Shown piece after piece: positions 1 through 64,000 of a DNA stretch of 64,000 nt. The stretch lies in assembly GCF_963921235.1 (NCBI RefSeq), contig NC_086097.1, forward strand, positions 115,136,001 to 115,200,000. The letters run 5' to 3'. Under the pieces are notes generated by a model. The model saw nothing but the letters and a program-made list of their open reading frames with translations, had not been told where the DNA came from and searched no databases. Position 1 is the stretch's first letter. Each line of letters starts with the position of its first letter. A program made the translations under genes and the position numbers. This DNA is from Mobula hypostoma. Lineage: Eukaryota.

Positions 1-172
1 ATTTATCTATTGAAAAGTGGAGGGCCAGCACATTTCAGGCGTAAATGGTTGAGAAAAATCCAACTGGACTGGCACTCAATCAAAGCTCTCAGTGTGACAT
101 CAACAGACCAAATAGTAGCACTAACCAGATACTGGCAGAGCTGCTTACTGCTAATGAGAAGTTGTTAGAGAA

Positions 173-1065
173 AGGAATAGATAAACAGATTGAAGACTTG
201 CCCAAAAAGCTGTTTGGGATGCCAAAATGTTTGAAATGCACCTCCACAGGCACCGTTGCACCCATGGGAGTGACTGACTTTACCATGGCAACGAGAACAT
301 ATTGACTTTGCCAGGCCATTCATGGACTCCATGTTCCTGATTGCTGTGGATGCTCAGTCAAAGTGGCCGGAGGCTATATAATGACATCAACCACTCAGCA
401 AAGACTGGCTCTGCCCTGAGGAGTATCTTCACCAGAAAAGGTTTACCAGAACAAATTGTGAGTGACAATGGACCACAATACACATCAGAAGTATTCCGAC
501 TGTTCATGAAGAAAAATGGCATCAGACATTTCAAGCCAGCTCCTCACCACCCAGCAGCAAATGGGTTAGCTGAAGGGTTTGTCCAAAAATTCAAGAAGCC
601 CATTAAAGTGATGGACATGGAGGACATTTCTCTCCAGCACAAGGTGGACAACTTCCTTTTTGTATATTAGAATTCTGTTTATGCGACAACAGATCAAACA
701 CCTGCAATGCTGTTCTTGAGCAGAAATCTGAGATCTCACATAGACCTTCTGAAACCAGACCTCCAGAGGGAAGTACAGAATAAACAGTTCAGCCAGTTGT
801 CAAGTGAAGCAGGAACCAATGAACACAGTGAATGTTGGATATCAGACATGGAGACATCATGTGGACCAGATACTGGATGCTCAACCAAAGAATATACCTG
901 AATCAACTGCATCCAACAATATGGACACATTACAGTCACCAGACTTGCCTCTCAAGAATAATGTCACTGACAGCAACGTGACACCGGAAACTGAGAATGT
1001 TGTCTTAGACAAGATACCTACCAAACCTGATAAACCTAGCTGCAAATATGATTTGGTACACATGT
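173..1065 (+). pseudogene. Ty3/Gypsy LTR-retrotransposon integrase remnant
   Basis: Frameshifted translation: GIDKQIEDL, HPWE*..PWQREHIDFARPF..MFLIAVDAQSKWPE, then ORF 341-670 with GLPEQIVSDNGPQYTS and HPAANGLAE (DDE integrase core). Contains stops and frameshifts. Confidence 0.9.
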
Positions 1066-1095
1066 GATTTGCCTGTACCTTTGAGATAGAGGTTC

Positions 1096-2165
1096 CAAGA
1101 TGGCGCCAAGCTGTGACGCCCATTAAGGTCATGGTTTGGTTTCAGTTGTTTATATGTGCTTTTCTGGGATTGGTAGGGATGGATTTGTGGATAGAGTGGG
1201 TAGGTAGGTCTCAGATTAGCCTCTTTAGGGGCAGGAATATGGGTGAAGTAGAGGACAAGCTTCTCTGCACTATGTTCGAAGGACAGTAGGAGATTTGCAG
1301 GTTGGGCTGGGATATCCGGCTGACAGAGCAGCATTGATGAAAAGGCTTCATCAATGAGGCATTCAGATTTCCCCAGGATCAGGAAGTTGCCAGCAGGATT
1401 CGGAGTTAAAGCTCCAAGCAGGCCAGAGGAATGAGTTCCGATCACCCACTGGGTTCATGAATCAGTGAAGCCTGAGTTCAAGGCCTAGTTTTTGGCGTCC
1501 CGTCATTGGCAAGTCTGGAGCTAAGGCCTGCTGTTAAGTGATCCATGGGTCCTGTGGTCAATGCCAATGATGGAGACCGGAGGGCTGAATAAGAAATCAG
1601 GAAGTTGAGGCCTGTTGGCTGGAGTCCCGGGTTTGCAAATTTCTGCAAGTTGCTAGGGTAGTCCAAAACCCTTGTCTGCATGTCCAAGTCTGTTGGAGGC
1701 TGAAGAATGCGGGGTTTCTTGTGGTTAGAGGACGGTGTATGTATGAGATTGGGAGGACAGAATGAGGTTTGTTTCTCTGCTGTTTTTTGGTGTGTGTTGT
1801 GTAAAGGACAAAGCTGAAGGTTAAAGTTCAGGGCTCAGCAAGTCCAGAGGTTGAGGCCCGAAAGTTGATTCTGTAATTCTGATGGAAGGTTGGAGGCTTG
1901 ATGTCAGAGAGTCTGGGGCCAAGGTGGTGGCTTGTCCTGGTGATGGAGGTCTGTCTGTGGGAAATGGGCTATTGACATCTTGTTTTGTTCTGTTTTTGCT
2001 GTTGCTGCTTTTGGCATTGTTCTGCTGACCATTGTGGGCATGTTATATTGGCACTGGAATGTGTGGCGATACTTGGCAGCTGCTCCCAGCACATCCTTGG
2101 GTGTGTTGGTTGTTAACACGCTTCACCTCAAATTTCAATATAAAGGCGATAAATCTGAACTCTGT
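1096..2165 (+). mobile_element. Unclassified non-autonomous retroelement
   Basis: Starts CAAGATGGCG. Its 3' end (GGGCATG..GGAATGTGTGGCGA..CCCAGCACATCC) recurs at 13561-13720 (-), 37390-37590 and in the SINE tails at ~5185 and ~42700. Confidence 0.55.
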
Positions 2166-2169
2166 TGCC

Positions 2170-2700
2170 GACTGAAAGTAGGTTGAAATAGATATCCAAC
2201 ATTTAGTTTTTGATTTTCCTTGAAAGTACCCTGATAGGCTTGTGATTTGCTGGATTGGATGTTTGTGAAAAGGACATACTTGGTATCTTATCCTTGTACA
2301 GTAATTGAATGGGTTGGTGCTGAAACAGGACTGTGGTGGCTTGGCTGGAGGTAGAGCTGGTTCTCGAGCTGCAATGTCCTTTGGTCCCGGATACTGTAAC
2401 CTTTGCTGCCTCCAGCATCAGCTGCTTCCTGATACAATGGGAAGTGAATCTAACTGCTGGTGACTGGTCTCTGTGATGGTGTGGAAGCCGAGCTGAAGAC
2501 ACCAGGCTCTCCTTCTGACCTCACACGCTGGACCACATCATCACCGAGGGTGGGATGTTCTTGAGAACCCCTCCTCATGTAGCATCTTAATTGACCACCA
2601 TGACCGAGAAGTAGATGTGGTGGGACAGCAAAGCTGATCCTTTGGTTGATGTTGTTGTTTGGCATGATGCCGGCAAAAGGTTCTATACAGTTCCTTGCGC
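2170..2700 (-). mobile_element. Old CR1/L2-group LINE ORF2 fragment
   Basis: Minus translation SPAVRFTSHCIRKQL...SNPANHKPIRVLS resembles the pre-RT/RT-start NPxNYRPISLL motif. Confidence 0.65.
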
Positions 2701-3135
2701 AACACAGACAAAATGCTGGAGGAACTCGGCATGTCAGGCAGCACTTATGGAATGGAATAAACAGGCGGTGTTTAGAGCCAAGACCCTTCATTGGGACTGG
2801 GAAGGAAGGGGGAAGAAGCCAAAATAACAAGTTGGAGGAGGAGAAGGAGGAGGAGGAGGATGAGTACAAGTTGGCAGATGATAGGTAAAGCCAGGTGAGA
2901 TTGAAAAGAGGTGGGGGAGTGAATGGGAATGAAGTGAGAAGCTAGGAGGTGATAATATGGATGAGGTGCAGAACTGAAGAAAGAATGTGAGGAATGTGAT
3001 AGGGGAGGATAGTGGGCCATGGGAGAAAGAGAAGGAGGATGGGCACCAGGGGAAGATGAAAGGTAGATGAGGTGCAGAGAAAGGGTGAGTGTGTGTTGCT
3101 CGAGATTTCCAGCATCTGCAGAACTTGTGTTTATG
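2701..3135 (-). mobile_element. Penelope-like element (PLE)-derived repeat with inverted terminus
   Basis: AAAATGCTGGAGGAACTC..GGCAGCA head and purine-rich body, same family as 36515-36992. An opposite-orientation end lies at ~3090-3135. Confidence 0.75.
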
Positions 3136-3394
3136 AAATTCATTGTGTTCACATAATTTTAATGTGTCTGCTATGAACTTAGATCAGAATCATAATCCCT
3201 GTCATATCTGATTTAATTACTGTTGTCCATTTTCCTAAGACTTGTCAAGGTAGATTAACTCAAATTGGCACAACCACTGAATAACAGTCCCTGCCTGGAT
3301 GGTAAACTGTCTGCAGTTACATGTTAAGGAGTGGAAACATTTTTATTTTAGAAAAGTGGAAATGTTGGCCAGAGGTATTCACAGGATAAAGATA

Positions 3395-4923
3395 CAGGTT
3401 TCCCCCGCCATCTGAAGGTAGAGTGTTCCTATGAAACGGTTCGTAAGCCGGAATGTCATAAAGTGAAGAAGCAATTACCATTTATTTATATGAGAAAATT
3501 TTGTGAGCATTCGCAAACCCCCAAAAATAACCTACAAAATCATGCCAAATAACACATAAAACCTAAAATAACAGTAATGTTTAGTAAAAGCAGGAATGAT
3601 ATGATAAATACACAGCCTATATAAAGTAGAAATACTTTTCCACAATCATTGCCTGAACTGTTCTCCGTAGCGAAAATCTCACGCAAGCGCCGTCGGCAAA
3701 AACACGATGCAAGTGCTCTCCAGTAACCTTTAAGCTATGAAGCTGCCAAATCATACCAAATAACACATAAAAATACACAGCCTATATAAACTAGAAGTAA
3801 TGTATGTACAGTGTAGTATCACTTACAGGAATTGGGAAGTCAGGGCCGAGCACACTGATGATGGTGTGTTAGGCTGAGTCGTCGGAGTTTGGGTGGTGCA
3901 GTGGCCCCCACCCTCCAGGCAGCGACCCGATACTGATCCGCGAAGCATGCAGTGGTAGCCGGGAAGCACACAGCACATCTTTAAGAAAAAAGCCGAAATA
4001 AACACGCTAATTAATTAGGTGCCGCCCAGCACGTAAATATCAGCCCAGATCAGAGGCGATTGTCGGGCGGCACCTAATTAATTAGCTTGTTTACTTCGGT
4101 TTTTTCTTAAAGATGTGCTGTGTGCCTCCCGGCTGCCGCTGCATTCTCCGCGAATCAGTATCTGTCCGCGGCCTGGGGGTTGGGATGGTGGGACACTGGG
4201 GTGTCATCTGTTTCCATTAGGGCAGGCAGATCATCTTCTTCTATGTCTGCCTGCCTCGATGTCGAATGTCGAGGTTCATCATTTGCTGTGGCTGATGTGG
4301 AAGTCTTGAAAAACGACAGTATGCTTGACTGCTGAGCCTCGCACATTTTTCTATCATACAGTTCTTTGTAAGGACTCAATCCATCTTGCAAATATGCCCT
4401 AAACCAATGTACCCTTTCAAAATTAAAGTCGTACTTTATCATTACCCATTCGGTTTCGATAGCTATCCTTTCCTCTTCCAATTGCATCAGCTCTTCATCT
4501 ATCAGTTCTTGGTCATGGGATGCCAAAACCTCTTCAACATCATCTTCGTCAACTTCCACAAGCCAAACTCACTTTGTCCTTACTTTGTTCACCATGATCG
4601 AAACGCTTAATTATGTCTAGTTTTACGCTAAGTTTTCACCCTTACGAGCTCTTTTTCAGGCTTTTCTGATACCTTAGAACTCATCTTGCTAACGGCTGCT
4701 CACAGGCACGTGTTTAAGCAATGCTGGTGAGAATGCAGTTCCAGGGGAGAGCGGCTGCTCGGGGCGCGCGCTGATTTTTTTTTTGCATGCTGCCTTTTAT
4801 CGTGCACTGCCTTTTTTCGTAACAGTGAGAACACTTTCTGTTAGCGAAAACAGGGAACTAATGTAGGTCTTTCGTAACAGTGAGGTTTTGTAAAGCGAAC
4901 GTTCGAAAAGCAGGGGACACCTG
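3395..4923 (-). mobile_element. Internally deleted Tigger/pogo DNA transposon
   Basis: TA|CAGGTTTCCCCCGC ... GCAGGGGACACCTG|TA imperfect TIRs with TA TSD. A CENP-B-like N-terminus (LSVKLDIIKRFDHGE) is joined directly to a TIGD1-like C-terminus (ORF 4155-4559: DVEEVLASHDQEL..YKELYDRK..SILSFF). No DDE domain. Confidence 0.9.
3906..4185. repeat. Long inverted repeat inside the Tigger element
   Basis: 3929-4027 (GATACTGA..CTAATTAATTAGGTGCCGCCC) is the near reverse complement of 4065-4162, with a 37-nt spacer. Confidence 0.9.
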
Positions 4924-5025
4924 TACTCTGTACCTTGGAATCTGAGCAAAACATGTTGTGCACTTTTTGGTAAGGCTGACTGAGCACGAGGTGTCACCTT
5001 CCTCTAGTTATGTTACTGCAGTAAT

Positions 5026-5312
5026 GGGGGCATGGTAGCATAGCTCTCAGCACAATATCTTACAGCTGTAAGATCAGGGTTCGATTCCTGTAAGGAATTT
5101 GTACATTCTTTCCATGACTGCCTGGGTTTCCTCTGGGTGCTCTGGTTTCCTCCAAAGACATACTTTTAGGGTTAGTGAATTATGGGCATACTAGGTTGGC
5201 GTCGGAAGTTTAGCGACACTCGCAGGCTGCCCCAGCACAATCATCACTGATTTGATTTGATGTTGAGCAGCACATTTCACTGCATGTTTTGATGTACACA
5301 TGACAAAGCTAA
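5026..5312 (+). mobile_element. tRNA-derived V-SINE
   Basis: A-box-like TGGTAGCATAG, B box GGTTCGATTCC, V-domain TTTGTAC.TTCT...GGGTTTCCTCTGGGTGCTCTGGTTTCC. Confidence 0.85.
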
Positions 5313-6309
5313 ACTATTTTTATATAGTAGTGCATGACCAACTTTGTCTGCACGAGGGACCTATCCATGAAATTTATTTTATAGAAGTCATCAATCTTGT
5401 CTTTATTCTGCTTTGAGGAGGCAATTGTGACTGCAACAGATGGCAAATTTTAGTCACAACCTCTTCAGTGAAGCAAAAATGATTTCATGCTGAGGTCATG
5501 AAACTGAGGTGAAAAAAAGAGTGTCGTAAACCCCTTGAGGGATCCCTTCTTTTCCCTTTCTTCCTTCTTCTGGCAGCTGCTCCTAGTTTGCGTTCCTGCT
5601 GTTAATTTTCCCATCGATGCTCAGTTCATAGAGGTGTCAAGTTAGCTTTGTGTGCTAATTAATATTATAATATGCCTGCTCCTTACTGTTGGCAGTCATT
5701 AGGCACAGACACATCAATCCCATTTGCCAATTTGTTGTCCATGAAACTTCTTGCCTGGAGAGCGCATGCTTCATGGGCACCAATTATGAGCATTAGGACG
5801 CCAATTAGTACCTCACAACAGGTAGCACAGTGCCCTATTTTTACACTGTTTTGCTATTAAAATCGAGTGAAGATAATGAATAGACTAACATGGACAGAAA
5901 GGGAAAATAAGAGAAAATTATCAACTTTTAGGAAGAAATTTGTAGTTTGCATTATTGTATAATATGGAAAATATTGAATAATAAATATTCATAACTGTTG
6001 CTGTTAATATTAATGATCAACATTTTAAATTGAACTGCAATGTAAGGCCCAAGTGGTGCATTTAATGTTTATACGAGCTGATTAATAGAATGCATTTTAG
6101 TGTTTCTACGAATATAAAGGCATTAATAATACTTTACAAAACTTGAGGGAGCTATATGTGAGGTATATATACTGTAACAACAATATATTTCTTTCTATTG
6201 TGCACATAAGACCTTTTTACACATGTCAATAGAGATGAAATTATGCAAGTAAAGCACAGCAAAAACATTCTCAGGAAAATTCAGCTGATACATTGATAAA
6301 AGAAAATAA

Positions 6310-6453
6310 AATGTTTAAACTTGAGAGATTCCGCAGATGCTGGAAATCCAGAGTAACACACACAAAATGCTGGAGGAACTCAGCAGGTCAGGTAGCGTCT
6401 ATGGAGGGAAATAAGGAGTCGACGTTTCAGACCAACATTCTACATTAGGACTG
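6310..6453 (-). mobile_element. PLE-derived terminal fragment, decayed hammerhead
   Basis: GCAGATGCTGGAAATC..AAAATGCTGGAGGAACTCAGCAGGTCAGG..AGTCGACGTTTC. Confidence 0.8.
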
Positions 6454-6879
6454 AACTTTAAAGTGTTTTAAAATAGTAAACTAACCTCAAAATACTGTTG
6501 TAAATTTATAACTTATCATGTGCTTGCAGAACATGTAATTTCTCCACAAGTGCAATTGCGCACTGATAATTATCCTGGTGAAAGAAATGTTGACAGGCAA
6601 TGGAATAAAGTTCACATGCAGAATGAGGTCTACTGCCATTCTTATGTGTCATTTGACTTGGGATCTTAGATGTGACTGTTATCAGGCTCATAAATTGATG
6701 ATGGAGCTGCCATTTTGCCCCAGCCACTCTTGATATAATCTTCGATGCAATTTTTTTTCAGGCAGGCCAGATTACAAAGACAAGAAATGATGCTAGTTGT
6801 TTTGCCCTCTGGACTAGAGCTGCCACATCAGTGCTCCCACTGAGGTTAGCTAACTCATCAATAATATCAAATAGTAAGC

Positions 6880-7700
6880 TCATTTGATTCAGTAACATTA
6901 CAACTATTGGCCCAACATATTGATGCAGTTAGGAAGGGGGCACACCAGTGGCTATATTTTACAAGGAGTTTGAGGAGTTTGTGTCACCAAGCACAGGAAA
7001 ATTTCTACAGATGTTCCATGAAGAGCATTTTATCTGGTTGTATCAAAAACTGGATAGAGGGATCATTGCATAGGATCATTTATTAAAAAAAAGCTGCAGA
7101 AGTTTGTTAACTCAGCCAGCCCTATCATAGGCACTAGCCTCCCCACCACAGGAGACGTCTTCAAAATGCAAAGCCTCGAAAAGATGGTGTTTATCATTAA
7201 GGGTCACAACCATCCAGGACTACCAGAGAGAAGATACAGGTACCTGTTTTAGGAACCATGAGATTCATTTCCTTGCAGGCATAGTCAATAAATCCAATAA
7301 CCATAATAGAATCAAAGAAAGACTGCACCAACAGGGTGGACAACCAGTCTACAAAAGACAACAGTGCAAGTACAAAAATAAAAGAAAAAACAAAATAAAT
7401 AAGCAATAATTATCGAGAACATGAGACGCAAAGTCCTTGAAAGTGTTTGTATAGGTTATGGAAGTAGTTCAGTGAAGGGACAAGTGTAGTTAGCGAGAAG
7501 AGAGCATGATCTGGGTGGTGGGGGTCCCTGATGATGGATGCTGCTTTCCTGCAACGCTCTGTCCAGATGTACTCAATGCTGGGGAGGGCTTCACCTGTGA
7601 TGCACTGGGCTGTATGCATTACTTTTCCTGGGTTTTTCCATTCCAGGTCATTGTTGTTTCCATACCAGGTTATGATGTATCCAGTCAATATACTCCTTCC
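6880..7700. mobile_element. Rex1-type LINE 3' fragments, both orientations
   Basis: Plus-strand RT-tail fragment at ~6880-7230. Minus ORF 7410-7709 has SILTGYIITWYGN and KAASIIRDPHHPDHALFSL. Confidence 0.7.
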
Positions 7701-7704
7701 CTTC

Positions 7705-7832
7705 ATCACATCTTCCTATTCTGGCTTCTGCCCCCATCCTTTCCAGTCCTGATGCAGTTTCTCCGCCGGAATCGTCAACTGTATATTCCTCTCCACAGAT
7801 GTTGCTTGACTTGTTGAGTTCCTCCAGGATTT
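7705..7832 (+). mobile_element. PLE-derived terminal fragment, decayed hammerhead
   Basis: CCAGTCCTGATGC..GGAATCGTCAACTG..AGATGTTGCTTGACTTGTTGAGTTCCTCCAG. Confidence 0.7.
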
Positions 7833-7994
7833 CAGGTAATTTATACTTCTTGAATTGAATTAAATTGAGTTCATATAAATAGTTGGTACTACTTTCAATT
7901 ATTGAAAAGCATTGTATTTGTATACAAAAATGATTAATTTTTAGAAGTTCACATCAGATAATTTCAGTCAGAAGGAAAGACAAGGACAGCAAGT

Positions 7995-9510
7995 TAAGGG
8001 AACCTTGGATGTTGAGGGAGGTTATGAATTTAGTCAAGAAGAAAAGGGAAAAGTATGTAAAGCTAGGGAAGCTAAAATCAATCAAAGCCTTTCAAGATTA
8101 TAAAGAATCCAGAAAATAAATAAAGAAGGGAATTAGGAAAACCTGGAAGGGCCATGAAAAGTCCTTGGCAAGTAGGATTAAAGAGAATCCCAAGGCATTC
8201 TATACATACACTGAGACTGAGGGTAACTAGGAGAGGGTGGGACCACTCAAGGATAAAAGGGGAACATTTCCTTTGATGCAAAGGGTGTGGGTGCGGTCCA
8301 TAATGAGTACTTTACATAGGTATTTACCTAGGAGGACGTGAAGGATAGGGGGATCAGTGCCGAGATTCGTCATCTGCTAAAGCACTTCGGTGTAAAGGAG
8401 GAGGTTACCTGGAATGCGCTGCCTGTGATGGTGCTAGAGGCTGATACATGAGTTGCTTTCAATAGTTCAATAGTTCCATTTAATATCAGAGAAATGTATG
8501 CAATATACATCCTGAAATTCTCTTTCTTTGCAGACATCCACTTAAACAGAAGTGTCCCAAAGAATGAATGACAATTAAATCATTAGAACCCCATTGCCTC
8601 TTACTCCTCCTCCCACACAAGCAGCAACAAAGTAACAACCCTCCCCACTCCCACCCACATCCACAGAAAAGCATCTGCACCCTCCACCCACCAAGCATGC
8701 AACAACAAAGCCCCCAAGAAAGATTATGATCTGCAGTACAACAAAAAAAATCATTCACTCCAAAACTTCAACATACTACAGGTTCCCTCTCTCTATAATA
8801 AAGGGAAAAAGGGGAGTTCCCTTTCACAGCGAGGGGGAGACATAACAAAACAACTCACTGATTTATGCTGTTAAAAGTCTGTCGTGCCTCTTTTTTTTAC
8901 TGAGTCCTGTGTCCCAAGAAGCAGCAACAATCTCTCATCACCATCGAGGGAGAGAGGGAGAGTGGGAGAGGGAGAGGGAGAGAACGAACAATTCACCGAG
9001 GACACAGCCTCCGACAGCTCCTAGCTGTTCCCAATGTTCCATTCACTCCCGTGATGCTTCAGTCCGTGCACTGGCTTAGAATCAGCCCATCCACAGGGCC
9101 ACAAAACCTTGGAACCCCGAAAGTGTGCTCGTCTTCTTGGCTGTGCCTTGGGATATCGAAAAGTGGGCGATTGTGAGCTCCCAGGAGCGGATCCCACCAC
9201 GGCAAAGAACCGGTCTGAGTGTAACACCAGGTCAGAGTCTTCAACAGAACCCTATCCACCCTGAAAGGGAAAAGTAAGACATCAAAGTAGAAATTAAGCT
9301 GTTTTCATAGAGGAACGCAGAATTGCAATTTAGCACCATTAAGAGACACTTAGATATGCACATGATTCTGAGGAAAATGGAAGGATATGAATATTATGTA
9401 GGCAGAGGGAATTAGTTTAGTTGGCCATTTGATTATTAATTTATTTGGTTCAGAACTACATTGTGGGCTGAAGGACCTTTTCTTGTGCTATACTTTTCTA
9501 TGTTCTAATT
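7995..9510 (+). mobile_element. CR1/HER1-type LINE fragment split by a minus-strand insertion (~8461-9339)
   Basis: LASRIKENPKAFYTY motif at ~8164. CR1 3' sequence stops at ~8460 and resumes at ~9340 (AAGAGACACTTAGAT..TTCTATGTTCTA). Confidence 0.75.
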
Positions 9511-9711
9511 CTATAAAACACTCAAGCAATTGACCATTTGTTTAGTTTAGCATCACTGTTATGAACATTTTCCTTAGCATTGTTGACTGGAGTGGCATGC
9601 ATAGTGCAGAGTCTCGTCCATTGGAGAAAGTTATTTTGATACTGTTGCTTCACCATCACTGATGACAAAACTCATTTGTAAAGACTGTGTCATCCACTTT
9701 CTTACCAGTAT

Positions 9712-9957
9712 TGTTGTGTATTTAATATTTCAATAATATTTGAGTTAACTTCTATATATGTTGTTTTACTAAGGATTCTTGTTCATTTAAATGATTCGAT
9801 TTGGGTTATCTAACAATAAGTGAATTGCATACGTCATCACACTACGCAATGATACGTGCACGCCTTGTTTAAAGTAAAGATGGAGTTGCACACGCATTTT
9901 TGGACTCCCATGTTTTCCTTCAACTAATTTAATGTTTTGAGGTTACAAAACATAACA
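9712..9957 (+). mobile_element. Probable solo LTR (~245 bp)
   Basis: TGTTGTG...CATAACA inverted ends. A diverged reverse-complement copy with the same ends lies at 41190-41427. Confidence 0.65.
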
Positions 9958-10859
9958 TTTATGTTGTACCTTATTGGCTTACTTTCAACTTCAGGCCTTG
10001 TCAGTCAGATTTGAGTCAACTTCTCCAGGTCAGAGTATGTTCTGACCAGGTGAGCAGTTCCTGGTAGGAGAGTTTTCAATAGGTAAGTGAGGGCAAGCAA
10101 CCACAGTGGGTAGTGACAAGGAATTATTAGAATCTTGTTACTTAGATTATAAATATGAATTTATTCAATATTCATCAGTTTATGTTATTGCATACTTTGA
10201 GAAGATAATCATCTTTAAAATCTTCTCATCTTTTGTAGTTTGAACAATGATGGGTTTGAAAAAATGAGGAGCCAAACGTTTTGCATTGTCCCTGATTATA
10301 AAAACCCATTCAGCTTAACACCCCATGCAGTAGGAAAGTTAACGGAACAGACAAAAATCCTTTGTTGCTAGCATTTCCTTATTAAATTGCACTTTTAAAA
10401 TAATAAGAAAGCAAAGTAAGTGTGTGAAACAAATAACATTTTTTGCTGATGGTTGGTTCTGTCCTTTATCTTTACCTTGTACTGTGATTTTAATTTGTAC
10501 CATGGCTCTTTTTCTCCTTCCGTGAAAGAATGAATAAAACATGTTTCAATTGAAGAATTCTGTATAATAAAAGATGTAAATTGACTTTTCAGATGGAGGT
10601 AGGTGTAGAACAATAGAATAGCACTTGTGTATTAGCTATTTAGATGCCAAGCAAGCTCCATGTTTATCAAATAAAGCAGTCATCAGTAAATTTAAATGTG
10701 GAGAGCTAACATTTGCTTTTAAGATGTCTCTGGTGAATCTCAGTGACTTCTGGCTGATGGTCAATGAAACAAGGAAAGCAACTAAGTACTTTGTTAATCA
10801 CTCTTTTTCTGGAAAATGATCATTGCAAACAATAGCCTGTAACATCCCTTTGGACTTGG

Positions 10860-11350
10860 AGGTAATTTGATGTGGCAGAGCCAAGGTGAGGCAACGGCCT
10901 GTTGATGACAGCGAGGAAGACCAGAGGTTCGATCAACTTAAGCACTGGGCTGAATTAGAAAGATCAGATACAGGCAGAATCGAGACAACGGGGTCAAGGC
11001 CCCAGAGTGTGCCAAAGAGAGTGAACCCACTGTCTGGATGATGATTTAGGTGCCGGGCAGTGTTGAGCTGGGATGCGAGGCGAGGGATAGGCCGGTTCAG
11101 CTCACTGCTTCACTCCTCTTTGAACTAAGGGAATGCGGACTGACTCTCTTTGTGGACTTCAGTTCAAAATACTATTTGCGTGTCTTTATTATTTGCATTA
11201 TTTGTTTTTCTCTCTGCACATTGGGTGTCCGATGGTCTTTTTTTTAATGGGTTCTTTTGGGTTTCTTTATTTCACGGCTGCCTGTTAGGAGACGAATCTC
11301 AAGGTCGTATAATGTATACATACTTTGATAAAATGTACTTTGAACTTTGT
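10860..11350 (+). mobile_element. Non-autonomous retroelement with LINE-type tail
   Basis: Ends ATCTCAAGGTCGTAT..TACTTTGATAAAATGTACTTTGAACTTTG. The same tail occurs reversed at ~43440 and ~46155. Confidence 0.6.
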
Positions 11351-11494
11351 GATTTTTAACATAACCAGAAATAAAAGGATATATTGTCATAATGTTATCT
11401 GAAGTTGGGTTGTGGGTTACGAATACACAACATTGTACATTAATCAGCCACGTAGTCATTTCACATAAGAAAGCAATTATCATTTTTACTCCAA

Positions 11495-11935
11495 TTACAA
11501 AGAGTATAGCACATGGAGAATATAGAGAATATTGTAGCACAGTAGAGGCCCTTTGGCCTATGATTTTGTGCCAAACTTTTAAAGTACTTTAAAATTAACC
11601 TAATCATTCCCTCCTACATAGCCCTCCATTTTTTTCATCATCCATTTGCATATCTAAGAGTTTCTTAAATGCCTAATCTATCTGCCTCTACAACCATCCC
11701 TAGCATGATAGGGCATAAACCCACCAGTCTCTGTAAAAAACTTACCTCTGACAAGCCCCCTATACTTTCCTCCAATCACCGTAAAATTATGCCCCCTTAG
11801 TATTAGCCTGGGTAAAAGTCGCTGGCTGTCCACTCAATCTATGCCTCTTATTATCTTGCACACCTTTTTCAAGTCCCCTCTCATCCACTTTCACTCCAAA
11901 GAGAAAAGTCCAAACTCGTTCAACCTAACCTCTTA
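11495..11935 (-). mobile_element. CR1/HER1-type LINE 3' end
   Basis: Reverse-complement match to the other CR1 3' ends in the window (e.g. 31640-31960). Confidence 0.8.
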
Positions 11936-11964
11936 AAATCCCTTATATCTTCTTCTATTTTATT

Positions 11965-12455
11965 TGTTAAAGTCGATCTTGGCAAGCAATTAAAGTTCAT
12001 CGCATCATCATCCCCGAGACCTGACATGGTCGCTCTGTCAGAAACCTCGAAGCAGCTGGTCATGGTAGAACTGGCAGTTCCTTGGAAGATCAGATTGAGC
12101 AGGCATTTGAGTGTAAGAAAGCCAAGAGCCAGGACCTGGTAGAGCAGTGTCAGGGACGGGGTGGTGGGCACGATACAAGCTGAGAGGTGAGGTTTTGCTG
12201 GCTGCTCGCTAAGCCGAACCAACTCTCTCCTTGGCATTATGGGGGTTGCAAAGAAAAGAGCCATCAGGACTGTCACAGAGGCTGCTGAGCGAGTCTCCTG
12301 ATGGCTATGGATCAAGAGGTGTGACCCATGGACCAATGCTGCTGGGACACAAGGAGGGCCTGATCAACTCTGGCTGGGTCGCCTGGGCAAGAGTGTTGAA
12401 AGACCCAAAACACCCAGTGACCCCAGGTTACATCAGTGATGATGTGTCCCAGTGT
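11965..12455 (+). mobile_element. Hero-clade (restriction-like endonuclease) non-LTR element, 3' end
   Basis: RPDMVALSETSKQLVMVELAVPW (PD..E RLE motif) and AAERVS*WLWIKR. The 3' UTR is shared with 44830-44975. Confidence 0.8.
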
Positions 12456-12959
12456 AACCTAGGATATAGCTTAACATCAAGGATAACCATTGGGTATTAT
12501 TATATTTACATTTAGACTGTGAGTGGTATAGGAAATGTGCAATATATTTGCTTGATTCAATGAATTTATACTTAAAAATATGAACACTATTTAACTTCCC
12601 AATCTCTGAATGGCAGTGCATTTGAACTTCCATTTTATGATGACACTCACTAGTTTTTCGATGATTACCCCATCAGATATTAAAAGCGTTTTAACGTACA
12701 TAGAAACATAGAAACATAGTACCTTGTGAACTACCATTTAACCTTCCAACCTTGGCTCTCCCTTGGTTCCTAAAGTAACCTAAGCCATATGAGTCAGAAA
12801 ACTTCTGCACGCAATCCTTGTCCTCAACTTCACCCAGCTGACTTCTGAATCATTCTGATAAATCTCTGCTCCATTTTCTGAATAAACCAAAATTTTCTTC
12901 AATGATGGAAGCAAGAGTGACTGAACAGTCTGCAACTTCATCTGGGTTACCTCCTACAT

Positions 12960-13420
12960 GTCAAAGGGCTGAAAACTGGGAGCTGGTTCAGAAGCAGATT
13001 CTGGACTACGTTACCATTTGTGTGAGACTGGGTGATCCTTTGGGATTAAGGATGATTTACTTGAATTCTGGTTTTGTAGATGATGAATTGACTTAGGAGG
13101 CCAATGCAGGAGCCACAAGCTCTCTCATGGAGGGGACAGGAGGTGACTGATTGGGTGGATGGATGATTGATAGGGACTCCAAATACAAATGTCTGTATAT
13201 CAGTAGAGCTTCAGTGTGCCCCAGCTACAGAAACTCAAGCTAATCAATGCCATACCATATCCTCCTACCCCCACAGCCACATTTTTTAGTGTTCCTGGGA
13301 CACTAAATTCTTTTGAAGAAGGTTTTAACATATCCTTGAATCTTTTTCTCTGGACATCTGGTATTTTTTTCCCTATGACAGAGTGCGGAGTAGTGTATCT
13401 GTTCATACACATTAGAAACA
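12960..13420 (-). mobile_element. RTE-clade LINE 3' remnant
   Basis: GKKIPDVQRKRFKDMLK resembles the RTE C-terminal GxRxxGGQRKRxKD motif. Confidence 0.65.
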
Positions 13421-13434
13421 AGCAAACTAGAGAC

Positions 13435-14330
13435 ATAAGAGAGAGCAGATACTGGAAATCTAGATCAACACACTTTTGAGGAGGAACTCAGCAGGTCAAG
13501 TAGCATCAGTGGACAGAAATGGACAGTCAACATTTCAGGTTGAGACTTTGCATCAGGACTGATTTGGATTCAGATGTATTTATCACATGTACATCAAAAT
13601 ATACAGTGAACTGCATCATTTGCGTTCACAACTAACACAACTTAAGGCTGTGCTGTAGTCACACCACAATTGTCGCCACGTATTCTGGCACCAACATGGC
13701 ATACCCACAACGCTTGGCAAAATAAAACAGACAAAAATAAACAGATCAGGACAAACAACAAAACAACAACAACAGAATAAGCCCCGTTTCTCTCTCCCAA
13801 CCACCCCCACACACCAATAGTTCTTGAGCTCCAGGACAGTCCTCCTGCCTCCAATCTTCAGGCCTTGGCCGTTGGGCTTCACCTTCCAAACTTCTGATTG
13901 ACCTCTGGTATCGTCCCCCAAGCAAGCCAACGATGGGTCCCCAGACTCCTGACGAACTCCAGACTTGAACTCTTGGTGTGCCGACTGACAAGCCCTCATG
14001 CCTCCTGCTCACATGGCCTTCAAGTGCACAGTGGAAGCCTGGGCAATGGATGTTTTTCACCATTTGTCCATGTTGCTCAACTTTAAACACAGAACATGCA
14101 GGCCTGGTGTGAGGATGTCCTTCGTCAACTATTCATGCCCACTGAAATGAAAGAGCAGAGGTAGCCAGGATAAAAAGAGGAGGAGAAGGGATTCAGCAGG
14201 AGCTAGCAGATGATAGGTTGGTCCAGGTGGGATAGGCTGATAAGCAGGTAAAGGAGGAGGAAGTGAGAATGATACATGGAGCTGGGAGATGATGGAAGTA
14301 ACAAATGAATTAAGAAGACGGAATCAGACG
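13435..14330 (-). mobile_element. PLE-derived repeat interrupted by a minus-strand element (13561-14095)
   Basis: PLE terminus at 13435-13560 (minus AGTCCTGATGC..GAAATGTTGACT); purine-rich PLE body resumes at ~14150. Confidence 0.6.
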
Positions 14331-14484
14331 CGAATATATGGCAATTTTAACACACAATTGACTAGACCTCATTATAATCCTGGCATCTGTTTTAATATTT
14401 CAATAAAGTATAGTCACACTAGTTGAACCAGGATATTGTTCATAATGCCCAATGTGATAGTATCCTTGCTACATCACACTACTT

Positions 14485-14740
14485 GAGGGAGGTGAAGGAG
14501 GCTAGCTGGAAAGAGGTAGGTGAAGCCAGGTGGGCAGGTAAGGTCAAGGGCTGAAGAAGAAGGAATCTGCTAGGATTACCCTCCACTCACCTTTTTATTC
14601 TGCCATCTTCCCCCTTCCTTCTCAGTCCTGAAGAAGGGTCTCAGCCTGAAATGTCGACTATTCATTTCCATAGATGCTGCCTCCAGCATTTTGTGTGTGT
14701 TGATTTGGATTTCCAGCATCTGCAGACTTTCTCTTGTTCA
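14485..14740 (+). mobile_element. PLE-derived repeat with internal inversion
   Basis: Minus-oriented body at 14485-14575 abuts a plus-oriented terminus at 14580-14740. Confidence 0.75.
14624..14659 (+). ncRNA. Minimal type-I hammerhead ribozyme motif
   Basis: AGTC-CTGAAGA-A-GGGT.CTCA.GCCT-GAAAT-GTC-GACT: helix I AGTC/GACT, CUGANGA and GAAA core, GUC site. Activity untested. Confidence 0.7.
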
Positions 14741-16014
14741 TGACAATCCTGTGTACAAGGTCTTTTCGGAATAACTGAAGAACGATGAGTCAATATGTTT
14801 TCTGTATAAAATTTTATTATTCACGTTATGCTCAATGAAATATATTTCACTTTCCTTATCTGTATTAACAAGGATCAAGCCAACATGGAGAATGAAGCCT
14901 GTGCCTCTGGTACTGAGATCATCTGGTAATCATCCTTTCCAGAAGCAGAAAGATTTACCTTACATCAGCGTGTCCATCTGTGTTTCTACGAGCATGGTCA
15001 GACCAACTCAATAAACTCAAATCACATCTGATTAGATTTTACAGAATTTAATTCAAAATATTCTTTCATCAGGAACTGTCATCTTTTCCTTTTATAATCA
15101 GGCAATTGAATTCACTCTGGCAGCAATGAAATTGCTACGAGGTTTTGCATTCAGCGTATTTGATAAGAAGACAGCTTTTAAATAATAACTCTACCTTAAG
15201 TTATTTAATATTGGGTCACAGAATAATCTCCCGTGTCAAACTTCAAATACATAGTTTTTTTTGGATTTGAACCAGATTTGGAGAATAATATTATTTCTGC
15301 AGTTTTGCACTGAGAATATGTCAAAAAGAGACCCAATGCTTTCCACAACTGTGTTTACTTCAGAAATTTCAGCACTGTCAAATGGCTTAACTTAAGGCTA
15401 GATGACATAAGCATCAGCAACCCAATAAGCCACACTATTTTGCTTTCCTTTTGTTCAATTTCACTTCTCTCACCCAGATCTTTGCCAGAACACAGAAATA
15501 TTCTGTCTGCCAGGTTATATCCTAAGTTATGATGTGGTTTCCAAGTTGTACCAAGGATTTTAGCACTGTTGCTACTGCTTTTCTGAAAATGTTGTATTTT
15601 TGGCTGATAATAGAGATCACACAGATTCTTTCCAGGAGATGTAGAAATGTTTCAGAGCAGGATGTCGTTTCCTTTCCCAGTCTATTGATCACATTCTGGA
15701 TTCTACACCAGGAACTCCGTTGGCTCTGACAAGGAAGTTACTCAACCCAAGCTGATTGCTGCTCTAAGTCAGGAAGGCTGGCAAGAATGAACCTCATGAG
15801 GAATTTCAGAATTACCTGTCACCGGAATATCAGAAACAATGAATGCACCACGCCACTATTACTCAGAGCCTGGATTAACCATCCAGAGTTATGTTTAAAT
15901 CTCAATATCATAGTTGGGGAATTGAGTGTAAAAATAGGAATAGCTGAAAATACTCAGCAGGTCAGGCATCATTTGTGAATAGAGAAGCAGAGTTTTAGGT
16001 TCACGACTTATAAA

Positions 16015-18240
16015 TATATCTTCACCACCCTCTGGCTAAAGAAATTCCTCCTCATCTCCGTTCTAAATGGATGTCTATCAATTCTGAGGTTGTGCCCTCT
16101 AGTCCGAGACTCACCCACTATAGGAAATACCCTCTCCACATCCACTCCATCTAAGTCCTTTCAACATTTAATAGGTTTCAATGAGATGCTCCCTCATTCC
16201 CTAAATTCCAGCGAGTACAGGCCTAGCACCTTGAAACACTCCTCATATGATAAGACTTTCAATCCCGGAAGCATTTTCATGAACTTTTTCTGTACCCCTT
16301 CCAATCTCAGCACATCCTTTCTTAGATAAGAGGCCCAAAACTGCTAACGATATTCCAACTGGGGCCTTATCAGTGCCTTATAAAGCCTCAGCATTACATC
16401 CTTGCCTTTATATCATAATCCTCTTGGAATGAATGCTAACATTGTATTTGCCTTCCCCACCATAGACTCAGCCTGCAAATTAAACCTTAGAGAACCTGCA
16501 TGAGGATTCCCAGGTTTCTTTGCAAATCGGATTTTTGAATTTTCTCCCCATTTAGAAAATAGTCTACGTTTTTATTCCTTCTACCAAAGTGCATGACCAT
16601 ACACTTCCTGAAACTGTGTTCTATCTGCCACTTCTTTGCTCATTTTTGTAACTTGCATAAGTCCTTCTGCAACCTCTCTGCTTCCTCAACAATGCCTATC
16701 CCTCCACCTATTATTGTACATCTGCAAACTTGGCCACAAAGCCATTAATTCCATCATCCAAATCTTTGACATACAACATAAAAAGAGGTGGTTCCAATAT
16801 TGACCCCTGTAGAACACTACTAGTCATCAGCAGTCAATCAATTTATTCCCACTCTTATCCTCCTGCTCTATCCATTCTAGTATCTTTCCTAAAATACAAT
16901 GGGCTCTTATTTTGCCTCATGTGCTGCAGCTTGTCAAAGGCTTTTTGAAAATCCAAGTACACAATGACCGCCAATTCTCCTTTGTCTATCCTACTTGTTA
17001 TTTCCTCAAAGAACTCCACCAGATTTGTTAGGCAAGATTTTCCCTTCCATGCTGACTTTGGTCCATTTTGTCACGTACCTCCAAGTAACCCGAAAAATCA
17101 TCCACACAACCACCAAAATCAGAGGAACTGGCTTATAGTTTCCTTTCATCTGCCTCTCTCCCTACTTGAAAAGTGGAGTGACATTTGCAATTTTCCAGTC
17201 CTGTGGAATGATATCATTACTTCAGCCACCTCTTTCAGAACCCTGGGATATGGTCCATCTGGTCCAGGTGACACTTCTACCTTCTGACCTTCCACCTTCC
17301 CAAGCACCTTCTCCCTAATTATAGCAACCTAGTAACAGAATGCTGTGGACCTGATCTGAGACAATCCTGACTCTGTCACCTGGAATGCAACATACCATAT
17401 GGGTGTCTCTATCATGACCACAGAATCCTTATCTACTCCTCTCCTATCACTACTGCAATTGCCTTCTCCTGCCTTTCCTTCTGAGCCACAGCACCAGACT
17501 CAGTGCCGGAGACTTGATCACTGTGGCTTCCCCCGAAAGGTTATTCCTCAACAGTATCCAAACTGGTATACTTATTATTGAAGGGAAAAGCCACAGTGGC
17601 ACAGATGCACTGGCTGCTCATTTCCTTTCTATCTCCTTACAGTCACCTAAGTATCTGTCTCCTGCAACTTAGGGGTGACAATGTCCCTGTAGCTCCTATC
17701 CATTATTTCCTCAGTTTCCCATATGAGCCGAAGGTCAGTGAGTTGCGTGTTCCTTAAAACATTCTCTTGAGGAGTTGCACCTGGTGCAGATGTGGTTATC
17801 TGGGAGGCTGGAGGTCTCCCAGAATCTCCATGTCTCATACAAAGAACAAAACACAGCCCCTGGAGCCATTCTCACCACACTAACAGAGGAAGAATGAAAA
17901 AGAAGAAGAAACTTATCAAATATTTACCTTGCCCAAACTTGTTATCACTGAAGCATGATGAGCCAAAGACTCCCCACTCACACAAAGGCCGCTCCACTTG
18001 TCCCTGCCTTATTTTTATTTGCCATCGCTAATGTATTGCGATTTGATTAGCCCACCAGAAAATGCTGAAAGCCCGCAAATGCTCCTTTTTATATATCTAT
18101 GAGTTGCCTCCTCTCTCGCTCCCAATTTGATTCGGCCACTGGAAAAATGCCAATAACATGTGAAAACTCCTTTTTAAATTCCACTCATAGCCTCTACCAC
18201 ATTCCTAGTTCGAGTGGGTTGCTGGAAAAATGTTGAGATG
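16015..18240 (-). mobile_element. Decayed, internally deleted CR1-type LINE (ORF1 part plus ORF2 fragments)
   Basis: ORF 17647-17838 LTDLRLIWETEEIMDRSYRDIVTPKLQE is ORF1-like. 16015-17330 is collinear with 27780-29160. Confidence 0.8.
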
Positions 18241-18479
18241 GATCAAGTATAATTTGGAGATGAATTTCTATGGGCAGCTGAACTCAAGGAAGACTTTCCA
18301 CAGCCCTTCCCACATGGTTCCCTGTGTCTATAGAATGAGGGAATTCATAATGTGAATTGGGGAATATATCTTCAGCCTCAGAGCAGGTGGATAAGGAGGA
18401 AATAACTTTCCATGTGACAGGCAGCTGGGGGAGACCAGTCAAACTTGTCTCCCTCCTTGAAATGCACTGCAAGGATAAA

Positions 18480-19090
18480 AAGAAATGATCTCCAAAAAGG
18501 CAGAATCTAACCAACTCTCCTTATGTTCAATGCCTTACCTTCACCAAATCTCCCACCATCAGTATTCTGTGGGTATCATTATTGGACGGACACTGAAGTG
18601 GATCAGGCACATAAACACAATGGGTACAAGAGCTGGTTAGAGACTGGATATCCCAGAGAGAGCTCCTCACTTTTTGACATCTTAAGTCCTTTTCAGCTTC
18701 TACAATGCATAACTCAAAAGGGTGATGATATATTTTCCACTTACCTTAGTAAGTGCAACTCAAACAACACTCAAGCATCACATCTTGAACCAAACAACTC
18801 ATTGGCAACCCTCCATCACATTAAACATTCATTTCTTTCACTGCCAACACACTGGGGATTCAGCATATGCTGTCTACAATATCACCAATATTGCTTTCCA
18901 AACCCAGTATTTTATCATTAAGAGGAACAATTGAGAGAGGTTTCCTGTTGAGATGCACACCATCTTGACTTGGAAATATACTGTCCATCTTCAATATCAC
19001 TGGATATTAATTCTAGAACTTGCTAGCTGATATCACTGTGGGAATGCATTCACCCGTTATGGATTGCAGTAATTGTAAAAGAGCCGTTTG
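18480..19090 (+). mobile_element. Old CR1/L2-group LINE RT C-terminal fragment
   Basis: ACAAGAGCTGGTTAGAGACTGGATATC reads RAG*RL.I, followed by a degenerate V.MEYxPLxW-like segment. Confidence 0.55.
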
Positions 19091-19784
19091 AGGCTAGCAG
19101 GCTTTTTGCTTCATAATTGCTGGTTAGAGCCATAGAGTCATCGAGTACCACAGCAAAGAAATAGGCCCCTTGGCTCAACTAATCCATGCTGAACCCGTGC
19201 TGTCCATCTCACCCCGTCAACCCGCACCTTGACTTTCTTTTCCCCACACACCCATGATATAACTTTCTTATGTATACCTAAGCCTGTTCAAAATCATGCT
19301 TTCCTTTTTATTTCATCACCCTAATTCTATGAGAAATTCTGTTTACATTTGTTTAAAGACTATGATGCTGTCTGGCACCACCAGGTCTATAGTATTTAGG
19401 TTTATTTAGGTATATGTTAGCCAATAAGAAACACAGTTGATAAGAACAAGGAAGCAGTGCAAACATTGATGGAAGAACATTGCACAGAAGATATCTGAAT
19501 TGGGAATGACACGTAGAGTCAATACCACTGATTCTAAAGTCAGTTGTAAAATGATGGCAGAACTATAAGTTCCCTTGCATATAAAACATCTTTATTAACC
19601 AAGGTGTACTCTATTCTGGGTAAATTTATCAAACCTTCCTTCCCAGGCATAACCATGAAGTGATCAGGAAATCGATATGATTCTGATAATAATAATTACT
19701 GCTCCCAAATCGGCAATCCATGGACTCATACATTAAACGTGCCACATGTCTCTTTAAGTCTAAATCATTTCAACTTGCATTCTA

Positions 19785-20125
19785 TACACAAAGGAAGACA
19801 CAACAGGGAGTGAGCTGGGAGAATAGAACTGATATGCAGCCTTGCACTAGATGTCAGCAAGACCAAAGAACTGTCTGAGGACTTCAGAAAAGGTAAAGTG
19901 AGGGAACACACACCAATCCTCATAGAGCGATCTGAAGAAGAAAGAGTGAGCAATTTCAAGTTCCTGGGTGTCAACATCTCTGAGAATGTAACCTGGACCC
20001 AACATATTGATGCAGCCATAAAGAAGGCATGACAGCGGTTATATTTTATTAGATGTTTGAGATTTGTTATGTCACCAAAAATGCTCTCACATTTCTTCAG
20101 ACGTATCATGGGGAACATTCTAAAT
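19785..20125 (+). mobile_element. Rex1-type LINE RT fragment
   Basis: DVSKTKEL, ERVSNFKFLGVNISENVTW, KKA*QRLYFIR. Confidence 0.8.
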
Positions 20126-20176
20126 AAACATATATTTACTGTATTTCACACTTTTCCTCTCTATATATCATGTATT

Positions 20177-20421
20177 AGTCATAGTCATACTTTATTGATC
20201 CTGGGGGAAATTGGTTTTCATTACAGTTGCACCATAAATAATAAATAGTAATAGAACCATAAATAATTAAATAGTAATATGTAAATTATGCCAGGAAATA
20301 AATCCAGGACCAGCCTATTGGCTCAGGGTGTCTGACCCTCCAAGGGAGGAGTTGTAAAGTTTGATGGCCACAGGCAGGAATGACTTCCTATGACGCTTTG
20401 TGCTGCATCTCGGAGGAATGA
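20177..20421 (-). mobile_element. 5'-truncated copy of the young Rex1-type LINE
   Basis: Close reverse complement of ~27055-27310, including the (CTATGA)n tail. Confidence 0.9.
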
Positions 20422-20667
20422 AATGGGGAGGAATTATATTGTACTGCTGCCGTAAATTTTTAAAAAAAATTTCATGACATATGCCAATGTTATTAAACCT
20501 GATTCTGAAACAGGCATCCTAGGTAATACTGAGAGCATTCAACAGATTAGAAACTGATTAGTAACCTGAAATGTTGTTTTTCTTTCTCCAGCAATATTAC
20601 TTGTCTTGCTGATTGCCTTCAGCATTTCCTGTCTTTGTTACAGAAAACAAGCATTCACAGAAACTAT

Positions 20668-21010
20668 TGTGGTAAGCATTCAATCCACGATGACAGATGA
20701 GAGAAGCTCGTTCAGCTCAACAGCCAGGTTTATTGCGACAAGCACAGAAACAGACCAGGCGCTATGACCCAGGGAATCCACTCAGTTGCATACAGACGGG
20801 AGACACCTCGGTTACAGTCAGGGTGACCCATAAACACACCTGCAAATAACTGTACAACCCAAGCTAAACTGTAACAATACATGAACTTGAACATCTTATA
20901 ATAATCCCATGAATGCATTTTAAAACAAGAGCAATAAATTGTGCTGGCCACTAGGAATGCTGGGGAGGTTTGTCAACCATGCCCTTCCAGCCAACACCCT
21001 GGAGCCTACA
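20668..21010 (-). mobile_element. Solo LTR (343 bp)
   Basis: TGTGG...CTACA ends, 4-bp TSD CTAT (20664-20667 and 21011-21014), minus-strand AATAAA at ~20729-20734. Confidence 0.7.
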
Positions 21011-21739
21011 CTATTTTATTTCAGCTTCTCTCATCCATTTGTATTGCTGCTCGGCTAGTCAAATTCAAAATCAATTGATTATTCTCTATTCCTTGCTAAT
21101 TTCCACCTCCAGTGGATAGAGTACACTTCGTAGACTTTCACTGTTAGGATGATGCATGAAATATTTCCCTTCATTAAGTTCACTAAGACACAAAGTATCA
21201 TCTTTGCTTTTCATTTTGCTTTGAAGTTATAGATTCTGGGACAACTTTATTGTGACTGGGACTGTCAAGTGTTTAACAAGAAAATAATTGGCTTTCTTTA
21301 AACTGTATTTTTACTAATGAACCTGAACATGTGTTTAGATAGAAATCTCAGTGATTTTCATGACACTATCTGTTGTAGGAGAGGAGGGACTATCATTTGA
21401 TATTTAAATTCTGAAGCTACATAATTACATCTGGAACGGCAGAATGTAATGGGTGTGATAGTTCCTCCATGCTTACTGGGTTGCTCCAAATTCTGTTTGA
21501 GATTGCCAGAGGTGCTAAATGCAGTCATCCTTGATTTCTACTTTATATCAATCACCTATATTTGTGCAGATGCAATTTTTTAAGAGCATAATCTACACTC
21601 AGTGGCCACTTTATTAGGTTCAATTATTCATTCATTAGTGCCATGTCGTATGACTCTGGTGATCATTGGGTACATTTATTTGGTACCTCCTGATAATACA
21701 GAGAATCTGCCAAAACTTCCAAAAGAGTCGAGGAACGGT

Positions 21740-22255
21740 CATGCCTTTGTAATGGGACTTATGTGCTCGTCCCAGGACAGCTTGTTTGAAATGATAATGG
21801 CATGGTATTTAAAGTTACTGACACTTACTCCAGAAGTCAAAGATCCACTCTTTGGTTTTACTGACATTGAGTGAGAGCACCATTCAACCAGACTTTCAAA
21901 GTCCCTCCTCCATGCTGATTTATCAACATCTTTGATTCGGCCAACAACAGTGGTGTTATCAATATGATTGATGTGTACTTAGCCTCACAGTCATAAGGAG
22001 AAGGCAAGTAGAGCAGGGGACTAAGCATACAGCCTTCTGGTGCACCTGTGCTGATGGTGAGTGAGGAGGAAATGTTGTTTCAAATTGGAACTGACTGGAA
22101 GTGAGGAAATTGATGATCCACTTGCACATGGAGGCATTGAGGGCTAAGTCTTGGAGCTTATTGATTAGTTTTGTGTGTTTAAAGATGTTTCAGAACTGAG
22201 TGAAGAGCCAATAAAAAATGGCATCTGCTGTTGACCTGTTGTTATTGTAGGCAAA
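21740..22255 (-). mobile_element. Rex1-type LINE RT fragment
   Basis: Minus strand encodes TGAPEGCMLSPLL and DNTTVVGRI segments. Confidence 0.7.
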
Positions 22256-22614
22256 GTTTCCCTGTTCTTTATCTGAAATGTTGGATGGGAATCTCTGATA
22301 AAACATTAGGAGGACAAAGCCATTGCTTTTGCTCCCTCAACAAGCACTGTTCATTGTATCCATCCCTCTAAATGACATTCATACCAAACCAGATTGTTTT
22401 AAAACTTTCATATCTGACCAGAAATAAATTTTGGATGCCATCATAATTTTCATGGTGATTCTGTGTTGCCGCTTCAGATCATTTGATAGTGAAATTCTAG
22501 TCTTCATCTTTATTATTTTTGCCTTAGCTATTCTAATACATTTTGGTCAATCCTCTCTAATTCTGTCTTCAGTAGATGACAAATTCTACAGTCGTGTCCC
22601 TAAATTGCATCTTT

Positions 22615-23070
22615 TTAGCAGGATGCCCTGGATTAGAGACCACGCTTTATAAGGGTGGCTGGGTGAGCTCGCGTTTTTCTCATTGGAGCGAAAGAGGATG
22701 AGAGGTGACTTGATAGAGGAGTACAAGATAAGAAGGGGCATTGATTGAGTGTACAGCCAGAGAATTTTCCCCAGTGTGGAAATGGCTAACACGAGGCAGC
22801 ATAATTTTAAGGTGACTGGCGAAAAGAATAAAGGGGGAGCTCAGAGGTAATTTTTTCCCACAGAGAGTGGTGTGTTCATGGAACACGCTGCCAAGGGTGG
22901 TGGTAGAGCTAGATACATCAGGGACATTAAACAGACTCTTAGACGGGCACAAAGATGATAGAAGGGCTATGTGGGAAGAAAGAGTTAGAGTGATCTCAGA
23001 GTATGTTAAAAGGTTGGCACAATATCATGGCCTGAAAGTCCTGTACTGTGCTGTTATCTTCTATGTTCTA
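22615..23070 (+). mobile_element. CR1/HER1-type LINE 3' end
   Basis: SLERKRMRGDLIEEYKI and QRVVCSWNTLP; ends CTATGTTCTA. Confidence 0.85.
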
Positions 23071-24840
23071 GATTTAGCCAAGGGACAAGGACCTACATCA
23101 GTTAAATGACTTGGTTCTGAATATCATTGATTATCAGCTTCCTTCACAAGAAGTGGAGGGCAGGAATTTTCAAGAGACAGAGGGGGGACATTTTCTCTGC
23201 TGATTTCTGCTTTACTTTCTGACTGTTTTGATTGACAGGAAACCGGGGGTGTAACCAGCAGTGTTCAGTGACAGAGTGGTACAAGCTGCTGGCATGACAC
23301 CCTTTGATTATCATTACTGAAACTGAACTCTGGTGCAAGGCCTTAATACAAGCTGTTGCTGGGCCAATGGCCTCATACTGAGTATGTCAAAGAAATTGCT
23401 TTTGGATTACTAAAGGGATGATAGGTCTACAAGTCAAATGTGTTCTGGAAATCATGCAGAATAACATACGTATTAAAATTTTACAGTGAGCTGCACCATG
23501 AAATGGACAAAATTCAATGAACATGTATAACTCACATATAGTCATTTCCACACTGGGGAAAATTCTCTGGCTATCCATTCAATCTATGCCCCTTATCATC
23601 TTGTACACCTCTATCAAGTCACGTCTCATCAGCGTCTGTCCACTGAGAAAAACCCTGGCTCGCTCAGTCTGTCTTGTGATCTATGGTATGGGATTTTCCA
23701 GATTTATGATCTTCTCTGTGGAATGTTGCATATTAAATGTAGGAGTTATTTTTATAAACTGAGCACATTGAGTTATACTTTAACCTCTAGCCATATGTTC
23801 AAGGAACTCTGATGCTCTTTGTTATATTCGTCTACGGCTATCACTGGATATTTAATCTGTACAACTTTCACAAAATTTATTGGCCTCGAAAATGTGGATT
23901 TAGGAATGTGTCTGTGAAACATCCAAAAATAAGTGTTGCACGTATGAAATTTTACCGGCATTGTAATAACTAATTTTGTGCACTTTTTTCTGTGGGTTGG
24001 CAGTCATCATTAAAATGGATAGAGAAGTTGGAATGAGGAATTTCCAAGCCACTCTGTTTAATTGTCATCTAGATTGTGGAAGTAGCAGAAAGGTAAGGGT
24101 TGCATATAGTGTGCAGTCAGCCCAGATAATTGAGACCTTTGAAGAGAGTCATAGAGTCATTGAGCACATCCTTGGTGACAGTGGTCCTTAATGATGGATG
24201 CTGTCTTTTTGAGGTTAGTGCCCATGACGGAGCTAGCTGAGTGTGCAGCTTTTTCTGATCCTGTGCAGTGGCACTTCAAGTCACTGATAGTCTTCATAAC
24301 ACACTGTCTTTTGAAGGCTCTGTGGTGCCGGGCTCAGACAAATGCTTCCTTCGTGTCAAGACTAGTCATTTATTTCTGACCTCAAGAATTCAGGTCGTAT
24401 AGACAAAAATATTGAGCCTGGGTCTTTGTTGAGCCTGAACTGAGAAACCGTGTGTCGGTTATTGGTGAGCAATTGTACCTACTCGTCAACAGAATCCACT
24501 GGCATGCGTTCTATCACCTTGCTGAAGAGTCAGAGCAGACTGATGGTGTGTAAGCTGATTTTCACGGACAGGAGACAACTTGGCAATTTTCTGTCTTGCT
24601 GGGTAGATGGCAGTGCTCGACCTGGATCTGCTTTCACCGAGGGTCACTAAGTTCTAGAACAGCCGGGGCAGTTTAGGTCTCACGATCTTTTGTCATATCA
24701 ATTTCTCAAAATCAGGTGGAATAAATAAAATTGGAACAAAATTATCTTCCTTGATGTTTTAACCTCAAGAAGAGACGCTGCTAAATTATCTTTGTGAAAT
24801 TTTTGGTAGAAGATCCTTGAACACATTTCTTTAGAACTCA

Positions 24841-27320
24841 TAACATCATTTACACCATCATAGCCAGATTACAAACCCAGCACCCGAGTGCCCTCATTAC
24901 CATCTCGGGTGACTTCAACCAGGTTACCATGGCTAGAACACTGCCCAACTTCACGCAGTATGTGAGCTGTACAACCAGAGGGGAGAGGACTCTAGATTTG
25001 ATGTACGCTAACGTTAAGGGTGCATACAGCTCCTCTCCCCTCCCCCCACTGGGAAAGTCAGATTACAACCTGGTGCATCTAAAACCCTGCTACGTGCCTC
25101 TGGTGAGGAGTAAACCTGCAACCTCGAGGACAGTGAGGAAATGGTCGGAGGAGGCTTATGAGGCACTCCAGGGTTGTTTTGAGGTGACAGACTGGCAGGC
25201 ACTCTGTGAGCCACATGGAAAAGATATTGATGGGCTCACAGAATGCATCGCTGATTTCATTAACTTCTGTGTGGACTGCAATGTTCTGACAAGAACTGTC
25301 CTTTGTTATTCAAATAACAAGCCATGGGTGACAAAGGACATTAAGGACCTCCTGAACGCTAAAAAGAGGGTGTCTAGAGATGGAAATAAGGAGGAGCTGA
25401 GGGCAATATAGAGGGACCTGAAAGCCAGGATCAGGGAGGCTAAAGACAGGTACAGGAGGAAGCGTGAGTGGAAACTCCAGCAGAACAACATGAGAGAGGT
25501 CTGGAGGGGGATGAGGACCATCACTGGGTTCCGGCAAACTAGCAACAGGGGAGCTGAAGGCAGTATAGACAGGGCCAACGGACTTAACCTGTTCTTTAAC
25601 AGATTTGACATTGTGACCCCTGCCCATCCCCCACATGAGCCATCTGTTGTCAGCCCCCAACTAACACATATTCCACTTTCCCCTCCTACCCCTCCTCACA
25701 GTCCCCCACCCTGCTCTCATGACTATACAAGAAACCACCACGGTGGGCTTCACGGCTGAACAGGTGAGAAGACAGCTGAAACGTCTCAACCCAAGCAAGG
25801 CTGCAGGACCCGATGGTGTCAGTACCAGGGTGCTTAAAGCCTGTGCCCTTCAGCTATGTGGAGTACTTCGCCATGTATTCAACCTGAGCCTGAGGCTCCG
25901 GAGGGTTCCTGTATTGTGGAAGACGTCCTGCCTCGTCCCTGTGCCGAAGACGCCGTGCCCCAGCGGCCTCAATGACTACAGACCGGTGGCATTGACCTCC
26001 CACATCATGAAGACCCTGGAGAGACTTGTTCTGGAGCTGCTCTGGCCTATGGTCAGGCCACACTTAGATCCCCTCCGGTTCGCCTACCAGTCCCGACTAG
26101 GAGTTGAGGATGCCATCGTCCACCTGCTGAACCGTGTCTATGCCCACCTGGACAAGCCAGCGAGCACTGTGAGGGTCGTGTTTTTTTGACTTCTCCAGTG
26201 CGTTCAACACCATCCGCCCTGCTCTGCTGGGGGAGAAGCTGACAGTGATGCAGGTGGATGCTTCCCTGGTATCATGGATTCTTGATTACCTGACTGGCAG
26301 ACCACAGTACGTGTGCTTGCAACACTGTGTGTCCGACAGAGTGATCAGCAGCACTGGGGCTCCACAGGGGACTGTCTTGTCTCCCTTTCTCTTCACCATT
26401 TACACCTCGGACTTCAACCACTGCACAGAGTCTTGTCATCTTCAGAAGTTTTCTGATGACTCTGCCATAATTGGATGCATCAGCAAGGGAGATGAGGCTG
26501 AGTACAGGGCTACGGTAGGCAACTTTGTCACATGGTGTGAGCAGAATTATCTGCAGCTTAATGTGAAAAAGACTAAGGAGCTGGTGGTAGACCTGAGGAG
26601 AGCTAAGGTACCGGTGACCCCTGTTTCCATCCAGGGGGTCAGTGTGGACATGGCGAAGGATTACAAATACCTGGGGATACGAATTGACAATAAACTGGAC
26701 TGGACTAAGAACACTGAGGCTGTCTACAAGAAGGGTCAGAGCCGTCTCTATTTTCTGAGGAGACTGAGGTCTTCTAACATCTGCTAGTCGATGCTGAGGA
26801 TGCTCTACGAGTCTGTGGTGGCCAGTGCTATCATGTTTGCTGTTGTGTGCTGGGGCAGCAGGCTGAGGGTAGCAGACACCAACAGAATCAACAAACTCAT
26901 TCATAAGGCCAGTGATGTTGTGGGGATGGAACTGGACTCTCTCACGGTGGTGTCTGAAAAGAGAATGCTGTCTAAGTTGCATGCCATCTTGGTCAATGTC
27001 TCCCATCCACTACATAATGTACTGGGTGGGCACAGGAGTACATTCAGCCAGAGACTCATTCCACCGAGGTGCAACACAAAGCGTCATAGGAAGTCATTCC
27101 TGCCTGTGGCCATCAAACTTTACAACTCCTCCCTTGGAGGGTCAGACACCCTGAGCCGATACGCTGGTCCTGGACTTATTTCATAATTTACTGGCATAAT
27201 TTACATATTACTATTTAACTATTCATGGTTCTATTACTACTTATTATTTATGGTGCAACTGTAACGAAAACCAATTTTCCCCAGGATCAATAAAGTATGA
27301 CTATGACTATGACTATGACT
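24841..27320 (+). mobile_element. Rex1/Babar-clade LINE, 5'-truncated, recently inactivated
   Basis: APE endonuclease end (ISGDFN, TLDLMY, LGKSDY), RT (KAAGPDG, NDYRPVALTS, GAPQGTVLSP, QKFSDD), (CTATGA)n tail, possible TSD ACTCA. A few stops and frameshifts. Confidence 0.92.
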
Positions 27321-29674
27321 CAACTCTGCATTTATTGTTAGGGATATTCATAGAATTTATTCCTACATTGACTGTTTAACTCTCCGCTACTGTTAACATT
27401 GGACAGACCAGGGCTGTAGGACCTGATTTGCTCTGCTGTTTGTGATATTGTTCTCTTGCGTGCCAGTTCTGTATAAATTACACTCAGTGGCTGCTTTATT
27501 AGGTACACCCATACCCCTGCTCATGAATGCAAATATCTAATCAGCCAGTCATGTATCTACAAGACCATAAGACATAGGAGCAGAATTAGGCCATCTGGCC
27601 CATCGAGTATGCTCTGCTATTCAATTATGGTTGATCCTTTTTTTCTCCTCCTCAACCCCATTCCCGGCCTTCTCCCAGTAACCTTTGATGCCATGTCCAA
27701 TCAAGAACCTATGATTCTCTGCCTTAAATACACCCAACAACCTGGCCTCTCCAGCTGCATGTGCCAACAATTTCCACAAATTTACCACGCTCTGGCTAAA
27801 GAAATTTCTCCACATTTCTGTTTTGAATGGAAGCCCCTCTATCCTGAGGCTGTGCCCTCTTGTCCTAGATCCTCCCACCATGGGAAACAGCCTTTCCACA
27901 TCTACTCTGTCTAGGCCTTTCAACATTCAAAAGGTTTCAATGAGATCCCCCCTCATCTTTCTAAGTTCCGGTGAGTGCAGGCCCAGTGCCATCAAATGCT
28001 ACTCATTTGATAACCCTTCCATTCCTGCAATCATCCTTGTGAACCTCCTCTGGACCCTCTCCAATGCCAGCACATCTCTTCTAAGATGAGGAGCCCAAAA
28101 CTGTACACAATACTCAAGGTGAAGCCTCACCAGAGCCTTATAAAGCCTCAGCATCACATCTCTGCTGTTGTATTCTAGACCTCTTGAAATGAATGCTAAC
28201 ATTGCATTTGCCTTCCTCACCACCGACTCAACCTGCAAGTTAACTTAGGGTGTTCTGTACAAGGACTCCCAAGTCCCTTTACATCTCAGATTTTTGGATT
28301 TTCTCACTGTTTAGAAAATAGTCTGCACATTTATTTCTACCACCACAGTGCATAACCATGCATTTTCCAATATTTTATTTCATTTGCCACTTTCTTCCCA
28401 TTCTCGAAATCTGTCAAACTCCTTCTGTATCCTACCTGTTTCCTGAACACTACCTGCACCTCCACCAACCTTCATGTCATCTGCAAACTTGGCAATGAGG
28501 CCATCTATTTCATCATCTAAATCATTTATATACAGCATAAAAGGAAGCAGTCCCAAAACTGACTCCTGCGGACAGCTAACCAGACAAAAATCCTTTTATT
28601 CTCACTTGCTGCTTTCTTCCAATCATCCAATGCTCTAACCATCTTAGTAACTTTCCTGTAATACCATGGGCTGTTACCTTGATAAGCATCCTCATGCATG
28701 GCACCTTGTCAAAGGCCTTCTGAAAGTCCAAATATACAACATCCACTGCATCCCCTTTATCTATCTGACTTGTACCCTCCTCAAAGAATTCCAACAGGTT
28801 CGATAGGCAGGATTTTCCCTGAAGGAAACCATGCTGACTTTGTCTCATCTTGTCCTGTGTGACCAAGTACTCCATCACCTCGTCCTTAACAATTGACTCT
28901 AACATCTTTCCAACCACTGAGGTCAGGCTAACTGGTCTATAATTTCCTTTCTGCTGCCTTCCTCCTTTCTCAAAGAGTGGAGTGACATTTGCAATATTCC
29001 AATCTTCTGACACCATGCCAGAGTCCAATGATTTTTAAAAGATCATTTCTAATGCCACTACAATCTCTAACGCTACCTCTTTCAGAACCCTAGGGTGCAG
29101 TTCATCTGGTCCGGGTGACTTACGTACTTTTAGGTCCTTCAGCTTTTTGAGCACCTTCTCTCTTGTAACAGTAACTGCACCCACTTCTCTTCCTTCACAC
29201 ACTACAACATCAGTCATACTGTTGGTTTCTTCCATGGTGAAGACTGATGCAAACTACTCATTTAGTTCATCTGCCATCTCCTTGACCTCTGTTATTATTT
29301 CTCCCGCCTCATTTGTTAGCAATCCTATATCCACTCTCATTTCTCTTTCATTTTTTACATACTTGAAAAAGCTTCTACTAACCACTTTGATATTATTTGC
29401 TCACTTGCTTTCATATTTCATCCTTTCCCTTCTAATAATTCTTTTAGTTGCTCTCTGTAGGTTTTTAAAAACTTCCTAATCTTCTATCTTCCCGCTATTT
29501 TTTGTTTCATTGTATGTCCTCCCTTTTGTTTTTGCATTAGCTTTGACTTCTCTTGTCATCCACGGTTGTACCATTTTGCCTTTTGAGTATTTCTTCACTT
29601 TTGGAATACACATGTCCTGCACCTTCCTCATTTTTCCCAGAAATGCATGCAATTTCTGCTCTGCTAACATCCCT

Positions 29675-29950
29675 ACTGATGCTACCACTAAAATCGAGGT
29701 GAGAAGACTGCAACTAGCGGGGCACTGTCTACGCCACCCCAAGCTACCTGCCAGCCTAGTCATCATATGGGAGCCCAAGCATTGGAGGGTGAACCCTGGG
29801 CACCCTCCCAAGACTATGGTCAGCACGCTCGTAGAAGACAGCGGCGCGGCTAATATAGATGAACTGAACACACTGATGAGGGAGAGGGAGAAGTGGAGAG
29901 TGTTTCATCGTGCCCCTAGGCCTGAGTCGACGTAGTAGTAGTAGTAGTAG
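29675..29950 (+). mobile_element. 5'-truncated RTE-group LINE
   Basis: Perfect 10-bp TSD TAACATCCCT (29665-29674 and 29951-29960), (TAG)6 tail, RRLQLAGHCLRH. Confidence 0.9.
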
Positions 29951-30959
29951 TAACATCCCTGCCAACAGCTCCTTCCAATTTACTTTGGCTAACTCCTCTC
30001 TCATACTACTCTGATTCTCTTACTCAACTGAGTACTGATACATCAGACTTTACTTTCTTCCTATCAAATTTCGAGTTGAACTCAATCATATTGTGATCAC
30101 TGGTTCCAAAGGGTTCTCTTACCTTAAGCTACCTAATCGCCTACGGTTCATTACATAACACCCAGTCCAGTATAGCTGATCCCATAGGAGGCTCAATGAC
30201 AAACTGCTCTAAAAAGTCATCTCTTAGGCATTCAACAATCTCACTCTCTTGAGATCCATTACCAACTTGATTTTCCCAATCAACCTGCATGTTAAAATCT
30301 CCCATGATGACCATAACATTGCCCTTTTGACACACCTTTTCTATTTCCTGTTGTAATCTATTGTCCACCTCCCAGCCACTGTTGGGAGGCCTGTATATAA
30401 CTGCCATCAGGGTCTTTTTACCCTTGCAGTTTCTTAACTCAACCCACAAGGATTCAACATCTTCTGATCCTATGTCACACCTTTCTACTGACTTGATGCC
30501 ATTCTTTACCAGCAGAGCCACGCCACCCCTTCTGCCTTCATTCCTATCCCTCTGATGCAACGTGTAACCTTGGACATTCAGTTCCCAACTATAACCATCC
30601 TACAGCCACGATTCAATCATGGCCAGGATATCATACCTGACTATCTGTAACAGTGCAACAAGATCATCCACTTTTTTTCTTATACTCCACACATTGAGAT
30701 ACAACACCTTGGAGTACCGTTTTTGCTACCCTTTTTTATATTGTGTCCCTAATGTAATGATACTCACCCTGTTGACTGCAACTATGTCCCATCATATGCC
30801 TGCCCTTCCTGACAGTCTGACTGTATGCTACCTTAACTTTGTTACCATCTGTCCTAGTCTGAGTCCCATCACTCCGGTTCCCCCGCCCCTCCCCACCCAC
30901 CAAATTAGTTTAAACCTTCCCCAACAGCTCTAACAAACCTGCCCACGAGAATATTGGAT

Positions 30960-33900
30960 TTGGATCCAATCGCTTTGTGGATCCAGAGCGGGCTTGCTCA
31001 CAAAATCAAAGAGTGGTTGTAGATGGGATATATTCTGCATGGAGGTTGGTGACCAGTGGTGTGCCTCAGGGACCTGGTCTGGGACCCCTACTCTTCGTGA
31101 TTTCTATAAATGACCTGGAGGAGGAAGTGGAGGGATGAGTTAGTAAATTTGCTGATGACACAAAGGTTGGGGGTGTTGTGGATAGTGTGGAGGGCTGTCA
31201 GAGGTCACAGCACGACATCGATAGGGTGCAAAAACTGGTCTGAGAAGTGGCAGATGGAGTTCAACCCAGATAAGTGTGAGGTGGTTCATTTTGGTAGGTC
31301 AAATATGATGGCAGAATATAGTATTAATATTAAGTCTCTTGGCAGTGTGGAGGATCAGAGAGATCTTGGGGTTCGAGTCCATAGGACACTCAAAGCTGCT
31401 ACGCAAGTTGACTCTGTGGTTAAGAAGGCATACAGTGCATTGGCCTTAATCAATCGTGGGATTGAGTTTAAGAGCTGAAAGGTAATGTTGTAGCTATATA
31501 GGACCCTGGTCAGGTCCCACTTGGAGTACTGTGCTCAGTTCTGGTTATTTCACTACAGGAAAGATGTGAAAACTATAGAAGGGGTGCAGAGGAGATTTAC
31601 AAGGATGTTGCCTGGATTGGGGGGCCATGCGTTATGAGAATAGGTTGAGTGAACTCGGCCTTTTCTCCTTGGAATGATGGAGGGTGAGAGGTGACCTGAT
31701 AGAGGTGTATAATATGATGAGAGGCATTGATCGTGTGGATAGTCAGAGGCTTTTTCCCAGGGCTGAAATGGGTATCACGAGAGGGCACAGTTTTAAGGTG
31801 CTTGGAATTAGGCACAGAGAAGAGGTCAGGGGTAATTTGTTTTACGCAGAGAGTGGTAAGTGCATGAAATGGGCTGCCAGCAATGGTGGTGGCAGCAGAT
31901 ACGATTGGGTCTTTTAAGACACTCTTGGATAGGTACATGGAGCTTAGAAAAATAGAGGGCTATGGGTAACCTTATATCCAGGTGCAGACTGTAATAGTGA
32001 CTATAACCCAATAGTATGTCATGTAAAAGTAAACCTTAAAAAACTAAAGAAGCAAATACCTGAACAATCCCTTGACTACTTGTAATTAATTAAAGAAGAT
32101 AACTTAAGACACAAATTTACAATTGAAGTAAGGAATAGATTTCAAAGTCTAGAAATAGAACCTGTTGAAGATGATAGCAATCATGTAGAAATGAAATTTA
32201 ACTCTCTAAAAGATGCCTTGGTAGAATCAGCAAAGTCAGTGATTCCTAAGAAAGAAAAAAACACAAAGAATAAATGGATGACAGATGAAATCAAAAATCT
32301 AATGGAAGAAAGGAGATGGAAGAAAGCAAATACTATAGAATATAAATCCTTAGATAAAAAGTTAAAAGCTTATGTCAAAAAACCAAAGGAGAATGGTTAA
32401 ACCAGGAATGTGAGCAAACAGAAAGAATCCCTATTACTGATCCAAAAAGGGTGCATCAACAAATCAAGAATATCACTGGTAAAAAGCTCCCCTGTGCCTC
32501 AGGTGGATGTTTGAATGCAAAGGACGGTACCATTATCATGAAAAAAGATGGGATATGAACAGATGGACTGAATATATTCAGGAATTGTTGAAGATGATCC
32601 AGGCGAAAAACCAGAAATTAAGAAAAACATTGAAGATCCAAGTATTTTAAAATCTGAAGTTCATAATGCAATAAATAAGATGAAGAAAGGAAAGGCAGCA
32701 GGTCCTGATGAATTAGTAATAGAACAAATTATTGCCCTTGAAGATTATGGAATTGAGAAACTTACTGATTTAATCAATGACATTTATGAGACTGGAATAA
32801 TACCAGAAGAGATGAAAAAATCAGTATTTATCACTCGTCCTAAGAAAGCTGGAGCAATAGAATGTGAATTACATAGGACCATAAGTTTAATGACTCATAT
32901 CACTAAGATACTTCTAAGAATTTTGATGACAAGAGGTAAAAGTAAGATACAAGCTGAAGTAGACAAAGAACAATGTGGTTTTGTGAAAGATGAAGGTACA
33001 AGAAACGCAATATTGATTTTAAGGATACTATCAGAACGAGCTATTCAAGTGCAAAAAGATTTGTTTGTTTGTTTTATCGACTACACAAAAACATTTGATA
33101 AAGTGAAGAACAATAAGTTATTTGAAATATTACAGAAAACTCTAGATCTAAATTCTAAAGACCTCCGCCTAATCAGAAATCTGTACTGGGAACAAACTGC
33201 CACTGTAAGAATAGATGGAGAAGTGAGTCAGTTTACAAAAACCAAGAGAGGCATTAGACAAGAGTGTGTTTTCTCCCCTGATTTATTTAATATGTACAGT
33301 GAAACAACATTACAAAAAATAAGAGACATCTTGAGAATCAAAGATGGCGGTGAAAACATCAATAATTTCAGATATGCAGATGAGACTGTGTTCATTGCAA
33401 GTACGGAGGAAGAACTACAAAACTTAATTGTTATAATTGTTGAAGAAAGTGCAAAAATGGGTCTATCTATCAATTGCAAAAAGACAGAATGTATGGTGAT
33501 ATCCAAAAAGAAGGAGAATCCTATCTGCAGGCTTAGAATAAACGGAGAAGACATAAAACAAGTAAAGAACTTTGGCTACTGTGGAAGCTGGGTGACATCA
33601 GATGGCAGGTGCGACTTGGACATCAAAAGAATAGGGATGGCAAAAGACACCTTTACGAGAATGAAGAGTAAACTAACCAATACTAAACTAGGCATGGCAA
33701 CCCGCCTCAGACTACTGAAATGTTATGTTTATCTAGTTATGTTATATAGCTCAGAATGTTGGACAATATCTAGTAACATGAGGAAACGAATTGTAGCAGC
33801 AGAAATGTAGTTTTTGAGAAGGATGCAGAGAATATCATGGACAAAACAAATATCTAACGAGGATGTCATGAACAGAGCAAATACAAAAAGAGAAATAATG

Positions 33901-34245
33901 TCTGAGATCATGAAAAGGCAATGTCACTTCATTGGACATGTGATTAGGAAAGAGGTGTTAGAATGCACGGTAATTACGGGAAAAATTGAAGGGAAGAAGG
34001 CAAGAGGAAGACAAAGACAAATGATGATGGAGACAGCAGCCAGAGAATTGGAAATGAATACCAATGAATTGATCCACTTGACCCGAAACAGGAGTGTGTG
34101 GGCCATGACAGGCAAAGCTCAAACTGGGCATGGCACCTGACGATGATGATGATGGATAACCTGAGGTAATTTCTAAGTTAGTATATGTTTGGCACAGCAT
34201 TGTGGGCCAAAGGGCCTGTATTGTGCTGTAGATTTTCTATGTTTC
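30960..34245 (+). mobile_element. 5'-truncated CR1/HER1-type LINE inside the minus CR1
   Basis: SGVPQG, SKFADDTK, WQMEFNPDKCEV, RGDLIEVY. Its 3' UTR resumes at 34152 after the RTE insertion. Confidence 0.88.
31973..34151 (+). mobile_element. RTE-clade LINE, 5'-truncated
   Basis: YPGADCNSDY (APE end); ORF 32680-33810 with KAAGPD, CFIDYTKTFDKV, RYADET; 33814-34140 with GKIEGKKARGRQR; (GAT)n tail; TSD ATGG(G/A)TAACCT at 31962-31972 and 34152-34162. Confidence 0.93.
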
Positions 34246-35096
34246 CGAAGTGTTGTGGACATGATCTGAAATGTCCCTAACCCTATCATCTGTGTGTCCT
34301 GTTCACGTCCACAGAATCTCATGTCCCCTCACTATTGAGTCCCCTATCACTATCACTCCCTTCCTCTCTCTCTTTCCTTTCTGCACCACGGACCCATGCT
34401 CAGTGCCTGTAACCTGGTCACTGTGGCATTCTCCCAGGAGGTCATCCCCCACAAAAGTATCCAAAGTGGAATACTTATTTTTGAGGGGAATGGCCACAGG
34501 TGTGCTCCGCTCTAACTGCCTATTCACATTTCCATTCCTCCTGACAGTCACCCAGCTACTCATCTCCTGCAACTTCGGGGTGACTACTTCCCTGAAACTT
34601 TGATCGATTATCTCCTCCCTCCCCCGTACAAGCCGAAGGTCATCCAGCTGCTGCTCCAGATTTCTAACACGGTCTTCAAGGAGCTGCAGCTGGATGCATT
34701 TCACACAGATGTAGCTCCCTGGTAAACTCTGGGTTTCCCAGGACTCCAACATCCACATGAAGAACATAAAACCACCATTTACTACACCGGGTATAATAAG
34801 AGAAAAACAAAAAGAAATCCTTAACAGAAGCTTACCCAGAGCCAACGCCTCCTCTGAGCTGAAGCCTCCTTCGAGCCAAAGCCTGACGCTTCTACTCTCG
34901 CCACTGGCCTACTCCCGACAATGGCCATTCCACTTGTCCGTCCTGTACTTTTATTTAGTTGCATTGCTCTGTACCCGCTGCCGATAGGTCTTCTGCAATG
35001 GCCAAACGCCCGCGAAGCTTTCTTTTAAAACAAGCGTCGCCGATCTGTGAGAAACCTCCTTGCAGTGCTGAATGTGGCAGAAACTCAATGCATAAA

Positions 35097-36026
35097 TGCG
35101 TACCTGCATTTAACACCAATACCATCGTCAAATTTGCAGACGACACAACAGTGATCGGGTTGATCTCCAACAGAGACGAATCAGCGTACAGATCAGAGGT
35201 ACGGAACTTAGTGAGCTGGTGCTCAGAGAACAACCTGTCTCTTAATACAGCAAAGACGAAGGAGCTAATTATCAATTTTGGAAAGTCACAGGATGACGAG
35301 TACGCCCCAGTCTACATTAACAGAGACATAGTGGAGAGAGTGTCCAGTTTCAGGTTTCTGGGAATACATATCTCAGAAGACCTTACATGGTCCACTAACA
35401 CCACTACAATAGTTAAGAAAGCACAGCAACGCTTGTTTTCCCTCAGGACGCTGAAGAAAGCTGGTCTACCTGAACAGATGCTGGTGACCTTTCACTGCTG
35501 CACCATAGAGAGCATCTTAACATACTGCATCTCTGTGTGGTATCTCAGTTGTACAGCAGCTGATGGGAAAGCACTTCAGCGGGTCGTCTTTAGCGCACAG
35601 AAGATCATCGGGACACAGCTTCCAGCCCTGGAGGACACCTACAGCTCTCGCTACCTAAGCAAAGCTACAAACTTCTGTAAGGACAATACACACCCATGTT
35701 ATCATCTGTTTGAACTTCTTCCATCTGGCAGATGTTATAAGATTTTCTATGCCCGCTCTTCCAGACTGAAAAATAGCTTTATCCCCAGAGCTATAACTGC
35801 TCTGAACCAATCGATCAAGCATCATCCGTAAATTTGTTATATGCTACTTTAATACTGGTTTTATGGTTGCTGGTTGTACTGGCTGGTTACTTGATTTTAT
35901 TTATTATTTATTTATTTTATTTGTTGTTTTATAGCATTGAGTATGGGAGTTGCAAACTCATTTTCGCTGTATTGGTGCATGACAAATTTTACTATGCAAT
36001 GACAATAAAGATATTTCATTTCACTT
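35097..36026 (+). mobile_element. Rex1-type LINE, 5'-truncated, open RT C-terminal frame
   Basis: VKFADDTTVIGLI, LNTAKTKEL, KKAQQRL, open to 35831; TSD CATAAA at 35091 and 36027. Confidence 0.9.
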
Positions 36027-36514
36027 CATAAAAGCATGCAGACATGGTCAAAAGTTTCATTACTGTTCAGACCAAATTTCAGAATGGGGAACAAATGTGA
36101 TCTAAATGACTTTGACCACGGAATGACTGTTGGTGACAGACGGGGTGGTTTGACTATCTCAAAAACTGATTTCCCGTGATTTTCGCACACAGCAGTATGT
36201 AAAGTTTACAAAAAATGTTGTGAAAAACATAAAGAAACAGCCAGTGAGTAGTGGTTCTGTTGGTGAAAATGCAGTGTTGATGAGGGAGTTCAGAGGAGAA
36301 TAGCCAGACTGGTTCAAATTGACAGGAAGGCAACAGTACCTCAAATAACCATGTGTTACATCAGTGGCATGTTGAAGAGCATCTCTAAAATCATAACACG
36401 TCGAACTCTGAAGCAGATGGGCTGCAGCATTGGAAGACCATGAACATATACTCAGTGGCCTCTTTATCAGGTACAGGACGTATCTAGTAAAATAGCTACA
36501 GAGTATATCTTATA

Positions 36515-36992
36515 AACATGAGAACATCTGCAGATGCTGGAAATCGAAAGCAACCCACACACAATTCTGGAGGGACTCAGCAGGTCAGGCAAAACTTATG
36601 GAAATGAATAAACAGTCAACGTTTCGGGCCGAGACCCTTCCTCAGCATTGAAATGGAAGTGGGAAGACGCCAAATAAAAAGGTGGGTGGAGGGGAAGGAG
36701 GCTAACTAGAAGGTGATAGGTGAAGCCAAGTGGGTGGGAAAGGTAAAGGTTGGAGAAGAAGGAATCTGACAGGAGAACAGAGTGGACTATAGGAGAAAGG
36801 GAAGGAGGAAGGGACACAGGGGGGCATGATAGGCAGCTGAGAAGAGGTCAAAGGCCAGAGTGGGAAATAGATGAAGAAGGAAAATAAAATTCTCTCCAGA
36901 AGGAGAAATTGATATTTGTGCTATCATGTTGGAGGCTACCAAGATGGAATATACTGTGTTGCTCCCCCACCTTGAGAGTGGCCTTATCTTGG
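36515..36992 (-). mobile_element. Penelope-like element 3' end (GIY-YIG C-terminus plus pseudo-LTR)
   Basis: Minus ~36898-36992 translates ATLKVGEQHSIFHLGSLQHDSTNINFS, matching the PLE EQxxIxxLGxLxPxGxN terminus, then a pyrimidine-rich UTR and a hammerhead motif. Confidence 0.85.
36613..36650 (-). ncRNA. Minimal hammerhead ribozyme motif
   Basis: Minus: CAATG-CTGAGGA-A-GGGTCTCGGCCC-GAAAC-GTT-GACTG. Core and helix II intact, helix I partly mismatched. Confidence 0.65.
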
Positions 36993-38939
36993 TGTGGGCT
37001 GCTCTTCAAAGTTTAGGTATGAGGAGGTGTCTGAAAGTTGCTGCCTGGCCTTAGCAAGGTAGAGTGTATCCTGCCACTTTGTAATGCAAGTATACCTCTG
37101 TTAGTTTGTCACCTCCTGTCTGAAGTACATCATTACCTCAGATAGTTCTTAATGAACCAGATTTGATCCCCTGCCTTGATGACAATGATAGATTAGTCTA
37201 GAGAAAGCTGAGTGTAGTTCACAACATTTCACTGATCCACATTTTTGAACCGTTAGATGTGCCTGAATCGATTCCCTTTTGTAGTATAATGCAATGCTAC
37301 ACAAATTGATGAAGCTTGTACTTGATATGAAGATTGGACTGTGTCAATGTTGCTATTAATAGGTGGGCATATATTTGAGTAGATCAGTTAATGTACTGTT
37401 GCTGTTTTGTTGTTTATTGCGTTCTGTGTTGTTCTGCTGAATGTTGTGGGCATGCTATTTTCTCACTGGAATGTGTGGCAAGAATTGTGGGCTGTCTCCA
37501 CCACATTCTTAGGTACCGGTCGTTAACGCAAATGACGTCTTCCACTGCATGTTTTGCTGAACATATAATAAATGAATCTGTATCTAATCTCAGCAGGATT
37601 TGATCTCATCTGATCTCTTTGTTGATGGATTAACTTTATCTAGTCAAGCAGTACAATTCAACAGCCATTGGCCAACATGACCAGTAGCAGTACAACTGAG
37701 GATCTCCTGAGGATGGAGAAGACATTCTGACTCTTCACATGAAGAGTGATTCTTGCAAGTGGTAGTCAGCTGGAGTATTGCTTCATGGCTGAGCAAAAGC
37801 TAAAGGTAGTATTCAGCAAGGAGAATTTCCATGTCGTTTCTGAAACAGTCCATGAGTCTCATGTCAAAATGGATTGCTAGACGCCCCCTGACTGTACGTC
37901 ACTATGCCACCACTTCTGATCCCAACAAGATAGAACAGACAAGGGACCATGATGCAGGAGACAGGGAACAATTTGGAACATCAGCAAATAATATGATTTT
38001 TAGTTTTAGACTATGATCAAAGAATCATCTTTTTAGCAGAAGTTCAAAAGGTTATTTAACTAGTCACTGGGTGTTCATGAAGGCAAAGCAAGGACAACCT
38101 TGTCAGATTTGTCTTCTTATTTCCCTGAATGATTATGTGTTTTCTCTACAGTTATATCTTGACACAACAGCTGAGGAATCTGATCACCACAGCAAATGGT
38201 ATTTGAAGAGCAAGCACGTTGATAAGGGTTGGACTCACGTGAACAAAGACGGCAAATCAAATAAGGAGAGGAATTTTCTGCCTTAATGTCAATGGGCTTT
38301 TAAAATAAACTAGTGGTTCACTGCTATCACTATTGATTTTAACATTTTATCTGAGATTATTTAACTAATCAAATTTAAATTCCCCAGTTGCCATGTTGGG
38401 ATTTAGTCAAAGCCTCAGGATTATTCATCTAAATGTTTGCACCACCATACTGAATTATGGACTAATTCTTAAACTCTTTCCCAAGAATAGTGCATATTGA
38501 ATGAAAATCACAATAACTGCTATTGCTGAAAATCTACAATAAAAACAGAAAATGACAGAAATTCTCAGCAGGTCAGGAATTGTCCATGGAAAAAGTGAGT
38601 TAATGCTTCAGGCTGGACTTTTGTAATAGACATTAGTCATCTCCAGATTAAGATTGGTCGTGACTCCTTGGACTTAGTCAGAAGTTCAGTCAGTTGAACA
38701 GGATGTGACCTCTCTCTAGCCTCCAAAATATTTTAGTAGTTTCATATCTAGTGAAAGTTGGAAAAGTAATTAACTTCAAATAGTCAAGAAACAAGATATT
38801 ATTGTTCATGGAAATGAATCTAAATTGTAAACTTAGTTAGGGATCTAGTAAGGCAGAGGAGTGAAAACTGGCACGTGTTTGAAGTAGGAGTGACTAACGG
38901 TGCATTTGGACTGGGGATTCAACCATTCACTATCTGATT

Positions 38940-39275
38940 AGAGCATAGACATCTACAACGCATTAAAGGCCCTTCGGCCCACAATGTTGAGCCAACCATG
39001 TAACCAACTTTAGAAACTACCTAGAATTTCCCTACTGCATAGCTCTCTATTTCGCTAAGCTCCATGTATCTACCTAAGAGTTGCTTGAAAGACCCTGTTG
39101 TTGTTTCTGCCTCACCTCCTCCACCATCGATGGTATGAAAAACTTAACCCTAACATCCCCTCTGTATCTACTTCCTAGCACAAAGTTATGCCCCCTTATG
39201 TTAGCCATTTCAGCCCTGGGCGGGAAATACCTCTGGCTGTTCACACGATCAATGCCTCTCATCATCTTTTACATC
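38940..39275 (-). mobile_element. CR1/HER1-type LINE 3' end
   Basis: ORF 39074-39265 MMRGIDRVNSQR..RGH. Confidence 0.85.
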
Positions 39276-39879
39276 TTTTGATTAATGGCTTGGATCGTGT
39301 TATCCTGAGTTTATTCTAAGTTTGCCAGTTACATAAACTATGGGCAGAAGGATAAATTGCAAAGAAATAGGAATCAATTGTGGGTGTGTTAAACTGTACC
39401 AGATGCATTCCGACACTTATAAGTAGGACTAGGATACTTGAATAAAAAAGAAATATAGATATTAATTAAACAGCAGAAAGCAAATAGTGGAAGTCCAGAG
39501 ATTTAGGGATTCATGTGTATTAAATTATAATGTTATCTGCTTGGATTTATTACAATTCATGGATTCAGCATGAAATTGGTATGTACTTGATCATTTTCAT
39601 ACACGAGTGTGACGACAGAAATGCAAAATACAAAGAAACATGGCAAGAGGCTGCTGTAAATCTGATAGATGTTTAGATTAGGCTTAATTAGTAACAATCA
39701 ATACTAGAAAATTCTTTGTGTGAGCAAATAATCACTGCAATTTGTTTCGTCAATAGGGCTGAGATTGAGTGAAGCATATTTAAGATTTCTCCGGCAATGA
39801 AATGGTATTCTGATTAAAAAGCCACTTCAGTGATTTGAGAAAATATTTCATTGAAAACAATAATTATTAGTCAGTGTAG

Positions 39880-40370
39880 GAAAATCTTCAACAAGTCAGG
39901 CAGCACTCACGGAGAGAGACAAAAATACTTCAATGAAATGTAATATTTGGTCAGAACTGGAGATATGGTAGCACTCACAAAATGCTGGAGAAACTCAGTA
40001 GGTTAGGCAGCATCTATGGAGCAGAATAAAAAGTTGACATTTTGTGCCGAGACCTTAAGGAAATGGGAAGAAGTCAGAATAAGAAGGTGGGGAGAGAAGG
40101 AGAGCCATTGGTAATCTTATCAAATGACTGGACCCAATCTGTTGACACAGCATTGAGGCACAAGAGACTGCAGATGCTGAAGTCCGAAGCAACAATCTGT
40201 TGGGAGATCTCACTGTGTCAGGCAGCTTCTGTGAATACAGAGGGATGGTCGATGTTCTGGGTTGAGATCCTGATCCTGATTGTTCTCGCCCTGAAACATC
40301 GAACAACCATCATCCTACGCAGGTGTTGCCTGACCTGGTGAGTCCCTCGAGCAGTTTGTTTTTTTTTGGC
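39880..40370. mobile_element. Cluster of PLE-derived termini, including an inverted pair
   Basis: Repeated AATGCTGGAGAAACTCAG/CAGGCAGC motifs; orientation flips at ~40275. Confidence 0.7.
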
Positions 40371-40557
40371 ATAGATGTCGCAAACATGGACTCTGTTGCA
40401 GGCTCCATATCCCCTGCAGATGCCCATCTGCACAACAGGTTCAGCAATTGTGCTCATGAATACGTCCCAACTAATTCATGTTTCATTATGGTGGGATTTA
40501 ACTCCTTCTTTTGATTCTAGTCTTGTCGAGACTTGAGCAAAGCTATGCTTCTTGCTT

Positions 40558-40905
40558 ACATAGAAACACAGAAAACCTACAGCACAATACAGGCCCTTTT
40601 GCCCGCAATGCTGTGTCGAACATGTACTTACTTTAGAAATTACCTAGGGTTACCCATAGCTCTCTATTTTTATAAGCTCCATGTACCTATCCAGGAGACT
40701 CTAAAAAGACCCTATGGTATTCACCTCCACCACCATCGCCAGCAGCCCATTCCACACACTCACCACTCTCTGAGTAAAAACCTTACCCCTGGCATCTCCT
40801 CTGTACCTACTTCCAAGCACCTTAAAACTGTGCCCTCTCGTGATAGCCATTTCAGCCCTGGAAAAAGGCCTCTAACTGTCCACACGAACAATGCCTCTCA
40901 ATCTT
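40558..40905 (-). mobile_element. CR1/HER1-type LINE 3' end
   Basis: ACATAGAAAC tail; reverse complement of ~31720-31970 joined to 34160-34245. Confidence 0.88.
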
Positions 40906-40939
40906 CTTACGGTTGTCCTTGTCTGAGAAAGAGAACTAT

Positions 40940-41174
40940 TGTCTTGACTGATGCTGGAAACAAATGGTATTCGTTTAGTACTTAGTTATTACTTTCAACA
41001 GCGGTGTTGGCACTTAACTTTCAGTTTGAGTGTTTTAGTTAATGGCTCTGTTGGCTTAGCTTTCATTGTTTTCCTTTCCCTTGAAACCCTGCCAAGTTCG
41101 CATTAAAGTCTGTGAACTGTCGACTCACTTCAGTGTCTTGCTCCGCTCTTGGGCCATATCTGAAAGTCCTGACA
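40940..41174 (+). mobile_element. Possible solo LTR or small TIR element
   Basis: TGTCTTGACT...AGTCCTGACA inverted ends and ATTAAA ~70 nt from the 3' end. No clean TSD. Confidence 0.4.
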
Positions 41175-41189
41175 ATAGATTTAGGTGAA

Positions 41190-41427
41190 TGTTATGTTTT
41201 GTAATTTCCAAACCTTAAACTAATTCAAACAAAGGCACAAGAGTCCAAATATGCTGGTTGAAGTCCCAGTTTACTTTAAGCGAGACGCGCACATACCACG
41301 GGGCAGCGTGATGATGTATAAATCATGTATTTGTACATATAACCCGTAATGAATTAATTAAACAAACAAGAATGCTTAATCAAGCAACATACACCTACAA
41401 GATTACTAAAATATTAAATACACAACA
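41190..41427 (-). mobile_element. Probable solo LTR, same family as 9712-9957
   Basis: TGTTATG...CACAACA; reverse-complement similarity along its length. Confidence 0.65.
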
Positions 41428-41684
41428 ATGTACTAGTGGAATATTTTGTGTTTACTGCTGCTGTGACACTCTTTACCATTATAAAAAACATACAACTGCA
41501 ATTTTATTGAATGCCACATTGGTTAGCATTTATTAACAGTCAGTAATTTCTTAAATTTAAAATTATTCATTAGAATGTAAAATTAGGCCATGTTGTAAAT
41601 GAACAATGTCTTCAAGAAATATTGCTAACACCAGCACTGAAGGAGACTTTAAACAACATTGCGATATCACCTTTACTTGACAAC

Positions 41685-42030
41685 ATAATCAGCAAATACC
41701 ATAACTGTCTCTTCAACAGTACAATGCAATACATAATAACAGAGCGATAAGTGATTTGTATATTAGTAGTTAAATTAAATAAGTACTGGAAAGTAGAAGT
41801 TAAAAATATAAGTAGCAAGGTTGCACTTATGGGTCCAATGTCCATTCAGAAATTGGATGGCAGAGGGGAAGAAGCTCTTCTTGAATTGTTGAGAGTGTGC
41901 CTTCAGACTTCATGCACCTCTGTCCTGATGACAGCCATAAGAACAAGGCAAGATCTGGGTGATGGGGGACACAGCCTTTTTGAGGCATCTCTCCATTACT
42001 CCTTGAAAATGTCCTGGATACTACGGAGGC
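41685..42030 (-). mobile_element. Rex1-type LINE 3' fragment
   Basis: Minus strand reads NNSRRASSPLPSNF, a frameshifted form of the Rex1 RNSFFPxAIR terminus, plus 3' UTR. Confidence 0.6.
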
Positions 42031-42308
42031 TGCTACTCAGGAGAAATTACTTCACCTGAGGAGTGGTGGAAACCTATCACACTCTACTCAATAAGGATAT
42101 TGAAACCCACTCTGTTGTGTATTCAAGTTAGAGGTCCAGACTCCCCAACCCTCTGATCAGCCCTCAGCCCTTCTCCACCCATTCTCTTCAGATTTTGATC
42201 AGAACCTGCAGCTAGTCACTATCATTAACACCTCAATTATCCCCACTAATCCTGACTCTGGGAAAGAGTATCTTTTACAAAGGAATGGGGGAAGGAATTG
42301 ATGTAGAG

Positions 42309-42374
42309 CAGAGGTTCCCAACATTTTTATGCCATCAAGCAAGGGGTCCGTGGCCCCTAGGTTGGGAACCCCTG
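42309..42374. mobile_element. 66-bp hAT (Charlie-like) MITE
   Basis: TIRs CAGAGGTTCCCAAC / GTTGGGAACCCCTG; 8-bp TSD ATGTAGAG / AGGTAGAG. Confidence 0.88.
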
Positions 42375-42522
42375 AGGTAGAGGGAAAGATCAGCATGTAT
42401 TTGTATGTTTGGAATAGCTAAAGCTAAGGGATAAAGCTGTGTATAGCATAGAATATATCAATTGTATTGGAGTACAGTAGTGTGTAGCATTTTACATCAT
42501 CCATGCAAGTATTTCACATTTC

Positions 42523-42830
42523 TGGGGCAGCACGGTAGCGTAGCAGATAGCAATTTGTTTATAACATCAGCTCTAAGATCAGGTTTCGATTTCCACCACT
42601 GTCTGTAAAGTGTTTGTACGTTCTTCCTGTGACCAAGTGGGTGTCCTCTGAGTGCTCCAATTTCCTGCTAAGTTCCAAAAATGGTTAGGATTAGTGAGTT
42701 CTGGGCACATCATGTTTGCATCCGAAGTGTGGTCACACTTGCAAGCTGCCCGGCACAGGCCTTGATGATTTGATTTGACATAAAAAATGCTGAGTGTTTT
42801 GACAAAATCTGACAAATAAAGCTAATCTTT
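42523..42830 (+). mobile_element. tRNA-derived V-SINE
   Basis: GGGGCAGCACGGTAGCGTAG head, B box, V-domain, same tail as 5026-5312. Confidence 0.88.
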
Positions 42831-43159
42831 CCTTTTTTTTCGTAGTTTTTGCATTTATATTTTCGAGATTCATGCTCAGTTTTTGAAAAGAGTTCTAGAG
42901 TATGCTTCTCTGGGAGCCTTGACAGGCTAAACTCTAAGAATAGCATTCTTAGAATTTCCTCTAAGAACGGGGAAACTACCTCCAGGAGTGAAATTTAGGA
43001 ATGCAATAATAAAGGAGCCGTAGAACTCTCAAGAGCAGAATAAAAACATAGCGATATCTACTTACCGGTGCCAATGCAGAAGGGGAGAAGGACAACATTC
43101 AAAATATTCCCTTTTGTTGCAAAGACTTTACAGGTTAGAAATGCCTTACTTAGGCCACA

Positions 43160-44235
43160 AGGTTCAAAGTAGATTTATTATCAAAATACTGCATGTATAG
43201 ATTACTACCGTGAGTGAGATTCATTTTCTTATCGGTATTTATAGCAGAATAGAGAAATACAATATAATCAATGAGAAACTGCACACAAAGACTAACAAGC
43301 TACCAATGTGCAAAAGGTGACAAACAGCAAATTAAAAAATAAAACTACTGTACATAGGAAATCCTGAGCGCATGAATTTTTATTGAAAGTGAGTCCAAAG
43401 ACTGTGAAATCAGTTCAGTGTAGTGGTGAGTGAAATTATTCAAAAGTACATTTATTACCAAAATATGTACGTATAAATTTGACAGCCTTGAGATTTGTCT
43501 GCTTGCAGGCAGCCACAAAGCAAGAAACCCAAAAGAACCCACTTGAAAAAAAGACCAATACTCAATGCACGGCGACAGAGGGTAAAAAACACAGATCATG
43601 CAAACAACAGAAGTAAGCACCAGCATTCCAAACCAGATCGAGTCCATGCACCCAAATCCCAGACCAGCCAGAGTAGGCCCACAGCCTCAGTCTCAGTTCA
43701 TCATATAGCGGAGCAAATCACTGCGAAACTCGCAGACAAGATGCGCGTAGCAGCCAGAGTGGTCTCACAGGCTCGGCCCTGCGGAGAGAGGAGTGAATGT
43801 CGGGGGAAAGCGAGTGGAACTTGCCAGACTCTTGCTGCTGGTCCTGACAGCCTGTCTTTCCAGTCTATCCAGGCTGGCGTTTAAATGATCCAAGCAGCAG
43901 ATGATGCATGCACTAGGACCCGGGGCCTGCTGTAGCCATACGCTCTAGACCTAGATCTTGCTGCCCAGCCTGAAACTGATCTTGATCTTGGCACTTTGAT
44001 CAATCCAACCCTGCTCCCAGTAAAGGTGGGTGGGCAGCAAAACTCCTCCACCTTGACTCCTCTCCGAAACTTTGCTCCAACTCTACCCCAACTCCAGCAC
44101 CATCTCCAACTCTGACACCATCTTGAACTGCTCCAACTTTGCATGGCTCATACCTGAGACAGCTTCACCTTGGCTTGCCTCTTCTTTGTTTGCACTGTCA
44201 GTTTACCACAGTTTCACTCAGAAAAAGTGTTATTA
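43160..44235 (-). mobile_element. Two adjacent minus-strand LINE-tail / non-autonomous elements
   Basis: Tails at ~43160 and ~43440 (TTCAAA..GTA.ATTTATTA.CAAA); body similar to 46151-46760 and 10860-11350. Confidence 0.65.
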
Positions 44236-44391
44236 ATAATTATATAGCAAAAGAAATGGATGAAGTTTAAAAATGGTTAGAGTTTTATTGTATTTATCTT
44301 TTAACTGTTATTTGACAGAGGTATATAATTTACTTTTCATAAATTTTGTACACTATTTTCAATTTCCTAGTCAAAATATTAAGGAAAACAC

Positions 44392-44975
44392 CACAACGCG
44401 CAGGTATCCAATCTGGTGAGACGAAGGAGGAGCCAGGCCCGGAGTCACCCCATAGTGCCCGGAACCTCCAAGTGTTGCAAACTAAACCCTCGAACATGAA
44501 GTCTAACAGGAGGTGGATCAAATGGCCTGCAGCTAACATGACTTCACTGTGGAAGCAGTTTGATGACGATGTTAACCAAATTCTGGAGGAAACGGCAAAG
44601 GGAGGGGTTTTCAGGAAGCTGCAAACCATGACAACAATTAGCGAGGTGTCTCCCAGTGGAGGTTGGTTGTAGGGGATTCATAGCCCGTTCTTTAGTTAGA
44701 GCCTTCAGCATTTTGGGCATCAAGGGAGAGAGGAAGAGGAGAGCCATCCGCAATACCACCAATGCGGCAGAGAGGGCCTCAAGATGGCTGTGGCTCAAAA
44801 GAGGGGAGCCATGGAGTCATAAGTAGTTAACCATCTGGACACAAGCTGGGGTCTGATCAGCCCTGGCTGGGTCACCTGGAGGAGGGTATATGATGTTGAA
44901 AGACCCAAAACACCCGATGATTCCAGGAACATCACTGAAGATGTGTCCAGAAGCATCAATAGATGTATGTACACA
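44392..44975 (+). mobile_element. Internally deleted Hero-clade element
   Basis: GETKEEPGPESPH..IKWPAAN..WKQFDDDVNQILE joined at 44640/44641 to ARCLPVEVGCRGF..AAERASRWLWLKR, then 3' UTR. Confidence 0.8.
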
Positions 44976-46150
44976 GCTCAAGCTCCTGTAACGGTCTGCA
45001 TGAAACAGTTAGATGCCTGACAGTACCTCAGGGTCAGTGAGTCACAGATTTAGTTTTCCCTTCAGCAAATAATCAGACAATTCCCAAGCATTTGAGATAT
45101 ATCATTTCTCAATCCACATTCAGCTCAATCTGCCAAATTAATTTTTGCCAAAGGCCTTTTAGCAGTTTGACAAAAAAGGTCATTGAAAAACAATCAAGGA
45201 CTGAACAATTAGAAAATGCAATATCAGTTAATGTCACTTTAGGTGTCCTTTGTTAACTTAGTGTACATAATCAGCTGTAAAATACTGCAACAGATGTAAA
45301 TATCAACTCGTACTAATGTTGAAAACTAAAGTACTGGACTGAAACAGTTGGTTGTGAAACGAAATCTCACTAGACTAATAACAAGGGAATGAGGCCAATT
45401 TTGTAAGTCATAAATAATTCCAGTCCATATGGTCAAAACTTTACTTCTGATTATCTTCAGGAATGATTTCTGTTCATCTTAAAGATATCTCAAAATAAGA
45501 ATTGGCCTATTAGCTTGCAAGCAGCCTAACAACTTCATATGGTTGCATTAAAATTTACGAGGATCTTATCATTTCACTAACTATTTTGGGTTATCTTTTT
45601 ATACTTAGAACTGAGTAAGAAAATGGGTGTAATGCATTTAGTAGGTTATTTTAATATTACTGGATCTCCTGGATACTTGAATTGCTTAGGTCTGATCAAC
45701 CCAGCCCATTACATGTCCCTACTAATATTTTGGGCAACTTTTCTGTTTAAATGGAGCTTTAAATTATTTAGATTATCAACATAACTAAAAAGTTCTGTTA
45801 GATTTGAGATCTCCACAGATAAGGTGGCATTGATATCTTTGTAATTCTTTATTCCTATTTACAAGTCTCCATTACACTGGTTTTGTTGTTTATTTATCTA
45901 TTTCAATGGAATACTTGGATGTAGATGGATGAACAATCTACATTTAGCAATCTAATTCGTCAATCAGTACAGATAAATTGACTGCAAACAAATTTTCATA
46001 CCTTTTATTCCAAAGCCAGTTAATTATTTATTATATGAAATAACCTCAAGAGGCCTTATATCTGTGCAGCCCTGTAGCCCTCAATGGTGCGGAGAGTTGT
46101 GCCTGTAATGGAGCTGGTTTTCATAGCTGGGGGAGGTAGTGCAGACCTAT

Positions 46151-46760
46151 TAAGATTCAAGATTCAAGTACATTTATTGTGAAAGAATGTATCAATCATA
46201 CAACTTTAAGATTTGCTTGCTCAAAGGTAGTCACAAAGCAAGAAACCTGTAAGAACCCAATGTAAAGAAAAAAAAGAATACAACTGAAAAATAAAAGCTC
46301 AATGTACAAGAGAAAGAAAAAAAAACACATATCGTATAAACACTTGAAGCGAACAACAGCACTCTGAACCAAAAGTGAGTCCTCAGATCTGATTCCTGGA
46401 ACAGCTTGAAATAGGCCCAAAGCTTTGCTCGTCAGTTCATCATATTAGCGGGCACGGAGCACAGCAGCCGGGGCAGTCTTCATAATCTCAGTGCCATGGA
46501 GATGTCCATCGCAGAGAACAAGTGAAATTGGCTCTTGTCCCAACTGACACCCTGTCTTTTCAGTCCATCTCAGCCAGCGTTTAAATTGAACCTACGACAG
46601 AACAGCGAAAGGCTCCAGCACCCTGGAGAAAGCAGTGAACATTGTGCAAAGTCGTCTCTGGCCCCTGATCTGGGCTGGCGATTAAATTGTCTAAACAACA
46701 CTTTGTACCCCATGCTAGGATCTATGCATTGCTGCTGCGACTTGCTCTGGGCCCAGATTT
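46151..46760 (-). mobile_element. Non-autonomous retroelement inserted in the provirus
   Basis: (AAGATTC)n tail at 46152; collinear with ~43440-43955. Confidence 0.7.
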
Positions 46761-47947
46761 AATTGTTGTTGACTTTGTACTGATACTACATGGATGGCCC
46801 TGGATGGGAAAATGGATGGCCCTGTGCCGACGCCTTGTTACTCTTGTGTGGGAATGAGCGGAAATCCTGCTACCACCAAGTGGGTGCAAAAGATCTCTCC
46901 ATCAACCTGAAATTGCTCATGCATTGGGTGTTGATGAAGGGGAATTCTACACATGGTGCAGAAGTTTTCACTGGGATAAAGGGGGAACATTATAGAATGG
47001 ACTAGGTCTCACTCAGCCCTCACCATTTGTTCTCTGATCTTATAAGCTGTTAGTAAGCCCTGGCTTTCCACTATTTTAATACAGTACAGAGTCTTCCAAG
47101 TACATTTCCCCCATTTACTTGTTTATAGATTTATGCCTATATCTGATATGGATTTCCACATTCAGAGATGGAGGTGGTCTCAAGGCTATGAGAAATAACA
47201 TTAATAAGATTGCTGAATATGTTGGGGAGTATGACTGGCACAGAAGGTCTGTAACTGCTGGCATTCTGAACTAACCACTTCAGAATTCCTTCAGCATCAG
47301 CTGGAGTTGTGGTGCATACTGCCTGCAAACTCTGAATAGTCAAAGGTCCAACAACGTAATAGGCCATATGTACTGGGGAAGCTGTAGTGGCTTCCTATAC
47401 AGGAACACGTCCCTGTATTATTCTTTTATTGGCCATAGTCAACGTTTTTCAGTCATGCAGGTGCACATCCCCAAGCATCTGTTCTCTAGGCTTCATTAGT
47501 ACTTCTAGTGTTTACTGGTGTGGGCACCATCTCATGTGTGTCTGGAAGAAATACACAACATCCCCCTGTATTGGGATGAAGAGACGGGTCACCAGGATTT
47601 ATCAAATAGGCATGCAATCCCTACCCGAGTGCTTGGTTTCTATTTAAGAAATGGCCAATTTGTTGTCCCCATGTATGAATTATTGCTCCATTGTTGGGAT
47701 CTGTTGCAAATTGTGATGGCCTGAGTCTAGCAGGTCATACAGCGGGGTTTGATCTGTCTAACCTGCATCCAACCTTATGTTCAATCCCTTCATCATTCCG
47801 GCCTCTGACTTGAAGAGTAAAATACTCATCAGGTTCAATTTGAGGAGCAGTCGAGATACTAACCCATTTTCCTGATATATTATTAATATATTTATAATAT
47901 TGACCAGCATTTGCCTGTGGAACTGCTGGAAATCTGGATGTTGACCT
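46761..47947 (-). pseudogene. gag: Foamy-virus-like gag
   Basis: TIQSLQAVCTTTPADAEGILKWLVQNA..VPVILPNIFSNLINVI..EC..RLCTVLK/IVESQGLLTAY..LVHSIM..EIFCTHL aligns with recalled PFV capsid PIQHIRSVTGEPP..IPIWLGRNA..FPVTTPDL..IINAI..DC..QLGNVIKGIVDQEGVATAY..LVSGII..ETFIQHL. The upstream frame (~47947-47490) has two internal stops and GKW and GDP motifs. Confidence 0.82.
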
Positions 47948-48042
47948 TTTATAGCACTAGGTGTGGTGCAGTAGCACTTGTCGAGAGCTCTCTGAGTTGG
48001 ATTACTCTAAATAATAATTCTTCCTATATTTAGTATATAACA

Positions 48043-48060
48043 TGACAACATCAGGCACCA
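48043..48060 (-). other. Degenerate primer-binding site, tRNA-Lys-like
   Basis: TGGTGCCTGATGTTGTCA versus the Lys1,2 PBS TGGCGCCCAACGTGGGGC (10/18 identical). The first 13 nt derive from TGGCGCCCGACGT by three CpG transitions. Lies ~100 nt before gag. Confidence 0.55.
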
Positions 48061-48062
48061 AC

Positions 48063-49182
48063 TATTATAGTATTGGGTTTGCTGACCATAAAGTTCTACA
48101 CTCAAACGAATACTTTAAGCCCTATCGGATATAAATAGCCACAACTACTCTCACTAAAGGGATATTATACTGTAACTACCCCGTCTTCAAAGACTAGTTC
48201 CCTGCATATTCTCCACAGCAAGTTTAGCTACGAGGGGTGATTGATAAGTTTGTGGCCCAGGTAGAAAGAGTCAATTGTAGAAAACCTAGCATATTTATTT
48301 TTCAACATAGTCCCCTCCTGCATTTACGCACTTAGTCCAGCGGTCGTGGAGCATATGGATCCCTTCTTTGTCGAAGGCGGCATCTTGGACGGTGGTCCAC
48401 AGCAGGGGCGATTGATAAGTTTGTGGCCTAAGGTAGAAGGAGATGAGTTATACAGCTCTCGTTACATGCACATGCAGTTCAACGCTTTGAGTGATGATGC
48501 AGAAAGTTTGAAGTTAATAACTCATCTCCTTCTACCTTAGGCCACGAACTTATCAATCACCCCTGCTGTGGACCACTTTCTGGAGGTCCAAGACGCCGAC
48601 TTCTACAAAGAAGGGATCCGTATGCTCCACGACCGCTGGACTAAGTGTGTAAATGTAGGAGGGGACTAGGTTGAAAAATAAATGTGCTAGGTTTTCTAAT
48701 ATTGACTCCTTCTACCTTAGGCCACGAACTTGTCAATCACCCCTTGTATTTAAGAGCTCCCTACCAAGCAAGAAGATAGTTATAATTAACAAAGTAGTTT
48801 AAAGCACAGTTCATTTATTTTCAGTAATACACATTTAAATCCAGACACACTCTTAAAACAAAACTCACAGAGGATTTCTATCTTAAACATTTCCAAATTA
48901 CAAATCATTTCTAAAACACAAAACATCTCTCAAACACAAAGCATTAAGGATTTTAAAAACACAAGTATAACTCCTATAAATTAAAAAGACATATAAGTTT
49001 AAAAATAAGTTTCTCAGACACAAATTATCCATCACCTATCTGAAGCTAGAGGAATGGATTCTTTTTCACCCCGTGTTTCTTCCACGTTTTTTGATGTTCT
49101 GTATCTGATTAGTAATACGCCTGAACTGCTCTCCACACTTATACCCTTTTTTCCACTTGGGTGACTTCACACACATATGACA
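48063..49182 (-). promoter_or_regulatory. Candidate 5' LTR of the provirus (upstream boundary uncertain)
   Basis: Ends 2 nt before the PBS; minus-strand TATAAG at ~49138-49143 and AATAAA at 48814-48819; TGTCATAT at 49182. U3 may continue beyond the CR1 insertion (51245+). Confidence 0.45.
48231..48746. mobile_element. Fold-back mariner-derived MITE
   Basis: TA|CGAGGGGTGATTGATAAGTT...AACTTGTCAATCACCCCTTG|TA; arms 48231-48451 and 48517-48746 carry the mariner C-terminus FYKEGIRMLHDRWTKCVNVGGD(Y/*)VEK. Confidence 0.92.
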
Positions 49183-49199
49183 TTTGTTTCGGACCTATC

Positions 49200-51244
49200 A
49201 GTGGCAGCAACTGACTTCGATGAAGGAGTGTTTCTTGCAAGTCAGAGGCAGTTATTTAAAACGAGAGCTTCGTGGGCATTAGTCCATCATGTGGGGCCGA
49301 TCAGTGGTTGCCACTGAGCTCGACAAACTAAATAAAAGTACAGAAGGGATAAGTGGAGCGGCCATTGTCGGGGGTAGGCCAGTGGTGAGAGTAGAAGCGA
49401 TAGGCTTTGGTGAAAATGAGCTTCGGGTAAGTGGGTAGGTGGACTTCGTCTTTGGTTTTACTTTGTATTTTTTTTGAGGCATAGAGGGCATGTCGGTAGG
49501 GCTAGTATTTTGCTCTGGGTGTCGGATGTGGGAATCCTGGGAATCTTCCCGTCTCCCAGATGGCCACATCTGCACCAGGTGCACCGAGATGCAGCTCCTG
49601 AGAGACCGTGTTAGGGATCTAGAGCTACGGCTCGATGACCTACAGGTTATTAGGGAGAGTGAACAGGAGATCGAGAGGAGCTACAGGGAGTTAGTCACCC
49701 CAAGGCTGCAGGAGTTAGATAAGTGGGTGACGATCAGGGAAGCCAAGAAAAGAGCTCAGACAGTAGAGAGCACCCCTGTGGCCATCCCCCTCAGTAATCG
49801 TTACCTCGTTTTGGATGCGGTTGGGGGGATGACCTGACAAAGGATGACAACGGTGATCGGGTCTCTGGCAATGAGCCTGGTTTCCTGGTGGAGAAGAGAA
49901 AGGATAGTCATAGGGGATTCCATAGTGAGGGGTACAGACAGGAGGTTCTGTCACCCTGATAGAGATACCCGCATAGTGTGTTGCCTTCCACGTGCCAGGG
50001 CACGGGATGTCTCGGATCAGGTGCAAAGTATTCTGAAGGGAGAGGGTGAACAGCCAGAAGTCTTGGTGCACGTTGGTACCAATAACATAGGTAGAAAAAG
50101 GGAGGAGGTCCTGAAGAGAGAATTCAGGGAGTTAGGTAGGAAGCTGAAAAGCAGGACCTCTGGGGTAGTAATCTCAAGATTGCTGCCTGTGCCACGTGCT
50201 AGCGAGTGCAAGAATAGAATGATCAGGTGTATTAATGTGTGGCTGAGAACCTGGTGTAGGGAGCAGGGCTTCAGATTCCTGGATCACTGGGGCTTCTTCT
50301 GGGGGAGGTACAACCTGTACAAAAAGGACGGGTTACACCTGAACCCAAAGGGGTCCAATATCCTACCGGGCACATTTACTAGAGCTGTTAGGAAGGGTTT
50401 AAACTAATTTGGCAGGGGGATGGGAACCGGAGTGATAGGGCTGAGGAAGGGGAAAACGGAAATAAATCAAAGGTAGCATGCAACAGAGATGATAGAAAGG
50501 ACAGGCAGGAGACGAGGAGAGAATTCAAAATGCAGAGATGCAAAGGGACTTGGGATTCCTTGCGCAAGATACCCTAAGGGTTAACCTGCAGTTTGAGTCG
50601 TTTGTGAAGAAGGCAAATACAATGTTGGCATCCATTTCTGGGGGTATAGAGTATAAGAGCAGGGATGTGATGTTGAGGCTCTATAAGGCCACCCTTGGAA
50701 TATTGTGTGCAGTTTTGGGCTCCTTATTTTAGAAGGGATTAACTGACAGTGTGAGAGGGTTCAGAGAAGATTCACAAGAATGATTCCAGGAATGAAAGGG
50801 ATTACCATATGAGGAACGTCAGGCAGCTCTTGGGTTGTATTCCCTGGAGTTCAGGAGAATGAGGGGGGATCTCATAGAAACATTCCAAGTATTAAAAGGC
50901 CTGAACAGATTAGATATGGCAAAGTTATTTCACATCTAGGACAAGAGAGCACAACTTCAGGATTGAAGAACGTTCACTTAGAACTGAGATGCAGAGAAAT
51001 TACTTTAGTCAGAGGCTGGTAAACCTGTGGAATTTGTTGCCACAGGCGGCAAGTAATTAGGTGTATTTAAGGCAGAAGTAGATAGGTTCTTGATTAGCCA
51101 AGGCATCAAAGGGTATGGGGTGAAGGCAGGGGAGTTGGGGATAACTGGAAGAATTGGATCAGCCCATGATTGAATGGCGGAGCAGCCTTCAAAGGCCGAA
51201 TGGCCTACTCTTGCTCCTATATCTTATGGTCTTATGGTCTTATG
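49200..51244 (+). mobile_element. CR1-type LINE with ORF1 and most of ORF2 deleted
   Basis: ORF1 49490-50407 (frameshifted): CSGC..CTRC finger, heptad Leu, SGNH blocks GDS, VHVGTNN, DGLHLN. Jumps at ~50530 to the RT C-terminus (QRDLG); (CTTATGGT)n tail. Confidence 0.9.
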
Positions 51245-52284
51245 AACATTTCCTCAGGACCCTTTTCACACAATTGGACTAAAACCATCTTGCAAACATG
51301 GTTCCACTATAAATGTTGTAAAGTTAATTTCCATTTATGACCGGAAGTTAAACAAAGCATGGTTAGGAGTATATTTACGATTGTTTTGATCTTACACATG
51401 GCAACTGCTGTGTTTAGAAAGCAGAGATTAACAAAATACCAAGAGTGAATATCCATCACAAGAGTGGTCCCACTGAGGCAGCAGAGGAGACCATGGTCCA
51501 AAATGTCACAAACTCCAGACATTGGATCTCCATTCTCCAGTCTCTGACCCAGACTTGTCCATTTGCTGAAAGCAGTGGCACAGGGAGACAGGGTGGTGAA
51601 GAAGGTGTTTGGCACTCTGTCCTTTATCAGTCATTGTACCGAGTGTAGGAATTGGAAAGATATGTTACAGTTAAATTGGACATTGGTGAGGCCACATGTG
51701 GAATATTTTTTACAGTTCTGGTTGCTGTGTTGTAGGAAAGAAATTAACAAATAAGAAGGAGTGCAGAAAATATTTATCAGAATGCTGTATTATAAATACA
51801 AGGGATTCCTCAGATGCTGGAAATCTAGAGCAACATGCAGAAAATGCTGGAGTATCTCAGCAGGCCAGGCAACATGGTTGAAGGGGAAAGGTTGAGAGTG
51901 ATTGTGGGTGGAGTTTAGGAGGATGATGGCGCCAACGACGACTCCTTTGCTATCAATCTTCATTTTCGGTATACTCATTAACTTGACTCCCACAGTCATC
52001 AGCGGCAATGAATTCTGCAGAATCGCCATGCTCTGTTTTAAGAAATTCCTTGTCATCTCTGTTCTAAAGAGTTGTCCTTCTATTCTAAGGATGTACCGTC
52101 TAGTCCTAGACCCTCCTACTATAGGAAACATCCTCTCAATGTTCACTCAACTGTAAGCCTTTCAATATTCGATGTATCAGACTTCAATGTAATTCAGATC
52201 TTGAATGCTGATATCTTCTACATCAGGAATTTAATTTCATTTTATCTAATTACCTCCAAGAGGACCACACCTAGTCATAAGGTT

Positions 52285-52597
52285 TAGAGGCTTGTGTGCT
52301 TCAACGACCTGGAGAGCTATGTTGGCTGGAGTCAGGGCCTTGCGTTTTGGCTTTTGGTAGGGTCACCCATGCCAAACAGGTCAAAGGGCACAGGTCTAAG
52401 AGTGGCCCACTGGTTCTCCAAGAGTGGCCCACTAGTTCTCCAGGTTTGGGGGTTCAGCTCAGGGATAACTACCCAGACTGGTAAAAAAAAGTTGTTACAG
52501 AAACAGCAATGAGGAATCCTTCTATACAGATAGAGATGGGGGATCTTCATTGCTGCCCTAAACACCAGCAGTGTAATGTGCAGTAAACAGTAAGTAG
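52285..52597 (+). mobile_element. Short RTE-derived non-autonomous element
   Basis: 5' part resembles recalled Rex3/Expander-type leaders (GGAGAGCTATGTTGG..GGTAGGGTCACCCATG); RTE-like 3' end with TAAG tail; internal 22-bp tandem duplication at 52398-52441. Confidence 0.5.
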
Positions 52598-52884
52598 CAG
52601 TTATCAAATTAATTGTTTAATTATTTATTAATAGTTATAAATAGCTTACTTATTACGTTTTATTTACTTACTATCACTTTATCCTTGTATATTGATTTCA
52701 ACACTGAATAAATTTGTTTTGACACATTAGGAAGCTTTCTATAATTACTTGGTTGATTCTGACACATAAGGAGGCATTTTGGTTCAATGAGTCTATGTCA
52801 CCACACAGAGCAATCTCATCAATCCCTTTTCAATCATCTTTCCCTCTAAACTACTCTCCACCTTTGAGCCATACTACAAAATTG

Positions 52885-53715
52885 AGCATATCTATAAGGG
52901 GCGATGCCTCAGGAAAGCAACATCCATCATCAAAGACCCCCACCATCCAGGTCATGGTCTCTTTTCACTGTTGCCATTGGGAAGCAGGTACAGGAGCTGA
53001 GGTCCTACACCATCAGGTTCAGGAATAATTATTACCCTTCAAGCATCAGGCTCCTGAACCACCATGGATAATTTCACACATCTCAACACTGAACTGAATC
53101 CACAACTTATGGACTCACTTTCAAGGACTCTGCAACTTAAAGTTCAAAAAATTCAAAGTAAACTTATCAAAGTACACATATATCACGATATACAACCCTG
53201 AGATTCATTTTCTTGTGGGCATACTCAATAAATCCAAAGAATAATGGCCATTATAGAATCAATGAAAGAGCACGCCAACTTGGGTGTTCAACTGGAGTGC
53301 AAAAGATACCAAATTGTGCAAATACAAAAATAAATAAATAAGAAGAAGAAATAAATAATCAATAAATATTGAAAAAAACATGAGATAAAGAGTACTTGAA
53401 AGTGAGTCCATAGGTTGTGGGACCATTTCAATGATGGGGTGAGTGAAGTTGAGTGAAGTTATCCCCTTTGGTTCAAGAGTGTGAAGGTTGAGGGGTAATA
53501 ACTCATGTACTCAGTATGATGTATTCATTTATTATTATTATTATTCCTGTATATGCACAGTTTGTATTCTTTTGCACATTGGCTGCTTGTCAGTCTTTTT
53601 TTTGTGTTTAGCTCTTTTTGTTCTACTATGAATGTCTGTTAGAAAATGAATGTCAAGGCAGTATATAGTGACATATATGTACTTTGATGATAAATTTACT
53701 TTGAACATTGAACTT
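52885..53715 (+). mobile_element. Rex1-type LINE 3' end with an antisense LINE tail inserted (~53135-53500)
   Basis: RKATSIIKDPHHPGHGLFSLLPLG; tail TTTACTTTGAAC. Confidence 0.75.
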
Positions 53716-53769
53716 CGAACTTTCTGTACATTATCATCAATTCCTAAAGATTCTGTCTTTCATCTACTC

Positions 53770-53930
53770 ACTAGGAACAATTTACTGTGGCCAATTAACA
53801 TAGTAAGCTATATGTCTAGGGGTTTGGGGAGGAAACTAGTACACCCGAAGGGGACCCATAGGGTTGCAGGGAGAATATGCAATTTCCGCCCTGACAGTAT
53901 CTGAGGTTAGGATTGAACCAGGGTCATGGG
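53770..53930 (-). mobile_element. V-SINE fragment
   Basis: Reverse-complement V-domain and B box (GGATTGAACC). Confidence 0.65.
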
Positions 53931-54399
53931 AGCGCACTAGTTGTACCCCAACTTTTATTAAACGTTGTGTTCAAAGCTTGCAGGGATCTCTTTGGTAAAT
54001 GTGCTTCAGAAGAACTGCATAAACCTGCTTAATTCAATTCAGGGATTCACCTGCAGATGAAAGATTGGAAATATTCAGCAGGTCTGCCAGCGTCTGCAGG
54101 GAAATAAACATTTCAAATTGATGAGCTTTCACTTGACAGAGCAAAAATGAGAAAAAAACGCAGATTTTCAGAAGGTACCCATGCAGGGAGATCAAGTTGT
54201 AGAAGAGGGATAAAATGTGAAGTTCCATGTGAGCGAGGATGCCAGGAAAAATTGTTTTTGAAACACATGCGATTGAGAGACTGCAGGAGCAAGAATCTGG
54301 AGCCAGAAACAATCTGCTAGAGAAGATGTGTCAGGCAGTATGTGTGGAGACATATACATCTGAGGCAGGGTGATGACCTGCCTGAAGGCATTTGGGCTC

Positions 54400-54695
54400 T
54401 CACGACCAGACTATGTAACAGTTTCTTCCCCCAAACCATCAGACTCCTCAATACTCAGAGCCTGGACTGACACCAACCTACTGCCCTCTACTGTGCCTAC
54501 TGTCTTGTTTATTATTTATTGTAATGCCTGCACTGTTTTGTGCACTTTATGCAGTCCTGGGTAGGTCTGTAGTCTAGTGTAGTTTTTGTGTTGTTCATGT
54601 AGCACCATGGTCCTGAAAAACGTCGTCTCATTTTTACTGTGTACTGTACCAGCAGTCATGGTAAAGTGACTTGACTAGACTTGACTAGACTTGAC
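54400..54695 (+). mobile_element. Rex1-type LINE 3' UTR with (GACTT/GACTA)n tail
   Basis: RLCNSFFPQTIRLLN terminus followed by UTR and pentamer tail. Confidence 0.75.
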
Positions 54696-54944
54696 GTGTC
54701 TTACTGGCTGTTTGCTGTTTGAGAAGTTACATTCCTTCAGCAGTTTGTTTTACGAAAAAAAATTTGACAAGTGAATAATAGCAGCTGAATCAGCACTATC
54801 AGCTGTGGTTTAGAAAAAGAGCGCTGCGATTACCGACTCCTTCCAGCTAACTGTGACCCCTACAACTCCCCTGACTTACAGTTGCAAAAGTACAAACAAA
54901 ATCTAAATTAGTTTTCCAGTTAATAGAACATATTCTGTACCATT

Positions 54945-55437
54945 AAACTATATGACATAGGAACAAAATTATACCACTTGGCCCTTTGGGACAGATCTGC
55001 CATTCTATCATGGCTGATTGATTATTCCTCCTTCTCCTTCCTTCTCTCCATAACCTTTAACACTGTTACCAATCAAGAACCAAACAACCTCCTCTTTAAA
55101 TATGCCCAATGACCTTGCCTCCAGGGGCATCCTTGGCAGTGAATTCCAGAGATTCTCCACCGTCTGGATAAAGAAATTCCACCATCTCTGTTCTAAATAG
55201 ATGTGCTTGTATTCTGAGGCTGTGACCTCTGGTCCTAGACTCCCCCACTATATGAAACATACTCTCAACATCCACTCTACATAGTCCGTTCAATATTCAA
55301 TAAGTTTCAATGGCATACCCACTCATTATTCTAAACTCCAGAGAGTACAGACCGAGAACCATCAAATGTTCCTCAAATATTAACCCATTCATTCCCGGGA
55401 TCATTCTTGTGAACTCCTGCAGATCCTCTCCAATGCA
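54945..55437 (-). mobile_element. CR1/HER1-type LINE 3' end
   Basis: ORF 55096-55293 GESRTRGHSLRI. Confidence 0.85.
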
Positions 55438-55469
55438 ATTCATGGTTGTCAAGTGATAAATTCACAGGA

Positions 55470-57797
55470 CTAGATGGGATAGAGTTTGACAAATGTGTTC
55501 AGGAAAGTTTCCTTAAAGTCTCAACAATAGTTGATCTGTTATTAGGGAAAGAGACCGGGCAAGTGACTGAAGTTTGTGTAGCAGAACACTTTGCATCCAG
55601 TGATCACAATGCCATTAGATTCAAAGTAAATATGCAAAAAGGTCCGCAGGTTGAGATTCTAAAGTTCTATTTTTGATGGCACCAGGAAAGATCTGACAAG
55701 TGTGGATTGGGACAGGCTGTACTTTGTCAAAGGTGTACTTGGTAAGTTGGAGGCCTTCAAATGTGAAATTCTGAGAGTACAAAGCTTGTATGTGCCTGTC
55801 AGAATAAAAGTTAAAGATAACAAGAATAGGGAACCTTGGCTTTTCAGAGATACTGAGGCACTAGCTAAAAATAATAAGGAGGTCCATAGCTGGTATAGGC
55901 AGGTAGGAACAAATGAGGTGCTTATTGAGTATAATAAATGCAAGAGAATGCTTACAGAGGAAATCAGGAGGGCTAAAAGAAGGCTTGGGTTAACCCTAGC
56001 AGACAAGGAGAAGGAGAGTCCTAAAGGATTCTCTTGTTAAGAGAAAAACGATTGTAGAAGGCAAAATTGGTCCTCTGGAAGATCAGAATGGTAATCAATG
56101 TGTGGAGCAAAGGAAATGGGGAAATCTTAAGTGAATATTTTGCATCTGTATTTACTCAGGAGATGGACACCAAGTTTATAAAAGTGAGGCAAAGCGGCAT
56201 CAACTTTATGGACCCTGTACAGATTATAGAGGAGGAGATGTTGGCTGTCCTGAGGCAAATTAGGGTGGATAAATCCCCAAGGCCCGACAATGTGTTCCCT
56301 CAGACCCTGAAGGGAGGGCAGGTGCAGATAATGTCCAGGCCCTGACAGAGATATTTAAATCATCTTTTGTGACAGGAGGCAAAAGAGGATTGGGGGATAG
56401 ATATTGCTGTTCCACTGTTTAAGAAAGGCTTGAAAAATAAACCAGGAAATTATAGGCCGGTGAGCCTGATATGAGCAGTGGGGAACTTACTGGAAGGTAG
56501 TATAAGTAGCTGGATAGATTGATTAAGAATAGTCAGCATAATTTCATGTGTGTTAGGTCATGTCCAACAAACCTTGTAGAGTTTTTTGAGGATGTTACCA
56601 AGAAAGACAAGGCAGGAGATGTTGTCTACATGGACTTTGGACAAGGTCCTACATGGGAGGTTGGTCAAGAAGGTTCAATCACTCTGCATTCAAGTGAGGT
56701 AGTAAATTGAATTAGACATTGGCTTTGTGGGAGAAAACAGATTATGGTGGTAGATGGTTGCCTTACTGTCTGGAGACCTGTGACCAGTGGAGTGATGCAG
56801 GGATCAGTGGTGGGTCCATTGTAGTTTGTTACCTATATCAATGATCTTGATTATAATGTGGTTAACTGGGTCAGCAAATTTGTGGATGACACCAAGATTG
56901 GGGGTACAGTGGACAGCGAGGAAGGTTATTATGGCTTGCAGTGAGTTCTAGACCAGCTGTAAAATGAGCTGAAAATATGGCAGATGGAACTTAATGCAGA
57001 CAAATGCAAGGGGTTGCAGTTTGGTAGGACCAACCAGGGTAAGTCTCGCACAGTGAATGGTAGGACACTCAGGAGTGTGGTAGAACAAAGAGATCTGGGA
57101 ATACAGGTCCATAATTTGTTAAAAGTGGTGTCACAGGTAGATAGGATCATAAAGAATGCTTTTGGCACACTGGCTTCATAAATCAAAGTATTGAGTACAG
57201 AAGTTGGGATGTTATGTTGAAGTTGTATAAAAATTGCTGAGGCCTAATTTGGAGTATTGTGTGCATTTTGGTCACCTACATGCAGGAAAGTATAAATAAG
57301 GTTGAAAGAGTAGAGAGGAAATTTGTAAGGATGTTGCCGGGTCTGAAGGACCTGAGTTATAAGAAAAGACTGAATAGGTTAGGACTTTATTCCTTGGGAT
57401 GTAGAAGATTGAGAAGAGATTTGATGGAAGTATACATAATTATGAAGGGTATAGAGAGGATAAATGCAACCAGTCTTTTTCTGCTGAGGTTGGGTGGAAC
57501 TACAACCAGAGGTCATGGTTTAAGGGTGAAAGGTGAAAAGTTCAAGGGGAACATGAGGGGAAACTTCTTCACTGAGAGAGTGGTGAGAGTGTGGAATGAG
57601 CTGTCAGCACAAGTGGTGCATACAAGCTCGATTTCAACGTTCAAAAGAAGTTTGAACAGGTACGTGGATGGGAGGGGTATGGAGGGGTATGGAGGGCTAT
57701 GGTCTCGGTGCAGGTCAATGGGAGTAGGCAGTTTAAATAATTCAGCATGGACAAGATGATCTGTTTCTGTGCTGTCCTTTTCTATGACTCTATGACT
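55470..57797 (+). mobile_element. Decayed CR1/HER1-type LINE ORF2
   Basis: SSDHNAIRF, DKSPRPD, GNYRPVSL, SKFVDDTK, RRLRRDLMEVY; CTATGACT tail. Confidence 0.9.
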
Positions 57798-58667
57798 GCA
57801 ACTAATTGCCATTTTATCTCCCAAAGTCCTTAGAATAACAGGTCCAATTGTGATTGTCTGTCAGTTATCAGTACCGTTAAATGAAATATCACCATCAGAT
57901 TTCAAAATATAAACTGCATGACTGCACTGAAGACCTCACAGAATCATCCTACATTTGATCCAGAGAAAAGATCCTGTTCAATCGATTCAACCAGCCTTCA
58001 CAACCTATGTGCTTAAAGTCTTTAATAGATTGCTGCTTAATAAAGAGATATACATGATGTTTTTTCACAATTTTAGGATGTTATAAAAGTGTTAGGTGCC
58101 ACAAAAGCAATTATTTCTGAAATAATAAATGCATTTTTATTGACAAATGCTGATATTATCAATGCCTGAGAATGGACCTGAGGATAATATGTAAAATGCC
58201 CAATGGCAATATTTTTAGATACTACTCTCATGACCTAAAACTTTATTTTCACTCTCACACGACTGAGCCTCTAAACTCTGGATAGAACACTAGCTGAGAT
58301 TGCCTTTAACACAATTATAATCACCATATAAATAATTCATCACACAGCACCCTGTGGTTTGAAAGGGAAGCACATTGACATTTTACCCAAGGAAACAGTG
58401 TATGCATCCAACAGTAAAATGTCAAAGAGAAATGCGTGCTGAATCCAACCGTGTGATGCATGGTGTTCTTCACAGGAGCCTCACAGTGTCTATTGTTGAG
58501 ATAACACTGCCAAAATCTGAGAGCTTTCATGAGCACAGAGCATCTCAGGTTTGAGAACTGGCTTTTGTTCTCCTTGGAAATCAATAATTTCTGCTCTGAC
58601 CTGTGTGTTTTGTAACTTGAAGCAGTGGATACGGTTGGTACAGAGACAATCATTTCTGTACCGATGA

Positions 58668-58955
58668 GGGTGGCACGGTAGTGTAGTGGTTAGCACAATG
58701 CTTTACAGTACCAGTGACCAGGTTCAATTACCATCACTGCCTGTATGGAGTTTGTACGTTCTCCTTGTGACCATGTGGATTTCCTCCGGGTGCTCTGGTT
58801 TCCCCCGACAGTCCAAAGACATACCAATTGGTAGGTTAATTGGTCTTTGTAAATTGTTCCTTGATTAGGCTAGGGTTAAATCGGGGGACTGTTGGGTGGC
58901 ACAGCACAGCTCGAAGGACTGGAAGAGCCTACTCCATGCTCTATCACAATAAATA
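58668..58955 (+). mobile_element. HE1-like V-SINE with CR1-type tail
   Basis: GGGTGGCACGGTAGTGTAGTGGTTAGC A box, B box, V-domain, tail GAAGGACTGGAAGAGCCTACTCCATGCTCTAT. Confidence 0.88.
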
Positions 58956-59139
58956 AAAAATAAAGTAAGTTATAAAGTACTTGTATAACAAGATAAGGAA
59001 TTAAATAAAACATGTTAATTTAATAATACGAAGTGTCTGTGAATGCAGCATGTGTATTGCAGACTAATCTGGAATATTATTGGAAATTTAGTCATACAAT
59101 GCCATTATTTTCAGTGCTACATAGAGGTGGATTGGTTTC

Positions 59140-59330
59140 CCAGAGGAATTCAGCAGGTTGGGCATCATCAATAGAGATGAATAAAGGATTGATGTTTTGT
59201 CCCGACACCCTTCATCAGGCCCATAATGTTGACTGATTATTCCATTTCATAGATGCTGCCTGAGCTGCTGAGTTCCTTCAGCATTTTGTGTGTGTTACTG
59301 AAGATCGTCAGCAGCTGTAGAATCTGTGTT
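59140..59330. mobile_element. Inverted pair of PLE-derived termini
   Basis: GAGGAATTCAGCAGG...CCCTTCATCAGG followed by the reversed ATGTTGACTG..GCTGCTGAGTTCC. Confidence 0.7.
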
Positions 59331-59384
59331 TTTGGTTTCCCGGAGTGGAAGATGCTTCTATCAATATCTTGGTTGAACTGTACA

Positions 59385-59805
59385 ATCTCTATTGACGTCA
59401 ATGGATCTGGGGTCGAGAGGGTGAACAGCTTGAAGTTCCTTAGTATACACATCACCGAGGACCTCATATGATCTGTACTGTGTGGTGAAAAAATACACAA
59501 CAGCGCCTCTTTCACCTCAGATGGTTGAAGGAGTTTAGCATGAGTCCCGAAATCCTAAGGACTTTCTACAGGGGCCCAACTGAGAACATCCTGACCAGCT
59601 GCATTGCTGTTTGGTATGGAAACTGTACTTCCCTCAATCGCAGGACTCTGCAGAGAGTGGTGCAGACAGCCCAGCGTATCTGTAGGTGTGAACTTCTCAT
59701 TATTTGGGACATTTACAGTGACAAGTGCATAAAAAGGGCCCGAAGGGTCATTGGTGACCTGAGTCACCCCAACCACAAACTGTTCCAGCTGCTACCATCC
59801 TGGGA
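59385..59805 (+). mobile_element. Rex1-type LINE RT fragment
   Basis: ERVNSLKFL and ENILTSCIAVWYGNC..LFQLLPS. Confidence 0.85.
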
Positions 59806-60919
59806 ATGATGGGACACTTCACATTTCTCATCATCCTTCCATATATCAACAATTTTTGTGCGTTATTCACATGCATAATGGTATCATTCCTATTATATGA
59901 GAAATTGGGCCACATTAATCCAAATCACTTCTATCGATGAATACCCACAATCTAAACAGGATCTCGCAGCACTCTCAGTCAAGTACTTCCTTTTGATTTT
60001 TTTTCTTCGGAACTCACCACTTCCATATTCCACATTGGAAAGTTTCAGTTACTCCAAGTTCACAAGCCTCCTCTGAAGTCTGACAACCTATCAATCACTC
60101 AACAGCCCTATCTATCAATGACCCAAATCTCATTTATCAATCACCTGATCGCCTAACTATTGGTCACCTGACATAAACACAGTCTATAGATCACGGGTCC
60201 TCCCCAAATGATGACCTAAGTTCCTTCCTGTCAGTCATCTGAGCTTCCCCCAGTGTAAGTCTACCATCCCAATCGTTCATTGATCGCCAGTCTCAGATAC
60301 CGATTTCAAGTCACCAGTCCTATTCCTGAACCATTGGGGCAAGGCCCCAAATCCATACTTGTGCAATGCTGGCACAGTGGGAAAAAGAACCTCCTTATGA
60401 TTTTACAGCCAACTCAATATAGTGATGTTAACACACATTTGGAGGCCTGGTTGAATTTGCTGACGCTTGTAATATACCAGATTTTGTTTATATTCATAAG
60501 GGTGTTTGCCTTTGTTGAATATTATGACTTAATAAATTGGGACCCTTTAAAAATTTTGAAATTTTGGAAAGAATGGAAATCTTAAGGCAGTTTCTGGGTG
60601 ATTGGAATTTATTGAGTCTTTCCAATTTGTGATGTAATGGTACATTTTGTAAGGAAAATTACTGACCCATGGCATTCATGCAGGTTCTGATGGCAAGTTC
60701 TTTTACTTGTTAAAGTTGAAGTAAGACAAGACTATACAGGCTAGGTTCAACAGGACAGCTACAGAATTAAAAAGTAAATGTAAAACCTGTGATGTCTGAC
60801 TGCTTGGTTCTATATAAAAGTCATAGGCCTCAGAGCAGCAATAAACTAGGAGGTAGGAGATACAATCAACATCAGCCAGAAGTAAACAAAAGAAATCGTG
60901 GAAGATAAAGTTAAGAAAT

Positions 60920-61620
60920 GTCAAAGTTCGAAGATTAAAGTAAATTTATTATTAATGTACATATATGTTACCATATATAACCCAGAGACTGATTTTCCAG
61001 AGGGCATTCATAAGTAGAAAGAAATAACAGAATTAATGAAAAAATCACACAAACCACAGATAGGCAAACAATCAACATGCAAAAGACAACAAACTGCACA
61101 AATACAAAAAGAAAAGGAAAAAATAATAAAAGTAATAAATATATAAGCATTAAATATTGAGAACACCAGTTGTAGAGTCCTTAAAAGGTTGAGGAATCAG
61201 TTTAGCGTTGGGGTGAGTGAAGTTAATCCCGTCAGGCACAAGAAGGGTAATAACTGTTCCTGAACCTAGTAGTGTGTACCTCCTTCCTGATGGCAGCAGT
61301 GAGAAGAGAGCGTGGCTTGAGTGTTGGGGCTCCTTGATGATGGACGCTGCTTTCCTGTAGCAGCGCTCCGTATAAATGTGTTCGATAGTGGGGAGGGCTT
61401 TACCTGTGATGGACCAGTCTGTATCCACTACTTCTTAAAGTTTTTTTTTCATTCAAGGGCATTGGTATTCCCATATTAGGCCATGGTACAGCCTGTCAGG
61501 ATACTCTCCACAGTGCATCTATGGAGGTGTGTCAGAGTTTTAGATGACTTGCTGAATGTGTGCAAACTTCTAAGTAGAGGCGCTGCCGTGTCTCCTTCAT
61601 AATGGCAGTTACATGCTGGA
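60920..61620 (-). mobile_element. Rex1-type LINE 3' end
   Basis: ORF 61150-61428 KAASIIKEPQHSSHALFSLLPSGRRY plus UTR and tail. Confidence 0.85.
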
Positions 61621-62180
61621 AGAGATGATGGGCTTACTTCCAATTATACCTTATGGCCTCTCCACAGACACCAGAGATGACCATTGCTAATGTAACAGAG
61701 ATAACAGGAGTTCAGAGCAGAAAATGATGATACCTGGCTATCAAAGCCTAATGGGAAAAAAACATCCGTATGTTGGTTCACTGTGATGGGAATTGTGAGG
61801 AGAAAAAACAATCACATACTCTCCTGTATCAGGACTGGGTCATTACTGATAAGTGAACTGCTTCAGATTGGTGAATTCATAATTTATGTCCCAAAGCATA
61901 TAGAAAAAAAAGGGAAGTTTTATGTAACACCTGTGAGAGCGTGATTGAAGTAACAAAATTGAGTCCCAAGCTATTTCTCCCATGTCACACTGTGAGGAGA
62001 TTGTTTAGTGAACTTTCTAAAACAAGGAGCGGTCAACAAATTGTTTACTTGAGTAGTTTTCTGGAAGTTTTGCTCTGGCTTTAAATAGAACTTTCTATAG
62101 TCTCATCTATTTTGTTTCAAATAAGTGTCAAACTGATGACCTAGAATTAATGAAATTTCTTTTTTGACAAAAAAGGATAC

Positions 62181-62381
62181 AATATACGCAGCATCTTGAG
62201 TGTAAGCATCCTCATAAGGTTGGGCCCTGTGTTTGCAATATTGAGTTTGGAGGGGTTTTGAACATTGGATATAGGCTGCAGCATTCCCATTGTAGTTCTG
62301 GGTGGTTCTTGTCCACTGTATAAAACATTGGAAGAAGACCACTGGTGATTTGGCTGCAGCTGCCTTATGAAAACACCCAGT
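62181..62381 (-). CDS. Candidate internal host exon (201 bp), gene unknown
   Basis: Acceptor TTTCCCTTAATTCTTTTAG, U12-consensus donor GTATCCTTT, length 67 codons, two open frames, no repeat match seen in the window. Confidence 0.35.
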
Positions 62382-62861
62382 CTAAAAGAATTAAGGGAAA
62401 CTGTGCAGGTTCCATGATGGGTGTTTGGCGACCTAGTCCATCAGATCAATAGTTATACAGTAAAGTAGGCATTGTTCACTGTGTTCTCTAACCAATGTAT
62501 TTAAATGTTTCCTTAAAAGTATGAATAATGCAATCTTTTTCTTTGGTGACTACTCTTCTATTATAGTGTAACCTAGTGCCTTTTGATCACCCTAGTCTCT
62601 ATAAGCTATGGATGTGGTTACAATACCATTAACGCAGAACCTCATTTAGACTTAACACAGATGACCCTTAATGCTTGCTATAGTAGATATTTATTCACAT
62701 AAGATTCCAAAATTGTGTCCAATTATGAATAAGTTTTTGACATGAGTTCATTGTTACTAAGGATTGGATTGATATTAACTAATGCCATCTTGGCTTACAG
62801 GGAGGAGATTTCCCCCTACATTGGTAAGGAAGGTCTTTGGGAAGCAGATCTGCATTCTTTA

Positions 62862-63813
62862 GGGCTCCACAGGGGACTGTCTTGTCTCCCTTTCTCTTCA
62901 CCATTCACACCTCGGACTTCAACTACTGCACAGAGTCTTGTCATCTTCAGAAGTTTTCTGATGATTCTGCCATAGTTGGATGCATCAGCAAGGGAGACGA
63001 GGCTGAGTACAGGGCTACGGTAGGAAACTTTGTCACATGGTTTGAGCAGAATTATCTGCAACTTAATGTGAAAAAGACTAAGGAGTTGGTGGTAGACCTG
63101 AGGAGAGCTAAGGTACGGTTGACACCTATTTACCATCCAGGGGGTCAATGTGGACACGGTGGAGGATTACAAATACCTGGGGATATGAATTGACAATAAA
63201 CTGGACTGGTCAAAGAACACTGAGGCTGTCTACAAGAAGGGTCAGAGCTGTCTCTATTTCCTGAGGAGACTGAGGTCCTTTAACATCTGCCGGACGATGC
63301 TGAGGATGTTCTACGAGTCTGTGGTGGCCAGTGCTATCATGTTTGCTGTTGTGTGCTGGGGCAGCAGGCTGAGGGTGGCAGACACCAACAGAATCAACAA
63401 ACTCATTCATAAGGCCAGTGATGTTGTGGGGATGGAACTGGACTCTCTGACGGTGGTGTCTGAAAAGAGGATGCTGTCCAAGTTGCATGCCATCTTGGAC
63501 AATGTCTCCCATCCACTACATAGTGTACTGGATGGGCACAGGAGTACATTCAGCCAGAGACTCATTCCACCAAGGTGCAACACAGAGCGTGATAGGAAGT
63601 CATTCCTGCCTGTGGCCATCAAACTTTACAACTCCTCCCTTGGAGGGTCAGACATCCTGAGCCAATAGGCTGGTCCTGGACTTATTTCCTGGCATAATTT
63701 ACATATTACTATTTAACTATTTATGGTTTTATTACTATTTATTATTTATGGTGCAAATCTAACGAAAACCAATTTCTTCCGGGATCAATGAAGTATGACT
63801 ATGTCTATGACTA
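62862..63813 (+). mobile_element. 5'-truncated copy of the young Rex1-type LINE
   Basis: Very similar to 26357-27320 (APQGTVLSPFLF, QKFSDD); CTATGA tail; possible TSD TTTAG. Confidence 0.92.
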
Positions 63814-63819
63814 TTTAGC

Positions 63820-64000
63820 ACAAACACGAGAAGATCTGCAGATGCTAGAAATTCAAAGCAACACACACAGAATGCTGGAGGAACTCAGCAGGCCAGGCAG
63901 CATCTATGGAAAAGAGTAAACAGTCAATGTTTCAGGCAGGACTGGGGAAGGGTCTTGATGAAGGTATTGGCCCGAAACGTCGACTGTTTACCCTTTTCTA
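63820..64000. mobile_element. Inverted pair of PLE-derived termini with hammerhead motif
   Basis: Minus terminus at 63820-63945, then plus GGTC-TTGATGA-AGGTATTGGCCC-GAAAC-GTC-GACT at 63951-63985 (C3 changed to U). Runs off the window. Confidence 0.8.

Follow-up and report, generated by a model that had tools for sequence, protein, structure and literature searches.

An inert, 3′-truncated copy of a probable foamy-like endogenous retrovirus in a probable ray genome

How much of a foamy virus is preserved on the minus strand of the stretch of DNA analysed here (64,000 nucleotides, hereafter the window)? A preliminary description had read a candidate LTR, a primer binding site (PBS), gag and env-like fragments, in that order, as a provirus scattered among later insertions between 49182 and 42135, lacking pol alone. 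The order LTR-PBS-gag holds, whereas the env-like fragments do not. The stretch from 49182 to ~46770 very probably represents an inert and 3′-truncated copy of a foamy-like endogenous retrovirus (FLERV) that is old and present in many copies. The retroviral part comprises only the 5′ 2.4 kb, an inserted MITE included, and retains the full 5′ LTR, a decayed PBS, the leader and ~60% of gag (5′ part, Table 1).

Table 1. Features of the element in the window
Feature	Position	Strand	Basis
5′ LTR, upstream part	48757..49182	-	TG start at 49182; blastn homology to sister places
MITE-like insertion, later than LTR	48230..48756	.	nested inverted repeats, TA on both flanks
5′ LTR, downstream part	48063..48229	-	end ...CTATAATA at 48063
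Decayed PBS, tRNA-Lys(CTT) type	48043..48060	-	10/18 letters match
Leader, ~95 nt	47948..48042	-	PBS to place of sister ATG; junction alignment, 8 copies
gag, first ~1.17 kb, broken	46770..47947	-	tblastn with sister gag ORFs, 42-63% identity
Foamy-type Gag central (capsid-like) domain, N-terminal half	47071..47394	-	PF20672

LTR, primer binding site and leader

The 5′ LTR is ~590 bp long and is interrupted by the MITE (527 bp). DNA homology to sister copies covers 46766/46805-48229 and 48757-49194 (blastn). The upstream part of the LTR has homologs at 9 of the 19 distinct sister places (66-84% identity), with outer limits at 49171-49194 (blastn), in agreement with the LTR start previously placed at 49182. 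In two sister loci (L018 and L011) the LTR stretch is present again as a second direct copy, and the point where these second LTR-like copies diverge from the 5′ copies corresponds to 48063, the 3′ limit adopted here. The earlier boundary at 48749 has accordingly been moved, since the sister LTR copies show that the LTR continues past the MITE. The interpretation of 48231-48748 as a later insertion is borne out: inverted repeats (I1-I5) span 48224-48753 with TA on either side, and the insertion is missing from sister copies (positions 655-727 of L020 correspond to 48808-48228 of the window). The MITE is a very abundant repeat, with a summed contig depth of at least 10^5 in 4/4 sequencing runs. 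A search of the window for a second LTR found none (best match, E 0.022 over 31 nt), and the locus thus holds one LTR rather than two enclosing internal genes. The LTRs of exogenous foamy viruses exceed 1 kb (~1-1.7 kb), and that of the window element is short beside them.

An 18-mer resembling a Lys-type PBS begins 2 nt past the LTR end, as had been proposed. The expected sequence was taken from the tRNA-Lys(CTT) genes of the host itself, and, scored against tRNA-Lys(CTT) only, the match rises to 12/18 letters when CpG decay is allowed for. At the homologous place 8/8 copies match at 10-11/18 letters, and an equally good match occurs at only 4-44 of the ~10,000-12,000 positions per locus. Because a search of the window for the exact Lys PBS motif (≤3 mismatches) returned 0 matches, the decayed site is seen solely via the alignment of copies. 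The short leader suggested earlier is confirmed by the distance from the PBS to the position of the sister ATG; at 47947-47945 the window has AGG where 4 sister copies carry ATG. By analogy with established retrovirus biology, the LTR would have driven transcription and host tRNA-Lys would have primed minus-strand DNA synthesis at the PBS.

The gag fragment and its family in the genome

The gag-like part has about the length anticipated (~1.2 kb), but it is not one frame: it falls into three segments (47935-47471, 47448-47077 and 47077-46778) with 3, 3 and 2 stops, respectively, at least two frameshifts, no start codon and no 3′ end. The blastn homology of gag stops at 46805/46806 (5 loci) or 46766 (one locus), and these limits of homology agree with the gag block first delimited as 46761-48230. 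The window copy lacks the C-terminal part of gag. The longest open stretch (85 aa, 47394-47140) matches the foamy Gag central domain (PF20672, Gag_FV_central) with an E-value of 3.2e-4 (20.8 bits), and among the 125 ORFs of at least 35 aa in 41900-49400 it is the only one that matches a retroviral Pfam family. Reading through the stops as X improves the match to 24.3 bits (E 2.7e-5, profile positions 2-94 of 173), under the curated cut-off of 30 bits. The proposed comparison with spumavirus profiles yielded a subthreshold Gag match and no Env. For the same read-through, solved structures gave 0 matches at E≤10, and a phmmer search of 1.84 billion proteins revealed no true relative. The two phmmer matches, a Sushi/EGF protein and a 1999-aa repeat protein without a Pfam family (BLASTP E ~2), are both spurious. 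Rfam returned 0 matches over 41000-50500. By analogy, the intact Gag would have formed the capsid; a domesticated host gene derived from gag is rejected in view of the 8 stops, the frameshifts and the decayed state of at least 80 copies.

These copies emerge from a search of the 3.48-Gb genome with the 85-aa ORF, which gives at least 80 gag-bearing matches (160 candidates, 150 scored). With PF20672 the genome gives three matches of 37.7, 35.8 and 30.1 bits, all past the cut-off, and 0/14 control genomes give a match. The three loci (L021-L023) are DNA homologs of the window gag (69-78% identity), and the following gag ORF of L011 and L012 matches PF20672 positions 88-130, collinear with the window match. 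The fuller copies expected from a genome search do exist: gag is followed by RT homologs in 5/9 other loci and by IN homologs in 4/9, and L020 is collinear with L016, L019, L012 and L013 from the LTR through integrase (positions 347-6118). In a comparison confined to solved structures, the L020 RT has foamy PR-RT chains as its best 5 matches (E 8.9e-17 to 2.3e-16), with Ty3 next (3.4e-5), and foamy integrase chains make up the best 8 matches of the IN (1.3e-8 to 3e-8), with HIV-1 next (0.15). Since the window copy has no pol, the FLERV label rests on this comparison of sister-copy pol. A search among longer proteins for homologs of the L020 RT ORF scored none. The prediction that RT-based screens would miss the element is right for the window copy but not for the family, which includes RT- and IN-bearing copies.

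The element could instead belong to Ty3/Gypsy or another ERV class, its gag likeness being due to distant capsid-fold descent or chance. The window match under the cut-off and a foamy placement drawn from solved structures are compatible with such an origin, as are the blank searches for other foamy families: Gag_spuma_N (PF03276), Spuma_A9PTase (PF03539) and Foamy_virus_ENV (PF03408) each gave 0 genome matches at E≤1e-3, the last in a stricter first look, blanks that do not prove absence. The PF03276 and PF03539 models were built from mammalian foamy viruses. On the other side stand the three sister copies that exceed the PF20672 cut-off, set against the blank control genomes, and the linked RT and IN, which fit foamy enzymes 11 and 7 orders better than Ty3 and HIV-1, respectively. 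Moreover, the PBS is of the Lys type usual in most foamy viruses, where it fits tRNA-Lys(1,2), and in teleost FLERVs (PMC5512871), and the CCHC knuckle (C-X2-C-X4-H-X4-C) was found in 0/10 sister copies (gag region, three frames), although its absence carries little weight in decayed copies. A non-foamy origin is thus very unlikely, and the Gag_FV_central match, Lys-type PBS and short leader uphold the initial identification of a foamy-like ERV remnant. Two structural approaches to sister ORFs were set aside: an AlphaFold2 model of L015:8085-8657(-) from 16 rows was too poor (mean pLDDT 55, pTM 0.35), and the ESM Atlas search with L019:1439-1915 led to bacterial T4SS families (top 0.89), with recognition under the mark and no meaning.

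The 3′ break, the region beyond it and age

A whole provirus reaching 42135 would gain from the genuine LTR-PBS-gag order at its 5′ end and from the existence of later insertions, namely the MITE and further repeats at 43444-43552 and 46166-46270. However, the five segments assigned to it (42135-42308, 42375-42522, 42831-43160, 44240-44390 and 44976-46150) have no family likeness to 22 sister loci (blastn), and within 41500-46765 the sole blastn match to these loci is an unrelated 144-nt repeat (43159-43298). Translated comparison agrees: when the internal regions of the sister proviruses L012, L016, L019 and L020 are used as queries, tblastx finds no match in the segments, and all 26 matches over 38000-52000 come from a transposon within L012 and lie at 40653-40914 and 50852-51344. 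Pfam detects no retroviral family in the segments at E≤1, env, RT and IN included, and each minus frame of 44976-46150 (391 codons) contains 26-35 stops. Together with the missing second LTR, these results make a hidden whole provirus extremely improbable, and the env-like fragments are discarded. In the sister copies Pfam likewise found no env, including downstream of IN in L020 and L019, and a 1.9-kb region past IN that is common to L019 and L012 has no family match. The absence of pol, in turn, is upheld for the window copy, and neither pol nor env was found in the whole window (Pfam, blastn and tblastx against sister copies), 1500-20500 and much of 20500-41000 being covered by blastn against sister copies rather than by Pfam.

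The truncation may be secondary or original. A copy that was never a full provirus at this site, having arrived truncated or been copied in trans as a non-autonomous LTR-gag derivative, would account for a 3′ break inside gag without a 3′ LTR in the 46 kb downstream, and many family copies likewise have no recognisable pol (Pfam detects RT or IN of this element in only 1/10 loci, ORFs ≥80 aa). Nevertheless, in sister copies the break point is followed by 3′ gag and pol (the alignment with L020 reaches 2741-2833 in L018, L012 and L019, and 5756 in L016), and the alignment ends cluster on the window side (46805/46806, 5 loci), as expected of a locus-specific break. Original truncation is therefore unlikely, and loss from a longer provirus is the preferred reading. 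By analogy with other endogenous retroviruses, integration in the germ line would have been followed by fixation; 3′ gag, pol, any env and the 3′ LTR were then probably lost via deletion or rearrangement beside a repeat at 46104-46707.

The lineage is old, as had been supposed, judging from sequence divergence. K2P distances between the window copy and 10/10 sister copies are 0.24-0.27, and paralogs within the genome show at most 79% identity to it. Contigs of organism B carry the same copy at ~98% identity, one of them spanning the truncation point with 9 differences in 517 positions (46541-47057); contigs of organism D show ~90% identity on either side of that point, both comparisons being based on short contigs. 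Because the copy is common to these two organisms, it is old and fixed, and the loss of its 3′ part may be placed before the split of organisms A and B. The window copy probably has no present function. Its value is that of a dated marker common to related species.

Comparison with known foamy-like elements

The window copy is a further FLERV of an already known sort. As the preliminary description stated, such elements are known from cartilaginous fishes, having been published for the chimaera Callorhinchus milii (PMC5512871) and the catshark Scyliorhinus canicula (PMC10699275). In the literature searched, no published foamy-like ERVs of rays were found; the screen reported in PMC10699275 included three batoids (Amblyraja, Leucoraja and Pristis) among 12 chondrichthyans, and the spuma element it describes is from the catshark only. 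It is conceivable, and here put forward tentatively, that the family constitutes a ray FLERV lineage, ancient, high in copy number (at least 80 gag-bearing copies) and as yet undescribed, and the first cartilaginous-fish FLERV with a recognisable Gag central domain, published elements being compared by description only. If so, FLERVs infecting Chondrichthyes ~100 million years ago or earlier would already have had this domain. The copy number would also be unusual, given that foamy viruses rarely endogenise in mammals.

No retrovirus lineage can be traced further back than that of the foamy viruses, and the case that retroviruses arose in the sea in the Palaeozoic is anchored by fish FLERVs (PMC5512871). 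The cartilaginous-fish members are few and known from Pol alone, with Gag and Env domains undetectable according to PMC10699275. A many-copy family of a ray-like genome that combines a recognisable foamy-type Gag central domain with a Lys-type PBS and foamy-type RT and IN would contribute a new host group and Gag-level characters to this history.

ERV-Spuma.0-Sca of the small-spotted catshark is likewise a spuma-type, old element of a cartilaginous fish, classed via the likeness of its Pol to foamy viruses (PMC10699275). In contrast to the shark and jawless-fish elements of that account, for which no Gag or Env conserved domain is given, the Gag central domain is detectable here, past the cut-off in 3 copies. 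The FLERVs/CmiERVs of Callorhinchus milii, as described in PMC5512871 and PMC4422223, are also fragmented, old and chondrichthyan, but their host is a chimaera and not ray-like. The teleost elements AciFLERV and AliFLERV have the same order of LTR, tRNA-Lys PBS, gag and pol and many copies per genome; they are reported to be young (paired-LTR distances 0.2-4.9%), to be very long and to carry additional ORFs (PMC5512871), whereas the present family is old (K2P ~0.25 between copies) and an env or accessory gene is not recognised in it. Unlike the exogenous foamy viruses (PFV, SFV), it yields matches neither to Gag_spuma_N nor to the A9 protease or Env families, and the window copy is a dead fragment. 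With these viruses it shares the Gag central domain (PF20672), a Lys-type PBS and a Gag without a Cys-His box, and the solved enzymes closest to its RT and IN are their PR-RT (7o0h/7kse) and integrase (3l2q).

Extent of the gag remnant

The 5′ third of the minus-strand foamy-like provirus previously described in seven segments at 42135-49182 is a genuine foamy-like endogenous retrovirus (FLERV) remnant; the remainder is unrelated DNA. The interval consists of repeat-rich, vertebrate-type sequence without long open frames (maximum 130 aa, either strand). Among 125 stop-to-stop ORFs of at least 35 aa scanned against Pfam (41900-49400, both strands), the sole retroviral-family match is an 85-aa ORF at 47140-47394 (minus strand), which resembles PF20672 (Gag_FV_central, the conserved central domain of spumavirus Gag) with E 3.2e-4 and 20.8 bits, the curated cut-off being 30 bits. 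When stops are read as X in six frames over 41000-50500, this match rises to 24.3 bits (E 2.7e-5), still below the cut-off, and covers profile positions 2-94 of 173 at 47343-47071. The only other solid Pfam match in that range is the GDSL esterase of a LINE (plus strand, 49.8-50.4 kb), and reverse transcriptase (RT), integrase (IN), protease and envelope families are not found at E≤1 on either strand. The gag ORFs of sister copies in the same genome trace three frame segments by tblastn (47935-47471, 47448-47077 and 47077-46778, with 3, 3 and 2 stops; 42-63% identity), implying at least two frameshifts. The preliminary description read the gag correctly.

Minus-strand segment 46761-48230 carries 39, 22 and 23 stops in the three frames with open stretches of up to 85 aa, and segment 44976-46150 has 32, 26 and 35 stops per frame in 391 codons and looks like random sequence; the gag-like signal therefore lies in the former and not in the latter. 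In blastn comparisons with 22 loci (19 distinct places), 46766/46805-48229 is matched by all 22 at 69-79% identity, including three loci that pass the Pfam cut-off. Five loci lose DNA homology to the window gag at 46805/46806 and one loses it at 46766; the sister copies continue into 3′ gag and pol. The window copy thus keeps ~1.17 kb, roughly 60% of the ~1.9-kb gag of sister copy L020. It is a dead fragment, and the element is of a kind already known. A SINE-like repeat without Rfam match, of high run depth, occurs at 43444-43552 and 46166-46270 (wider 46104-46707), the copies being 74-81% alike; the second adjoins the gag cut-off point.

Across 41500-46765, blastn with the 22 loci returns nothing except an unrelated 144-nt repeat at 43159-43298, and nothing in L020 2104-6118 has a match in the 64-kb window. 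A tblastx search of 38000-52000 with internal regions from four sister proviruses gives 26 matches, at 40653-40914 and 50852-51344, all of which stem from a transposon inside sister copy L012. A second LTR is absent from the window (both LTR halves searched; best E 0.022 over 31 nt). With neither DNA nor translated likeness to sister copies, no Pfam envelope and no second LTR, the env-like fragments and lower five segments of the preliminary description are unsupported.

Other elements surround the remnant. The LINE (plus strand, 49478-50404 and 56.5-57.2 kb; GDSL-esterase ORF1, Lipase_GDSL_2 E 4.7e-9) faces the ERV LTR in head-to-head orientation, and LINE RT and ALKBH8_N-type tails follow further on. 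Further LINE RT ORFs lie at 32572-33807 (412 aa open), 26173-26784 and 34959-35828. An rve (integrase-core) fragment at ~415-555 (plus strand, E 1e-6) comes from another LTR-type element and is not homologous at the DNA level to the integrase of the foamy-like family.

LTR, primer binding site and leader

Sister copies L018 and L011 hold a direct repeat of the 5′ block (L018 474-835 against 4870-5225, 77.7% identity). Their second copies diverge from the 5′ copies just after a common ...ATCACA, equivalent to 48063 in the window, which therefore sets the LTR end. The start proposed earlier is retained: TG is present there, and a homology block at 48757-49194 is matched by 9 of the 19 distinct places (blastn, 66-84% identity). 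The sequence interrupting the LTR is a later MITE insertion, as had been supposed, because it has nested inverted repeats and flanking TA and is missing from sister copies. Its arms measure 132 nt (92% complementary); contig depth of at least 10^5 in all four sequencing runs ranks it with the commonest repeats in these genomes.

The expected primer binding site (PBS) was derived from the host's own tRNA-Lys(CTT) genes, whose 20-mer has 17 exact genome matches against 0 for the reversed control; ARAGORN calls tRNA-Lys(ctt) in 4/4 loci checked. Lys being the only tRNA scored, the window site matches 10/18 letters, or 12/18 with CpG decay allowed. The homologous place in 8/8 copies examined matches 10-11/18, a level reached by only 4-44 of ~10,000-12,000 positions per locus, and the Lys-type assignment stands. 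Nine exact matches to the tRNA-Lys(CTT) 3′ end fall within 70 kb (G000:C12:116457375-116527301); a tRNA gene array is probable here, since the member checked (L027) is a tRNA-Lys(ctt) gene by ARAGORN. Four sister copies have an ATG ~95 nt past the PBS, where the window reads AGG (47947-47945), so the leader is short, in agreement with the preliminary description.

Features of the window copy and of sister copy L020 (L020 rows in locus coordinates)
Feature	Coordinates	Strand	Remarks
LTR	49182-48063	-	~590 bp without MITE; starts TG; end set by L018/L011 second copies
MITE insertion	48230-48756		between two homology blocks; TA each side
PBS-like site TGGTGCCTGATGTTGTCA	48060-48043	-	two bases past LTR end
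L020 gag ORF	1388-1837	same as RVT_1 and rve	ORF
L020 RVT_1	3495-3842	same	after gag; Pfam E 3.5e-6
L020 rve	5139-5414	same	after RVT_1; Pfam E 7.7e-10

The family in the host genome

Against the 3.48-Gb assembly, in which the window occupies C1:115136001-115200000, the 85-aa ORF has at least 80 six-frame matches (150 of 160 candidates scored), the best ten non-self matches showing 44-65% identity. A genome-wide PF20672 search yields three matches, all over the curated cut-off (37.7, 35.8 and 30.1 bits), and is positive in 0/14 control genomes. The gag ORF next after the 85-aa ORF's homolog in L011 and L012 matches PF20672 at positions 88-130 (E 6e-4 and 1.4e-4), collinear with the window's match at 2-94. 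A CCHC knuckle is found in the gag region of 0/10 copies, which fits foamy Gag, though weakly in decayed DNA. Gag_spuma_N and A9 protease families have no match in the genome.

From position 347 to ~6118, L020 is collinear with L016, L019, L012 and L013. Downstream of gag, RT homologs occur in 5/9 other loci and IN homologs in 4/9. Compared with all solved structures, the L020 RT piece has foamy-virus PR-RT chains as its top five (E 8.9e-17 to 2.3e-16), followed by Ty3 RT (E 3.4e-5 and 1.3e-4); the IN piece has foamy integrase chains as its top eight (E 1.3e-8 to 3e-8), followed by HIV-1 integrase (E 0.15). Judged by these sequence comparisons, the family is retroviral and its pol is of foamy type. 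PF03408 (Env) has no genome match under a stricter first look, and nothing is recognised as env after IN in L020 or L019. Directly after integrase, L019 (5302-7597) and L012 (oriented, 7475-9427) have in common ~1.9 kb at 71-74% identity; this region matches no Pfam family, occupies the place expected for env and shows hydrophobic stretches in read-through. Locus L017 (G000:C5, near 136.71 Mb) contains, in or beside an old foamy-like copy, an 881-bp direct repeat (3375-4255 and 7413-8293; 99.9% identical, 4 kb apart), which could represent the two LTRs of a young element of unrelated origin.

Age and relation to known foamy-like elements

The K2P distance between the window gag and 10/10 sister copies is 0.24-0.27 (median 0.26), and that of the LTR-like pair in L018 is 0.235. 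If radiation was simultaneous, each copy has accumulated ~0.13 changes per site. A bony-fish rate of 1-2.5e-9 per site per year is available (PMC10699275). At this rate, and assuming a one-time radiation, the copies would very roughly be 50-130 million years old. Cartilaginous fish perhaps evolve more slowly, and the age would then be greater.

Contigs from public runs lend independent support to age and fixation. Those of organism A are identical to the window. Those of organism B differ at 9/517, 2/201 and 15/816 letters, one of them spanning the truncation point (46541-47057), and those of organism D differ by ~10% on each side of the break without spanning it (46486-46763, 46765-47290). 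Because paralogs within the host genome are at most 79% identical to the window copy, the contigs are best read as orthologs, in which case integration and, at least for B, truncation would predate the splits.

Searches of a limited literature collection returned no paper describing foamy-like ERVs in rays or skates. Such elements have been described from many fish and amphibians, AciFLERV and AliFLERV carrying tRNA-Lys PBSs (PMC5512871), and the "shark FLERVs" are those of the chimaera Callorhinchus milii (PMC5512871, PMC4422223). A foamy-related clade is reported to extend across jawed vertebrates (PMC6001957). A screen of 12 chondrichthyans, including three batoids, describes the small-spotted catshark's ERV-Spuma.0-Sca, and that paper states that its authors could detect no Gag or Env domain in their elements (PMC10699275). 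The present family may represent a ray lineage not yet described, in which a foamy-type Gag domain can be recognised; this would be of moderate value to palaeovirology.

Follow-up and report, generated by a model that had tools for sequence, protein, structure and literature searches.

A truncated foamy-like endogenous retrovirus in Mobula hypostoma and the single-frame gag-pol layout of its family

The minus strand of the 64,000-nucleotide stretch of Mobula hypostoma DNA analysed here (the window) carries a truncated, decaying copy of a foamy-like endogenous retrovirus, and the reading that we favour, with a probability of roughly 0.6, is that its progenitor made Gag-Pol by read-through of an amber codon and that pol-deleted copies of the family borrowed their enzymes. 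The window copy is a dead, truncated and neutrally decaying member of an old high-copy family, in which the LTR-primer site-gag order, the paired LTRs of sister copies and germ-line fixation were all found, as in an endogenous retrovirus. We use the term ‘foamy-like’ rather than ‘foamy virus’ because the family lacks both a separate pol frame with its own AUG and the cytoplasmic targeting signal (CTRS).

On the minus strand, window positions 47355-46850 hold the foamy-type Gag central domain (Pfam PF20672, Gag_FV_central). Two natural window frames matched this profile collinearly, over profile positions 2-94 (E 5.5e-6) and 94-147 (E 0.12), both under the curated cut-off of 30 bits, and a tblastn search of the whole window with the Gag of squirrel-monkey simian foamy virus (SFV; ADE05994) gave the collinear pieces 47355-47110 and 47077-46901 with a joint E of 1.6e-7, the next-best match in the window having an E of 0.15. 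Three of the five natural in-frame capsid segments scored better than 1000 of 1000 shuffles, and the two shortest, of 15 and 13 codons, failed to exceed theirs. Family evidence was obtained with a profile (A1) of 29 natural in-frame capsid pieces from the window and the sister copies, 12 of which matched PF20672 individually (best E 3.3e-9). Searched against 1.84 billion proteins, the capsid profile returned three matches, two of them short unnamed fragments and the sole full-length one the Gag of squirrel-monkey SFV (E 1.5e-4); aligned by hhalign to squirrel-monkey SFV Gag, it gave 95.6% and an E of 1.2e-8 over 148 columns (residues 236-385, about 22% identity), with a score of 39.5 bits where shuffles reached at most 5.0. 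Its sole sequence match in the PDB was the 648-residue Gag of 8ozk (residues 303-499, E 0.78), a length that is also that of prototype foamy virus (PFV) Gag (PMC3705263). Neither PDB nor word searches with single natural frames of the window gave anything useful, and a low-recognition bacterial match in the ESM Atlas was dismissed as chance. As judged from sequence, the homology of this domain to foamy Gag is far above chance. The foamy-type capsid domain of an endogenous retrovirus that the sequence-only reading had proposed is thus backed by profile, pairwise and family evidence, the similarity being significant both by tblastn and by PF20672.

The foamy capsid is described in PMC5379526 as a double domain related to the orthoretroviral capsid, and homology points to a similar two-domain helical fold here. 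Two AlphaFold models built from natural pieces were all-helical and of low confidence (pTM 0.33 and 0.37); fold searches with them matched no capsid, nor any other fold above noise, a result that is uninformative rather than negative.

In an alignment of 22 natural gag copies (the window and 21 sister copies), one phase is open throughout, its two stop-topped columns being the result of CpG decay, and the other two phases have 44 and 35 stop-topped columns. The window departs from the open phase near 47947, 47444, 47255, 47210, 47168 and 47079. With its start codon lost, and with five frameshifts and nine stops over about 390 in-frame codons, this copy yields no protein today. The capsid domain had been described as aligning almost without gaps and as readable through stops, but comparison with the 21 sister copies shows it to be broken by four frameshifts (near 47255, 47210, 47168 and 47079) and three in-frame stops; the first three frameshifts cancel, so that one frame appears continuous. 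The ‘PV..P..IN.I’ motif recognized there belongs to an off-frame piece (47256-47170, 29 codons) with a chance-level score (p 0.13). These breaks are not assembly errors, because contigs of the same organism match the window exactly and a second organism is gap-free over 47038-47238 (47255 lies outside its listed pieces); from this lack of a gap, three of the breaks are common to the second organism.

The element reaches further upstream than the coordinates first given (46761-47947), with LTR sequence to 51460. The 5′ LTR, on the minus strand, is in three parts. Its 5′ end (51329-51460) starts with TG and is 72-76% identical to nine of 10 solo-LTR copies over the first ~135 bases; its middle (48749-49188) shares 65-73% identity with solo LTRs and with the two LTRs of full-length copies; and its 3′ end (U5; 48062-48229) is 73-81% identical to LTR ends, with the terminal CA decayed. 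The first two parts are interrupted by LINE sequence (49200-51244), which we take to be CR1-like, and which contains ORF-like pieces at 49478-50404, matches LINE inserts at other loci and corresponds to a gap in the LTR matches; around it, about 300 LTR bases were not found. Also within the LTR is a miniature inverted-repeat element (48231-48746), presumably of mariner type, with TA on both sides and arms (48259-48390 and 48586-48717) that are 92% identical; both arms hold remnants of a transposase C-terminus, and the read depth of the element is very high in each of four organisms. The LTR is followed by a decayed primer-binding site (48043-48060, minus strand), best read as that for tRNA-Lys(CTT), the only tRNA with which it was compared: 10 of its first 15 positions match the complement of the host tRNA, and the sister copies match positions 1-15, allowing for CpG-type decay, and not 16-18.

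The gag N-terminal domain and linker come next on the same strand (47356-47949), with the start lost, one frameshift near 47444 and five stops, in a frame that column tallies show to be open in the family; beyond the capsid domain, only the start of the gag tail remains (46766-46849), homology to 20 copies stopping at 46766-46880. The sequence-only reading had taken the window to hold a provirus, which our data do not support: the element is truncated near 46770, and pol, env and the 3′ LTR are absent beyond that point. The six frames of 46000-40000 gave no Pfam match, and the idea of pol or env downstream of the window gag was dropped, there being nothing like the internal genes of the sister copies. 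Contigs of two organisms cross the truncation junction, the second organism having the same insertion with the same truncation at ~98% identity. In a third organism the gag piece is ~90% identical and is probably the same insertion, with no bridging contig; its divergence in gag (38 of ~383 positions) compares with that in the flank (48 of ~515), about 10% in each case.

The window also contains elements unrelated to this one. At 341-667 (plus strand) there is an integrase-core-like frame of an unrelated LTR retrotransposon, which we assume to be gypsy-like. LINE copies with RT-like frames lie at 24821-27316 and 62828-63814 (plus strand) and at 20176-20421 (minus strand), and two of these are 91-95% identical, and hence of a much younger family. 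The longest frame in the window, an open RT-like frame of 412 codons, is that of an AT-rich and presumably RTE-like LINE at 32572-34137 (plus strand).

A first look at the source genome gave 1340 candidates for the gag region and 3957 for the LTR, figures that are not copy numbers; 40 of each were scored, the gag copies with 72-79% identity, and twenty loci were read over 20 kb each. The family LTRs are ~1.15 kb long and run from TG to CA. The target-site duplication is of 4 bp, with a mean match of 0.60 at that length, compared with 0.27 at 5 bp and 0.26 at 6 bp, in 12 of 23 solo-LTR loci (nine that did not have both ends and two flanked by a primer site were dropped). Paired LTRs differ by a K2P distance of 0.17-0.31 (nine pairs). 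Absolute dating from these pairs was abandoned, and a search for a suitable rate found none: a rate of 2.2e-9 per year gave 40-70 Myr, and 2.2e-10, as assumed in PMC4422223, an impossible 400-700 Myr. The gag tree is star-shaped, with a per-copy deviation of 9-19% (13% for the window), and the three codon positions diverge alike (0.133/0.112/0.120); the family history is therefore one of a single old burst followed by neutral decay. Two loci (L032/L033 and L034/L035; C18, 82.35 and 81.62 Mb) are only ~5% apart in gag, a case of later segmental duplication, and one of the two was excluded from most tallies. In another copy (L042:6387-8395), the gag tail and the deleted pol are duplicated internally in tandem; the halves are 75% identical, and both were counted among the 45 junction copies described below.

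The remaining proteins of the sister copies resemble those of simian and prototype foamy viruses. The RT of a full copy has foamy Pr125Pol as its best match (7o0g, 7ksf; E 5e-25), the next classes following at 6e-5 and 3e-4, and all eight PDB matches of the integrase are to PFV-type integrase (3oyk); both enzymes are called foamy-type at the level of best hits. No integrase relative turned up in a further search. The RT motif Y-V/I-D-D and the protease motif D-T-G are the commonest residues at their positions. The env pieces belong to this family; their four PDB matches are all to foamy-type gp130/Env and are weak (E 0.1-0.4), and the Env profile PF03408 gave a best E of 0.015, under its cut-off, ~5 kb behind a gag copy, in the expected place of env. 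The foamy protease profile PF03539 found no match anywhere, controls included. In the databases, the family RT matched a single protein, which has a foamy-type RT and comes from a catshark (Scyliorhinus torazame; 39% identity, E 7e-18). Together with the repeat types, this relative suggests a shark or ray host. The catshark gene model (P0004) fuses this RT with a PRDM11-like PR/SET domain and is probably a chimeric prediction, possibly an exonisation.

Outside the capsid domain, the Gag of the family shares some traits with that of simian and prototype foamy viruses and differs in others. As in those viruses, there is no Cys-His box: the pattern CX2CX4HX4C had no match in the three frames of 21 stretches, although decay could mask one in single copies. 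The absence of a zinc knuckle noted from the window letters is consistent with this result, but the window ends before the nucleocapsid-like tail and only the sister copies are informative. Also as in those viruses, a p3-like V-N/V-I site lies near the end of Gag, 21 codons before the gag stop of the sister copies; its codons, -23 to -20, specify V (29 of 44) or I (11 of 44), N (43 of 45), V (37 of 45) and I (39 of 45). The VX/XV-type p3 motif was taken from PMC5210030, and the site is a putative cleavage site. The tRNA-Lys primer site, the 4-bp target duplication and the long LTR are further shared traits. By contrast, the family has no CTRS. The pattern GXWGX3R (in fuller form GXWGX3RX7L(Q/V)D), described in PMC3705263, had no match in 21 stretches, and the ‘GKW..LQ’ of the window, which had been likened loosely to such a signal, is a private mutation, its G and K occurring in none of nine other copies at those columns. 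Nor is the YXXLGL assembly motif kept, and neither the N-terminal domain nor the GR boxes are detectably similar: Arg and Gly each reach at most ~8% in bins of the gag-frame tail; pairwise similarity of the tail to that of SFV is not significant, a short CBS-like motif being visible by eye only; and the N-terminal domain gave 0.1% by hhalign against SFV (shuffle p 0.49) and no PDB match. The N-terminal profile PF03276 matched only at an unrelated place (E 9), and an eye-level resemblance of this domain was dropped.

In the sister copies, gag and pol lie in a single frame across an amber codon, with the catalytic Asp of the protease D-T-G at codon +26 and the pol frame open to beyond YxDD. The junction was compared in 45 distinct copies, picked by likeness to a few query copies, of which 42 were gap-free. 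In these 42, the junction codon is TAG in 21, CAG in six, TAA, TAT and TGG in three each, GAG and TTG in two each, and AAG and GTG in one each, so that all but one of them (41/42) are no more than one base from TAG; four of six full-RT copies also have TAG. The TAG is kept less often than the median codon (0.50 against 0.70), which weighs against read-through. No column of the 45-copy sample has an in-frame ATG between the junction stop and the protease. Individual natural copies can be followed out of the capsid frame into the gag tail with its p3-like site, and the one phase slip of the alignment, in a homopolymer-rich stretch between capsid and gag tail, is read as an alignment effect. Folding behind the stop, with a mean z of -0.54 (se 0.18, 32 copies), showed weak structure only and no strong read-through structure, which likewise speaks against read-through. 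Three copies (L040, L150 and L166, two of them with full RT) have the same sense codon at the junction, representing either a sub-lineage or parallel change.

This layout does not have the foamy trait of a pol gene with its own frame and AUG. Gammaretroviral read-through has such a layout, with an in-frame stop immediately before the protease, and the stop-to-Asp spacing in MLV is similar. Given the layout, the Pol of the family was probably made in the same way, in the form of a Gag-Pol fusion produced by read-through of the amber stop, from which cleavage at the p3-like site 21 codons upstream would free Pol. PFV tolerates a Gag-Pol fusion if it is cleavable (PMC3196705), and the class III element XtERV-S and the gamma- and epsilonretroviruses likewise have gag and pol within a single frame that a suppressible stop divides (PMC8278194). 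XtERV-S, however, has a class I Env (PMC8278194), whereas the proteins of our family are foamy-type.

The alternative that survives best, and which we consider unlikely, is that the family was an ordinary foamy-type element with a spliced pol mRNA translated from a +1-frame ATG, a founder frameshift having joined the frames and a helper having spread the copies. Foamy pol is translated from a start of its own that lies in a different frame, on a spliced mRNA (PMC8278194, PMC7828637), and gag and pol overlap in different frames in the fish, newt and mammalian relatives (PMC5512871, PMC8278194). In our sample, 36 of 44 copies keep a +1-frame ATG that lies six codons upstream of the stop, where the foamy pol AUG is expected; it opens only ~40 codons, but a founder-fixed frameshift would look alike. 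Any gag stop would fall in the pol frame by chance in one case in three, and other shared defects exist in the family: only six of 14 other copies have the gag start in frame and the remaining eight do not, so shared frameshifts do occur. Nevertheless, seven copies whose RT is complete or largely so have no length change between the +1-frame ATG and the protease strand, and the one-base changes that would place this ATG in frame form no shared class, the insertions being scattered over three places, whereas at the gag start both classes are common. A helper of the other layout, moreover, should have left copies.

That pol was instead expressed from a spliced mRNA with the AG of the amber codon as acceptor and an AUG supplied by an upstream exon, the single frame being incidental, is improbable. 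The junction reads TAG/G in most copies, and foamy viruses do splice pol (PMC7828637), but the 40 bases upstream of the AG have a pyrimidine content of 0.46-0.60, with no pyrimidine tract, and no donor or upstream AUG exon was identified. Rather less probable still is a convergent capsid likeness, or an element of the Ty3/gypsy or ERV-L/ERV-S type. Gamma, epsilon and class III XtERV-S elements do have in-frame stops between gag and pol (PMC8278194), and the fold searches with low-confidence models found no capsid; against this, Gag, RT, integrase and Env each have foamy proteins as their best or sole match. Finally, that the gag piece has been domesticated as a host gene or is subject to selection, as might be supposed from the shared truncated insertion in the second organism (~98%) and probably the third (~90%) and from the co-opted foamy endogenous retroviruses reported in geckos (PMC6669660), is very improbable and already largely refuted by the lost start, five frameshifts and nine stops (three breaks being common to the second organism), by a gag divergence in the third organism equal to that of the flank, and by a window branch length typical of the family.

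Two deletions are common to 23 of the 45 sampled copies and remove the catalytic cores, the first (~660 bases) beginning immediately after the protease motif and reaching into RT, and the second (~220 bases) covering RT motif B and YxDD; of the other junction copies, six are full, six partly full, seven other and three without a downstream match. Both deletions end at short direct repeats, a pattern like that of RT template switching, and splicing was rejected as their origin because the ends lie at such repeats and not at GT-AG. Because pol-deleted genomes are unable to copy themselves, we infer that they were packaged by helper proteins and spread in trans, for which intact copies would have provided the enzymes. 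The window copy is without pol, and the star tree does not tell whether it belongs to the deleted subfamily. Six copies (L036, L159, L168, L176, L179 and L181) have a further short deletion behind the junction and form a sub-lineage in the pol-deleted group.

Foamy-like endogenous retroviruses are already known from cartilaginous fish. Wang, Chen and Cui reportedly described such elements from shark and ray genomes in 2023 (CFEFV), with foamy motifs kept, and our family may well belong to the same lineage of foamy-like elements of sharks and rays. The ghost-shark CmiFLERV and the catshark ERV-Spuma.0-Sca have likewise been published, both without a detected Gag, and with these the ray-finned-fish FLERVs share with our family a foamy-type pol, a fish host, tRNA-Lys, a 4-bp duplication, and the lack of a Cys-His box and of a CTRS (PMC5210030, PMC5512871, PMC10699275). 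They differ from it in that their gag has no detectable foamy Gag homology, or that none was found, whereas the capsid of our family is clearly SFV-like. The newt NviFLERV and the coelacanth CoeEFV have an SFV-like Gag and a 4-bp duplication, like our family (PMC5512871, PMC3386198), and the Gag of NviFLERV-2 also has ADE05994 as its best match; NviFLERV-1, in contrast, has gag and pol coordinates that overlap by ~125 bases and a tRNA-Asn primer (PMC5512871), the newt and teleost relatives having gag and pol in different, overlapping frames. Because foamy-like elements of cartilaginous fish were already published, the high interest attached to the capsid match alone was overstated, and the features of the sister copies are more interesting. 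The single-frame gag-pol junction and the doubly pol-deleted subfamily look new: a literature search found no paper on such a junction in a foamy-like element and none on such a subfamily, although the CFEFV description may contain either.

On its own, the window copy is an ordinary dead fragment, and it is the family that bears on foamy virus biology. With the capsid match, the SFV-type capsid now includes a fish lineage in which earlier papers saw no Gag homology; most accounts treat endogenous foamy viruses as rare. We tentatively propose, at somewhat less than even odds, that the family represents a basal foamy-like retrovirus whose capsid, RT, integrase and Env are of the foamy type and in which Pol was made by amber read-through, spliced pol being a later invention and p3 a relic of the Gag/protease junction, and that it reached hundreds or thousands of copies, about half of them helper-dependent and doubly pol-deleted. 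How Pol production became separated from that of Gag in foamy viruses is a question of evolution that is still open, and a deep-branching relative that combines an SFV-like capsid with an orthoretrovirus-like gag-stop-pol arrangement would date and order the switch in expression and explain p3. If this proposal is true, the separate spliced pol, a hallmark of foamy viruses, would be a derived trait, and the p3 cleavage site of the modern viruses would be a relic of the old junction between Gag and protease.
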